Assembly (NCBI GenBank): GCA_002269645.1
Contig: NIVC01001136.1
Coordinates: forward strand, 30,721 to 94,720
DNA: 64,000 nucleotides
Direction: 5' to 3'
Source of the DNA: Macrostomum lignano
Taxonomy: Eukaryota
In this document: positions 1-64,000 of the stretch, piece by piece
Numbering within the stretch: the stretch's first letter is position 1
Layout of the letters: every line of letters starts with the position of its first letter
Made by a program: the position numbers and the translations under genes
The notes under the pieces: generated by a model
Told to the model about the DNA's origin: nothing
Database searches by the model: none
Seen by the model: only the letters and a program-made list of their open reading frames with translations

Positions 1-1567
1 AAAACAAAATTTTCCCTATCCAAGCAGCATTTTTATATCCTGTTATGTCCACATTATGTATCATATTGGTACCAAGGTAATGTTCCCTTAATGTAAAAAT
101 GCTAGTTTCATTGATGTCCCTATAAGGAATAGTTGTTATATATCATATAGGTTTTGCTATAATGTACTGGTAATCAATAGAAAGTATGCTCATAATGCCA
201 TCTGCTTTTTTTGTTGCATCATTAGACAGGACAAAATTATGCAAAGACAATTTATAGAGTTCTCTAATTATCTTTCTTATCTTAAAGATAGATTAGGCCT
301 ATAGGAGAGAAATTTCTTTTTTATTTTCTTATCCATTGATCCTTTTATTTGCTATGTAGAGTTTGCTACATTTGTTAGTGTATAAAGAAAAAAGAAGGGA
401 GATATAAGGTAAAGCAAAAACAGTGTAGAGTAATGAATATGGGTGAGGTAAAATAAGAAATGCAAACAATTGGGGGTAAAGCAGGTGTATAGACAAGAGA
501 GGATGAGGGGGGATTCACAAGGCAGAAATGAAAGAAGGGAATATTTTTCCTCCATGACATCAATGATTCGTTTGTTGTCCCCTTGAGTGCCTTGCCTTTA
601 GATGACTGCAGCTCTTCGCTTGTTGCTCCTTGCTCCTTGTTTGCCTGACAAATCTGCATGGGATAGCAAAGATTTATTTGGTCTATTTTTTGTTTAAAAT
701 AAAAAAGAATAAAGAATGAACTTACCAAAAACTTTTATCAGAATATCAGGAAACACAAGCCTATTGTAATTGCCATCCAAATGAAACTACATAGGAATAT
801 TCTTCATGGTGAAGATATCAGTCTTTTTGATAAACTATCTGCAACAAAAAGAAAAGAAATCATTCTTCTTTAATTTTAATATAAAAGAATATGAAGTTTT
901 ACAATATCAGTTTATATGGTTATTCAGTTTATAAACTTATTGTCCTAAGTTTTACTAGTAGACAATTTAAAGAAATAATGCTAGTTAATTTTATTATAAT
1001 TTCTTAGATTTTAAACAAATAATAAAACAGCTAATTTTGTTTAAATAAACCAAGCCTAGTTATACAATATAGTTTTTGCTTTTCTGCTTGTTCTTTGAAC
1101 TATAGGTATATCAAATGACAATTAACGTATCTCTATAATCTAAATTAATTTCCTAACTATATAGTAAATTAAGCAAGACTAGGCCAACACTTATTGGCCT
1201 ACTTTAAAAAATTTAAAGAATAGAATTAGGTATTTTGTCTTGCCATTATCCTTTTAGTTAACTGTTGTAGAAATTTATTAGCAAATTAAAAAACTAAGGC
1301 TACCTTACTTTTATTATTAAAGTAGATCTAAGATCATGAAAATATTATTAGGTATATCATTTTTATATGTATAAAAACAAAGTTATGATGGGAATTAAAG
1401 CTAAGTTCCTATAAGCTTTTAAAGACTATTATAACTTATAAATTATAGAAAATAAAATTGAAAAGGAAAAGAACAATTACTAATGACAATGTCAATGATA
1501 ATACAACACAAGACAATGATATATTATATTTTATAAGATTCTCAATGGCATTGAAAAAAGTCAAGAC

Positions 1568-3160
1568 TTAACCACGAGAAGACTGATGGTAAGCAGTGCT
1601 TACCATGGCCCAACTCAAATTTCTGCCAACCAGAGTAAATTAAATTCTATGGCTAAATTGGTAGTATCCGTTCTTGCCGGATATGGTAAGCACTGCTTAC
1701 CACGAGTATTCTAGGTTTTCTTGTTTTCTGACAATTATAGGCTTTGCATTCTACATTCTTAATTGTTTCGTTACTAATGTTCCTTTGTGCTTTGGTTCAA
1801 AAACACACATTTTGTTCGAAGAGGCTTCAATAAAGTTTGAAATCGAATTTACTAATAACAGAGTTAAACAACAAAAACGAGAATAAAAAACCTGATAATA
1901 TTCTGGCTGATCAAACTTACTGTGCATACAGAGCGTACGGCTCATGCACTACAGAAACTATAACTAGTGAAACTAATATAAATTATCAAGAGTTGTGAAC
2001 TAATTTGAGCTAAAGACAAGAGCCAAAAAGAGTAAACAGAAAGGATGACAACTTTCTTTTAGCAGAAAGTACATCCATTCTGCCGATGCTTGTACTTTAA
2101 CGCTGTGAATGCCAGCGTAGGAAGCAATCTAACAAACAAAGTCCTGGGCATCCTGGACATCGGCTGCAGAAATAAACTGTGCACCGGGAACTGGCAGAAC
2201 TGTAGCACATTCTGCACCTTTTTTGTAGGTCTGGGCTGGGTAGGACAACCTGGGATTTTCTCGAGAAAATGCTGTTCAGGGACTGCAACTGTTTGCAGCA
2301 TAGAAGCCGACTAGCTTTTTCATCTCGCTTGTGGTGCAGTCCCGCCAGCTAGATACAATGGACAGAAGGACGTCTGTCTCAGGATCCAGTTCCATCAGCA
2401 TGGTGGCCACCTTGGTGTTTGTCCATTCAGCGAGGCATTGGAAAAGCTCTTCAGAAAGAAACATTTGTAAAAATAAAGACTTATCCTTCTCAACATCCTC
2501 AGAAATTAAAAAGTTCAGATTGAGGCCAGCAGTTCCAGTAAATTCAAAACATTATGTCCCCTCATTGGACCCAGGCTCGACAAGTTGCCAAACATTCTCA
2601 ACTTCAGCAGCATCGCCATCTGCAAACTCCTATTCTTCCTTGCCATCAGGCCCTTCTATGGTTGGAGGATTGCCATCCAGTGCTTCTTCGCCAACCTCCT
2701 CGCCAGGCTCCTCGTCTATTGTTAAGTAGGAGTCAAGGCTTGCTTCACTGTCAGAGGTCATGTAGTCGATCTCATAGGCAGAAGCCATGTACTTTAGGAT
2801 ATCAGTGAGTAAATACTGTGTCAAATTTAGCGAGAAAAGGCTAACAAACAAGATGGCAAGAGTGTTACTGTAAGAAAGCTAGTTTTACTACAAAGTGGAC
2901 TTGCTGTCTGAGCACAGATTTCTATGGTAAGCAGCACATACCAGGCAGGCAGCAAGTGAAACTGTTTTATTGGCTAAAGCAGTAGTGCTGTTCATTTCCT
3001 TCCCGTCTAGCGCGTCAGTTTGAGCCAAGCTGGATCAGTATGCCTAGCCAGCAGGAATGGAAGTGACATGCTATGCCAGAAAATATCTATAGTAAGCACT
3101 GCTTACCAAGCAGTTGGGAACAGACAAATTATGGATTCTGGTTAGGCAGGAAGAGGTTAA
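1568..3160 (-). mobile_element. Degenerate, internally deleted piggyBac-family DNA transposon (non-autonomous)
   Basis: Transposase N- and C-terminal remnants at 2097-2788. Candidate ends TTAACC at 1568 and GGTTAA ending 3160. Palindrome (T)GGTAAGCA-N-TGCTTACC(A) at 1586-1606, 1684-1702 and 3092-3106, degenerate at ~2924-2943. The terminal inverted repeats match poorly, so the boundaries are approximate. Confidence 0.7.
2097..2788 (-). pseudogene. piggyBac (PGBD4-like) transposase remnant lacking the DDE core
   Basis: One frame from ATG 2788: acidic N-terminus (MASAYEIDYMTSDSE...), two in-frame stops, then FEFTGTAG...FLQMFLSEELFQCLAEWTN...SWRDCTTSEMKKLVG. It jumps at ~2310 to HFLEKIPG, has a frameshift in an A-run, and ends in the Cys-rich domain KRCRMC...TVYFCSRCPGCPGLCLLDCFLRWH*. 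Confidence 0.8.
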
Positions 3161-4150
3161 GGCATGTTAAAGTTAATATTCACTCAAACCGCAACCTAGG
3201 TCTCTTTAATTGAAAGCAGAAACTATTTAAACTTCCAAAGAAATATAAGCAAAAGTTTTACTCTTAGTCTTCTCGAAGGTTTCAAGTTTTAAAATAATTA
3301 GACAAAAGTTTTGGAGTTGGTGAAATCTGAGAATTAAGAAAACATTTGTTTGTAAAAGATTATTATTAAATGTCAACCACTAAATCAAAGGTTATAAACA
3401 CTAAAATTGTTTAAAAAAACACCAACATCAGAGTAAACAAAGATAGACAGTAAGATTTGAGGCAAGCAGCTTGAAAAAGAGAACTTTTTAAAAAGTTATA
3501 ACACAATGTTTATTATCTTTATTTTATAATGTAAATTGCCTGTATGTAAGCTATTAATAGTTATTCAAATAAAACTGTAAATAAATATTACATTACGTTA
3601 CGTTATGTTATGTTATGTTATGTTAAAATGATACATCTAGGAGACCACTGTGTTATGTAAAAATGGGGCTCAGGCTAGGCTATCATGGAATTCATGCCTT
3701 TAAAGGTTAAGGGCCAACCCTAAAGGTATAGAGTGTATATGCCTGACAATTAAAACTGAACTGTATACTTTTTTATATAATAGTTTTTGTAATTTATATT
3801 CTGGTAGGCATTAATTAATGGGAGACTGTTAAGCACTATTGGGTAAGACTTGTTTCACAGATGAACTTTTTTAAGGAACATGATATTCAAGTGAGTAGCC
3901 AACATGGCATATTGGAATTAATTTAAGATATCTTTATGACAATTAGAACTAGAAGAACAGAACATAACTTTTTATTTCATTACAGAATTCTAATTATACT
4001 TAACTGTATTGGCATAAAATTTCTTATTCGATATTATTTGTCTGTATTTATTAAAGAATTTCTAATGATTTCAAATTCCAATTTCATGCTTATGTGTGCT
4101 TAAAGGCCATCAGTTTTAACCTTAAATTAATTACAAGTTTACCAGCAATC

Positions 4151-5462
4151 ATGAGCAGCTACCTGTCTAGATTTCCTTACGCACCTCGGGCAGGAAATTC
4201 TTCTGCAATGCCTACGCCAGCATCAAGTAGTCAGTATCGATACTCAACTACTAATTCTCAGTATGGCAGATTTCCTACTAACAATGGTACTAGCAGTAGT
4301 AGCAGCGGCAGCAGTCGCTTCGGCACTCTAGGCAGTCGCAATATTGGCTATAACGATCTGTCATCTAATTCGTCCGCAAGCTCTTCATCAGTAACTGCAG
4401 CATTGGACGCGTCAGCTTCTGCTGGTATCTTCACTCAGGTAGCTCAGATCACGGATCATCTATACCTGTGCAGCGCCCATCCGGTTAGGGATGCCCGCCT
4501 GAGAGCGCTGGGGATTAAGCTGGTGGTTAATGCTACCATTGATGTGCCACTAGTGAGACTGGCTGGAGTTGACACTCTTCAGGTGTGCTTATTTTTTATT
4601 TATTTATGTTTTATTGATCTATTTAAGTATATTTTTTTCAATAATTAAAAACAATTAGTAACAATTGGGTCACTAATTGAAGACACCCCCTTGGATTTAC
4701 TGTTTACATTGAAGCTATCCAACCTTAAATGTTCATTGAAGACACCCACACCTAGATGTAGATTGAAGACATCCACCCTTAAATGTACTTTGAAGACATC
4801 CACCCTTAGATGTACTTTGAAGACATCCACACTCAGATGTACATTGAAGACATCCACACTCAGATGTACATTGAAGAAATCCATCCTTAGATGTACATTA
4901 AAGACCCTTGACTCCCTTGACTGTACATTAGATGTACATTGATGGCAGCTAATGTACCATTGACTGTACACTAAAAACTCTACAACGCATTCGAACCCAC
5001 CAATCCTGAAATGCACCCCAGGTACCCGTGGACGACACACCTTATGCCAGAATAAGTAACTACTTTGACATCGTGGCCGACCGTATCAACGGTGAGATCC
5101 GTCGCGGGAACAATGTTCTGGTGCACTGTATGGCCGGTGTGTCCCGGTCGGCTACCTTGGTGCTTGCCTATCTAATGAAATATCGCAATTTGAATCTGCG
5201 CCAAGCGCACGACCTGTGCAAGCAGCGCCGTCCCTATATTCGACCCAATGTTGGCTTCTGGCGGCAGCTGTGCGACTACGAGGAGCGCCTGTTCGGCATT
5301 CGGTCGGTCCGAATGGTCACCAGCCCTGTTGGCCTGGTGCCGGATGTTTACAAAGATGAATTGCAGTCTAGCGGCCTGTGGATGCCGTCTGCTTCAACAG
5401 CTGCCACTGCCGGGACGAGAAATGGCTACGGCGGCAGAACCTCTCTGCTGTCCCGGTACTGA
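4151..5462 (+). CDS. Atypical dual-specificity protein phosphatase (DUSP14/18/21-like), ~290 aa, 2 exons
   Basis: Exons 4151-4582 and 5022-5462 join in phase 0 (DTLQ|VPVDDTP). Motifs: AQITDHLYL, catalytic HCMAGVSRS, AYLM, IRPNVGFWRQL and C-terminal VRMVTSPVGLVPDVY. Ser-rich N-terminal extension. Confidence 0.92.
4725..4915. repeat. ~27-bp minisatellite in the DUSP intron
   Basis: Tandem GAAGACATCCACCCTTAGATGTAC(T/A)TT variants, about 6-7 units. Confidence 0.85.
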
Positions 5463-5589
5463 TGCCTGCTGGCTGAGGGCCTGCAGCTCTCGTAGCTGAG
5501 GGATTGTGGAGAGAATTTTTTTTGAGTTGTTTATTTGTCGAGCTTTTGATTGAGCTCTAAGTGACTGCCGTCAGCTCTTCCTTAATCTC

Positions 5590-5970
5590 ACTCTCTCCCT
5601 CTGATCTCACCCTCTCCATCTGGTCTCACCCTCTCCTTCTTATCTCACCCTCTCTCTCTTATCTCCTCCTCTCCCTCTTATCTCACCCTCTCCCTCTTAT
5701 CTCACCCTCTCCATCTGGTCTCACCCTCTCCCTCTTATCTCACCCTCTCTTATCTCACCCTCTCCTTCTTATCTCACCCTCTCCCTCTTATCTCACCCTC
5801 TCCTTCTTATCTCACCCTCTCCCTCTTATCTCACCCTCTCCCTCTTATCTCACCCTCTCCCTCTTATCTCACCCTCTCCCTTTTTATGTCACCCTCTCCC
5901 TCTGATCTTACCCTCTTATCTCACCCTCTCCCTCTTGTCTCACCCTCCCTCTTATCTCACCATCTCCCTA
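5590..5970. repeat. CT-rich ~19-bp minisatellite
   Basis: Tandem CTTATCTCACCCTCTCCCT variants downstream of the DUSP stop. Confidence 0.85.
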
Positions 5971-7394
5971 TGAGTTAGTTCGCAGCTCCATTTTGTATTC
6001 TGCCGCTAATCAGAGGTGACAGTCGATCCCCTGAACTCGCAAACAGATAGGTACAGATAGGAATCGATCCCCAGAACCCTAACTGCGTCACAATGAACCT
6101 CACTTTTTGTCGCTAATTTCTGTCACTTACCCTCAAAGGCGTGCCTTAATTCAACAAAATCAACTCTCAATTAGGCCAATCAGTGCCGTTTTGCAGCACT
6201 GGCTGACAGATTTATTTATTGGCCTGTTATCTCTAGTTGATTACGCAACAGACAATTATTAATTGTAAGTTTAGACTTTAGAGTGCGGATTTTTTATTTG
6301 GTTTCATATTTTTGTTGTCCTTTTTTTCTTTGAGTATCAACATATTGCGCTTATTAATTTGTCTAATTTTTTATAACTAGAGGCAAATAATTTAGAGGAT
6401 CATATCCTATTATTTATCAACTTTTTTCATTTATGTTGTCTTTTTCAAGAATTCTTATTTAATTGCTTATGTATACAGAAATACAACCAGTTTACTGCGG
6501 CTTGCTTTCACTAGTAAGATTCGTTGTCGTATTGTTCTGTTTTAATTTATTTTTTTTCTAAAATGCACTATAAGTAGTATATTTTTGTATTTGTCTACAC
6601 TCTACGCGAATTTCACTATTTTAAATTATTTATACTGTGCATTAGAAGTTTTGATTTTTTAACTAATATAGTCGTAAAAACCCTAGTACGCTACTTACGT
6701 CATAGTAGCTAGTAGAGTAGTTAGCAAAATTATCCTATGTTATCGCTTATTTATTAGGCAGCAGCAAGAAAATCCGTTCAAAAATCTCTTGCGCGATCGT
6801 CTGTCTGGGGTTGCGACAGAACAAACGCCTGGTGCTTCGTAGAAAAAACCTTGTTTAGAAAAAGTTTTGTTTTAAATCTACTAGTTTTCCAGAGCGAAAA
6901 TATTGCAAAAAAAGGTTTTATCTCTGAAGATTTTTACTGCTGACTATTTTTTTTCTGAGTAAAAACGCGTGCCCTGTGTGATGCGTTTTCTATTTTAAAT
7001 TTGTTTTACCGTATGCGTAGAAAAAGTTTGTTTGAAATGTTGAAAATAAAATAAAACGCGATACCGTATTGCTGTTTTTGAATGCGTAACTTATTAAAGT
7101 TACATTAGCAAAATCGTATTAAATATTGTTGTTCTTTGTTTTATTTTTTACAAAACAGGATGCCAATCAATTTTGTTTACATTTTTACATTTTATATTTC
7201 TAGAATCTGATATAGTTAGGAAGAACAAAATTTGCATGCATGCTTTATAATCAAACAGTGATATTAATTTGAAGCGACATGTATTCTATCCAGTATTTCT
7301 TCCACTTTGATACTCCTGGTTCTTATGTGGGTATATGACGGAACGGAAGTGATTTGAAACTTGATTTTTGTCAAAAATTACCTCTATATTATTT

Positions 7395-7760
7395 TCTTTC
7401 CTACCCCTCTAGACTGTACATTGAGGACACCCACCCCATAGATTTTCCTACCCCCATCTAGACTGTATATTGAAAACACTAATCCCATAGATTTTCCTAA
7501 CCCTTCTGGATTGTACATTAAAAGTACCCACCCCATAGATTTTCCTAACCCTTCTAGACTGTACATTAAAAGCACCCTCTAGACTGTACATTAAAGGCAC
7601 CAACCCCATAGATTTTCCTACCCCTCTAGACTGTACATTAAAGACACCCACCCCATAGATTTTCCTACCCCCCTCTAGACTGTATATTGAAAACACTAAT
7701 CCCATAGATTTTCCTAACCCTTCTAGACTGTACATTAAAAGCACCCACGCCATAGATTTC
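7395..7760. repeat. ~48-bp minisatellite
   Basis: Tandem CTAGACTGTACATTAAAGACACCCACCCCATAGATTTTCCTACCCCT variants, about 7 units. Confidence 0.85.
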
Positions 7761-7824
7761 CAACTCCTCCTCACTGCCCAGTTGAAAACCACCGTATTCA
7801 ACTGTAGCATCCACTGTACATACT

Positions 7825-10800
7825 TTAACCTACTTCGTGCTCGCTAGAGTTGATTAAGGTTCCATTGCTAGTCACTCCTGCACCATTGGCATAGACTTCC
7901 GCCATTTCCGCTTCTAAACGGCGCCGACGCGCTGTCTCGCGCGCCTCGGTCAATCGGCGCGTTCTCTCCGATTCGAGCTGTCGACGCTTGTCAGCCGCCA
8001 GCAGCGACAGCCGGTCGAGACGCTCCTGCAGCTCCTGGCGTAGATGCTCCTCGGTCCGCGCTGCTCGACTGCTAAGCTCGTCGCTTTCTCTGTGTTTGTT
8101 GTTAGGGAACGAGGGATCCAGACTACTGTAGATTTTCCTTAGAAACGAAGGGTGGGCACCCCGATGCAACGCCTTCGTCTCGAAACGAACGATGGCGAAA
8201 TCGTCTCAAAACCAGCGTTGATGCAATTCCGCCCATTCCGCTGTGTCCTAAGCACATACAATTGTGCTTGGACACACGCTCACACAGGGTGAACAGCGGC
8301 CCTGACTTTCTAATAGTCTGGCATGTGCACTCTCTGTGCCTTGAGGGTTGGCCCTCATGGCTGTGAATCGCAAGACAGCCCCTGATGATTGCGGCCGCGC
8401 ACGAAATCGAACCAGGGGTTGCCGGTGCAAGAGTCAGTCGCGTTTACCGCTGTGCTGCTTTGCCCCTCAAAGTTTTCCCATCAAGTCTTCAAGAATCTTT
8501 AATCTAGACTTCTAACTAAGCTTTCATCTTGTTGTCAGTCCAAGTCGAGTCCTCTAATCTAGTCCCAGCTTTTCCAGTAAATAGCAGTGCACCACCTCCA
8601 GCACGTCAAGCCGCAGTCAGGCATAGCACGCTGATCCCAGCTAACCTGGCCAAGCGCTCCTCCAGCCGCTCCATGCCCAGCCTGACCCGCTCCAGCTCTG
8701 CTGGCGAGTCCGCGAACTCGTCGGCTAGTCTGGCCGTCTCCGCTGCCGCCTCGCCATCGGACTCGGCGTTTGAGCCACCAGAGCGACGCGTGGTCGCCAC
8801 GATTAAACTCTCACGGTATTGCCGAGCTCTGGTAGCGCGCTCGGCTTCTAATTGACGCTGCCAACAGCGCCGCTCGAGAGCGTGCGAACGAAGCTGCGCG
8901 GCGCGCTGCGATTCGACCTCGCGTCGGTGCCGTTCCAGTTCCTGCGCGCGATTGGTACTTATTTTTTAAGACTAGTGATCACGTTCAAGATGCACTGAAA
9001 AAATGCACTGTATTTCGGACAACAATGCAAGAATAAAAATCAACGATTAATCACATCTCTTTAGTATTCTGACTGAGGCGCTGTTCCCCAGCCCTCTCAT
9101 CAGCTCCAGAAGCATCCAGGCTGGGCTGCCACCCACGACCCTCTCAGGTCACGGCCGTTTTTCAAGGCACCAGTACTTGCAGGGCAACACCACCAGCGCC
9201 AAGTGTAGTTTCAGCCAGACAAACCCGAAAATTTCGATCAGCTCATGCGCTACCTCCGGGCCACCCGCAGGACGACCCCGGGGACCTCCCTGAACAGCTT
9301 GTGACTGTCGTACCTTCAACACAAAAGCTTACGAACGTATTACTTAATTCTCATTGCGCGTTGAAAAGTTTGTTCGATTCTTTTCCCGGTTCAAGCGTCA
9401 TCAGTCAACGGTCTAAGTAAGACACTTACCTTATCGAACTTGGCAGTCGCTTCAGCACTCTTCAGCATGAGCATCTTTGTGTCCAGTTCTAGTTGCTGAG
9501 CAGCACGCTCAGCAATTTCCTCAGTGTCCAGCTGCAGCAGCTGCTCCGAGAGTCTTAGCTCCACTGCCAGAAGATCCCGACGAAAAGTGTCCATGGCAGC
9601 AGCGAGGTCTCTGGTCAGCTGTTCCACTGTTGCAGCTTCATCAGCTTCCGCGGCGGCTGTCGCCAACAAATCCACGTCTTCATCCGTGCCAGACTGCATG
9701 CGAGACCTTCGAGCTCTCTCCCTATTTAATTAAATGTTGTCGCTATGAATTTTTACTCAGCTGGTACGTGGTTCTCATCGCACAATGTGCGTGTACTATG
9801 TAACCTTTAATATGTACTATACTCGTGTTAGCTTATTCGAATAAACTCGTATTATATCACTTGTAATATGTATTATATGGTTCTTTTTGTCATGTCGGTA
9901 GAAAAGGACTAAACAAGGATTAATCTAGAGACTTTTAATCGGTAGTTACTTATGTCTACCGGTATTGGTCACTGCTTCAAATCAAGACAACTGATAACCA
10001 GCAAGGAGTTTTAGAGCAGTAATAACCTTTCTGCTGTCCCTTGAGCACGTACTCACTCCTGGTAGGGTCTAAAGACTTTCTCGTCGTCTGTTACACAAAG
10101 TTTTATGTCACAATGCTTTACCTGGCTCGCTGCGCCGCCTCTCGTCGACGTTTTCCCGCCGCTTTTTTTGCCACTTTCTGAGCCATCGCCAGCCGAATTT
10201 GGAGTCGGTGTCGTTCGCGCGTCGCCTCCGCGTTTGCCGACGCAATTCTCTTGCGCTTTCTCTCAGCCGCCTGCTGCTTTTCGCGTGCGTGCAGCTGCGT
10301 CTGCTCGGCGCACTGGCGCTGGTAGTCCTGCACAAGCTGGCGCAGCTCCCGAAGCTCTTCCGGTCTAAAATGTGTAGTGGGTTTGGTTTAAAGGCGAAAG
10401 AATCTAATAAGATTGAACAACGCGTAAAAGTTCTGGATCAGGATTTCTTATTTTGTTGAGTCAGTTGATTAGATGCTTTCGTCAATCATCGAAATCAGCT
10501 TTCGAGCTAGTTGCTCTCACTCCCTTTCACCCTCGAGAGTTTACTTGTTGCGCCGTCGTAGACTCCAGCTGACAGGCTACATCATCCGCGCAGAGTCCTA
10601 CTGCCCACAGAAAGCAGGAGGTTCTTTTAAATTGCCACCTTAAAATATATAAAATAAATAATTGCAGGAGGGCTGTCGGCACTACTGAGCACATTTAAGC
10701 TTGCCAATACTGCACACAGACACGCACTCATACACACGCTCACACAGGGTGTACAGCTTCCCTGACTTTCTAATCATTAGGCAAGTAAACACTCTGTGCC

Positions 10801-12303
10801 ATGGTTGTTGTCTATCATGGCTGCGAATCGCGCGCGACAACGACAACCCTCTCGGCAAAGTCTCGTGCTGACGAGCTGCAAATGATTGTGACCGCGCAAG
10901 GAATTGAATCTGGGCCGTAGCGCAGGAGTTGGATGCATTTACCCGCTGAACTGCTCAACGGAAGGCGGGCCATATTAACAACACTAATTAGTTATCATGG
11001 CCTAGCAGACCTAAAGCAACCAACAATGAACCAAGGACTTTTGCAACGAACCTGTACAATAAGAAGTTGTGCTGCAGCAGGTCCCCAGCGGTGAATCTGC
11101 GTCGCCTATCCTTGCACACGCAGCCGTGATAGAATTGGCGCAGCTCCTCGGAATAAGCGGCCTTGGGTAGCTGAGGAGCGCCTTGCTTCACCACTCTGTA
11201 GATGTAGACGGCTGGCTGAGATGAGTAATAAGGCGCCTGGCCCGTAGCCATCTGGTAAACTGTGCAGCCGAACGCCCAAATATCCGACTGAGCGCTGTAC
11301 TGTGCGACGCCAAGCTTCTCTTTCCGGTAGAGAATTTCAGGTGCCAGGAATCCCACCGTACCTAACTGATGCCGGGAGCTTGCCGTTGAGTTCACGGTTG
11401 AGCCGCAAGCTGAGGACGCGTCCTCTAACGGTTGCAGGCAGGTGGACAGACCGAAATCGATCAGCTTAAGCGTATCGTCTGGTCGAATCATGACGTTGTT
11501 ACAGTTGACGTCGCGATGAATCACAGGCGGTCGTCGAGTGTGGATGTAGTTGAGCGCCTCGGCTAGCTGTATTTGCGTAAAATTTGATACTTGGCGTTAG
11601 AAATTTACAAGTTCTCTATCGTACGTAACTTTTGGTTTTGGTCTTCGACAAAAAATCTACGATGGCTAATGCGGCTCTTTGTGTCGTAGCTAGGTAAGCC
11701 ATAATCCAATTTTCCTGTGTTTTGTAAACTGTCTATCGCTTGTTGAAGAAGAGGACACGACAACAAGACAAGATGACGCATCCAGAATATTGCACACCCA
11801 TTCTGTCTACTTCCCTACGACTCCAACCTCATTAAGATACGCTGTTCTATGATGCGTCATCACAGTGGTTTGGCCAAACGGATTCATTCAGTGGCACTAC
11901 TAAGATTATAAAGATATTATTAGTCCAGCTCAGTGTTGTAAAACGAAATCTAGAACCCACGGACCTGCAAGCTGTAGGTTCGAATCTTCGCCTGCTCCAA
12001 CGGCTGACCGTTGATGATGCAGCGCAGCGTCTGGCCTTCGATAAATTCTGTGAACAGAATTAAGCGCTGTCCAACCGCGGGATCGAACCTGGTGGCGGCG
12101 AACTGGACAATATTGCGATGACAGAGGCCTACAAGCAGTTTGGCTTCTGTCACTGCTGACGCTGCAGTTTCCTCGCCAGGTGGTAAATCCAAGTACTTCG
12201 CCGCTAGCACGTCACCTTGGTCAGTGCGCACTTTGAACACTCTGGCCTGTCCACCGCAGCCCAGGCAGTCCAGCTGCTCCCAAGAGCCAAATTGGCCGGA
12301 CAT
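7825..12303 (-). CDS. Ser/Thr protein kinase (STE/MAP3K-like domain) with long C-terminal coiled coil, 6-7 exons
   Basis: Exons 12303-11965 (LGCGGQARV, VLAAKYL, TEAKLL, FTEFIEG), 11566-11052 (IHRDVNCNN, DFG, GTVGFLAPE, SDIWAFGCTVYQMATG), 10364-10122, 9721-9430, ~8941-8646 and 8089-7825. Phases match at every junction except the acceptor of the ~8941 exon, which is uncertain; an extra exon may start at 9313. Downstream exons are E/R/Q/A-rich. Kinase exons are secure; attachment of the tail exons is inferred. Confidence 0.75.
8230..8466 (-). mobile_element. tRNA-derived SINE, diverged copy (kinase last intron)
   Basis: Reverse complement starts GGGGCAAAGCAGCACAGCGGTAAACGCG (A-box-like) ...GGTTCGATTTC (B box). 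Body similar to 33417-33777. Confidence 0.7.
10660..10960 (-). mobile_element. tRNA-derived SINE, diverged copy (kinase intron 2)
   Basis: Shares CACACGCTCACACAGGGTG(A/T)ACAGC..CCCTGACTTTCTAAT with the 8230 copy and body similarity with the 33417 copy. A/B boxes are degenerate. Confidence 0.6.
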
Positions 12304-13218
12304 TGTTGTTCTACTATATTAGACTTGTTTGCTTTTGGCTACTGCGCAATGGAAGAGTTGCCAAGTTAGTTTGACTCAGGGTCGAGCAATATTTTGACCT
12401 TCGAGTCTAATTTCTCTCACGCTCTGTCGCTGCGAGTTACTGTAGACTTCGTTGAGGAATCTTATACGTTGAGCGTTACTTAGGAAGGAGCTGTGCTATG
12501 CATTTTTATGAGCAACCGCAGGAGCCTTTAGAAGTACACTCGCATTGCTGTCACGTGCTATTTTAGGCAACAAATTTAGCGTTTAAAATACACGCAAGAC
12601 GCCTATTTATACGCGTATAGTTTGTGTACGCTTATGCCAGAGTACAAATAAACAGTTAGCTTCATGTATGATCTAGGAGTTTTACTCTGACAAAAACGTT
12701 AATTTTAGATCATAAACCAAACAAGCAAGTACATCTGACTAAGCCCCGTAAAAGCGTGTTAGTAGGAACTAAAATCTATTTCTTGTTAGTACCCTTATGT
12801 TTATCATTGCTGCTAAGATGAAATCTTTTATAACGATACAGTCTAAATGACATAAAAATTTAAGCTTAGCCATCAAGAGCTCTCGCAGAGTCTACCAATA
12901 ATGAAAATTCAACTAGGAATTTTGAAGAGTTTAAATTCTAAACGCGTTATTGACAGTCAAGCTGACTCGCTAATACATAATTCAAGTTGCTGCAGAATTT
13001 AAATTTTGCTTACACTAAGTGTCTCTAGTTTCAACCTTCTAAGACGCAGGTCTTCCTGTAGTAGAAATTGAACTACTCTGAAGCTTGGTAAACATTTGCA
13101 CAATTTTCTGGTGGAAAATGGTAGGAGCGATGGCAGTGTAGAAGCATAAAAACCAGCACATTGACTCTTTTTGCGGAAAAACTGCATAGGGAACGTTTGC
13201 TTTGCAATAGAGAAAAAC

Positions 13219-14210
13219 ATGGCATTGATTTTCCATTCACTAATTTTATTCTTCTGCTACAAAGCAGCGTCTGCTCAATACAGTTGGGCTGAGCAGAGGG
13301 ACGACCTGAGCGAGTACAAGCTTGAAACCTCGGTGGCTGGCGTGCGGAGCGGCTTGGACTGCGCGACTCTCGCTGGACCGCAGCATCAAGCGGTTGAGTT
13401 CACTGAGCTCGGTGGCATCTGTCGATTGTACAGCTGCCAGCTTGGAACGAGCGGATGCAGAAAGTGCCGCAATGCGAGAAACTCGACTCTGCCTCTGCTA
13501 CTGGTAGGTGCTCACCGTGCGATCCATTTTTATTCCAATGTCTGTTGCTATCGTGATGCATTATTAATGACCCTACGATTTGGCTAACCGTGATATTACA
13601 GGTGAGACAGCTGGACGAGCTCGGACGAACCTGCTGGCGCACCTTCCAGCACCGAGTGGACGGCTCGGTAGATTTCTACCGGAACTGGACAGACTACTTG
13701 ACTGAGTTCGGACAGGGCGAGGACAGAAACTACTGGATGGGTCTGGAGGCGATCCACCAGCTCACTCGAGCCGGAGACAGGCGCGTGAGGTGGGAGATGA
13801 GCGACTGGAACGGCACTCGCTACTGGTGGGAGGACGCTCAATTCGCCGTGCAGAACGCCAGCCAGGGATACCGAGTCAGCGTCGGAGAGCCTGAAGTCAG
13901 CCGGTCGAATGTTGCAACTTGCAGTCATACCGTTGGTGCCTACATGAACAATGCGATGTTCAGCACACCGGATAAAGATCAAGACAGATGGTCCAGTAAC
14001 TGCGCAGTCACCTACCAAGGAGCCTGGTGGTACGGCAGTTGTCACTGCTTCAACCCGAACGGTCGGTACTTCACGCCTCCAGCAGCTTTTTACTTGTCTG
14101 AGCCGTTGTGGGCCGACGGACTTACATTCTCTTCCCCAGGCATTGGCTATCCACTGAACCACTACTACTCAATGAAGACTTTTGAATGCATGGTGGCTGC
14201 TTCTGTTTGA
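13219..14210 (+). CDS. Secreted fibrinogen-related protein A (signal peptide + PAN/apple-like + FReD), ~297 aa
   Basis: Exons 13219-13503 and 13602-14210, phase 0. Signal peptide MALIFHSLILFFCYKAASA. FReD motifs WRTFQHRVDGSVDFYRNW, FGQ..YWMGLEAIHQLT, FSTPDKDQD, CAVTYQGAWWYGSCHCFNPNG. Confidence 0.88.
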
Positions 14211-15329
14211 ACTATACTTTAGTGCCTACTATATGTCATGTATCCCCTTAAAAGTTTTGAGCGCTTCACAACAACCTTTTTTAAACTTAGTCGCGTAGCT
14301 GATATCTGCAGTGTCGTAAAAGATCTGTATGTCTACGTGTCCCAACGTCGGTAAACTTTCCCCGTGTATTTGGCACTAGTTCTTTCTTGCTTATTTAACT
14401 ATTCCGTGTACTAAAAACCTTTTCGAATGTTACGGTCTATAGCTAGAGAGGGATGGATCCATGTTGTATATGCTTCTAAAAATAATGCTCATTTGTGAGC
14501 AAAAAAGAAGAAAACAATGCAAAGTGTTTATTTTTTATCTGTAAACTCGAAGGCACATTTAGAGACGTGTACTGCTAAGCTTTTTTCGAGTCTTAAATAT
14601 ATATTGAAACTATCTAAAAAATGAAATCTATACTATTGCAGGTGTTCTTTGCTATTTTTCGTTTTTCGTAACGATTTTGTGGGACCATGCGTAAAATGCT
14701 TCAGCAAGTAGTGTGAGTAAATTAGCTGATTTTCTTCTAACATAAACGCGCTAGTGACTTGTCTAACGCGTATTTTTGTTCAAAGCCTTAACCAAAAGTC
14801 CCTTCAGAAAAGCATTTTTCATTACTTCTGTCTACGAAGCTGCTACGGCTTATTAATAAGTAATAATTCTGCCAAAACCATTCTCTATCGTTGCGTGTAG
14901 GAATAGAAGTTTCCACTCAAACAAAAGCCTAGCAGCTTCGTCGCAAGTGTAAACTGCGGGCGAAAATGCAATTTGTGAGTTGGGAACAAAATCTAGCTAT
15001 AGGGGATCTGCAAGACGCGGCGGCCCATGCAGCGTTTTAATTAGCTTTCTTCCCCAAAAACTGGTTGGAGAATTGCCAGCTGGGGCTGTTAAGTCTTCCC
15101 TCCACCAGCAGTCTTTCTAATGGGTTAGGCATCTACGCAGTGACAACAAAAACTGTTTTTTAGCAACGCAAGAGCTGGCTGTGGATAAAGGCGCATATTA
15201 AGAATGCGCATAAAGAATCTTCTTACTAAGCCCACTTGCAACAGCAGCTAACCAGACCACGTCTATTGAGCTACTCTCGTAAAAAGCCTAAATTGTGCAG
15301 GCACTCAATTTTCCTTTCGAAAACTCGCC

Positions 15330-16315
15330 ATGATCTACGCACTGCTCGTAGTGGCTATTTTTTTCTGCGGCGGTTTCTGCCAGGACCGATGGGCTGAGCA
15401 GAGAGACGACCTGAGCGAGTACAAGCTTGACAGCTCGGTGGCTGGTGTGCGGAGCGGCTTGGAGTGCGCGACTCTCGCTAGACCGCAGCACCAAGCGGTC
15501 GAGTTCACTGAGCTCGGCGGCATCTGTCGATTGTACAGCTGCCAGCTTGGAACAAGCGGATGCAGAAAGTGCCGCAATGCGAGAAACTCGACTCTGCCTC
15601 TGCTGCTGGTAGGTGCTCACCGTGTGATTCATTTTTATTCCAATGTCTGTTGCTATCGTTATGCATTATTAATGACCCTACGATTTGGCTAACCCTGATA
15701 TTACAGGTAAGACAGCTGCACGAGCTCGGACGAACCTGCTGGCGCACCTTCCAGCACCGAGTGGACGGCTCGGTAGATTTCTACCGGAACTGGACAGACT
15801 ACTTGACTGAGTTCGGACAGGGCGAGGACAGAAACTACTGGATGGGTCTGGAGGCGATCCACCAGCTCACTCGAGCCGGAGACAGGCGCGTGAGGTGGGA
15901 GATGAGCGACTGGAACGGCACTCGCTACTATCTGGAAGACACGCACTTCGCCATACAGGACGCCAGCCAGGGATACCGAGTCAGCGTCGGGGAGCAGGAT
16001 TTGAGTAAATCGAATGTCGTGGCCTGTAGCCATGGCAGCCCATACTTTTTAAATGGAAATATGTTTAGCACCATGGACAGAGATCAGGATGCGGGGACTC
16101 AAAACTGTGCTATCAGCTATCACGGAGGCTGGTGGTACGCTAGCTGTCACTGCTTCAATCCGAACGGAAAGTACTTTGAACCTCCGTTTGCTTTCAATCA
16201 GACGCAGCCTTTGGCTGGAGTTGGCATGTCATTTACTTCGCAAGATCCAGTTTACCCGTTCGTGCACTCCTATTCAATGAAGACGTATGAGTGCATGGTT
16301 GCAGGATCACTCTAA
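15330..16315 (+). CDS. Secreted fibrinogen-related protein B, ~295 aa
   Basis: Exons 15330-15608 and 15707-16315. Signal peptide MIYALLVVAIFFCGGFC. Same FReD motifs with a divergent C-terminal half (FSTMDRDQD..CAISYHGGWWYASCHCFNPNG). Confidence 0.88.
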
Positions 16316-17548
16316 ATTATGCCAATTAAGTGTCAGTGGCTTTATCACATCATTGACGAGACTCATTAATTACTAAATCCAAATTTAATTACATTCTTAA
16401 ATGAATACATAATGAAAATCTTAAGTGATGCGTGATTTGTTTAACTTTTTGCATCCTGGTAACTGATTAAACAATTCAATGCAGTTCGTAGATTATTTTT
16501 TGTATCAAATCCCGAATTCTGATCGAAAACAACTATTCTTTCAATAATTTCTATTTTTTGACAATGCACTGTGTTTCTTTTTTATAGATTTGCGGCTCTT
16601 GCACCTTTAAAATTTTTGTTTTTGCGGGAGTTATGTAGATGAATAAACATGAATTTTGAGCTATTTATGAAAGTAGCTCCCGAAAAGGCATGCTGAATAT
16701 CAGATAAAACGTAGACAGAAAGATTTTACCTGATATTATTAAATGTTACTAAAAAACATCCTGGAGAACGCAAATAATGCGTGGAAAGCCACTGTATCTA
16801 CAATTTAGCTTTCAGTTAAAATAGACGCAAACAAAGCTAGTATTTTTTACGGTAAAAACTCTAACAGTTCAATCTGCTTCGACTTTCTTATTCATCGAGA
16901 AAGTTTTAATCATATGCAGCATTGTTTGAATATGGGCTAGCATTTATGCTTGCACTGTCTCTAAGGCACTAACCATGAGCCGCTCTGCATCCTAATCCCG
17001 TGAGTAGCAGTCCTCAGCAGCATTAGAAGTACTCTAATTTGCGTCCCCTGCACAGTATCAGCAGTGTATCGCCTGACTCAGCCCTCAAATACGCCACTGG
17101 CACACCTGGCAACAGGTACTTTTCACATGTAAGGCTTCTCAGGCAGTTAACTCAATACATAAAATTCTCCGCAGTTACTGGGGGATGCGAGTCTTTGTGG
17201 GAAAATTACGAGCGTAATTGGAAGTTGGGAAGAAAATTGGTGTCGCGTTGCTAACAACAAAACTTGAGAATCATGTGACTAGCGCTAACCTCTCTACCCC
17301 GGCAGGGAGGCAGCAGTTTACAATAACAATGGAATTTTCTCTTCCAACCCCTAGACAGGAAAATTCTAGCCGAAGTCAGATAGAAATTGCCAATAAAAAC
17401 TCTTTCTCGCTTCTCAGTCTGAAAGCGATTTGAGAAAGAAACCATCCAGTTGATTCCAGCAAACAACTGCAACTAACTGTAAATTTTCAAAGCCGAGACA
17501 ACTGCAGAAAGTCAGCCCCTACTACTTGAGAAGCTCTACGAAACGAAG

Positions 17549-18519
17549 ATGAATGCTGAACTTCTTGTAGTAATCACTCTGCTGTGTAGAACTGCTTCGT
17601 CGCAGCTCAACTGGGCCGTGCAGAGAGACGACCTGAGCGAGTACAAGCTTGACAGCTCGGTGGCTGGCGTGCGGAGCGACTTGGAGTGCGCGACTCTCGC
17701 TAGACCGCAGCACCAAGCGATTAAGTTCGATCGCGAGCGGTACACTTGTCGATTGTACAGCTGCCAGCTTGGAACGAGCGGATGCAGAAAGTGCCGCAAT
17801 GCGAGAAACTCGACTCTGCCTCTGCTGCTGGTAGGTGCTCACCGTGCGATCCATTTTTATTCCAATGTCTGTTGCAATCGTTATGCATTTGGCTAACCGT
17901 GATATTACAGGTGAGACAGCTGGACGAGCTCGGACGAACCTGCTGGCGCACCTTCCAGCACCGAGTGGACGGCTCGGTAGATTTCTACCGGAACTGGACA
18001 AACTACTTGACTGAGTTCGGACAGGGCGAGGACAGAAACTACTGGATGGGTCTGGAAGCGATCCACCAGCTCACTCGAGCCGGAGACAGGCGCGTGAGGT
18101 GGGAGATGAGCGACTGGAACGGCACTCGCTACTGGTGGGAGGACGCTCACTTCGCCGTGCAGGACGCCAGTCAAGGATACCGAGTCAGCGTCGGAGAGCC
18201 TGAAGTCGGCCGGTCGAATGTTGCAACTTGCAGTCATACCGTTGGTGCCTACATGAACAATGCGATGTTCAGCACACCGGATAAGGATCAAGACACATGG
18301 TCCAGTAACTGCGCAGTCACCTACCAAGGAGCCTGGTGGTACGGCAGTTGTCACTGCTTCAACCCGAACGGTCGGTACTTCACGCCTCCAGCAGCTTTTT
18401 ACTTGTCTGAGCCGTTGTGGGCCGACGGACTTACGTTCTCTTCCCCAGGCATTGGCTATCCGCTGAGCCACTACTACTCAATGAAGACTTTTGAATGCAT
18501 GGTGGCTGCTTCTGTTTGA
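17549..18519 (+). CDS. Secreted fibrinogen-related protein C, ~296 aa
   Basis: Exons 17549-17830 and 17911-18519. Signal peptide MNAELLVVITLLCRTASS. Intact FReD motifs. Confidence 0.88.
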
Positions 18520-19370
18520 ACAACCCGCGAATTCGAATTGTATGCGGAAGAATAAGAAACTATTTTTAGACATACTTTTTATTAAATCTTGGTAAACCAA
18601 AAGTAACTATTAGGGATCTAGGATGCTACACTCGGTTCCGATAAAGTTTCTATAAAAGAGACACAATTCTTTAAGGAGCAGTTTTTGCCTTTTTCAGCAA
18701 TGACCGACTGCAGATTACGGGTTTGCGTTACTTTTGCGTTACTTTTGCGTCACTTTAACTCACTCTTCTTATACGGCAGAGAAACCTTAAGGATTTCAAT
18801 TTTTTACAGTTTACAGTTGAAGAAAAACATTGTCTGTTCATATCCTGCTGCAGCGACTGTGTTATAAGTGCAGGTAACAACGCAAGGTATTGCTTTTTCA
18901 TTTTCTTTTTTGAGAAGAAAAGTGTGTCTTTAAAATTAAAGAAAATTTTTTAAATTAAAGTGTCTTTAAAATGTTAAAATTAAAGTTAAATGTTAAAGTT
19001 AATGTTAAATGTTAAAATGTCTTTAAAATGTCTTTAAAATTAAAATTAGAATTTTTTAAATTTTTAAACACTTATTTGCCATTTACGTTTGTTTGTTGAC
19101 GAGCTATCTGTATCGTGCACTGCTAAATGTCGTGCAGTGCACGTGCTAAATCTCTAAACTAACTGCGCATATGTTGTAGACGCTTTATAGAACAGTTTGT
19201 GTTAAAAAGTGAAATAAAGAAAGGATAAAAGAAGCCTAAGTAAGTACTTAAAGCCTTTTCAATCAAGTATTTAACTTTTCTCAAAGCCAGAAATTAATAA
19301 AGAGTTCAAATTCCTTTTTTCAACTTTCGATTACCGTTTATTGGTCTGACCGAGGAAACTCTTCAACAAA

Positions 19371-22300
19371 ATGAACAATTCATTGTGGCAGTCAAATCTG
19401 GTGCCGCAAGCTCTGTGGAGCTCTCTACCGGGATCTCGTCAAGGCGCTGGAGCTTTCGCCAAGCACCAGCAAACTAATAATCAGTTTTCACCTGTCGACT
19501 ACGTGGTTCTGGGCGTCTTTCTGACCGCTTCACTGGCGGTCGGGATTGTAGCAAGCTTTATAGGACGGCGAAAAGGTACTGCAGCTGTGATGTAGATTGT
19601 ACATTTACGTATAGTCCGAAAGATGCAATTTATCGATCGGTAGTTTCCTTTATTTGTATCCTTGGTCGGTAGTTTCCTCTAATGATAGATTTCTCGTTCG
19701 GTAGTCTCTTCTTTTGGTAGATTTTTCAGTCGGTAGTTTCCTCTATTGGTAGTTTCCTCGATCGGTAGTTTCCTCGATCGGTAGTTTCCTCGATCGGTAG
19801 TTTCCTCGATCGGTAGTTTCCTCGATCGGTAGTTTCCTTGATCGGTAGTTTCCTCGATCGGTAGTTTCCTTGATCGGTAGTTTCCTCGATCGGTAGTTTC
19901 CTCGATCGGTAGTTTCCTCGATCGGTAGTTTCCTCGATCGGTAGTTTCCTCGATCGGTAGTTTCCTCGATCGGTAGTTTCCTCGATCGGTAGTTTCCTCG
20001 ATCGGTAGTTTCCTCGATCGGTAGTTTCCTCGATCGGTAGTTTCCTTGATCGGTAGTTTCCTCGATCGGTAGTTTACTCGGTCATTGGTTGTTACTATGC
20101 GCTTTTCGAGTTTTTTTGGGTTTTAAGTATTCGAAACTCACTACTAGCAAAAGTAGTAAAGATAAAAATCTTTTTAATTAGTATCTTCTGTTCTATTTAA
20201 TAACTAACTAATTAAAATAAAAACAAACGTGAATCGTTTTTGAGGCTTTAGTTTCTTCCCTTTTAATACAATGCGTCGAATAATAAGGCTAATGAAAAGG
20301 TAAAAAGAAAAGTAAAGAGATGGAAGAGAAGGTAGGAGAGAAGAGAGGAGAGCAGGGATAGGCGCCTATCCACATATACCATATGAACCTAATTTTAACC
20401 CTTAAATTTGTGACAAAGTTTAAAACGTGATAAGGCAGATTGCTAAGTAGATTACCCTACTTTTAGCTTTTACCCTACTAGTAGTAGTTAAGGGTGGGGA
20501 AATTTTAGCAGTGGATAGATAAGGAATTTGAAAGTTGCTATACAAGTATAGAGCAGTTGGGCTCTGGGTCTGTTTATTATGTAACATTCTTCAAAAAATT
20601 AAGTATTTCGGATCATTTTTCATTCTTTAATCTTACATAATGTGATTATAAGAACAGTAGGGAAACTGGTAGCAGAATGCAACTACCAAACTCAACTACC
20701 GTACCAACTAGTGATACCCTAAGTTCTCTTTAGTAAAAGCATCCTACTCGAGAATTCCAGGAAAATATCTTCGGCCAAAATGTCAGTAAAACCTACTACT
20801 TACTACTTACTTACTTACTACTTACTTACTTACTACTTACTTACTTACTACTTACTTACTTACTACTTACTTACTTACTACTTACTTACTTACTACTTAC
20901 TTACTTACTACTTATCTTTACACAGGCAACGCAGACGATGGCAGCGCCGGCTCGGACGAAAAAGAAGAATTCGTAATGGGCGGCCGCAAGCAGCAGGTGA
21001 TCCCAGTGGCCCTGTCACTGTTGGTGTCGTTCAACTCGGCCATACTAATCCTCGGGGGTCCAGCCGAGATCTACTTCAATGGCACAATGTACGTGCTGTC
21101 AATATTTGGCGAGCAGATCGGTTGCGTTCTGGCGGCTCTGATATTCGTGCCGGTGTTTTATCAGCTGCGACTGACGAGCTCGTTCGAGGTGAGAACCTGT
21201 AGCGTTTGCCGATTGCGGTGCAACCACAATAAGTTATGGCTAAAAATTCATTTATTAAAGAGATCAAAAAATATATGGGAACTAGAGGATCTAACGTAGA
21301 CAGTTTTCCCAAACTGCAGAAAATATTATAAACTCGAGAAATATGAATTGCATTTTAAACCACTTGAATAAATCTTATTCTATGATCACATGAAGTTGAG
21401 TCTGTTTATTATTTTGTTATTCTTATCTCCTCTTTCAGAGCTAAAGACTCCAAAAAGTTCACAAAAGTTAGACCTTATAATATATTTAATTATAACATCA
21501 CAGGACTGTCGTAATGAGCTTTCTGTAGCTGACGTCACGGGACTGTCGTAAAGAGTTTTCTGTAGCTGACGTCACGGGACTGTCGTAAAGAGCTTTCTGT
21601 AGCTGACGTCACGGGACTGTCGTTAATAGTTTTCAGTAACTGTCGTCACGGGACTGTCGTAAAGAGCTTTCTGTAGCTTTCGTCACGGGACTGTCGTAAA
21701 GAGTTTTCAGTAGCTGACGTCACGGGACTGTCGTAAAGAGTTTTCTGTAGCTGACGTCACGGGACTGTCGTAAAGAGTTTTCTGTAGCTGACGTCACGGG
21801 ACTGTCGTTAATAGTTTTCAGTAACTGTCGTCACGGGACTGTCGTAAAGAGCTTTCTGTAGCTTTCGTCACGGGACTGTCGTAAAGAGTTTTCAGTAGCT
21901 GACGTCACGGGACTGTCGTAAAGAGTTTTCAGTAGCTGACGTCACGGGACTGTCGTAAAGAGTTTTCTGTAGCTGACGTCACGGGACTGTCGTAAAGAGT
22001 TTTCTGTAGCTGACGTCACGGGACTGTCGTAAAGAGTTTTCTGTAGCTGACGTCACGGGACTGTCGTTAATAGTTTTCAGTAACTGTCGTCACGGGACTG
22101 TCGTAAAGAGCTTTCTGTAGCTTTCGTCACGGGACTGTCGTAAAGAGTTTTCAGTAGCTGACGTCACGGGACTGTCGTAAAGAGTTTTCTGTAGCTGACG
22201 TCACGGGACTGTCGTTAATAGTTTTCAGTAACTGTCGTCACGGAACTGTCGTAAAGAGCTTTCTGTAGCTTTCGTCACGGGACTGTCGTAAAGAGTTTTC

Positions 22301-25300
22301 AGTAGCTGACGTCACGGGACTGTCGTAAAGAGTTTTCTGTAGCTGACGTCACGGGACTGTCGTAAAGAGTTTTCTGTAGCTGACGTCACGGGACTGTCGT
22401 TAAGAGTTTTTCTAGCCAAGAATTCATCAAGAATTCTCGTAATTTCATTGCAGTATCTCGAGCTGAGATTCAAGTCTCGTCTTGTTCGACTGATGGGAAA
22501 TTTCCTGTTTCTAATTAGTAACGTGAGTATATAGTGGCTTTTACTAAAACTTATAGGTGCCTGTGTTCTTAAACGTACACTTTATTACCTGATATAGATT
22601 TATCTGATTTGACAAAAACTTACAGGTGATCTACATGGGACTTGCATTGTACGCTCCAGCCACTGCCTTGCAGTATGGTAAGTCGCATTGTGAAATGCAG
22701 GCATCTGTTTAAGTCAATACAGGTGCTGCACTTGCAAATTAGGCAAAATTTCGCTGTAGGTCGTTTATCGTTGAAAAAATGCATTAGCTTGATAGCGGAG
22801 GGATTGATGGTTATTTCTCAGCCTAATGGAACTGAAGTCCTAATATCTCACCCTTTCGACTTTTTAACTGGCGTGTACACAGGAACTTTTATTTATTGTA
22901 GGGGGTAGCAATCATTAGGGGTGCCACTATTTGGTGCTTTGGTGGGCGCCCCTGTCTCTTGGTGGGCGCCCCTGTCTCTTGGTGGGCGCCCCTGTCTTTT
23001 GGGGGGCGCCCCTGTCTTTTGGAGGGCCACCACCCCCTGTCTCTTGGAGGGCGCCCCTGTCTTTCGGTTGGCGCCCCTGTCTCTTGGGCGCCCCTGTCTC
23101 TTGGAGGGCGCCCCTGTCTTTTGGAGGGCCACCCCCTGTCTCTTGGAGGGCGCCCCTGTCTCTCGGTTGGCGCCCCTGTCTCTCGGTTGGCGCCCCTGTC
23201 TCTCGGTTGGCGCCCTTGTCTCTCGGTTGGCGCCCCTGTCTCTCGGTTGGCGCCCCTGTCTCTCGGTTGGCGCCCCTGTCTCTCGGTTGGCGCCCCTGTC
23301 TCTCGTTTGGCGCCCCTGTCTCTTCGTTGGCGGCCATTCCCCTGTCTTCTATGTGTAGTAGCCTTATACTTTTGTTACCTTAATTGAAATATGGATATTG
23401 ACATTCATAATTTTGCAATCCGTTAAACACTTTTAGTTTCCAACGGTGCCATCCCTGTTGAAGCGTCAATCGCCGTGAGCGGTGTGATCTGCACTTTCTA
23501 CACAGCCTGGGTTAGTGACTACACGAGTAATTCTACATTTTTTATAAATAGCTGACGCAGACGAATCTTGCACTGTTTAAATAAGATTTAAAGAAGATTT
23601 AATAGACTCTTTGTTGTCATGCGATTCACAGCCATGAGGGGCAACCTCTCCCCCCACCGCAGAGAGTGTAAATATGTGTTGCACATTATCACTATTAGTA
23701 AATCCGCTATTCCAAAAAGTTCTAATATTCACTTTGTGTCGTTTCAATCAGGGCGGACTCAAGGCTGTGATCTGGACTGATGTTTTTCAATCGGTTGTGA
23801 TGACGGCAGGAATTTTGGCTATCATTATTCGGGTAAGTTAAAAGTTTACTTACCCGAAAGTCAAACAAAATGCTTGAACTTGATCTTGTATTATTACATA
23901 GTTTACAATTAATTTCTGTTGCAGGGACTCATTGACCTGGGTGGCATTGGAAATGTGTGGCAGATATCGTACAAATATGGTCGCATCGAGTTCGACAAGT
24001 GAGTTTCAATAATGTCCCTTTTAAACTTCAGTTGCGCTGACTACTGCCGCTAAAAGGGGTGTCGTTTTTGGCACGGCAGCAGGCACTCATTTTGGTGCCG
24101 CTGGCAGGGTAACAAGGTGGGTACGAGTAGGTGGGCAAAGCATAGGTATGTCCACCACACAGCTTTTACTGAACGGGGGGACATGTCCCCCTGTCCCCTC
24201 AGTGCCGACCTCCCCTGGTTACTAAGGCAATACAGGCAATTGCATGGAATGTGCTACACGTCGTTTTTGTAAGTATGTCGATGTCAAATCTTAAAAAGTT
24301 ACTTTTTACTGCGTATTGCATATGAGGGGAGAGGGGAGGGGAGATGAGGGGAGAAGAGAGGGGAGATGAGGGGAGAGGAGAGTGGAGAGTAGAGGAGAGA
24401 GGAGAGGAGAGATAAGAGGAGAGGGGATAGGAGAGAGGAGATGATTGGAGAGGAGAGGAGAGAGGGGAGATTAGGGCAGACGAGAGGAGAGGGGAGATGA
24501 TTGGAGAGGAGAGGAGAGGAGAGGAGAGGAGAGGAGAGGAGAGGAGAGGAGAGGAGAGGAGAGGAGAGGAGAGGAGAGGAGAGGAGAGGAGAGGAGAGGA
24601 GAGGAGAGGAGAGGAGAGGAGAGAGAGAGGAGAGGAGAGGAGAGGAGAGGAGAGGAGAGGAGAGGAGAGGAGAGGAGAGGAGAGGAGAGGAGAGGAGAGG
24701 AGAGGAGAGGAGAGGAGAGGAGAGGAGAGGAGAGGAGAGGAGAAGAGAAGAAAGGAGAGGAGAGGAGAGTAGAGGAGAGGAGAGGAGAGGAGAGGAGAGG
24801 AGAGGAGGAGAGGAGAGGAGAGGAGAGGAGAGGAGAGGAGAGGAGAGGAGAGGAGAGGAGAGGAGAGGAGAGGAGAGGAGAGGAGAGAGAGAGCTGAGAA
24901 GAGACTCAAACCCTGAGCAGGCCGCATTGCTATTGTGAAGTTTCAAAGGACTCGAGGGCCGGATAGAGAGGCATTGCGGGCCGCTTGTTCTATAGCGTAT
25001 GCGCATTCTGTTCATTATTTTTTAGCTTCAGCTTAGATCCCCGAGTTCGTCACACAGTCTGGGGTCTGGTGGTTAACGGCATCGCCTACTCCAGCACATT
25101 CGGCGTGTCTCAAGCCTCCGTGCAGCGGTACTGCTCAGTGAAAACTATGCGACAGGCTCAATTGTAAATGTGGCCATTTTTATGACTTATTCATTGTGTT
25201 GTGATTTGGGCCATAGACATGGGCTAGGCGTAGCGTTAAGGGCACAGCAGCCCAGCAGTAAACGCGTCTCTGACTGTCGCGCTATGACACCTAGCCCTAG

Positions 25301-28300
25301 CCCTGGTTGTGGTGCGATGCACAGCTCTGAGAGCCACCCCCAGGTCACAGTGAAGTGTACAGCCTGACGATTAGAAAGACTGGGCCGCTGTACATCAATT
25401 TCAGCTAATCATAGACCACTAGCAGTATACCAGGACGCTACACTCACAGATCGTGTACTTTTTAAAGGCCAATTTACGTCAAGAATACACTGCGGAAATA
25501 GGAAAAAAATAATCTGTGCTCTCGTATCATCTTCATCTTTTTGGCCCCAAAAAAGTTATACCATCTTTGATTATACTGCTAGTAGTGGTCCTTGAGCTAA
25601 ATTTGTAAACTTTACGTAAAGCTTATGCATAGGAGAAAAAAAGACTAGATTTAAGTACAAAATATAACAAAACTTACTTAAAATCCCTGTGCACAGGTCA
25701 GTCGTTCTGGCCTCTCTCGGTGCCATATTCTTCGTGGTGTCCTCGTGCCTGGCGGGTCTGATCATTTTCGCATATTACGCTAACGTCGCCTGCGACCCCA
25801 GCGCGGCTGGCTGGATCGAGGATTCGAACCAGGTCCAACAATGCTAGCTTTTTTACTATGAAAATAACTGCATGGCTTTAGTGTTCACAGGGGGCAAGTC
25901 GAGCAATTTACAGACACAGATCAACTATAGTGAACCAACAACAACATCGAACAGAACACACGTACTGTACAGGATTACTTGCTCCATTTGTCGTTGGGAA
26001 AATTTGGTGCTGTAAAGACTGAAAACGAAAAATCAGCACCTGAAGTGCATGCTGCAAAGTTCAGCAAAGTTTACAGTTGTTTGAAACCTTCAACTGCTTT
26101 GGGCGGCAACAGAAATATGGGATAGAAAAGTATACAACACATTAATAATGCTTGATAGGGGTAGCTTGCGGCCTTACTAAGCAGTAATCGAATGCAGTGA
26201 TAACTGAATGCGCTCAACCATTGCATCATATAGAATAGAAATGAAGATGTAGCAGTATGAAACTGGAGAAATTGTTGATTTTTGGACCAACCCTAGTGGC
26301 CACTTTCTTACTTTCATTACCACTAGACGGACCATTGTCACAAGATCCAGTTTAGACATCTACTGGTTGAATCTAAACAGCAGTTCACATGTGGGCTTTG
26401 GCCCCGAATCTTGAAATGAGTCGAGTTGTCCCATTTTTTATGATTTTTAGGCATGGTACATGTGCGGGGGGGCGTAGCCTTTTTTATGATTTTTAGGCAT
26501 GGTACATGTGCGGGGGGGCCGTAGCCTTTTTTATGATTTTTAGGCAAGGTACATGTGCGGGGGGCCGTAGCCTTTTTTATGATTTTTAGGCATGGTACAT
26601 GTGCGGGGGGGCTGTAGCCTTTTTTATGATTTTTAGGCAAGGTACATGTGCGCGGGGCCGTAGCCTTTTTTATGATTTTTAGGCAAGGTACATGTGCGGG
26701 GGGCCGTAGCCGTTTTATGATTTTTAGGCATGGTACATGTGCGGGGGGGCCGTAGCCGTTTTATGATTTTTAGGCATGGAACATGTGCGAGGGGGGCCGT
26801 AGCCTTTTTTATGATTTTTAGGCATGGAACATGTGCGGGGGGCCGTAGCCTTTTTTATGATTTTTAGGCAAGGTACATGTGCGGGGGCGTAGCCTTTTTT
26901 ATGATTTTTAGGCAAGGTACATGTGCGGGGGGCCGTAGCCTTTTTTATGATTTTTAGGCATGGTACATGTGCGGGGGGCCGTAGCCTTTTTTATGTGAGT
27001 GTGTGAGTGTGTGTATGCGTATGACTGCGTACGGATCCGCGCGCTTGTGTGCCTGCTCAGGGGAGTCGGCGGAATGGGTAGTAATGCCTCTCGCTGGTTG
27101 TGTGACAATGTCGCTTAAAGTGCGCCAGGGTGCACACAGCCCTGTCTTTAATACAAAAGCAACAATAAACTTCATAATATATACGAGCATATATGTATTT
27201 AGCATATTAACATGATCGCGTGTGTTTTTTCAGTACAGATCGTTCCATTCTATGTGATGGAAAACCTCAGCATACCAGTGGTTCCTGGCCTATTCATCGC
27301 TTCGCTATTCGCCGGAGCCCTGAGGTAAGGAAGGGTTCTTGTGTGAGCAGCTCTTGAAACTAAATGCTTTTTCTCCCTTTCAGTTTCACCCATTATACAT
27401 TAGGCATTGAATGCTGCTGATGCCATTGTGTTGCAGTTCGGTATCGTCATCCTTGAGCGCGCTGGCTGCCACAACATGGGAAGATTTTTTCAAGCCCTAC
27501 TGGTGCCTGAACGCTACCGAGGCTAAAGCTACGTGGATCAACCGCCTGTTTAGTAAGAGACTGCTGTGCCTACTGCTAGAGTTATGGGCTGTGTAAGAGT
27601 TTAATGCATGATTTGGCAGTTGCACGAAGAAGTACGAAAGCCACAGTGGGCCAGACGATGTTATTTATTTAATATTTAGTCGGCTACTGCATTGCGTGGG
27701 GTGGTGGTCGTAAATGTACACTTTGCTTACTACGAGTACAGATAAGGGGGCGAGAGTTAGAGAGAGAAAGCCGGCTGACGTACGGAGCCGGAAAAATGGG
27801 GTGGGCGCTCTATAGCAAATCAATGGCTCACATCTCTCCTCAACGCAGAAAAGAAAATCACTTTTGAAAACTCGATGCTTGCATTCGAAGCGCGGGGAGA
27901 CTCGAACGACATACCGATTGAAGGGGAAATAAAATATTGGTTGCCGCTGACCATTGAATAAAAAAAAACAACGGACGCAGCCGGAATAAAAGCATTTCGA
28001 GAAACGAAAAAAAACGCAAAAGGTTACAAAAGACATTTAACAGTTTCAAACATTTTTAAACAGTTGCGACGGATTTCAAGACTATCAAATCCCCCCCCCC
28101 CTCAATCAAGTGTAGACTTTGAATCCCTCCTTCGCCGCTCTCGGATGCGGAGTGTGGGCGATCGGCACGTTCTGCTCGACGTCGGCGGGGCCGGCAGCGT
28201 CGGGTGCCGCCGCCTGCGGCTCCACCAGGTCGGGCTCCGGTGGCAGCGCCTTCAGGGCCGTGCAGTGTCGCCGACAAGTGGCCTGACCGCGCCGTAGCTG

Positions 28301-31300
28301 CAGCGAGTTGCCTTGCACTTTGGTCACAGTCCAGGGCTCGCTCTCAAATGGGGTTTGGCCCTTCAGCGGGTTGACGCGTTTCCGCAGCACCTGGTCGCCG
28401 ACCGCGTAGTTGTGCTCTCTTGGTCTTCGAGCAGCGTCGGCGTGCCGCTTCATCGTCAGCTTCTGCTTGCGGTCGTGCTCCCGCAGCTCCTTGTCGTTGA
28501 TGCGCACCCGCGCTGGTGGCCGCCGGCCGGGGACGCCGTTGCCCAAAGCGCGGCCCATCAGCAGCTCCGCGGGTGCGCGTCCGGTTGTGGCGTGCGGCGC
28601 CGTCCGGTACGCCAGAATCCACTCGTCCAGAGCCTCGCGCCAGTCCCTGCTCTCCGCGATTGCAGCGCGGACGACCTTGTTGATCGATCTGTTCAGGCGC
28701 TCGGTCATGCCGTTGGCCGCAGGGTAGAGCGGAGTGATGGCCCGGTGTCGAATTCCGAAGCTCCTGAGGAAGTCCTTGAACTGCGCCGACGAGAATGGAG
28801 GCCCATTGTCCGTAACGAGCTCCTCTGGGATGCCGAACCTGCAGAATGATTCCCGCAGCTTCGGGATGACTGCCTCCGCTGTAGTAGACTGCATGACCTG
28901 CACCTCGGGATACCGGGAGTAGTGATCCACGCAGACGAGCAGCATCTTGTTCTGCACCGGACCGAGGAAGTCGGCGCCAATCGACAGCCAGGCGCCCTTG
29001 GGGATGCTGGACGACTGCAGTGGCGTCGCACTGACTGTCGGCTTATGTGATGTCATGATGCAGCTGCGGCAACTGCTGACGGCCTTGTCCGCATCTGCGC
29101 TCATCTTTGGCCACCAGACTTTGCTGCTCAGCCTGGCCAGTGTCTTCCGCAGTCCCAGGTGTCCGGCATGTGCGAGGCGCAACATTGTCTCCCGGAGGCT
29201 GCTTGGCACCACAATCCTGTCCCGCCGAAGCAGCACTCCGTCCTCCTCAGCAAGCTCGTCTCGTAGTGCATACAGTGACCTCAGCTCCGGGTGGCCGAGG
29301 TCCCACCTGGCTCCCTGGATGGCGGCGATTGCGGCTTTGATCAGCGGGTCAGCCTGCGAGTGCCGCCTGATGTCCTCTACCGTGAGCGCTCTCGGCACCG
29401 CGGCCTGCAGTACCGCGCCGATGCTGGCGGAGTTCTGCTGTGCATCTTTGTTGTGCCCGGATGTCGCTAGCGGTTGTCGGCTGAGGATGTCTGCCGCATT
29501 CTGGGGCCCTGGGCGATACACCACCTTGAAGTTCATGTGCTGAATCTGCAGAGCCATTCGCTCGACTCTAGGAGGCGGCCTCGACCCTGGCGCCAGCATG
29601 TTGACCAACGGCCTGTGGTCCGTGATCACATCGAATCGAGGTGCGTCGTGCAGGTAGTATTGGAATCGGAGACATCCGAATTTCACTGCCAGCGCCTCCT
29701 TTTCAGTCTGTGAGTATCTGGACTCTACATCGGAGAGCGACCGGCTGGCATAGGCCACTGGTCTTGAAGTGCCATCTTCTCGCCGCTGCGCCAAGATGGC
29801 TACGAGTCCCCTCGGACCGGCGTCGACTATGAGCTCGGTTCGCAGTCTCTGGTCGAAAAAGCTAAGGGCGCCGGCTTCCGTGATCTGCTGTTTCAGCTGC
29901 TTGAAAGCGGCGTCTTCAGCTTCGCTCCATCTCCAGACCGCGCCTTTCTTCGTCAGGCGCCGCAGTGGCTCAGCGATTTTTGACAGCTGCGATGTGAACA
30001 CAGCCAGGTAGTTGACAAGGCCTAGAAATGACCTCACCTGGCTGGTGGTCTCTGGAGCCTTGAATGCCTTGACTGTCTCGATCTTGTCTTCGGTGGGCTG
30101 CACTCCACTGGCTGAGAGCTGCATGCCCATGAATGTGATCTTGTCTCTGGCCAGCTTGCACTTTCCGGGATTGAGCGTGACGCCGTGCTGCTGGAGGCGG
30201 GCGAGGCATGCTGCCAGATTCCTGTTGTGCTCCTCCAAGGAGTTCCCGAAAACAACGATGTCGTCATGAATCCACTTGACCTTGTCGAGTCCAGCCAGGA
30301 TGCCTGACATGACGACTTGGAGGATTTCCTGAGCCGTGGAGAGGCCCATGCACAACCGCTTGAGCCGTCGCAGCCCCCGTGGTGTCGAGAAGGTCAGCAG
30401 GTTCCTGCAGCTTTCCGCCACAAGGATCTGGTAGAAAGCCTTGGCAACATCCAGCTCCGAGAAGACTTTGGCGCCTGCCATGCACCCAGTCACCTCCTCG
30501 AAAGTTGGGATTTGATGTCGCTCCCTGATGACAAACCTGTTGACATCTCGGAGGTCCTGGGTGATTCGAACTTCGCCGGTCTGCGCCTTTGGCACCACGA
30601 CCATCCGAGCCACCCAGGGTGCCGGCCCGTTGACAGGCTCGATGATGTCTAGGTCCTCGAGCAGCTTGAGCTCCTTGTCGACCGCTGCGGCCAGGTGGAC
30701 AGGAACCCTTGAGGGCGCGTGGCAGACCGGCCTGGCGTCCTCCGTCAGGTGGATCGTTGCCGTGTAGTTCTTGACGCATCCGATGCCGCTGAACACCTGA
30801 GCGTGCTTGGTGAGGATGTGTCTCAGCTGCAGTTGCTTAGGGAGGTCTTCGTCCGCTAGTCGATTTCCTTTGAGCAGTTGGTCGATGAGGCCCTCTGATC
30901 GGTGGACGGCGAGAACCTCGGGTGTCGGCTGACTGCTGGGCGGGCCGATACGGAGGATCTCCATTTCGATTGCAGATTTTCTGCCGAGGACCGTCGCGCC
31001 CCTGCCGTCGAATATAAAAAAGGGCGCGTCTCTGGAGACACCAAAAACATTTACAGGCAGAGTCACCTTGCCGACCAGCTTCAGTGGGTGCGAGCTTCCG
31101 TAGGCAAACAGCTGGCTGCTGGCTGGCTGCAGTGGGGGTCGGTGTGGCAGGCCATTGAAACTGCTGACGTCCATGATGTTGCAACCGGCCCCGCTGTCGA
31201 TAATGATGTTCATGGAGGTGCCGCCGATTTGAGCGGTCACTCTCGCTGACGCCGGGTCACTGGCCACGTGGAAGATTCCCTCCTGGACTGGAGCTGAGTC

Positions 31301-34300
31301 TTTGTCCAGCAGGTAGGTCACATTCTCCTGCTCGCTCGGGATGGCGTTGAGCTGGCCGGCCTTACTGGACCTGCACGCACGGGCGAAATGTCCGATTTTG
31401 CCGCATTTCCTGCAGGACTTGCCCCGGGCGGTGTCGCATTCAGCATGCCCTTGTCTGCCGCACCGGTTGCAGGTGACCTGCGACTTTCCGTCTGCCGCTC
31501 TCGAGCCGCGGCCGCTGCTGCTCACTGCTGCCACGTCCTCCGGCACCGGTCGGCTGCCGAGCTCCATTGCTTGCGCCTGTCGCTCCGCTGTTTCTCTGGC
31601 GCGGATCTTGGTCAGCGTGTCAGCCAGGCTGATGTCGCCTGACTGGAGCAGATCGCGCCGCATTTTCTCAGACCGGCAGTACGCCACAATCTTGTCCCGG
31701 ATTAGCGAGTTGCTTAAGTCGCCGAACTTGCATGGCTCCGCCAGTTTCTTCAGTCGGACATACCAGGCATCGATTCCTTCGCCCTCTAGCTGTCGGCAGG
31801 TCTCAAACATGTATCGTAGGAAGACGATGTTGTTTTTCTTGTCCAGGTGGCTTTGAATGTTTTCTGCTAGTTTCTTGGCTGATTCGCCTCGTGCAATGCT
31901 GTTGTCTTCGACGAGCGAGTGGATGAATTCGCCGGCTGAGTAGAGTAGGATTTCTTGAGCTTGATTTTCATCTTTGATGCCGGCCGCGACAAGGTAGCTC
32001 TCAAAGCGCCGAGTCCAATTTTTCCACTTTTGTGCGATGGTATGCGGCTCACCTTCTGCATCGAAGGTGCCAGGTGGCGATAGTGCTATGGCTTGCGACG
32101 CCATGTAAGAGTTTAATGCATGATTTGGCAGTTGCACGAAGAAGTACGAAAGCCACAGTGGGCGAGACGATGTTATTTATTTAATATTTAGTCGGCTACT
32201 GCATTGCGTGGGGTGGTGGTCGTAAATGTACACTTTGCTTACTACGAGTACAGATAAGGGGGCGAGAGTTAGAGAGAGAAAGCCGGCTGACGTACGGAGC
32301 CGGAAAAATGGGGTGGGCGCTCTATAGCAAATCAATGGCTCACAGGCTGTAATCCCTTTCCCTGACTGAATAGGGATTTGTCCTCCAATTCATTCAGCTA
32401 GTCGTAGCAAAAAAGCCAAAAACGGCTGTCTAATTTTTTAAAACAATTTTTTTTCAACTTCGGTTTCAATCAAGAACCAAAACGAGGGATGCAGAAAACA
32501 AAAACTTTGAATATTTCCCGGTAACGTCGTTCAGTCATTGCTTCGAAAACATCAATTAGGCAGGCAAAATTAACAAATGCACGCAAAATTTCCTGGGCGG
32601 GATTTTGGTCTTTTTTATGCGAAATTCTTAAAAACTTCGGCTCCTTCCCCGGTGTGAAAAAAATTAAATAGCTTCAGTTTCTTTGCTGAAACTACATCTG
32701 CAGAGGGACGCCAGCTACAGAGGGGGCGCCAGCTACAGAGGGGGCGCTAGCTACAGAGGGGGCGCCAGCTACAGAGGGGGCGCCAGCTACAGAGGGGAGG
32801 CGCTAGCTGCAGAGGGGGGCTCTAGCTGCAGAGGGGGCGCTAGCTGCAGAGGGGAGGCGCTAGCTACAGAAAGGCGCCAGCTGCAGAGGGGGCGCCAGCT
32901 ACAGAGGGGGCGCCAGCTACAGAGGGGAGGCGCTAGCTACAGAAAGGCGCCAGCTGACACAGCCGAAAACTACAGAGGTCTCTGTGACTGCTGTTGGAAG
33001 CTGGCTGCAACGTACTGCTTCCCGACCAATATTTCCGCTATTATATCTGTTTCAGTCGTGTGCTATGGAGTCTCAGCGGTATTAATGGGCCTAATTTCGA
33101 CTCGATTCGGTGGAACGGTGCTTCAGGCATCGCTTTCTTTCTCTGGTTCTTTTGGTGCCCCATTGCTTGGACTGTTTTCAATGGGAGTTCTATTCCCGTT
33201 CGTTAATAAATATGTAAGTGCACTGGTTAAGATACTAGATTAAAGTACAATGGTTAAGATACTAGACTAAAGTACAATAGTTTTAGATATCAGACTAAAG
33301 TACAATGGTTAAGATACTAGACTAAAGTACAATAGTTTTAGATACCAGACTAACAATGGTTAAGATACCGACTAAAGTACAATAGTTTTAGATACCAGAC
33401 TAAAGTACAATGGTTATTTTTTTTATTAGAGGCAGGGGGTTGTGTGCACCCTGGCGCACTTTAAGCGACATAGGCACACAACCGGCGAGAGGCATTACTG
33501 CCCATTCCGCCGACTCCCCTGAGCAGGCATACAAGCGTGCGGATACGTACGCAGGCACACACTCACACAGGAGTGTACAGCGGCCCTAACTTTATTTTAT
33601 CGTTAGGCATGTACACTTCACTGCGCCTTGGGGGGTTGGCTCTCAAGGCCGTTAATTGCACGAGCAGAGCCAAGCCGAGATTCCAATTCAGCCCCAAATT
33701 AATGTGACTGCACTTGGAATCGAGCCTGGGTCGCTGGCACACCAGAGCAGCTGCTCTACCGCTGGGCTACGGCCCCCTCTAAGTACAATGGTTAAGATAC
33801 CAGATTAAAGTACAATGGTTAAGATACTAGACTAAAGTACAATAGTTTTAGATACCAGACTAAAGTACAATGGTTAAGATACCAGACGCAATTAATATGG
33901 TCATATGACAAACGAAATGCAATGTTGAGTTGATAAATTTCAGTATTCAATAGCAAAGTTTAAACAGCGCAATTTTTCACAACAAATTCATAGGGTGCTC
34001 TCGCTGGCTCCGTTTGCGGCCTGATTATATCCGGCTGGCTCAGCATTGGTTCCTATCTGAATGGAAAACAACTTGTTGGATTGCCAACAAATATTAGCAA
34101 TTGCGACGTTGGCACTCCCGGCACCACCTTGCTGCCGACCACAGTTGGGACTACGCAAGCTCCTGTTGTGTAAGCATCGCAGTGACTTATCTAATGGCCC
34201 TTGACGCTCGATCGCTTCAAAAGTAATGAATAGGGGGAAGTGCAAGCGTACTTAATTTTAGTACATGAAATTCCATTCCATTGTGGAACGCAATGTCCAC

Positions 34301-35527
34301 GTTTTATGGGACGCAATGTCCATTCTCTTGTTGGATGTAATGCTCACAAATCTCTTATGGGACACCATATCCACTCTCTTGTAGCCGTGGGACGCAATGT
34401 CCACTCTCTTATGGGACACCATATCCACTCTCTTGTAGCCGTGGGACGCAATGTCCACTCTCTTATGGGACACCATATCCACTCTCTTGTAGCCGTGGGA
34501 CGCAATGTCCACTCTCTTATGGGACACCATATCCACTCTCTTGTAGCCGTGGGACGCAATGTCCACTCTCTTATGGGACACCATATCCACTCTCTTGTAG
34601 CCGTGGGACGCAATGTCCACTCTCTTATGGGACACCATATCCACTCTCTTGTGGGACACCAAATCCACTCTCTTGTAGCCGTGGGACGCAATGTCCACTC
34701 TCTTGTGGGACACCAAATCCACTCTCTTGTAGCTGTGGGACGCAATGTCCACTCTCTTGTGGGATTTGATGCCAACCACTCTCTTGTGGGACACCATATC
34801 CACTCTCTTGTGTAACGCAATATCCACTCTCTTGTGGGACACCATATCCACTCTCTTGTGTAACGCAATATCCACTCTCTTGTGTGACGCAATTCAACCA
34901 CTCCTTGCGGGACGCTACAAATATTATAGACCTACACTGTCACTACGTCGTAGAACTTCAGTTAAATTGGCTCTTGAACTAATTTGATCATTTTTTCAAA
35001 TTACATCTTGGACACTTCTTAGAGAACCTCTCGACGACTGGTACAGCCTCTCCTATGTGTGGTTTCCCATAATCGGATCCGCTGCAACCACGGCTGGCGG
35101 CTTTATTGTGTCGTTATTTACGCGTAAGCAGTTTGTTCTAATGCTAGTTGTGTCTGGTTTAACGAATTCGAAATGTCATTCAAGTAATTCTATACTTGTT
35201 TAAGGCGGCTACCGCGAAGAAGTCGACGAAGCATTTATCAATCCGTACTTTGTTCGCTTCTACAAGTTCTTAAGTCGCTCCTGCAACATAAACCTGATGC
35301 GCGCCACTCCCAGCAACGCTGTGCAGCCTGTCGATGACGCGGAAGCGATTGAGGTGTCTGAGCTTTCCAAGCAGTCCAACTCTCCGAGTCGGCAGGGTGA
35401 TGACGAACCTAAGCCTGTCAACCAATCAGAAGACGAGGTGCAGCCAGGAGAAGTAACTGACGAACCTAAGCGTGAAGGCCAATCAGGAGAGGAGGATCGA
35501 CCAGTTGCTGATAAGAAAACAGACTAG
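19371..35527 (+). CDS. SLC5 sodium:solute symporter (SMCT/SMVT/NIS-like) copy 1, ~683 aa, 15 exons
   Basis: Exons 19371-19575, 20926-21188, 22454-22522, 22626-22677, 23437-23510, 23752-23832, 23925-23998, 25026-25163, 25697-25832, 27239-27324, 27437-27552, 33056-33213, 33994-34169, 35023-35123 and 35205-35527. All GT-AG, 2052 nt, in frame. Motifs: DYVVLGVFL, EEFVMGGR, PVALSLLVSFNSAILILGGPAEIY, YLELRF, GGLKAVIWTDVFQ, QASVQRY, PGLFIASLFAGALSSVSSSLSALA, GAPLLGLF, YSLSYVW. Confidence 0.92.
19635..20080. repeat. 16-bp minisatellite, SLC5-1 intron 1
   Basis: (GATCGGTAGTTTCCTC)n. Confidence 0.95.
20793..20915. repeat. (TACT)/15-bp compound microsatellite next to the exon 2 acceptor
   Basis: (CTACTTACTTACTTA)n. 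Also at ~40790-40975 and ~56718-56838. Confidence 0.95.
21500..22412. repeat. 37-bp minisatellite, SLC5-1 intron 2
   Basis: (GTAGCTGACGTCACGGGACTGTCGTAAAGAGTTTTCT)n, about 24 units with recurring variants. Confidence 0.95.
22935..23345. repeat. 20-bp GC-rich minisatellite, SLC5-1 intron 4
   Basis: (GGCGCCCCTGTCTCTCGGTT)n variants. Confidence 0.95.
24325..24895. repeat. (GAGAG)n microsatellite, SLC5-1 intron 7
   Basis: Direct reading of the sequence. Confidence 0.97.
25240..25393 (+). mobile_element. Diverged SINE 5' fragment, SLC5-1 intron 8
   Basis: GGGCACAGCAGCCCAGCAGTAAACGCG head, and ...CAGTGAAGTGTACA...GGGCCGCTGTACA matching the SINE body. Equivalent copies at ~45357 and ~61141. Confidence 0.55.
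26432..26995. repeat. ~46-bp minisatellite containing the SINE 5' end, SLC5-1 intron 9
   Basis: (TTTTTTATGATTTTTAGGCATGGTACATGTGCGGGGGGCCGTAGCC)n, about 12 units. Confidence 0.95.
26996..27170 (+). mobile_element. 3' half of the tRNA-derived SINE
   Basis: GCCTGCTCAGGGGAGTCGGCGGAATGGG...TGTCGCTTAAAGTGCGCCAGGGTGCACACA matches the reverse complement of 33421-33570 and ends in an A-rich tail. Confidence 0.85.
27592..27832 (-). repeat. 3' LTR
   Basis: 241 bp with one visible mismatch to the 5' LTR (GGGCCAGAC vs GGGCGAGAC). Preceded on the element sense strand by the purine tract TTGAGGAGAGA (27843-27833). Confidence 0.97.
28106..32104 (-). CDS. Gag-Pol polyprotein (gag, zinc knuckle, protease, RT, RNase H, integrase), ~1332 aa
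   Basis: Uninterrupted ORF: KWKNWTRRF, CRKCGKIGHFARAC (CCHC), IIDSGAGCN (protease), WIHDDIVVFG (RT), DAG..EKEALAV..TDHRPL (RNase H), AHAGH..CRSC, DFLGP, TDNGPPF, NGMTERLNR (integrase). Integrase after RNase H is the Ty3/Gypsy order. Confidence 0.95.
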   Translation of the reverse strand: MASQAIALSPPGTFDAEGEPHTIAQKWKNWTRRFESYLVAAGIKDENQAQEILLYSAGEFIHSLVEDNSIARGESAKKLAENIQSHLDKKNNIVFLRYMFETCRQLEGEGIDAWYVRLKKLAEPCKFGDLSNSLIRDKIVAYCRSEKMRRDLLQSGDISLADTLTKIRARETAERQAQAMELGSRPVPEDVAAVSSSGRGSRAADGKSQVTCNRCGRQGHAECDTARGKSCRKCGKIGHFARACRSSKAGQLNAIPSEQENVTYLLDKDSAPVQEGIFHVASDPASARVTAQIGGTSMNIIIDSGAGCNIMDVSSFNGLPHRPPLQPASSQLFAYGSSHPLKLVGKVTLPVNVFGVSRDAPFFIFDGRGATVLGRKSAIEMEILRIGPPSSQPTPEVLAVHRSEGLIDQLLKGNRLADEDLPKQLQLRHILTKHAQVFSGIGCVKNYTATIHLTEDARPVCHAPSRVPVHLAAAVDKELKLLEDLDIIEPVNGPAPWVARMVVVPKAQTGEVRITQDLRDVNRFVIRERHQIPTFEEVTGCMAGAKVFSELDVAKAFYQILVAESCRNLLTFSTPRGLRRLKRLCMGLSTAQEILQVVMSGILAGLDKVKWIHDDIVVFGNSLEEHNRNLAACLARLQQHGVTLNPGKCKLARDKITFMGMQLSASGVQPTEDKIETVKAFKAPETTSQVRSFLGLVNYLAVFTSQLSKIAEPLRRLTKKGAVWRWSEAEDAAFKQLKQQITEAGALSFFDQRLRTELIVDAGPRGLVAILAQRREDGTSRPVAYASRSLSDVESRYSQTEKEALAVKFGCLRFQYYLHDAPRFDVITDHRPLVNMLAPGSRPPPRVERMALQIQHMNFKVVYRPGPQNAADILSRQPLATSGHNKDAQQNSASIGAVLQAAVPRALTVEDIRRHSQADPLIKAAIAAIQGARWDLGHPELRSLYALRDELAEEDGVLLRRDRIVVPSSLRETMLRLAHAGHLGLRKTLARLSSKVWWPKMSADADKAVSSCRSCIMTSHKPTVSATPLQSSSIPKGAWLSIGADFLGPVQNKMLLVCVDHYSRYPEVQVMQSTTAEAVIPKLRESFCRFGIPEELVTDNGPPFSSAQFKDFLRSFGIRHRAITPLYPAANGMTERLNRSINKVVRAAIAESRDWREALDEWILAYRTAPHATTGRAPAELLMGRALGNGVPGRRPPARVRINDKELREHDRKQKLTMKRHADAARRPREHNYAVGDQVLRKRVNPLKGQTPFESEPWTVTKVQGNSLQLRRGQATCRRHCTALKALPPEPDLVEPQAAAPDAAGPADVEQNVPIAHTPHPRAAKEGFKVYT
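32091..32103 (-). other. Putative primer-binding site
   Basis: TGGCGTCGCAAGC immediately follows the 5' LTR terminal CA; TGG complements the tRNA CCA end. Cognate tRNA not identified. Confidence 0.7.
32104..32344 (-). repeat. 5' LTR
   Basis: 241 bp, near-identical to 27592-27832. Confidence 0.97.
32697..32958. repeat. 18-20-bp GC-rich minisatellite, SLC5-1 intron 11
   Basis: (GCTACAGAGGGGGCGCCA)n variants. Confidence 0.93.
33222..33888. repeat. 27-bp minisatellite, SLC5-1 intron 12, interrupted by a SINE
   Basis: (GACTAAAGTACAATGGTTAAGATACCA)n variants. Confidence 0.92.
33417..33777 (-). mobile_element. Full-length tRNA-derived SINE
   Basis: Sense strand starts GGGGGCCGTAGCCCAGCGGTAGAGC (A box) ...GGCTCGATTCC (B box) and ends CTAATAAAAAAAA. 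Flanked by AAGTACAATGGTTA (33403-33416 and 33781-33794). Absent from the equivalent intron of copy 2. Confidence 0.88.
34290..34895. repeat. Compound 21/25/29-bp minisatellite, SLC5-1 intron 13
   Basis: Alternating CACTCTCTTGTAGCCGTGGGACGCAATGTC and CACTCTCTTATGGGACACCATATC units. Confidence 0.93.
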
Positions 35528-36366
35528 ACCGAGGGTTATGATTCAAGAGAAACAAATGTCTAGAAAGTCTAAAAGACAATGCCATGAAAACTTATTCAAG
35601 GTTGACTTTAACTCTAAATAACTTTTTCAAATCCAAATTTATCCTCGATTTTTGATACCTTTCCTACACTCCATAATGGAGGCGATTAAAATTGGAGACC
35701 ATTGTCACCCAGGCTTGTTAATCTAGAAAGTCAAATAAATATTCACGCAGGGTGTACACCCTCATGACTGTGAATCGTTGGACAAACTCCAGAAATGGAA
35801 CCAGCAAGGGTTCTGGCTTGAGACGCGTTGACCACACGAGCCTAGTGGCTCCTAATCTCAATAAAATGATTAGCATTACAGAGAACTCAGTTTTCTTTCC
35901 TAGAAGTCAATTTACTTTGCATATTATACATCCTTCTCTCACAGTTATGTTAATAAACTGAAAAGTACACACGCCCCAGCGAGTTTAATAACGCACAGAT
36001 TTTTTAATATCGCAGCCGGCGAAGAAGCAATAAGATTCACGCATTGGAATGGGTTTCAGGATTCCGTGGCACTCTGGTACATGCAGTTCGGCTTCCTCTT
36101 AGCGGGAAACTCATGACATTATATGCTAAAGGTTTGATTGATCTGCATATGGGCTCCGCGTAGGCCTGCTGCGGCTTGTTTGACAGAACATCGCCTTTCT
36201 CAATTTCTCGATCCGTAAATCTCTCGAGCTTTTGGACTCAAACCGTCTTTCTCTGCACTGTTATTTGCTGATGGCTGTGAGAAATCAGAAAACTGTGAAA
36301 TCCTGCCGTTTATATTGAATTTTAGCATTGCACTGCTGCATATCCATAATTTTATTAAAAATATTG

Positions 36367-36801
<435 letters not shown>

Positions 36802-37223
36802 TAGCCGCAGCCAATCAAGCTGAATGCACGCACACAAGATCACCGGAAACGATTAAGGCAGCTGGAAAGCCAATGGGCGCGGTAAGCGCTTTTATCCAGA
36901 GGAACTACCTGCTGGAACCAGCCATGCCGAACGAAAATCAGACTACTCAAGTAGTGCAAAAGAGTGCAAGCAACTACCGAGAAATCTAATTTTCGTAACC
37001 GCTCCGGTGCAGGTCCTGGCAAAAGATGGTAGATAGCGAGAAAGAGCGATATTTTTTAAAATCTTCTTTTTTTATAGATTTGCGGCTCTTGCACCTTTAA
37101 AATTTTGAGAAAGAAACCATCCAGTTGATTCCAGCAAACAACTGCAACTAACTGTAAATTTTCAAAGCCGAGACAACTGCAGAAAGTCAGCCCCTACTAC
37201 TTGAGAAGCTCTACGAAACGAAG

Positions 37224-38194
37224 ATGAATGCTGAACTTCTTGTAGTAATCACTCTGCTGTGTAGAACTGCTTCGTCGCAGCTCAACTGGACCGTGCAGAG
37301 AGACGACCTGAGCGAGTACAAGCTTGACAGCTCGGTGGCTGGCGTGCGGAGCGACTTGGAGTGCGCGACTCTCGCTAGACCGCAGCACCAAGCGATTAAG
37401 TTCGATCGCGAGCGGTACACTTGTCGATTGTACAGCTGCCAGCTTGGAACGAGCGGATGCAGAAAGTGCCGCAATGCGAGAAACTCGACTCTGCCTCTGC
37501 TGCTGGTAGGTGCTCACCGTGCGATCCATTTTTATTCCAATGTCTGTTGCAATCGTTATGCATTTGGCTAACCGTGATATTACAGGTGAGACAGCTGGAC
37601 GAGCTCGGACGAACCTGCTGGCGCACCTTCCAGCACCGAGTGGACGGCTCGGTAGATTTCTACCGGAACTGGACAAACTACTTGACTGAGTTCGGACAGA
37701 GCGAGGACAGAAACTACTGGATGGGTCTGGAGGCGATCCACCAGCTCACTCGAGCCGGAGACAGGCGCGTGAGGTGGGAGATGAGCGACTGGAACGGCAC
37801 TCGCTACTGGTGGGAGGACGCTCACTTCGCCGTGCAGGACGCCAGTCAAGGATACCGAGTCAGCGTCGGAGAGCCTGATGTCAGCCGGTCGAATGTTGCA
37901 ACTTGCAGTCATACCGTTGGTGCCTACATGAACAATGCGATGTTCAGCACACCGGATAAGGATCAAGACACATGGTCCAGTAACTGCGCAGTCACCTACC
38001 AAGGAGCCTGGTGGTACGGCAGTTGTCACTGCTTCAACCCGAACGGTCGGTACTTCACGCCTCCAGCAGCTTTTTACTTGTCTGAGCCGTTGTGGGCCGA
38101 CGGACTTACGTTCTCTTCCCCAGGCATTGGCTATCCGCTGAGCCACTACTACTCAATGAAGACTTTTGAATGCATGGTGGCTGCTTCTGTTTGA
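37224..38194 (+). CDS. Secreted fibrinogen-related protein D, ~296 aa
   Basis: Exons 37224-37505 and 37586-38194. Near-identical to copy C, with a few substitutions such as FGQSED. Confidence 0.87.
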
Positions 38195-38891
38195 ACAACC
38201 CGCGAATTCGAATTGTATGCGGAAGAATAAGAAACTATTTTTAGACATACTTTTTATTAAATCTTGGTAAACCAAAAGTAACTATTAGGGATCTAGGATG
38301 CTACACTCGGTTCCGATAAAATTTCTATAAAAGAGACACGATTCTTTAAGGAGCAGTTTTTGCCTTTTTCAGCAATGACCGACTGCAGATTACGGCATAT
38401 ACTTTTGCGTCACTTTAACTCACTCTTCTTATACGGCAGAGAAACCTAAAGGATTTCAATTTTTTACAGTTTACAGTTGAAGAAAAAAAATGTCTGTTCA
38501 TATCCTGCTGCAGCGACTGTGTTATAAGTGCAGGTAACAACGCAAGGTATTGCTTTTTCATTTTCTTTTTTGAGAAGAAAAGTGTGTCCTCAGAAATTCA
38601 GAAAGTTTTTAAACACTTATTTGCCATGCACGTTTGTTTTTTGACGAGCTATCTGTATCGTGCTTTATCAATCTCTAAACTAACTGCGCATATGTTGTAG
38701 ACGCTTTATAGAACGGTTTGTGTTAAAAAGTGAAATAAAGAAATGATAAGAGAAGCCTAAGTAAGTACTTAAAGCCGTTTCAATCAAGTAGTTAACTTTT
38801 CTCAAAGCCAGAAATTAATTAAGAGTTCAAATTCCTTTTTTCAACTTTCGATTACCGTTTATTGGTCTGACCGAGGAAACTCTTCAACAAA

Positions 38892-40834
38892 ATGAACAAT
38901 CCATTGTGGCAGTCAAATCTGGTGCCGCAGGCTCTGTGGAGCTCTCTACCGGGATCTCGTCAAGGCGCTGGAGCTTTCGCCAAGCACCAGCAAACTAATA
39001 ATCAGTTTTCACCTGTCGACTACGTGGTTCTGGGCGTCTTTCTGACCGCTTCACTGGCGGTCGGGATTGTAGCAAGCTTTATAGGACGGCGAAAAGGTAC
39101 TGCAGCTGTGATATAGATTGTTTATGTAGGTACATGTATAGTCCGAAGATGCAATTTACGGATTGGTAGTTTCCTCGATCGGTAGTTTCTTCGATCGGTA
39201 CTTTCCTGATCTGTAGCTTTTTCTTTTGGTAGTTTTTTCGATCGGTAGTTTCTTCGATCGGTAGTTTCCTCGATCGGTAGTTTCTTCGATCGGTAGTTTC
39301 GTCGATCGGTAGTTTCCTCGATCGGTAGTTTCCCCGATTGATAGTTTCCACGATTGGTAGTTTCCTCAGTAGGTAGTTTCTCCAATTGGTAGTTTCCTCA
39401 ATCGGTAGTTTCTTCGAACGGTAGTTTCCTCGATCGTTAGTTTCCTCAATCGGTAGTTTCCTCAATCGGTAGTTTCCTCAATCGGTAGTTTCCTCAATCG
39501 GTAGTTTCCTCAATCGGTAGTTTCCTCAATCGGTAGTTTCCTCAATCGGTAGTTTCCTCAACCGGTAGTTTCCTCAATCGGTAGTTTCCTCAATCGGTAG
39601 TTTCCTCAATCGGTAGTTTCCTCAATCGGTAGTTTCCTCAATCGGTAGTTTCCTCAATCGGTAGTTTCCTCAATCGGTAGTTTCCTCAATCGGTAGTTTC
39701 CTCAATCGGTAGTTTCCTCAATCGGTAGTTTCCTCAATCGGTAGTTTCCTCAATTGGTAGTTTCCTCAATCGGTAGTTTCCTCAATCGGTAGTTTCCTCA
39801 ATCGGTAGTTTCCTCAATCAGTAGTTTCCTCAATCGGTAGTTTCCTCAATCAGTAGTTTCCTCAATCAGTAGTTTCCTCAATCGGTAGTTTCCTCAATCG
39901 GTAGTTTCCTCAATCGGTAGTTTCCTCAATCGGTAGTTTCCTCAATCGGTAGTTTCCTCAATCGGTAGTTTCCTCAATCGGTAGTTTCCTCAATCGGTAG
40001 TTTCCTCAATCGGTAGTTTCCTCAATCGGTAGTTTCCTCAATCGGTAGTTTCCTCAATCGGTAGTTTCCTCAATCGGTAGTTTCCTCAATCGGTAGTTTC
40101 CTCAATCGGTAGTTTCCTCAATCGGTAGTTTTCTTGATCAATTGTTTCCTTGATCAATGGTTCTTAATATGCACTTTTTCGAGCTTTTTGTTGGGTCTTT
40201 AGTATTCGAAACTCACTACTAGAAAAAGTAGTAAAAATAACTTTTTTTTAATTTGTATCTTCTGTTCTATTTAGAGTCCCTGAGTATCTCCTTGCTTGTT
40301 CTCTCCTATCCCAGGTCCAATTTTTGTCACTCTTACTAATCCACATTCCTGGTGTCACTGTGAGCAGAATGATGTACCATTTGTGTATGTAGATTACTCA
40401 GGCTCCACTTTCAGGCAGTTTGCTAAGTACGAGTAGATACCCTACTTTTAGCTTTTACCCTACTAGGAGTAGTTAAAGCGTGGGAAATGTTAGTTATTGG
40501 GAATAGATAAGGAATTTGAAAGTTGCTATACAGGTATAGAGCAGTTGGGCTCTGGGAAACTAACGCATGTCTGTTTATTATGTAACTTTCTTCAAAATTA
40601 AGTATTGCTGATCATTCTTCATTCTTTAATCTTACATAATATGATTATAAGAACAGTAGGGAAACTGGTAGCAGAATGCAACTACCAAACTCAACTACCG
40701 TACCAACTAGTGATACCCTAAGTTTTTTTTTAGTAAAAGCATCCTACTCAAAAAATTCCAGGAAAATATCTTCGGCCAAAATGTCAGTAAACCCTACTAC
40801 TTACTACTTACTTACTTACTACTTACTTACTTAC

Positions 40835-40866
<32 letters not shown>

Positions 40867-43800
40867 ACTTACTTACTTACTACTTACTTACTTACTACTT
40901 ACTTACTTACTACTTACTTACTTACTACTTATTTACTTACTACTTACTTACTTACTACTTACTTACTTACTACCTATCTTTACACAGGCAACGCAGACGA
41001 TGGCAGCGCCGGCTCGGACGAAAAAGAAGAATTCGTAATGGGCGGCCGCAAGCAGCAGGTGATCCCAGTGGCCCTGTCACTGTTGGTGTCGTTCAACTCG
41101 GCCATACTAATCCTCGGGGGTCCAGCCGAGATCTACTTCAATGGCACAATGTACGTGCTGTCAATATTTGGCGAGCAGATCGGTTGCGTTCTGGCGGCTC
41201 TGATATTCGTGCCGGTGTTTTATCAGCTGCGACTGACGAGCTCGTTCGAGGTGAGAAACTGTAGCCTTTGCCGATCGCGGTGCAACCACAAGAAGTTATG
41301 GTTGCATGAGGGGAAAAAATAAATTTTGCCTGAAAATCCATTTGTTAAAGAGATCAAAAATATATGGGAACTATAGGATCTAACGCAGAAGGTTTTTCCA
41401 AAGTTAAGAAAATCTTATAAACTCGAAAAATATTAATTGAATTTTAAACCACTTGAATAAATCTTATTCTATGATCACATGAAGTTGAGTCTGTTTGTTA
41501 TTTTGTTATTCTTATCTCCTCTTTCAGAGCTAAAAACTGCAAAAAGTTCACAAAAGTTAGACCTTATAATATATTTAATTATAACATCACGGGACTGTCG
41601 TAAAGAGCTTTATGTAGCTGACGTCTCGGGACTGTCGTAAAGAGTTTTCTGTAGCTGACGTCACGGGACTGTCGTAAAGAGTTTTCTGTAGCTGTCGTCA
41701 CGGGACTGTCGTAAAGAGTTTTCTGTAGCTGATGTCACGGGACTGTCGTAAAAAGTTTTCTGTAGCTGATGTCACGGGACTGTCGTAAAGAGTTTTCTGT
41801 AGCTGACGTCACGGGACTGTCGTTAAGAGTTTTCAGTAACTGTCGTCACGGGACTGTCGTAAAAAGTTTTCAATAACTATCGTCACGGGACTGTCGTAAA
41901 AAGTTTTCAGTAACTGTCGTCACGGGACTGTCGTAATGAGCTCTCTGTAGCTGTCGTCACGGGACTGTCGTAAAAGTTTTAAAGTAACTGTCGTCACGGG
42001 ACTGTCGTTAAGAGTTTTCAGTAACTTTTGTCACGGGACTGTCGTAAAAAGTTTTCTGTAACTGTCGTCACGGGACTGTCGTAATGAGCTCTCTGTAGCT
42101 GTCGTCACGGGACTGTCGTTAAAAGTTTTCAGTAACTGTCGTCACAGGACTGTCGTAAAGAGTTTTCTGTAGCTGACGTCACGGGACTGTCGTTAAGAGT
42201 TTTCAGTAACTGTCGTCACGGGACTGTCGTTAAGAATTTTCAGTAGCTGACGTCACGGGACTGTCGTAAAGAGTTTTCTGTAGCTGACGTCACGGGACTG
42301 TCGTTAAGAGTTTTTCTAGCCAAGAATTCATCAAGAATTCTCGTAATTTCATTGCAGTATCTCGAGCTGAGATTCAAGTCTCGTCTTGTTCGACTGATGG
42401 GAAATTTCCTGCTTCTAATTAATAACGTGAGTATATAGTGGCTTTTACTAAAACTTATAGGTGCCTGTGTTCTTCAACGTACACTTTATTACCTGATATA
42501 GATTTATCTGATTTGACAAAAACTTATAGGTGATCTACATGGGAATTGCATTGTACGCTCCAGCCACTGCCTTGCAGTATGGTAAGTCGCATTGTGAAAT
42601 GCAGGCATCTGTTTAAGTCAATACAGGTGCTGCACTTGCAAATTAGGCAAAATTTCGCTGTAGGTCGTTTATCGTTGAAAAAATGCATTAGCTTGATAGC
42701 GGAGGGATTGATGGTTATTTCTCAGCCTAATGGAACTGAAGTCCTAATATCTCACCCTTTCGACTTTTTAACTGGCATGTACACAGGAACTTTTATTTAT
42801 TGTAGGGGGTAGCAATCATTAGGGGCACCACTATTTGGTGCTTTGGTGGGCGCCCCTGTCTCTTGGTGGGCGCCCCTGTCTTTCGGTTGGCGCCCCTGTC
42901 TCTCGGTTGGCGCCCCTGTCTCTCGGTTGGCGCCCCTGTCTCTCGGTTGGCGCCCCTGTCTCTTGGTTGGCGGCCATTCCCCTGTCTTCTACGTGTAGTA
43001 GCCTTATACTTTTGTTACCTTAATTGAAGTATGGATATTGACATTCATAATTTTGCAATCCGTTAAACACTTTTAGTTTCCAACGGTGCCATCCCCGTTG
43101 AAGCGTCAATCGCCGTGAGCGGTGTGATCTGCACTTTCTACACAGCCTGGGTTAGTGACTACACGCATGCTTCTGTCATAGCCGCTATCGTTATTTTTTG
43201 TTACGAATAAGTCTTAAGATTCAATTTCTACTACTGTTATTAATCTTCCATAGCGAAGATAGTTATTAGAGTAGATTGTAGGTAACCAAAGCTTGTTAAG
43301 CGTAGGGATTGATTGTAACTAACTGTTGACTACATGGCGACCCCTGATTCGTTTCCTAAGGTTGTCCTCAGGTTGTTGTCATGCGATTTACAGCCATAAG
43401 AGGCAAACTATCCCCCCACTACAGAGAGTGTACATGTTTGTTGAAAATTATCACTATTTTGATATTCCAAAAGTTCTAGCTCGTAATATTCACTTTGTGT
43501 CATTTCAATCAGGGCGGACTCAAGGCTGTGATCTGGACTGATGTGTTTCAATCGGTTGTGATGACGGCAGGAATTTTGGCTATCATTATTCGGGTAAGTT
43601 AAAAGTTTACTTACCCGAAAGTCAAACAAAATGCTTGAACTTGATCTTGTATTATTACATAGTTTACAATTAATTTCTGTTGCAGGGACTCATTGACCTG
43701 GGTGGCATTGGAAATGTGTGGCAGATATCGTACAAATATGGTCGCATCGAGTTCGACAAGTGAGTGTCAATAATGTCCCTTTTAAACTTCAGTTGCGTTG

Positions 43801-46800
43801 ACTACTGCCGCTAAAAGGGGTGTCGTTTTTGGCACGGCAGCAGGCACTCATTTTGGTGCCGCTGGCAGGGTAACAAGGTGGGTACGAGTAGGTGGGCAAA
43901 GCATAGGTATGTCCACCCCACAGCTTTTACTGAAGGGGGGACATGTCCCCCTGTCCCCTCAGTGCCGACCCCCCCTGGTTACTAAGGCAATACAGGCAAT
44001 TGCATGGAATGTGCTACACGTCGTTTTTGTAAGTATGTCGATGTCAAATCTTAAAAAGTTACTTTTTACTGCGTATTGCATATTAGGGGAGAGGAGAGGG
44101 GAGAGGAGAGGGGAGATGAGGGGAGAGGAGAGGGAATATGAGGGGAGAAGAGAGGGGAGATGAGGGGAGAGGAGAGTGGAGAGTAGAGGAGAGAGGAGAG
44201 GAGAGATAAGAGGAGAGGGGATAGGAGAGAGGAGATGATTGGAGAGGAGAGGAGAGAGGGGAGATTAGGGCAGACGAGAGGAGAGGGGAGATGATTGGAG
44301 AGGAGAGGAGAGGAGAGGAGAGGAGAGGAGAGGAGAGGAGAGGAGAGGAGACGAGAGGAGAGGAGAGGAGACGAGAGGAGAGGAGAGGAGAGGAGAGGAG
44401 AGGAGAGGAGAGGAGAGGAGAGGAGAGGAGAGGAGAGGAGAGGAGAGGAGACGAGAGGAGAGGAGAGGAGAGGAGAGGAGAGGAGAGGAGACGAGAGGAG
44501 AGGAGAGGAGACGAGAGGAGAGGAGGAGAGAGGAGAGGAGAGGAGAGGAGAGGAGAGGAGAGGAGAGGAGAGGAGACGAGAGGAGAGGAGAGGAGAGGAG
44601 AGGAGAGGAGAGGAGAGGAGAGGAGAGAGAGAGGAGAGGAGAGGAGAGGAGAGGAGAGGAGAGGAGAGGAGACGAGAGGAGAGGAGAGGAGAGGAGAGGA
44701 GAGGAGAGGAGACGAGAGGAGAGGAGAGGAGACGAGAGGAGAGGAGACGAGAGGAGAGGAGAGGAGAGAGAGGAGAGGAGAGGGAAGGGGAGAGGAGAGG
44801 AGAGGAGAGGGAAGGGGAGGAGAGGAGAGAGGAGAGGAGAGGGAAGGGGAGAGGAGAGGAGAGGAGAGGAGAGGAGACGAGAGGAGAGGAGACGAGAGGA
44901 GAGGAGAGGAGAGGAGAGGAGAGGAGAGAGGAGGGAGAGGAGAGGAGAGGGAGAGGAGAGGAGAGGAGAGGAGAGGGAAGGGGAGAGGAGAGGAGAGGAG
45001 AGAGAGAGCTGAGAAGAGACTCAAACCCTGAGCAGGCCGGATTGCTATTATGAAGTTTCAAAGGACTCGAGGGCCGGATAGAGAGGCTTTGCGGGCCGCT
45101 TGTTCTATAGCGTATGCGCATTCTGTTCATTCTTTTTTAGCTTCAGCCTAGATCCCCGAGTTCGTCACACAGTCTGGGGTCTGGTGGTTGGCAACGGCAT
45201 CGCCTACTCCAGCACATTCGGCGTGTTTCAAGCCTCCGTGCAGCGGTACTGCTCAGTGAAAACTATGCGACAGGCTCAATTGTAAATGTGGCCATTTTTA
45301 TGACTTCTTCATTGTGTTGTGATTTGGGCCATAGACATGGGCTAGGCGTAGCGGGAAGGGCACAGCAGCCCAGCAGTAAACGCGTCTCTGACTGTCGCGC
45401 TATGACACCTAGCCCTAGCCCTGGTTGTGGTGCGATGCACAGCTCTGAGAGCCACCCCCAGGTCACAGTGAAGTGTACAACCTGACGATTAGAAAGACTG
45501 GGCCGCTGTACATCAATTTCAGCTAATCATAGACCACTAGCAGTATACCAGGACGCTACACTCACAGATCGTGTACTTTTTAAAGGCCAATTTACGTCAA
45601 GAATACACTGCAGAAATAGGAAAAAAATAATCTGTGCTCTCGTATCATCTTCATCTTTTTGGCCCCAAAAAAGTTATACCATCTTTGATTATACTGCTAG
45701 TAGTGGTCCTTGAGCTAAATTTGTAAACTTTACGTAAAGCTTATGCATAGGAGAAAAAAAGACTAGATTTAAGTACAAAATATAACAAAACTTACTTAAA
45801 ACCCTGTGCACAGGTCAGTCGTTCTGGTCTCTCTCGGCGCCATATTCTTCGTGGTGTCCTCGTGCCTGGCGGGTCTGATCATTTTCGCATATTACGCTAA
45901 CGTCGCCTGCGACCCCAGCGCGGCTGGCTGGATCGAGGATTCGAACCAGGTCCAACAATGCTAGCTTTTTTACTATGAAAATAACTGCATGGCTTTAGTG
46001 TTCACAGGGGGCAAGTCGAGCAATTTACAGACACAGATCAGCTATAGTGAACCAACAACAGCATCGAACAGAACACACGTACTGTACAGGATTACTTGCT
46101 CCATTTGTCGTTGGGAAGAATTTGGTGCTGTAAAGACTGAAAACGAAAAATCAGCACCTGAAGTGCATGCTGCAAAGTTCAGCAAAGTTTACAGTTGTTT
46201 GAAACCTTCAACTGCTTTGGGTGGCAACAGAAATATGGGATGAAAAAGTATACAACATAGAAATAGAAATGAAGATGTAGCAGTATGAAACTAGAGAAAT
46301 TGTTGATTTTTGGACCAACCCTAGTGGCCACTTTCTTACTTTTATTACCACTAGACGGACCATTGTCACAAGATCGACTCAGGGCTCTAAGTTTATACAT
46401 CTACTGGTTGAATCTAAACAGCAGTTCACATGTGAGCTTTGGCCCCGAATCTTGAAATCAGTCGAGTTGTCTTATTTCTTATGATTTTTAGGCATGGTAC
46501 ATGTGCGGGGGGCCGTAGCCTTTTTTATGATTTTTAGGCATGGTACATGTGCGGGGGGCCGTAGCCTTTTTTATGATTTTTAGGCATGGTACATGTGCGG
46601 GGGGGCTGTAGCCTTTTTATGATTTTTAGGCATGGTACATGTGCGGGGGGGCCGTAGCCTTTTTTATGATTTTTAGGCATGGTACATGTGCGGGGGGCCG
46701 TAGCCTTTTTTATGATTTTTAGGCATGGTACATGTGCGGGGGGGCGTAGCCTTTTTTATGTGAGTGTGTGAGTGTGTGCCTGTGCGTATGACTGCGTACG

Positions 46801-49800
46801 TATCCGCACGCTTGTGTGCCTGCTCAGGGGAGTCGGCGGAATGGGCAGTGATGCCTCTCGCCGGTTGTGTGACAATGTCGCTTAAAGTGCGCCAGAGTGC
46901 ACGCAGCACTGTCTTTAATACAAAAGCAACAATAAAGTTAATAATATATATATATATACGAGCATATATGTATTTAGCATATTAACATGATCGCGTGTGT
47001 TTTTTCAGTACAGATCGTTCCATTCTATGTGATGGAAAACCTCAGCATACCAGTGGTTCCTGGCCTATTCATCGCTTCGCTATTCGCCGGAGCCCTGAGG
47101 TAAGGAAGGGTTCTTGTGTGAGCAGCTCTTGAAACTAAATGCTTTTTCTCCCTTTCAGTTTCACCCATTAAACATTAGGCATTGAATGCTGCTGATGCCA
47201 TTGTGTTGCAGTTCGGTATCGTCATCCTTGAGCGCGCTGGCTGCCACAACATGGGAAGATTTTTTCAAGCCCTACTGGTGCCTGAACGCTACCGAGGCTA
47301 AAGCTACGTGGATCAACCGCCTGTTTAGTAAGAGACTGCTGTGCTTACTGCTAGAGTTATGGGCTGTAATCCCTTTCCCTGACTGAATAGCGATTTGTCC
47401 TCCAATTCATTCAGCTAGTCGTAGCAAAAAAGCCAAAAACGGCTGTCTAATTTTTTAAAACAATTTTTAATTTTCAACTTAGGTTTCAATCAGGAACCAA
47501 AACGAGGGATGCAGAAAATAAAAACTTTGAATATTTCCCAATTGAATTGAATATTGAATATGAACATCAATTAGGCAGGCAAAACAAAAAATGCACGCGA
47601 AATACTTTAAAATTTCGGCTCTTTCCCCGGTTGGAAAAAATTAAATAGCTTCAGTTTCTTTGCTGAAACTACATCTGCAGAGGGGGCGCCAGCTGCAGAG
47701 GGGGCGCCAGCTAAAGAGGGGAGGCGCTAGCTGCAGAGGGGGGGCTCTAGCTGCAGAGGGGGGCTCTAGCTGCAGAGGGGGGGCTCTAGCTGCAGAGGGG
47801 AGGCGCCAGCTACAGAGGGGAGGCGCTAGCTACAGAGGGGGGGGGGGCTCTAGCTGCAGAGGGGGCGCCAGCTACAGAGGGGGCGCCAGCTACAGAGGGG
47901 AGGCGCTAGCTGCAGAAGGGAGGCGCTAGCTGCAGAGGGGGCGCCAGCTACAGAGGGGAGGCGCCAGCTACAGAGGGGAGGCGCTAGCTGCAGAGGGGAG
48001 GTGCTAGCTGCAGAGGGGGCGCCAGCTACAGAGGGGGCGCCAGCTACAGAGGGAAGGCGCTAGCTACAGAGGGGAGGCGCTAGCTGCAGAGGGGGCGCCA
48101 GCTACAGAGGGAAGGCGCTAGCTACAGAGGGGAGGCGCTAGCTGCAGAGGGGGCGCCAGCTACAGAGGGGGCGCCAGCTACAGAGGGAAGGCGCTAGCTA
48201 CAGAGGGGAGGCGCTAGCTGCAGAGGGGGCGCCAGCTACAGAGGGAAGGCGCTAGCTACAGAGGGGAGGCGCTAGCTGCAGAGGGGGCGCCAGCTACAGA
48301 GGGGGCGCCAGCTACAGAGGGAAGGCGCTAGCTACAGAGGGGAGGCGCTAGCTACAGAGGGGAGGCGCTAGCTACAGAGGGGAGGCGCCAGCTACAGAGG
48401 GGAGGCGCTAGCTGCAGAGGGGAGGCGCTAGCTACAGAGGGAGGCGCTAGCTACAGAAAGGCGCCAGCTGCAGAGGGGGTGCCAGCTACAGAGGGGAGGC
48501 GCTAGCTACAGAGGGGAGGTGCTAGCTGCAGAGGGGAGGCGCTAGCTGCAGAGGGAAGGTGCTAGCTACAGAAAGGCGCCAGCTGCAGAGGGGGCGCCAG
48601 CTACAGAGGGGAGGCGCTAGCTACAGAGGGGAGGCGCTAGCTACAGAAAGGCGCCAGCTGACACAGCCGAAAACTACAGATGTCTCTGTGACTGCTGTTG
48701 GAAGCTGGCTGCAACGTACTGCTTTCCGACCAATATTTCCGCTATTATATCTGTTTCAGTCGTGTGCTATGGAGTCTCAGCGGTATTAATGGGCCTAATT
48801 TCGACTCGATTCGGTGGAACGGTGCTTCAGGCATCGCTTGCTTTCACTGGTTCGTTTGGTGCCCCATTGCTTGGACTGTTTTCAATGGGAGTTCTGTTCC
48901 CGTTCGTTAATAAATATGTAAGTGCACTGGTTAAAATACCAGACTAAAGTACAATGGTTAAGATGCCAGACTAAAGTACAATGGTTAAGATGCCAGACTA
49001 AAGTACAATAGTTTTAGATACCAGACTAAAGTACAATGGTTAAGATGCCAGACTAAAGTACAATAGTTTTAGATACCAGACTAAAGTACAATGGTTAAGA
49101 TGCCAGACTAAAGTACAATAGTTTTAGATGCCAGACTAAATTACAATGGTTAAGATACCAGACTAAAGTACAATAGTTTTAGATGCCAGACTAAAGTACA
49201 ATAGTTTTAGATGCCAGACTAAAGTACAATGGTTAAGATACCAGTCTAAAGTACAATGGTTAAGATGCCAGACTAAAGTACAATAGTTTTAGATGCCAGA
49301 CTAAAGTACAATGGTTAAGATACCAGACGCAATTAATATGGTCAGATGACAAACGAAATGCAATGTTGAGTTGATAAATTTCAGTATTCAATAGCAAAGT
49401 TTAAACAGCGCAATTTTTCACAACAAATTCATAGGGTGCTCTCGTTGGCTCCGTTTGCGGCCTGATTATATCCGGCTGGCTCAGCATTGGTTCCTATCTG
49501 AATGGAAAACAACTTGTTGGATTGCCAACGAATATTAGCAATTGCGACGTTGGCACTCCCGGCACCACCCTGCTGCCGACCACAGTTGGGACTACGCAAG
49601 CTCCTGTTGTGTAAGCATCGCAGTGACTTATCTAATGACGCACGATCACTTCAAAAGTAAGGAATAGGGGGAAGTGCAAAGTACTTAATTTTAGTACATG
49701 AAATTCCATTCCATTCCATTGTGGAACGCAATGTCCACTTTTGATGGGACGCAATTTCCATTATCTTGTTGGATGTAATGCTCACCGATCTCTTATGCGA

Positions 49801-50952
49801 CACAATGTCCACTCTTGATGGGACGCAATGTCCATTATCTTGTTGGATGTAATGCTCACCGATCTCTTATGCGACACAATGTCCACTCTCTTGTATCCGT
49901 GGGACGCAATGTCCACTCTCTTGTGGGATGTGATGCCAACCACTCTCTTGTGGGATGTGATGCCAACCACTCTCTTGTGGGATGTGATGCCCACCACTCT
50001 CTTGTGGGATGTGATGTCCACCACTCTCTTGTGGGATGTGATGCCCACCACTTTCTTGTGGGATGTGATGCCAACCACTCTCTTGTGGGATGTGATGCCC
50101 ACCACTCTCTTGTGGGATGTGATGCCCACCACTCTCTTGTGGGATGTGATGCCCACCACTCTCTTGTGGGATGTGATGCCCACCACACTCTTGTGTGACG
50201 CAATTCAATCACTCTTTGCGGGACGCTAAAGATATTATAGACCTACACTGTCACTAAGTCGTAGAACTTCGATTAAATTAGCTCTTGAACTAATTTGATC
50301 GTTTTTTTAAATTACATCTTGGACACTTCTTAGAGAACCTCTCGACGACTGGTACAGCCTCTCCTATGTGTGGTTTCCCATAATCGGATCCGCTGCAACC
50401 ACGGCTGGCGGCTTTATTGTGTCGTTATTTACGCGTAAGCAGTTTGTTCTAATGCTAGTTGTGTCTGGTTTAACGAATTCGAAATGTCATTCAAGTAATT
50501 CTATACTTGTTTAAGGCGGCTACCGCGAAGAAGTCGACGAAGCATTTATCAATCCGTACTTTGTTCGCTTCTACAAGTTCTTAAGTCGCTCCTGCAACAT
50601 AAACCTGATGCGCGCCACTCCCAGCAACGCTGTGCAGCCTGTCGATGACGCGGAAGCGATTGAGGTGTCTGAGCTTTCCAAGCAGTCCAACTCTCCGAGT
50701 CGGCAGGGTGATGACGAACCTAAGCCTGTCGACCAATCAGAAGACGAGGTGCAGCCAGGAGAAGCAACCGACGAACCTAAGCCTGTCGACCAATCAGAAG
50801 ACGAGGTGCAGCCAGGAGAAACAACCGACGAACCTAAGCCTGTCGACCAATCAGAAGACGAGGTGCAGCCAGGAGAAGTAACTGACGAACCTAAGCGTGA
50901 AGGCCAATCAGGAGAGGAGGATCGACCAGTTGCTGATAAGAAAACAGACTAG
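38892..50952 (+). CDS. SLC5 sodium:solute symporter copy 2, ~722 aa, 15 exons
   Basis: Exons 38892-39096, 40988-41250, 42358-42426, 42530-42581, 43077-43150, 43513-43593, 43686-43759, 45141-45281, 45814-45949, 47014-47099, 47212-47327, 48760-48917, 49435-49610, 50334-50434 and 50516-50952. In frame, same motifs as copy 1. Confidence 0.92.
39160..40150. repeat. 16-bp minisatellite, SLC5-2 intron 1
   Basis: Mostly the (AATCGGTAGTTTCCTC)n variant. Confidence 0.95.
41587..42318. repeat. 37-bp minisatellite, SLC5-2 intron 2
   Basis: Same family as 21500-22412 with a different variant mix. Confidence 0.95.
42845..42985. repeat. 20-bp minisatellite, SLC5-2 intron 4
   Basis: Shorter array of GGCGCCCCTGTCTCTCGGTT. 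Confidence 0.93.
44085..45010. repeat. (GAGAG)n/(GAGAC) microsatellite, SLC5-2 intron 7
   Basis: Direct reading; interspersed GAGAC units not seen in copy 1. Confidence 0.97.
46478..46930. repeat. 46-bp SINE-head minisatellite plus SINE 3' half, SLC5-2 intron 9
   Basis: About 6 units followed by the SINE body, as in copy 1. Confidence 0.92.
47674..48662. repeat. 18-20-bp GC-rich minisatellite, SLC5-2 intron 11
   Basis: Same unit as 32697-32958, nearly four times longer. Confidence 0.95.
48925..49328. repeat. 27-bp minisatellite, SLC5-2 intron 12 (uninterrupted)
   Basis: (GACTAAAGTACAATGGTTAAGATGCCA)n variants. Confidence 0.95.
49720..50205. repeat. 25-bp minisatellite, SLC5-2 intron 13
   Basis: (CCACCACTCTCTTGTGGGATGTGATG)n-type units. 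Confidence 0.93.
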
Positions 50953-51791
50953 ACCGAGGGATGTGATTCAAGAGAAACAAATGTCTAGAAAGTCTAAAAG
51001 ACAATGCCATGAAAACTTATTCAAGGTTGACTTTAACTCTAAATAACTTTTTCAAATCCAAATTTATCCTCGATTTTTGATACCTTTCCTACACTCCATA
51101 ATGGAGGCGATTAAAACTGGAGACCATTGTCACCCAGGCTTGTTAATCTAGAAAGTCAAATAAATATTCACGCAGGGTGTACACCCTCATGACTGTGAAT
51201 CGTTGGACAAACTCCAGAAATGGAACCAGCAAGGGTTCTGGCTTGAGACGCGTTGACCACACGAGCCTAGTGGCTCCTAATCTCTATAAAATGATTAGCA
51301 TTACAGAGAACTCAGTTTTCTTTCCTAGAAGTCAATTTACTTTGCATATTATACATCCTTCTCTCACAGTTATGTTAATAAACTGAAAAGTACACACGCC
51401 CCAGCGAGTTTAATAACGCACAGATTTTTTAATATCGCAGCCGGCGAAGAAGCAATAAGATTCACGCATTGGAATGGGTTTCAGGATTCCGTGGCACTCT
51501 GGTACATGCAGTTCGGCTTCCTCTTAGCGGGAAACTCATGACATTATATGCTAAAGGTTTGATTGATCTGCATATGGGCTCCGCGTAGGCCTGCTGCGGC
51601 TTGTTTGACAGAACATCGCCTTTCTCAATTTCTCGATCCGTAAATCTCTCGAGCTTTTGGACTCAAACCGTCTTTCTCTGCACTGTTATTTGCTGATGTC
51701 TGTGAGAAATCAGAAAACTGTGAAATCCTGCCGTTTATATTGAATTTTAGCTTTGCACTGCTGCATATCCATCATTTTATTAAAAATATTG

Positions 51792-52222
<431 letters not shown>

Positions 52223-53454
52223 TAGCCGCAGCCAATCAAGCTGAATGCACGCACACAAGATCACCGGAAACGATTAAGGCAGCTGGAAAGCCAATGGGCG
52301 CGGTAAGCGCTTTTATCCAGAGGAACTACCTGCTGGAACCAGCCATGCCAAACGAAAATCAGACTACTCAAGTAGTGCTAAAGAGTGCGAGCAACTACCG
52401 AGAAATCTAATTTTCGTAACCGCTCCGGTGCAGGTCCTGGCAATAGATGGTAGATAGCGAGAAAGAGCGATCTTTTTTAAAATCTTTTTTTTTATAGATT
52501 TGCGGCTCTTGCACCTTTAAAATTTTTGTTTTTGCGGGAGTTATGTAGATGAATAAACATGAATTTTGAGCTATTTATGAAAGTAGCTCCCGAAAAGGCA
52601 TGCTGAATATCAGATAAAACGTAGACATAAAGATTTACGTGATATTATTAAATGTTACTAAAGAACATCCTGGAGAACGCAAATAATGCGTGGAAAGCCA
52701 CTATATCTACAATTTAGCTTTCAGTTAAAATAGACGCAAACAAAGCTAGTATTTTTTACGGTAAAAACTCTAACAGTTCAATCTGCTTCGATTTTCTAAT
52801 TATCGAGAAAGTTTTAATCATATGCAGCATTGTTTGAATATGAGCTAGCATTTATGCTTGCACTGTCTCTAAGGCACTAACTATGAGCCGCTCTGCATCC
52901 TAATCCCGTGAGTAGCAGTCCTTAGCAGCATTAGAAGTACTCTAATTTGCGTCCCCTGCACAGTATCAGCAGTGTATCGCCTGACTCAGCCCTCAAATAC
53001 GCCACTGGCACACCTGGCAACAGGTACTTTTCACATGTAAGGCTTCTCAGGCAGTTAACTCAATACATAAAATTCTCCGCAGTTACTGGGGGATGCGAGT
53101 CTTTGTGGGAAAATTACGAGCGTAATTGGAAGTTGGGAAGAAAATTGGTCGCGTTGCTAACACAAAACTTGAGAATCATGTGACTAGCGCTAACCTCTCT
53201 ACCCCGGCAGGGAGGCAGCAGTTTACAATAACAATGGAATTTTCTCTTCCAACCCCTAGACAGGAAAATTCTAGCCGAAGTCAGATAGAAATTGCCAATA
53301 AAAAACTCTTTCTCGCTTCTCAGTCTGAAAGCGATTTGAGAAAGAAATCATCCAGTTGATTCCAGCAAACAACTGCAACTAACTGTAAATATTCAAAGCC
53401 GAGACAACTGCAGAAAGTCAGCCCCTACTACTTGAGAAGCTCTACGAAACGAAG

Positions 53455-54443
53455 ATGAACGCTGAACTTCTTGTAGTAATCACTCTGCTGTGTAGAACTG
53501 CTTCGTCGCAGCTCAACTGGGCCGTGCAGAGAGACGACCTGAGCGAGTACAAGCTTGACAGCTCGGTGGCTGGCGTGCGGAGCGGCTTGGAGTGCGCGAC
53601 TCTCGCTAGACCGCAGCACCAAGCGATTAAGTTCGATCGCGAGCGGTACACTTGTCGATTGTACAGCTGCCAGCTTGGAACGAGCGGATGCAGAAAGTGC
53701 CGCAATGCGAGAAACTCGACTCTGCCTCTGCTACTGGTAGGTGCTCACCGTGCGATCCATTATTATTCCAATGTCTGTTGCTATCGTTATGCATTATTAA
53801 TGACCCTACGATTTGGCTAACCGTGATATTACAGGTGAGACAGCTGGACGAGCTCGGACGAACCTGCTGGCGCACCTTCCAGCACCGAGTGGACGGCTCG
53901 GTAGATTTCTACCGGAACTGGACAAACTACTTGACTGAGTTCGGACAGGGCGAGGACAGAAACTACTGGATGGGTCTGGAGGCGATCCACCAGCTCACTC
54001 GAGCCGGAGACAGGCGCGTGAGGTGGGAGATGAGCGACTGGAACGGCACTCGCTACTGGTGGGAGGACGCTCACTTCGCCGTGCAGGACGCCAGTCAAGG
54101 ATACCGAGTCAGCGTCGGAGAGCCTGAAGTCGGCCGGTCGAATGTTGCAACTTGCAGTCATACCGTTGGTGCCTACATGAACAATGCGATGTTCAGCACA
54201 CCGGATAAAGATCAAGACACATGGTCCAGTAACTGCGCAGTCACCTACCAAGGAGCCTGGTGGTACGGCAGTTGTCACTGCTTCAACCCGAACGGTCGGT
54301 ACTTCACGCCTCCAGCAGCTTTTTACTTGTCTGAGCCGTTGTGGGCCGACGGACTTACATTCACTTCCCCAGGCATTGGCTATCCGCTGAGCCACTACTA
54401 CTCAATGAAGACTTTTGAATGCATGGTGGCTGCTTCTGTTTGA
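53455..54443 (+). CDS. Secreted fibrinogen-related protein E, ~296 aa
   Basis: Exons 53455-53736 and 53835-54443. Intact motifs. Confidence 0.87.
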
Positions 54444-55294
54444 ACAACCCGCGAATTCGAATTGTATGCGGAAGAATAAGAAACTATTTTTAGACATACT
54501 TTTTATTAAATCTTGGTAAACCAAAAGTAACTATTAGGGATCTAGGATGCTACACTCGGTTCCGATAAAGTTTCTATAAAAGAGACACAATTCTTTAAGG
54601 AGCAGTTTTTGCCTTTTTCAGCAATGACCGACTGCAGATTACGGGTTTGCGTTACTTTTGCGTTACTTTTGCGTCACTTTAACTCACTCTTCTTATACGG
54701 CAGAGAAACCTTAAGGATTTCAATTTTTTACAGTTTACAGTTGAAGAAAAACATTGTCTGTTCATATCCTGCTGCAGCGACTGTGTTATAAGTGCAGGTA
54801 ACAACGCAAGGTATTGCTTTTTCATTTTCTTTTTTGAGAAGAAAAGTGTGTCTTTAAAATTAAAGAAAATTTTTTAAATTAAAGTGTCTTTAAAATGTTA
54901 AAATTAAAGTTAAATGTTAAAGTTAATGTTAAATGTTAAAATGTCTTTAAAATGTCTTTAAAATTAAAATTAGAATTTTTTAAATTTTTAAACACTTATT
55001 TGCCATTTACGTTTGTTTGTTGACGAGCTATCTGTATCGTGCACTGCTAAATGTCGTGCAGTGCACGTGCTAAATCTCTAAACTAACTGCGCATATGTTG
55101 TAGACGCTTTATAGAACAGTTTGTGTTAAAAAGTGAAATAAAGAAAGGATAAAAGAAGCCTAAGTAAGTACTTAAAGCCTTTTCAATCAAGTATTTAACT
55201 TTTCTCAAAGCCAGAAATTAATAAAGAGTTCAAATTCCTTTTTTCAACTTTCGATTACCGTTTATTGGTCTGACCGAGGAAACTCTTCAACAAA

Positions 55295-58200
55295 ATGAAC
55301 AATTCATTGTGGCAGTCAAATCTGGTGCCGCAAGCTCTGTGGAGCTCTCTACCGGGATCTCGTCAAGGCGCTGGAGCTTTCGCCAAGCACCAGCAAACTA
55401 ATAATCAGTTTTCACCTGTCGACTACGTGGTTCTGGGCGTCTTTCTGACCGCTTCACTGGCGGTCGGGATTGTAGCAAGCTTTATAGGACGGCGAAAAGG
55501 TACTGCAGCTGTGATGTAGATTGTACATTTACGTATAGTCCGAAAGATGCAATTTATCGATCGGTAGTTTCCTTTATTTGTATCCTTGGTCGGTAGTTTC
55601 CTCTAATGATAGATTTCTCGTTCGGTAGTCTCTTCTTTTGGTAGATTTTTCAGTCGGTAGTTTCCTCTATTGGTAGTTTCCTCGATCGGTAGTTTCCTCG
55701 ATCGGTAGTTTCCTCGATCGGTAGTTTCCTCGATCGGTAGTTTCCTCGATCGGTAGTTTCCTTGATCGGTAGTTTCCTCGATCGGTAGTTTCCTTGATCG
55801 GTAGTTTCCTCGATCGGTAGTTTCCTCGATCGGTAGTTTCCTCGATCGGTAGTTTCCTCGATCGGTAGTTTCCTCGATCGGTAGTTTCCTCGATCGGTAG
55901 TTTCCTCGATCGGTAGTTTCCTCGATCGGTAGTTTCCTCGATCGGTAGTTTCCTCGATCGGTAGTTTCCTTGATCGGTAGTTTCCTCGATCGGTAGTTTA
56001 CTCGGTCATTGGTTGTTACTATGCGCTTTTCGAGTTTTTTTGGGTTTTAAGTATTCGAAACTCACTACTAGCAAAAGTAGTAAAGATAAAAATCTTTTTA
56101 ATTAGTATCTTCTGTTCTATTTAATAACTAACTAATTAAAATAAAAACAAACGTGAATCGTTTTTGAAGGCTTTAGTTTCTTCCCTTTTAATACAATGCG
56201 TCGAATAATAAGGCTAATGAAAAGGTAAAAAGAAAAGTAAAGAGATGGAAGAGAAGGTAGGAGAGAAGAGAGGAGAGCAGGGATAGGCGCCTATCCACAT
56301 ATACCATATGAACCTAATTTTAACCCTTAAATTTGTGACAAAGTTTAAAACGTGATAAGGCAGATTGCTAAGTAGATTACCCTACTTTTAGCTTTTACCC
56401 TACTAGTAGTAGTTAAGGGTGGGGAAATTTTAGCAGTGGATAGATAAGGAATTTGAAAGTTGCTATACAAGTATAGAGCAGTTGGGCTCTGGGTCTGTTT
56501 ATTATGTAACATTCTTCAAAAAATTAAGTATTTCGGATCATTTTTCATTCTTTAATCTTACATAATGTGATTATAAGAACAGTAGGGAAACTGGTAGCAG
56601 AATGCAACTACCAAACTCAACTACCGTACCAACTAGTGATACCCTAAGTTCTCTTTAGTAAAAGCATCCTACTCGAGAATTCCAGGAAAATATCTTCGGC
56701 CAAAATGTCAGTAAAACCTACTACTTACTACTTACTTACTTACTACTTACTTACTTACTACTTACTTACTTACTACTTACTTACTTACTACTTATTTACT
56801 TACTACTTACTTACTTACTACTTACTTACTTACTACCTATCTTTACACAGGCAACGCAGACGATGGCAGCGCCGGCTCGGACGAAAAAGAAGAATTCGTA
56901 ATGGGCGGCCGCAAGCAGCAGGTGATCCCAGTGGCCCTGTCACTGTTGGTGTCGTTCAACTCGGCCATACTAATCCTCGGGGGTCCAGCCGAGATCTACT
57001 TCAATGGCACAATGTACGTGCTGTCAATATTTGGCGAGCAGATCGGTTGCGTTCTGGCGGCTCTGATATTCGTGCCGGTGTTTTATCAGCTGCGACTGAC
57101 GAGCTCGTTCGAGGTGAGAACCTGTAGCGTTTGCCGATTGCGGTGCAACCACAATAAGTTATGGCTAAAAATTCATTTATTAAAGAGATCAAAAAATATA
57201 TGGGAACTAGAGGATCTAACGTAGACAGTTTTCCCAAACTGCAGAAAATATTATAAACTCGAGAAATATGAATTGCATTTTAAACCACTTGAATAAATCT
57301 TATTCTATGATCACATGAAGTTGAGTCTGTTTATTATTTTGTTATTCTTATCTCCTCTTTCAGAGCTAAAGACTCCAAAAAGTTCACAAAAGTTAGACCT
57401 TATAATATATTTAATTATAACATCACAGGACTGTCGTAATGAGCTTTCTGTAGCTGACGTCACGGGACTGTCGTAAAGAGTTTTCTGTAGCTGACGTCAC
57501 GGGACTGTCGTAAAGAGCTTTCTGTAGCTGACGTCACGGGACTGTCGTTAATAGTTTTCAGTAACTGTCGTCACGGGACTGTCGTAAAGAGCTTTCTGTA
57601 GCTTTCGTCACGGGACTGTCGTAAAGAGTTTTCAGTAGCTGACGTCACGGGACTGTCGTAAAGAGTTTTCTGTAGCTGACGTCACGGGACTGTCGTAAAG
57701 AGTTTTCTGTAGCTGACGTCACGGGACTGTCGTTAATAGTTTTCAGTAACTGTCGTCACGGGACTGTCGTAAAGAGCTTTCTGTAGCTTTCGTCACGGGA
57801 CTGTCGTAAAGAGTTTTCAGTAGCTGACGTCACGGGACTGTCGTAAAGAGTTTTCAGTAGCTGACGTCACGGGACTGTCGTAAAGAGTTTTCTGTAGCTG
57901 ACGTCACGGGACTGTCGTAAAGAGTTTTCTGTAGCTGACGTCACGGGACTGTCGTAAAGAGTTTTCTGTAGCTGACGTCACGGGACTGTCGTTAATAGTT
58001 TTCAGTAACTGTCGTCACGGGACTGTCGTAAAGAGCTTTCTGTAGCTTTCGTCACGGGACTGTCGTAAAGAGTTTTCAGTAGCTGACGTCACGGGACTGT
58101 CGTAAAGAGTTTTCTGTAGCTGACGTCACGGGACTGTCGTTAATAGTTTTCAGTAACTGTCGTCACGGAACTGTCGTAAAGAGCTTTCTGTAGCTTTCGT

Positions 58201-61200
58201 CACGGGACTGTCGTAAAGAGTTTTCAGTAGCTGACGTCACGGGACTGTCGTAAAGAGTTTTCTGTAGCTGACGTCACGGGACTGTCGTAAAGAGTTTTCT
58301 GTAGCTGACGTCACGGGACTGTCGTTAAGAGTTTTTCTAGCCAAGAATTCATCAAGAATTCTCGTAATTTCATTGCAGTATCTCGAGCTGAGATTCAAGT
58401 CTCGTCTTGTTCGACTGATGGGAAATTTCCTGTTTCTAATTAGTAACGTGAGTATATAGTGGCTTTTACTAAAACTTATAGGTGCCTGTGTTCTTAAACG
58501 TACACTTTATTACCTGATATAGATTTATCTGATTTGACAAAAACTTACAGGTGATCTACATGGGACTTGCATTGTACGCTCCAGCCACTGCCTTGCAGTA
58601 TGGTAAGTCGCATTGTGAAATGCAGGCATCTGTTTAAGTCAATACAGGTGCTGCACTTGCAAATTAGGCAAAATTTCGCTGTAGGTCGTTTATCGTTGAA
58701 AAAATGCATTAGCTTGATAGCGGAGGGATTGATGGTTATTTCTCAGCCTAATGGAACTGAAGTCCTAATATCTCACCCTTTCGACTTTTTAACTGGCGTG
58801 TACACAGGAACTTTTATTTATTGTAGGGGGTAGCAATCATTAGGGGTGCCACTATTTGGTGCTTTGGTGGGCGCCCCTGTCTCTTGGTGGGCGCCCCTGT
58901 CTCTTGGTGGGCGCCCCTGTCTTTTGGGGGGCGCCCCTGTCTTTTGGAGGGCCACCACCCCCTGTCTCTTGGAGGGCGCCCCTGTCTTTCGGTTGGCGCC
59001 CCTGTCTCTTGGGCGCCCCTGTCTCTTGGAGGGCGCCCCTGTCTTTTGGAGGGCCACCCCTGTCTCTTGGAGGGCGCCCCTGTCTCTCGGTTGGCGCCCC
59101 TGTCTCTCGGTTGGCGCCCCTGTCTCTCGGTTGGCGCCCTTGTCTCTCGGTTGGCGCCCCTGTCTCTCGGTTGGCGCCCCTGTCTCTCGGTTGGCGCCCC
59201 TGTCTCTCGGTTGGCGCCCCTGTCTCTCGTTTGGCGCCCCTGTCTCTTCGTTGGCGGCCATTCCCCTGTCTTCTATGTGTAGTAGCCTTATACTTTTGTT
59301 ACCTTAATTGAAATATGGATATTGACATTCATAATTTTGCAATCCGTTAAACACTTTTAGTTTCCAACGGTGCCATCCCTGTTGAAGCGTCAATCGCCGT
59401 GAGCGGTGTGATCTGCACTTTCTACACAGCCTGGGTTAGTGACTACACGAGTAATTCTACATTTTTTATAAATAGCTGACGCAGACGAATCTTGCACTGT
59501 TTAAATAAGATTTAAAGAAGATTTAATAGACTCTTTGTTGTCATGCGATTCACAGCCATGAGGGGCAACCTCTCCCCCCACCGCAGAGAGTGTAAATATG
59601 TGTTGCACATTATCACTATTAGTAAATCCGCTATTCCAAAAAGTTCTAATATTCACTTTGTGTCGTTTCAATCAGGGCGGACTCAAGGCTGTGATCTGGA
59701 CTGATGTTTTTCAATCGGTAGTGATGACGGCAGGAATTTTGGCTATCATTATTCGGGTAAGTTAAAAGTTTACTTACCCGAAAGTCAAACAAAATGCTTG
59801 AACTTGATCTTGTATTATTACATAGTTTACAATTAATTTCTGTTGCAGGGACTCATTGACCTGGGTGGCATTGGAAATGTGTGGCAGATATCGTACAAAT
59901 ATGGTCGCATCGAGTTCGACAAGTGAGTTTCAATAATGTCCCTTTTAAACTTCAGTTGCGCTGACTACTGCCGCTAAAAGGGGTGTCGTTTTTGGCACGG
60001 CAGCAGGCACTCATTTTGGTGCCGCTGGCAGGGTAACAAGGTGGGTACGAGTAGGTGGGCAAAGCATAGGTATGTCCACCCCACAGCTTTTACTGAACGG
60101 GGGACATGTCCCCCTGTCCCCTCAGTGCCGACCTCCCCTGGTTACTAAGGCAATACAGGCAATTGCATGGAATGTGCTACACGTCGTTTTTGTAAGTATG
60201 TCGATGTCAAATCTTAAAAGTTACTTTTTACTGCGTATTGCATATGAGGGGAGAGGGGAGGGGAGATGAGGGGAGAAGAGAGGGGAGATGAGGGGAGAGG
60301 AGAGTGGAGAGTAGAGGAGAGAGGAGAGGAGAGATAAGAGGAGAGGGATAGGAGAGAGGAGATGATTGGAGAGGAGAGGAGAGAGGGGAGATTAGGGCAG
60401 ACGAGAGGAGAGGGGAGATGATTGGAGAGGAGAGGAGAGGAGAGGAGAGGAGAGGAGAGGAGAGGAGAGGAGAGGAGAGGAGAGGAGAGGAGAGGAGAGG
60501 AGAGGAGAGGAGAGGAGAGGAGAGGAGAGGAGAGGAGAGGAGAGGAGAGGAGAGGAGAGGAGAGGAGAGGAGAGAGAGAGAGAGAGGAGAGGAGAGGAGA
60601 GGAGAGGAGAGGAGAGAGAGGAGAGGAGAGGAGAGGAGAGGAGAGGAGAAGAGAAGAAAGGAGAGGAGAGGGAGAGAGAGGAGAGGAGAGGAGAGGAGAG
60701 GAGAGGAGAGGAGAGGAGAGGAGAGGAGAGGAGAGGAGAGGAGAGGAGAGGAGAGGAGAGGAGAGGAGAGGAGAGAGGAGAGGAGAGGAGAGAGAGAGCT
60801 GAGAAGAGACTCAAACCTGAGCAGGCCGCATTGCTATTGTGAAGTTTCAAAGGACTCGAGGCCGGATAGAGAGGCATTGCGGGCCGCTTGTTCTATAGCG
60901 TATGCGCATTCTGTTCATTATTTTTTAGCTTCAGCTTAGATCCCGAGTTCGTCACACAGTCTGGGGTCTGGTGGTTAACGGCATCGCCTACTCCAGCACA
61001 TTCGGCGTGTCTCAAGCCTCCGTGCAGCGGTACTGCTCAGTGAAAACTATGCGACAGGCTCAATTGTAAATGTGGCCATTTTTATGACTTATTCATTGTG
61101 TTGTGATTTGGGCCATAGACATGGGCTAGGCGTAGCGTTAAGGGCACAGCAGCCCAGCAGTAAACGCGTCTCTGACTGTCGCGCTATGACACCTAGCCCT

Positions 61201-63472
61201 AGCCCTGGTTGTGGTGCGATGCACAGCTCTGAGAGCCACCCCCAGGGCACAGTGAAGTGTACAGCCTGACGATTAGAAAGACTGGGCCGCTGTACATCAA
61301 TTTCAGCTAATCATAGACCACTAGCAGTATACCAGGACGCTACACTCACAGATCGTGTACTTTTTAAAGGCCAATTTACGTCAAGAATACACTGCGGAAA
61401 TAGGAAAAAAATAATCTGTGCTCTCGTATCATCTTCATCTTTTGGCCCCAAAAAAGTTATACCATCTTTGATTATACTGCTAGTAGTGGTCCTTGAGCTA
61501 AATTTGTAAACTTTACGTAAAGCTTATGCATAGGAGAAAAAAAGACTAGATTTAAGTACAAAATATAACAAAACTTACTTAAAATCCCTGTGCACAGGTC
61601 AGTCGTTCTGGCCTCTCTCGGTGCCATATTCTTCGTGGTGTCCTCGTGCCTGGCGGGTCTGATCATTTTCGCATATTACGCTAACGTCGCCTGCGACCCA
61701 GCGCGGCTGGCTGGATCGAGGATTCGAACCAGGTCCAACAATGCTAGCTTTTTTACTATGAAAATAACTGCATGGCTTTAGTGTTCACAGGGGGCAAGTC
61801 GAGCAATTTACAGACACAGATCAACTATAGTGAACCAACAACAACATCGAACAGAACACACGTACTGTACAGGATTACTTGCTCCATTTGTCGTTGGGAA
61901 AATTTGGTGCTGTAAAGACTGAAAACGAAAAATCAGCACCTGAAGTGCATGCTGCAAAGTTCAGCAAAGTTTACAGTTGTTTGAAACCTTCAACTGCTTT
62001 GGGCGGCAACAGAAATATGGGATAGAAAAGTATACAACACATTAATAATGCTTGATAGGGGTAGCTTGCGGCCTTACTAAGCAGTAATCGAATGCAGTGA
62101 TAACTGAATGCGCTCAACCATTGCATCATATAGAATAGAAATGAAGATGTAGCAGTATGAAACTGGAGAAATTGTTGATTTTTGGACCAACCCTAGTGGC
62201 CACTTTCTTACTTTCCATTACCACTAGACGGACCATTGTCACAAGATCCAGTTTAGACATTACTGGTTGAATCTAAACAGCAGTTCACATGTGGGCTTTG
62301 GCCCCGAATCTTGAAATGAGTCGAGTTGTCCATTTTTTATGATTTTTAGGCATGGTACATGTGCGGGGGGCGTAGCCTTTTTTATGATTTTAGGCATGGT
62401 ACATGTGCGGGGGGGCCGTAGCCTTTTTTATGATTTTTAGGCAAGGTACATGTGCGGGGGCCGCTAGCCTTTTTTATGATTTTTAGGCATGGTACATGTG
62501 CGGGGGGCTGTAGCCTTTTTTATGATTTTTAGGCAAGGTACATGTGCCGGGGCCGGCCTTTTTTATGATTTTTAGCAAGGTACATGTGCGGGGGCCGTAG
62601 CCGTTTATATTTTTAGGCAGGTCATGTGCGGGGGGCCGTAGCCGTTTTATGATTTTTAGGCATGGACATGTGCGAGGGGGGCCGTAGCCTTTTTATGATT
62701 TTTAGGCATGGAACATGTGCGGGGGGCCGTAGCCTTTTTTATGATTTTTAGGCAAGGTACAAATGGCGGGGGCGTAGCCTTTTTTATGATTTTAGGCAAG
62801 GTACATGTGCGGGGCCGTAGCTTTTTTTGATTTTTAGCATGGAACATGTGCGGGGGGCCGTAGCCTAGGCATGGTACATGTGCGGGGGGCCGTAGCCTTT
62901 TTTATGTGAGTGTGTGAGTGTGTGTATGCGTATGACTGCGTACGGATCCGCGCGCTTGTGTGCCTGCTCAGGGGAGTCGGCGGAATGGGTAGTAATGCCT
63001 CTCGCTGGTTGTGTGACAATGTCGCTTAAAGTGCGCCAGGGTGCACACAGCCCTGTCTTTAATACAAAAGCAACAATAAACTTCATAATATATACGAGCA
63101 TATATGTATTTAGCATATTAACATGATCGCGTGTGTTTTTTCAGTACAGATCGTTCCATTCTATGTGATGGAAAACCTCAGCATACCAGTGGTTCCTGGC
63201 CTATTCATCGCTTCGCTATTCGCCGGAGCCCTGAGGTAAGGAAGGGTTCTTGTGTGAGCAGCTCTTGAAACTAAATGCTTTTTCTCCCTTTCAGTTTCAC
63301 CCATTATACATTAGGCATTGAATGCTGCTGATGCCATTGTGTTGCAGTTCGGTATCGTCATCCTTGAGCGCGCTGGCTGCCACAACATGGGAAGATTTTT
63401 TCAAGCCCTACTTGGTGCCTGAACGCTACGAGGCTAAAGCTACGTGGATCAACCGCCTGTTTAGTAAGAGAC
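55295..63472 (+). CDS. SLC5 symporter copy 3, partial (exons 1-11), with apparent frameshifts in exons 8, 9 and 11
   Basis: Exons 55295-55499, 56851-57113, 58379-58447, 58551-58602, 59361-59434, 59676-59756, 59849-59922, from 60929, ~61598, ~63150 and ~63347. Single-base indels in homopolymers (GATCCCGAG vs GATCCCCGAG; GACCCAGC vs GACCCCAGC). Either sequencing error or a pseudogene. Confidence 0.75.
55560..56005. repeat. 16-bp minisatellite, SLC5-3 intron 1
   Basis: Matches the copy 1 array. Confidence 0.95.
57424..58337. repeat. 37-bp minisatellite, SLC5-3 intron 2
   Basis: Same variant order as copy 1. Confidence 0.95.
58860..59270. repeat. 20-bp minisatellite, SLC5-3 intron 4
   Basis: As in copy 1. 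Confidence 0.93.
60245..60800. repeat. (GAGAG)n microsatellite, SLC5-3 intron 7
   Basis: Direct reading of the sequence. Confidence 0.97.
62333..63080. repeat. 46-bp SINE-head minisatellite plus SINE 3' half, SLC5-3 intron 9
   Basis: As in copy 1, with many single-base indels. Confidence 0.9.
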
Positions 63473-63503
63473 TGCTGTGCCTACTGCTAGAGTTATGGGC
63501 TCG

Positions 63504-64000
63504 TGTAAGAGTTTAATGCATGATTTGGCAGTTGCACGAAGAAGTACGAAAGCCACAGTGGGCCAGACGATGTTATTTATTTAATATTTAGTCGGCTACT
63601 GCATTGCGTGGGTGGTGGTCGTAAATGTACACTTTGCTTACTACGAGTACAGATAAGGGGGCGAGAGTTAGAGAGAGAAAGCCGGCTGACGTACGGAGCC
63701 GGAAAAATGGGGTGGCGGGTGCGCTCATATAGCAAATCAATGGCTCACATCTCTCCTCAACGCAGAAAAGAAAATCACTTTTGAAAACTCGATGCTTGCA
63801 TTCGAAGCGCGGGGAGACTCGAACGACATACCGATTGAAGGGAAATAAAATATTGGTTGCCGCTGACCATTGAATAAAAAAAAACAACGGACGCAGCCGG
63901 AATAAAAGCATTTCGAGAAACGAAAAAAAACGCAAAAGGTTACAAGACATTAACAGTTTCAACATTTTTAAACAGTTGCGACGGATTTCAAGACTATCAA
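63504..64000 (-). mobile_element. 3' LTR (63504-63749) and 3' UTR of the same Gypsy insertion, truncated by the window end
   Basis: Same LTR sequence at the same intron-11 site as 27592. Confidence 0.93.

What the first reader, a model, noticed from the sequence alone, without database searches (positions are those of the whole stretch)
13219..18519. Patchwork fibrinogen-related lectin family: homogenised middle, private signal peptides, variable ligand-binding end
Seen: A, B and C have unrelated signal peptides, then become near-identical from GACGACCTGAGCGAGTACAAGCTT through the intron (non-coding) and the first ~220 nt of exon 2. B then diverges sharply after ~15929/15990 across the C-terminal subdomain. 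In exon 1, B matches C at DSS..ECATLARPQHQ but matches A at AVEFTELGGIC. Known: the FReD P-subdomain carries the ligand/Ca site in ficolins and tachylectin-5, and snail FREPs diversify by gene conversion. Inference: ongoing segmental conversion is shuffling modules in an invertebrate immune or adhesive lectin cluster of a different architecture (no IgSF). This is the best candidate here for an undescribed system.
Basis: partly seen in the sequence, partly recalled or inferred. Interest (0 to 1): 0.72.

Follow-up and report, generated by a model that had tools for sequence, protein, structure and literature searches.

The report
Flatworm lectin genes patched by conversion
Five neighbouring genes for secreted fibrinogen-type proteins in a Macrostomum flatworm are old copies whose middle parts have repeatedly been copied over one another, which is a clear but ordinary case of gene conversion, not a new kind of system.

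Summary
The window, from the flatworm Macrostomum (M. lignano or a close relative), holds five two-exon genes for secreted fibrinogen-related-domain (FReD) proteins, not three: A, B and C in tandem, plus D and E, which are C-type copies in 16-19 kb tandem repeats.

A, B and C-type are old paralogs. Their flanks do not align, and synonymous sites are saturated in the signal peptides (pS about 0.84) and in B's C-terminal subdomain (pS 0.89). From about 66 nt after the ATG, through the intron and 223 nt into exon 2, they are 96-99% identical (pS 0.08; Fisher p = 3e-27).

Adjacent segments have different genealogies, including a 27-nt patch in which A = B but C/D/E differ at 16-17 sites. A separate C-D tract of at least 1 kb contradicts the tree of the repeat units, which a retroelement insertion fixes independently.

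The best explanation is interlocus gene conversion confined to the gene interior (partial concerted evolution).

B's divergent end is ancient and under purifying selection; it is not diversifying fast. Other M. lignano FReD paralogs show the same constant middle and variable end.

Immune or adhesive function, ongoing activity and read support remain untested. This is a new member of a known kind.

The parts
13219..13503 (+). Gene A exon 1: private signal peptide (13219-13284), then a Cys-rich N-terminal segment (CRKCRNA motif).
   Evidence: Gene model. ATG start and GT donor at 13504. P0002 from M. lignano is 98% identical over this exon.
13504..13601 (+). Gene A intron (98 nt, GT..AG). It is non-coding yet homogenised.
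   Evidence: Differences are A-B 4/98 and A-E 2/98, whereas the intergenic flanks do not align.
13602..14210 (+). Gene A exon 2: FReD B and P subdomains. The P subdomain is of the type shared with C, D and E.
   Evidence: Pfam PF00147 E = 9e-40. A-E 5/316 and A-C 6/316 in the last 316 nt.
13285..14212 (+). Extent of A's similarity to C, D and E. It lies entirely inside the gene, from 66 nt after the ATG to 2 nt past the stop codon.
   Evidence: Megablast gives 94.3-96.6% over 921-929 nt. No similarity on either side.
13393..13419 (+). 27-nt divergent patch in exon 1, A/B version (AVEFTELGGIC).
   Evidence: A-B 2/27 and A-C 16/27. It is neither an inversion nor a frameshift pair.
15330..15608 (+). 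Gene B exon 1: private signal peptide (15330-15389). It is C-like at 15431-15491 and A-like in the patch at 15498-15524.
15609..15706 (+). Gene B intron (98 nt).
15707..15929 (+). Gene B exon 2, homogenised first 223 nt.
   Evidence: A-B 2/223 and B-E 3/223.
15930..16315 (+). Gene B private 3' segment: a transition zone at 15930-15997, then an anciently diverged P subdomain up to the TAA stop.
   Evidence: A-B 14/68, then 124/316. pS 0.89 and pN 0.27. It is 55% identical in protein to A's end and 33-43% identical over its longer local alignments to the other paralogs.
17549..18519 (+). Gene C: exon 1 17549-17830, 80-nt intron 17831-17910, exon 2 17911-18519. The C-type patch lies at 17720-17746.
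   Evidence: An independent public model, P0112, carries the same protein and differs only at S280N over the part it includes.
17429..18520 (+). Tract in which C and D are nearly identical, against the tree of the repeat units (C side). The right edge lies between 18439 and 18646.
   Evidence: 12 sites of type E|CD against 4 of type D|CE inside the tract. Downstream there are 0 against 17 by my recount. Fisher p = 2e-6 was computed with 19 and was not rerun.
37224..38194 (+). Gene D: exon 1 37224-37505, 80-nt intron, exon 2 37586-38194. The D side of the C-D tract spans 37104 to about 38200.
53455..54443 (+). Gene E: exon 1 53455-53736, 98-nt intron 53737-53834, exon 2 53835-54443.
   Evidence: It keeps the full-length intron, as A and B do.
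16574..64000 (.). Three tandem repeat units (about 16574-35401, 35402-50826 and 50827 to the window end). Each carries one C-type FReD gene plus a copy of an SLC5-like transporter gene.
   Evidence: Self-comparison (16574-26987 matches 52485-62866 at 98.9%). Transporter exons mapped.
27592..32344 (-). LTR retroelement that serves as a marker for the unit tree. It is present in unit 1, has a matching LTR and internal start in unit 3, and unit 2 has the empty site at about 47360-47367.
   Evidence: LTRs 99.6% identical. RT/RNase H/integrase domains. Target-site duplication GGCTG and the empty site.

Best explanation
The locus is a tandem cluster of old paralogous genes for small secreted fibrinogen-related-domain proteins in a Macrostomum flatworm. 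The interiors of these genes have been repeatedly overwritten by one another through non-reciprocal homologous recombination, that is, interlocus gene conversion or partial concerted evolution.

**Shown**
- The flanks, the signal-peptide codons and B's P-subdomain codons are as diverged as sequence can be.
- The stretch between them, including the non-coding intron and the synonymous sites, is 96-99% identical.
- Neighbouring segments have different nearest relatives.
- One tract (C-D) contradicts a unit tree that is fixed by an independent retroelement insertion.

**Inferred**
- Conversion tracts can only start and end where two copies are still similar. The fast-evolving edges (signal peptide, untranslated regions) therefore dropped out of the exchange long ago and became 'private'.
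- B's P subdomain either drifted beyond the similarity needed for exchange, or is kept distinct by selection because it has a different binding pocket.
- The result is a shared scaffold (a modified A subdomain plus the B subdomain) with at least two ligand-side variants and three independent promoter and signal-peptide contexts.

**Protein function (inferred from homology only)**
- The proteins are probably secreted, Ca-dependent binders of ficolin-like fold.
- Their pocket departs from the canonical acetyl pocket.
For: **Identity of the genes**
- Pfam PF00147, 134-140 bits.
- Ficolin-1 is the best solved relative, E = 2e-30.
- The AlphaFold model has pLDDT 80-96 over most of residues 110-297. 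Foldseek finds L-ficolin with TM 0.77.
- The best hits are all M. lignano.

**Old edges, young middle**
- A-B pS is 0.84 in the signal peptide, 0.08 in codons 27-169 and 0.89 in codons 192-297.
- Fisher p = 3e-27 and 9e-9.
- The intron differs at 2-4 of 80-98 nt between lineages.
- The intergenic flanks give no match beyond one 25-nt hit.

**Different genealogies in adjacent segments**

| Segment (A coordinates) | Pattern |
|---|---|
| 13285-13392 | B is near C/D/E (3-4/108); A stands apart (7-9/108) |
| 13393-13419 | A is near B (2/27); C/D/E stand apart (16-17/27) |
| 13420-13824 | all copies within 0.3-2.3% |
| 13893-14208 | A is near C/D/E (5-6/316); B stands apart (122-125/316) |

**The C-D tract**
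- Site patterns switch from E|CD to D|CE near the stop codon (p = 2e-6).
- The units themselves are ((C,E),D), both by identity and by the retroelement, which units 1 and 3 share and which is absent from an intact empty site in unit 2.

**Recurrence elsewhere in the family**
- The P0006/P0008 genes on two contigs of GCA_002269645.1 have pS 0.11 in the middle against 0.71 at the 3' end. Similarity again starts just after the signal peptide.
- Twelve proteins of a second subfamily share a nearly invariant middle of about 150 aa, with variable N-terminal and P-subdomain ends.

**Other support**
- GC3 is 0.75 in the shared middle against 0.53-0.59 in the 3' part, as GC-biased conversion would give. 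This is weak evidence.
- Independent public models support the gene structures: P0002 (A exon 1 run into a B-position gene) and P0112 (a C-type gene).
Against:
- No other public record of B's P subdomain was found, so that segment rests on this assembly alone.
- With only three deep lineages and no outgroup inside the tracts, neither the direction nor the number of events can be fixed.
- The five A-private sites in 13326-13386 could be ordinary A-lineage substitutions. Their clustering is only moderately significant: A-E for 13285-13392 against the rest gives p = 2e-4, and A against B within that segment gives p = 0.06.
- The 27-nt patch is unexplained in detail. It could be a segment that escaped conversion or a short import from an unseen donor.
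- The GC3 difference could reflect amino-acid composition.
- Function is inferred from homology only. The pocket base residue is Leu in the A type and Gln in B, not Ala, so canonical acetyl binding is doubtful.
Confidence: 0.85

Rival explanations
1. Segment import instead of homogenisation. A, B and C-type are fairly recent copies. Their ends (signal-peptide region, B's P subdomain, the 27-nt patch) were replaced by pieces from more distant paralogs elsewhere in the genome, as cassette-like imports or illegitimate recombination.
For: - The 27-nt patch looks like a short replacement inside otherwise identical sequence.
- This position is variable across the family.
- A P-subdomain-only pseudogene fragment lies upstream of another family member (L001 8608-8871), so loose P-subdomain pieces do exist.
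Against: - The replacements would have to extend through all the flanking DNA on both sides of all three lineages, since no flank similarity remains. One young interior is more economical than six old imports.
- B's end is closer to A's end (55%) than to the ends of the other available paralogs (33-43% over the longer alignments), so it is a cluster-internal old copy, not an import from another subfamily.
- No donor for the patch or for B's end was found.
Confidence: 0.08
2. Assembly or polishing artefact. Paralogous reads were mixed during assembly or consensus polishing, which falsely homogenised the middles or created chimeric copies.
For: - Macrostomum genomes are highly repetitive and this window is full of tandem repeats.
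- No reads were available.
- B's P subdomain has no second public record.
Against: - All five copies have intact reading frames and splice sites.
- The middles are not identical. They keep copy-specific differences (A-B 17 sites between 13285 and 13824).
- Independent public models reproduce the A exon 1, the A-B adjacency and a complete C-type protein.
- The same pattern occurs in a different, published assembly at two other loci.
Confidence: 0.04
3. Recent tandem duplication followed by very fast adaptive divergence of the signal peptide and of B's ligand-binding end, with no conversion.
Against: - Synonymous sites in those parts are saturated (pS 0.84-0.89), while pN is only 0.27-0.41.
- Recent duplicates would retain alignable flanks, and these do not.
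Confidence: 0.01
4. A dedicated diversification system. The constant middle serves as a homology anchor that lets P-subdomain and N-terminal variants be reshuffled at high rate, in the germline or somatically, to build a lectin repertoire as proposed for snail FREPs.
For: - The boundary between constant and variable parts falls within about 15 codons of the same structural position in three paralog groups.
- Public records show further mosaic variants.
- Snail FREP variants are reported to arise by gene conversion and point mutation (PMC7588048).
Against: - Only two end types occur among the five copies here.
- The divergence is ancient and under purifying selection.
- There is no evidence of elevated rate, somatic change or immune expression.
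- The recurrent boundary is also expected passively, because the P subdomain is the least constrained part.
Confidence: 0.05

Closest known systems
Biomphalaria glabrata FREPs (fibrinogen-related proteins)
   Same: Both are invertebrate multigene families with a C-terminal FReD. Variant forms in the snail are attributed to gene conversion plus point mutation (PMC7588048).
   Different: - FREPs carry one or two N-terminal IgSF domains. These genes have none.
- FREP diversification is reported as somatic. Here only germline paralog mosaics are seen, and the divergent part is old and under purifying selection.
Sea urchin Sp185/333 (SpTransformer) gene clusters
   Same: Both consist of small two-exon secreted-protein genes, tightly clustered, embedded in segmental duplications and short tandem repeats, with mosaic sequences attributed to recombination or conversion (abstracts of PMC5103432 and PMC3091723).
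   Different: - The protein family is unrelated.
- In Sp185/333 the mosaic is made of repeat elements inside exon 2.
- Here the mosaic is a homogenised core with old edges, and the minisatellites lie in the introns of a neighbouring transporter gene.
Ficolins, tachylectin-5A and FIBCD1 (acetyl-binding FReD lectins)
   Same: - Same fold (TM 0.77 to L-ficolin).
- Conserved Ca-site aspartates, conserved Cys-Cys bridge next to the pocket, and pocket Tyr and His equivalents.
   Different: - There is no collagen-like or transmembrane part.
- The N-terminal subdomain is a lineage-restricted Cys-rich variant.
- The pocket base Ala is Leu (A type) or Gln (B).
- B also replaces the conserved pocket Tyr with Asn.
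Partial concerted evolution in tandem receptor families, e.g. MHC class I, KIR, red/green opsins, RHD/RHCE (from general knowledge, not tested here)
   Same: Paralogs are homogenised by interlocus conversion over part of their length. A ligand-contact part stays distinct, which gives sharp identity boundaries and segment-specific genealogies.
   Different: The protein family and phylum differ. Here the private parts include the signal peptide, and selection on the distinct part has not been shown.

Membership tests
Fibrinogen-related domain proteins (Pfam PF00147) | Significant match to the Fibrinogen_C profile above the curated cut-off | tested here: met
   134.5-140.5 bits against a cut-off of 22 for A, B and C. 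The match covers profile positions 41-189 of 221.
Fibrinogen-related domain proteins (Pfam PF00147) | FReD three-dimensional fold | tested here: met
   The AlphaFold model has pLDDT 80-96 over most of residues 110-297, with the N-terminal 100 residues poorly modelled. Foldseek matches L- and M-ficolin at E = 4e-19 with target TM 0.76-0.77 over about 219 columns.
Fibrinogen-related domain proteins (Pfam PF00147) | Ca-site aspartates and the disulfide linking the Ca site to the pocket (FIBCD1 Asp393/Asp395 and Cys401-Cys414) | tested here: met
   D221, D223, C229 and C242 in A are nearly invariant columns. They have the same 13-residue Cys spacing and are present in B as well. Reference residues come from PMC3908420.
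Acetyl-binding FReD lectins (ficolin / TL5A / FIBCD1 S1 pocket) | Pocket residues equivalent to FIBCD1 Tyr405 and His415 | tested here: met
   Y233 and H243 in A, with the same residues in B.
Acetyl-binding FReD lectins (ficolin / TL5A / FIBCD1 S1 pocket) | Conserved pocket Tyr (FIBCD1 Tyr431) | tested here: inconclusive
   In A, C, D and E, Y259 aligns with the ficolin-1 Tyr. B has N257 at that column in the gap-free A/B alignment. B's last 40 residues do not align to any solved FReD on their own.
Acetyl-binding FReD lectins (ficolin / TL5A / FIBCD1 S1 pocket) | [quoted passage not shown] | tested here: not met
   Leu260 in the A type and Gln258 in B. The requirement is quoted from PMC3908420.
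Acetyl-binding FReD lectins (ficolin / TL5A / FIBCD1 S1 pocket) | Measured carbohydrate or acetyl binding | not testable with these tools
   Needs recombinant protein and glycan arrays.
Ficolins | N-terminal collagen-like region | tested here: not met
   There is no collagen match in Pfam. The region ahead of the FReD match is a 75-aa Cys-rich segment.
Snail-type FREPs | One or two IgSF domains upstream of the FReD | tested here: not met
   Only PF00147 is found.
Snail-type FREPs | Somatic diversification of germline source genes | not testable with these tools
   Needs amplicons from single animals or single cells.
Interlocus gene conversion / partial concerted evolution | An internal tract of near-identity, including synonymous sites, bounded by saturated divergence | tested here: met
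   pS is 0.08 against 0.84-0.89, with p = 3e-27. Segment table.
Interlocus gene conversion / partial concerted evolution | Non-coding DNA inside the tract is homogenised while flanking non-coding DNA is not | tested here: met
   The intron differs at 2-4 of 80-98 positions. The flanks have no similarity.
Interlocus gene conversion / partial concerted evolution | Adjacent segments support incompatible genealogies | tested here: met
   Segment patterns. The C-D tract against the unit tree ((C,E),D).
Interlocus gene conversion / partial concerted evolution | Non-reciprocal transfer seen directly (donor unchanged, new mosaics in pedigrees or reads) | not testable with these tools
   Needs reads, a population sample or a pedigree.

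The most novel reading that the evidence does not exclude
Across the Macrostomum FReD family, a constant scaffold is actively kept uniform. It acts as a homology anchor that allows N-terminal and P-subdomain variants to be re-assorted at a high rate, possibly differing between individuals or somatically. That would be a flatworm counterpart of snail FREP diversification, in a FReD-only architecture and in a model animal in which genes can be manipulated.
Probability: 0.07. Interest if true: 0.7.

Novelty: new member of a known kind. Interest (0 to 1): 0.33.

Why it matters
**What the locus offers**
- It is a clean, well-bounded example of partial concerted evolution. The locus gives tracts of three ages, sharp edges and an independent marker (a retroelement insertion) that fixes the duplication order.
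- It could therefore serve as a teaching or benchmarking case for methods that detect conversion.

**What it shows about Macrostomum**
- Macrostomum has a lineage-restricted FReD family. The N-terminal module was found in only 9 of 1.84 billion representative proteins.
- Members of this family share a constant middle and differ at the ligand side.
- If these proteins are recognition molecules, the two pocket variants (Tyr-Leu against Asn-Gln) would be the first place to look for different specificities.

**Practical point**
- Public gene models for this family are often fused or truncated (P0002, P0112, P0113). Family counts and expression estimates based on them will be unreliable.

Tried and rejected
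1. **A-to-E conversion.** E shares the 98-nt intron and five further sites with A, against C and D. I rejected a separate A-to-E event.
   - The E|CD pattern also covers three sites upstream of any similarity to A.
   - The C-E difference in the gene (about 1.1%) equals that of the flanks.
   - A single C-D tract explains all of this.
2. **Sawyer-type run test.** A test on polymorphic sites only was uninformative for B. The signal lies in where the polymorphic sites are, not in their order. I replaced it with region-wise synonymous counts.
3. **The 27-nt patch.** I tested it as an inversion or as a pair of compensating frameshifts. It is neither.
4. **Independent records.** Exact look-up of A, B and C in the protein collection found none. 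A search with B found no other B-type end.
5. **Tandem paralogs elsewhere.** I looked at two other M. lignano loci. L001 and L002 hold one intact gene each, plus one decayed P-subdomain fragment in L001.
6. **Literature.** Searches for Macrostomum FReDs and for concerted evolution of FReD families gave nothing specific.
7. I repeated it as a window reference.

Full report
**What is there**

The window is eukaryotic. All the best protein matches are from the free-living flatworm Macrostomum lignano. One public model (P0002) is 98% identical to gene A's first exon. The source is therefore M. lignano or a very close relative.

Translation searches find five copies of one gene type, all on the + strand. 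Each has two exons and one GT-AG intron.

| Gene | Exon 1 | Exon 2 | Intron |
|---|---|---|---|
| A | 13219-13503 | 13602-14210 | 98 nt |
| B | 15330-15608 | 15707-16315 | 98 nt |
| C | 17549-17830 | 17911-18519 | 80 nt |
| D | 37224-37505 | 37586-38194 | 80 nt |
| E | 53455-53736 | 53835-54443 | 98 nt |

- Each gene encodes 295-297 residues: a hydrophobic N-terminus that reads as a signal peptide (by eye), a Cys-rich stretch of about 75 residues with a CRKCRNA motif, and a fibrinogen-related domain.
- Pfam PF00147 scores 134-140 bits against a cut-off of 22.
- Ficolin-1 is the closest solved relative, E = 2e-30.
- An AlphaFold model is confident over most of residues 110-297 and matches L-ficolin with TM 0.77 over the whole ficolin domain.
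- The N-terminal 75-residue module was found in only 9 of 1.84 billion representative proteins. Those I read carry the same family signature.

**Layout of the locus**

- A, B and C lie 2.1-2.2 kb apart.
- C, D and E each sit in a tandem repeat unit of 16-19 kb (about 16574-35401, 35402-50826 and 50827 to the window end).
- Each unit also carries a copy of an SLC5-like transporter gene, whose introns are full of minisatellites.
- Units 1 and 3 are 98.9% identical over 10.4 kb. Unit 2 is 91-98% identical to them, depending on the segment.
- An LTR retroelement (27592-32344, target duplication GGCTG) lies in unit 1. Unit 3 has the matching LTR and the start of the internal part at 63504-64000. 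Unit 2 has the intact empty site.
- The units are therefore related as ((C,E),D).

**Check of the observation**

The table gives differences per aligned position.

| Segment | A-B | A-E | B-E |
|---|---|---|---|
| Signal-peptide segment | 38/58 | 33/61 | 29/60 |
| A 13285-13392 | 7/108 | 8/108 | 3/108 |
| 27-nt patch (A 13393-13419) | 2/27 | 16/27 | 17/27 |
| Rest of exon 1 | 2/84 | 0/84 | 2/84 |
| Intron | 4/98 | 2/98 | 4/98 |
| First 223 nt of exon 2 | 2/223 | 1/223 | 3/223 |
| B 15930-15997 | 14/68 | 4/68 | 14/68 |
| Rest of exon 2 | 124/316 | 5/316 | 122/316 |

- The flanks on both sides are at random-match level. A sensitive search between the intergenic regions finds only one 25-nt marginal hit.

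**Is it more than constraint or chance?**

Varying protein constraint cannot explain the pattern, because it holds at silent sites.

- Between A and B, the proportion of synonymous differences is 0.84 in the signal-peptide codons, 0.08 in codons 27-169 and 0.89 in codons 192-297.
- Fisher p is 3e-27 for middle against 3' end and 9e-9 for middle against signal peptide.
- The intron, which is non-coding, is as similar as the exons around it.
- The middle is therefore young and the edges are old.
- In B's private end, pN is 0.27 with pS saturated. That segment has been under purifying selection on average for a long time and is not a product of recent fast diversification.
- B's end is still closer to the A/C type end (55% protein identity) than to the ends of the other available family members, at 33-43% over the longer local alignments. 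It is an old member of this cluster, not an import from another subfamily.

**Several exchanges, not one**

Adjacent segments have different nearest relatives.

- In A 13285-13392, B goes with C/D/E and A stands apart.
- In the 27-nt patch, A goes with B and C/D/E stand far apart.
- From there to A 13824, all copies are within 0.3-2.3%.
- In the last 316 nt, A goes with C/D/E and B is saturated.
- The patch is neither an inversion nor a frameshift pair. It lies at a position that varies across the family.

A separate and very clear event involves C and D.

- From 17442 to 18439 (C coordinates), 12 of 17 variable positions group C with D against E. From 18646 onward all of them (17 events) group C with E against D. 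Fisher p = 2e-6 was computed with 19 events and not rerun after the recount.
- The units are ((C,E),D), so the C-D near-identity over the gene (5 differences in about 1.09 kb) is a conversion tract of at least 1 kb.
- Its left edge coincides with the start of C-D homology at 17429/37104. Its right edge lies just past the stop codon.
- I considered an A-to-E transfer to explain why E shares the 98-nt intron with A and B. It is not needed. The C-E difference inside the gene equals that of the flanks, and the pattern extends upstream of any similarity to A.

**Mechanism**

The most economical account is interlocus gene conversion limited to the interior of old paralogs.

- Conversion needs similarity at both ends of a tract.
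- The least constrained edges (promoter, untranslated regions, signal peptide) would be converted least often. They would diverge and then be excluded for good, which gives sharp edges and 'private' signal peptides without any selection for privacy.
- B's P subdomain either drifted out of reach in the same way or is kept apart by selection.
- These steps are inferred. The age contrast, the segment-specific genealogies and the C-D tract are shown.
- GC3 is higher in the shared middle (0.75) than in the 3' part (0.53-0.59), as GC-biased conversion would predict. This is weak evidence.

**Family-wide pattern**

The layout is not peculiar to this window.

- Two other M. lignano genes from the published assembly GCA_002269645.1 (P0006 and P0008, on different contigs, loci L001 and L002) have the same two-exon structure.
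- Their DNA similarity starts about 20 nt after the ATG and fades in the P subdomain. pS is 0.11 in the middle against 0.71 at the 3' end.
- Twelve proteins of a second subfamily share a nearly invariant middle of about 150 residues. Their N-terminal 70 residues and their P subdomains vary. No DNA was available for these.
- In all three groups the constant-to-variable switch falls within about 15 codons of the same place, just before the FST-D-x-D Ca loop.
It is equally expected if the P subdomain is simply the least constrained part.

**What the two end types might mean**

I used the FIBCD1 structure paper (PMC3908420) and the ficolin-1 alignment for the mapping.

- A and B both keep the Ca aspartates (D221, D223), the Cys229-Cys242 bridge and the pocket Tyr233 and His243.
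- The conserved pocket Tyr-Ala pair is Tyr-Leu in A, C, D and E, and Asn-Gln in B.
- That paper states that only Ala leaves room for the acetyl methyl. Neither type is therefore a canonical acetyl binder, and the two types probably differ in specificity.
- This is inference. B's last 40 residues do not align to any solved FReD on their own.

**Limits**

- No reads were available, so a chimeric assembly cannot be excluded directly.
- Several points argue against an artefact:
  - All five reading frames are intact.
  - Copy-specific differences persist inside the homogenised part.
  - Independent public models reproduce A's exon 1, the A-B adjacency (P0002) and a complete C-type protein that differs from C by S280N over the part the model includes (P0112).
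  - The pattern repeats in another assembly.
- B's P subdomain has no second public record.
- Those public models show other mosaic states. In P0002 the B-position gene is A-like at the sites where B here is C-like. P0112 has the A-type Asn at residue 280. This hints at recent or polymorphic exchange, but the copies may be different paralogs.

**Comparison with what is known, and verdict**

- The proteins are FReD family members. They are not ficolins (no collagen part), not snail-type FREPs (no IgSF) and not canonical acetyl-pocket lectins (pocket base not met).
- The evolutionary process is ordinary interlocus gene conversion, as known from many tandem families. It has been invoked for snail FREPs (PMC7588048) and for the sea urchin Sp185/333 clusters.
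- I found no paper on Macrostomum FReDs or on concerted evolution of FReD-only families.
- The case is therefore new as an instance but not as a kind.
- Immune or adhesive function and ongoing or somatic shuffling remain untested.

Noticed in passing
window 19350-25164, 33085-35503, 38871-50898, 55274-61066: Each C/D/E repeat unit also carries a copy of an SLC5-like sodium/solute symporter gene. Its exons lie on both sides of the FReD gene. A public model (P0112) fuses transporter exons with the C-type FReD gene.
   Followed up: partly
window 27592-32344 (also 63504-64000; empty site about 47360-47367): A Ty3/gypsy-like LTR retroelement with 241-bp LTRs that are 99.6% identical, one long gag-pol reading frame on the minus strand, and a 5-bp target duplication GGCTG. 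It is present in unit 1, unit 3 has a matching LTR and internal start, and it is absent from unit 2.
   Followed up: partly
window 19633-20080, 21498-22410, 22939-23332, 26434-26995 and their counterparts in units 2 and 3: Minisatellite arrays with periods of 16, 37, 20 and 46 nt differ in copy number between units. For example, the 16-nt array has 28 copies in units 1 and 3 and 60 in unit 2. There are also long (GAGAG)n and (TAGA)n runs.
   Followed up: no
L001 8608-8871: A decayed fragment of a FReD gene that covers only the P-subdomain part. It has three in-frame stops, lies 1.1 kb upstream of the intact P0006 gene and is on the same strand.
   Followed up: no
L001 10001-11182 and L002 9824-12530: Two further family members, on different contigs of GCA_002269645.1, repeat the pattern of young middle and old ends. 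Their introns contain a shared tandem repeat of about 31 nt and differ greatly in length (342 against 1840 nt).
   Followed up: partly
window 10988-11524 (- strand): An open reading frame that encodes the C-terminal half of a protein kinase domain (PF00069, E = 6e-27). It is probably one exon of a neighbouring gene.
   Followed up: no
window 13854-13856 (gene A codon 180): A alone has Asn in QNASQ, which creates an extra N-glycosylation sequon. B, C, D and E have Asp at this position.
   Followed up: no
public proteins P0002, P0112, P0113, P0114: Public gene models for this family are often fusions of neighbouring genes or carry frameshifts. Family size and expression figures based on them are likely to be unreliable.
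   Followed up: partly
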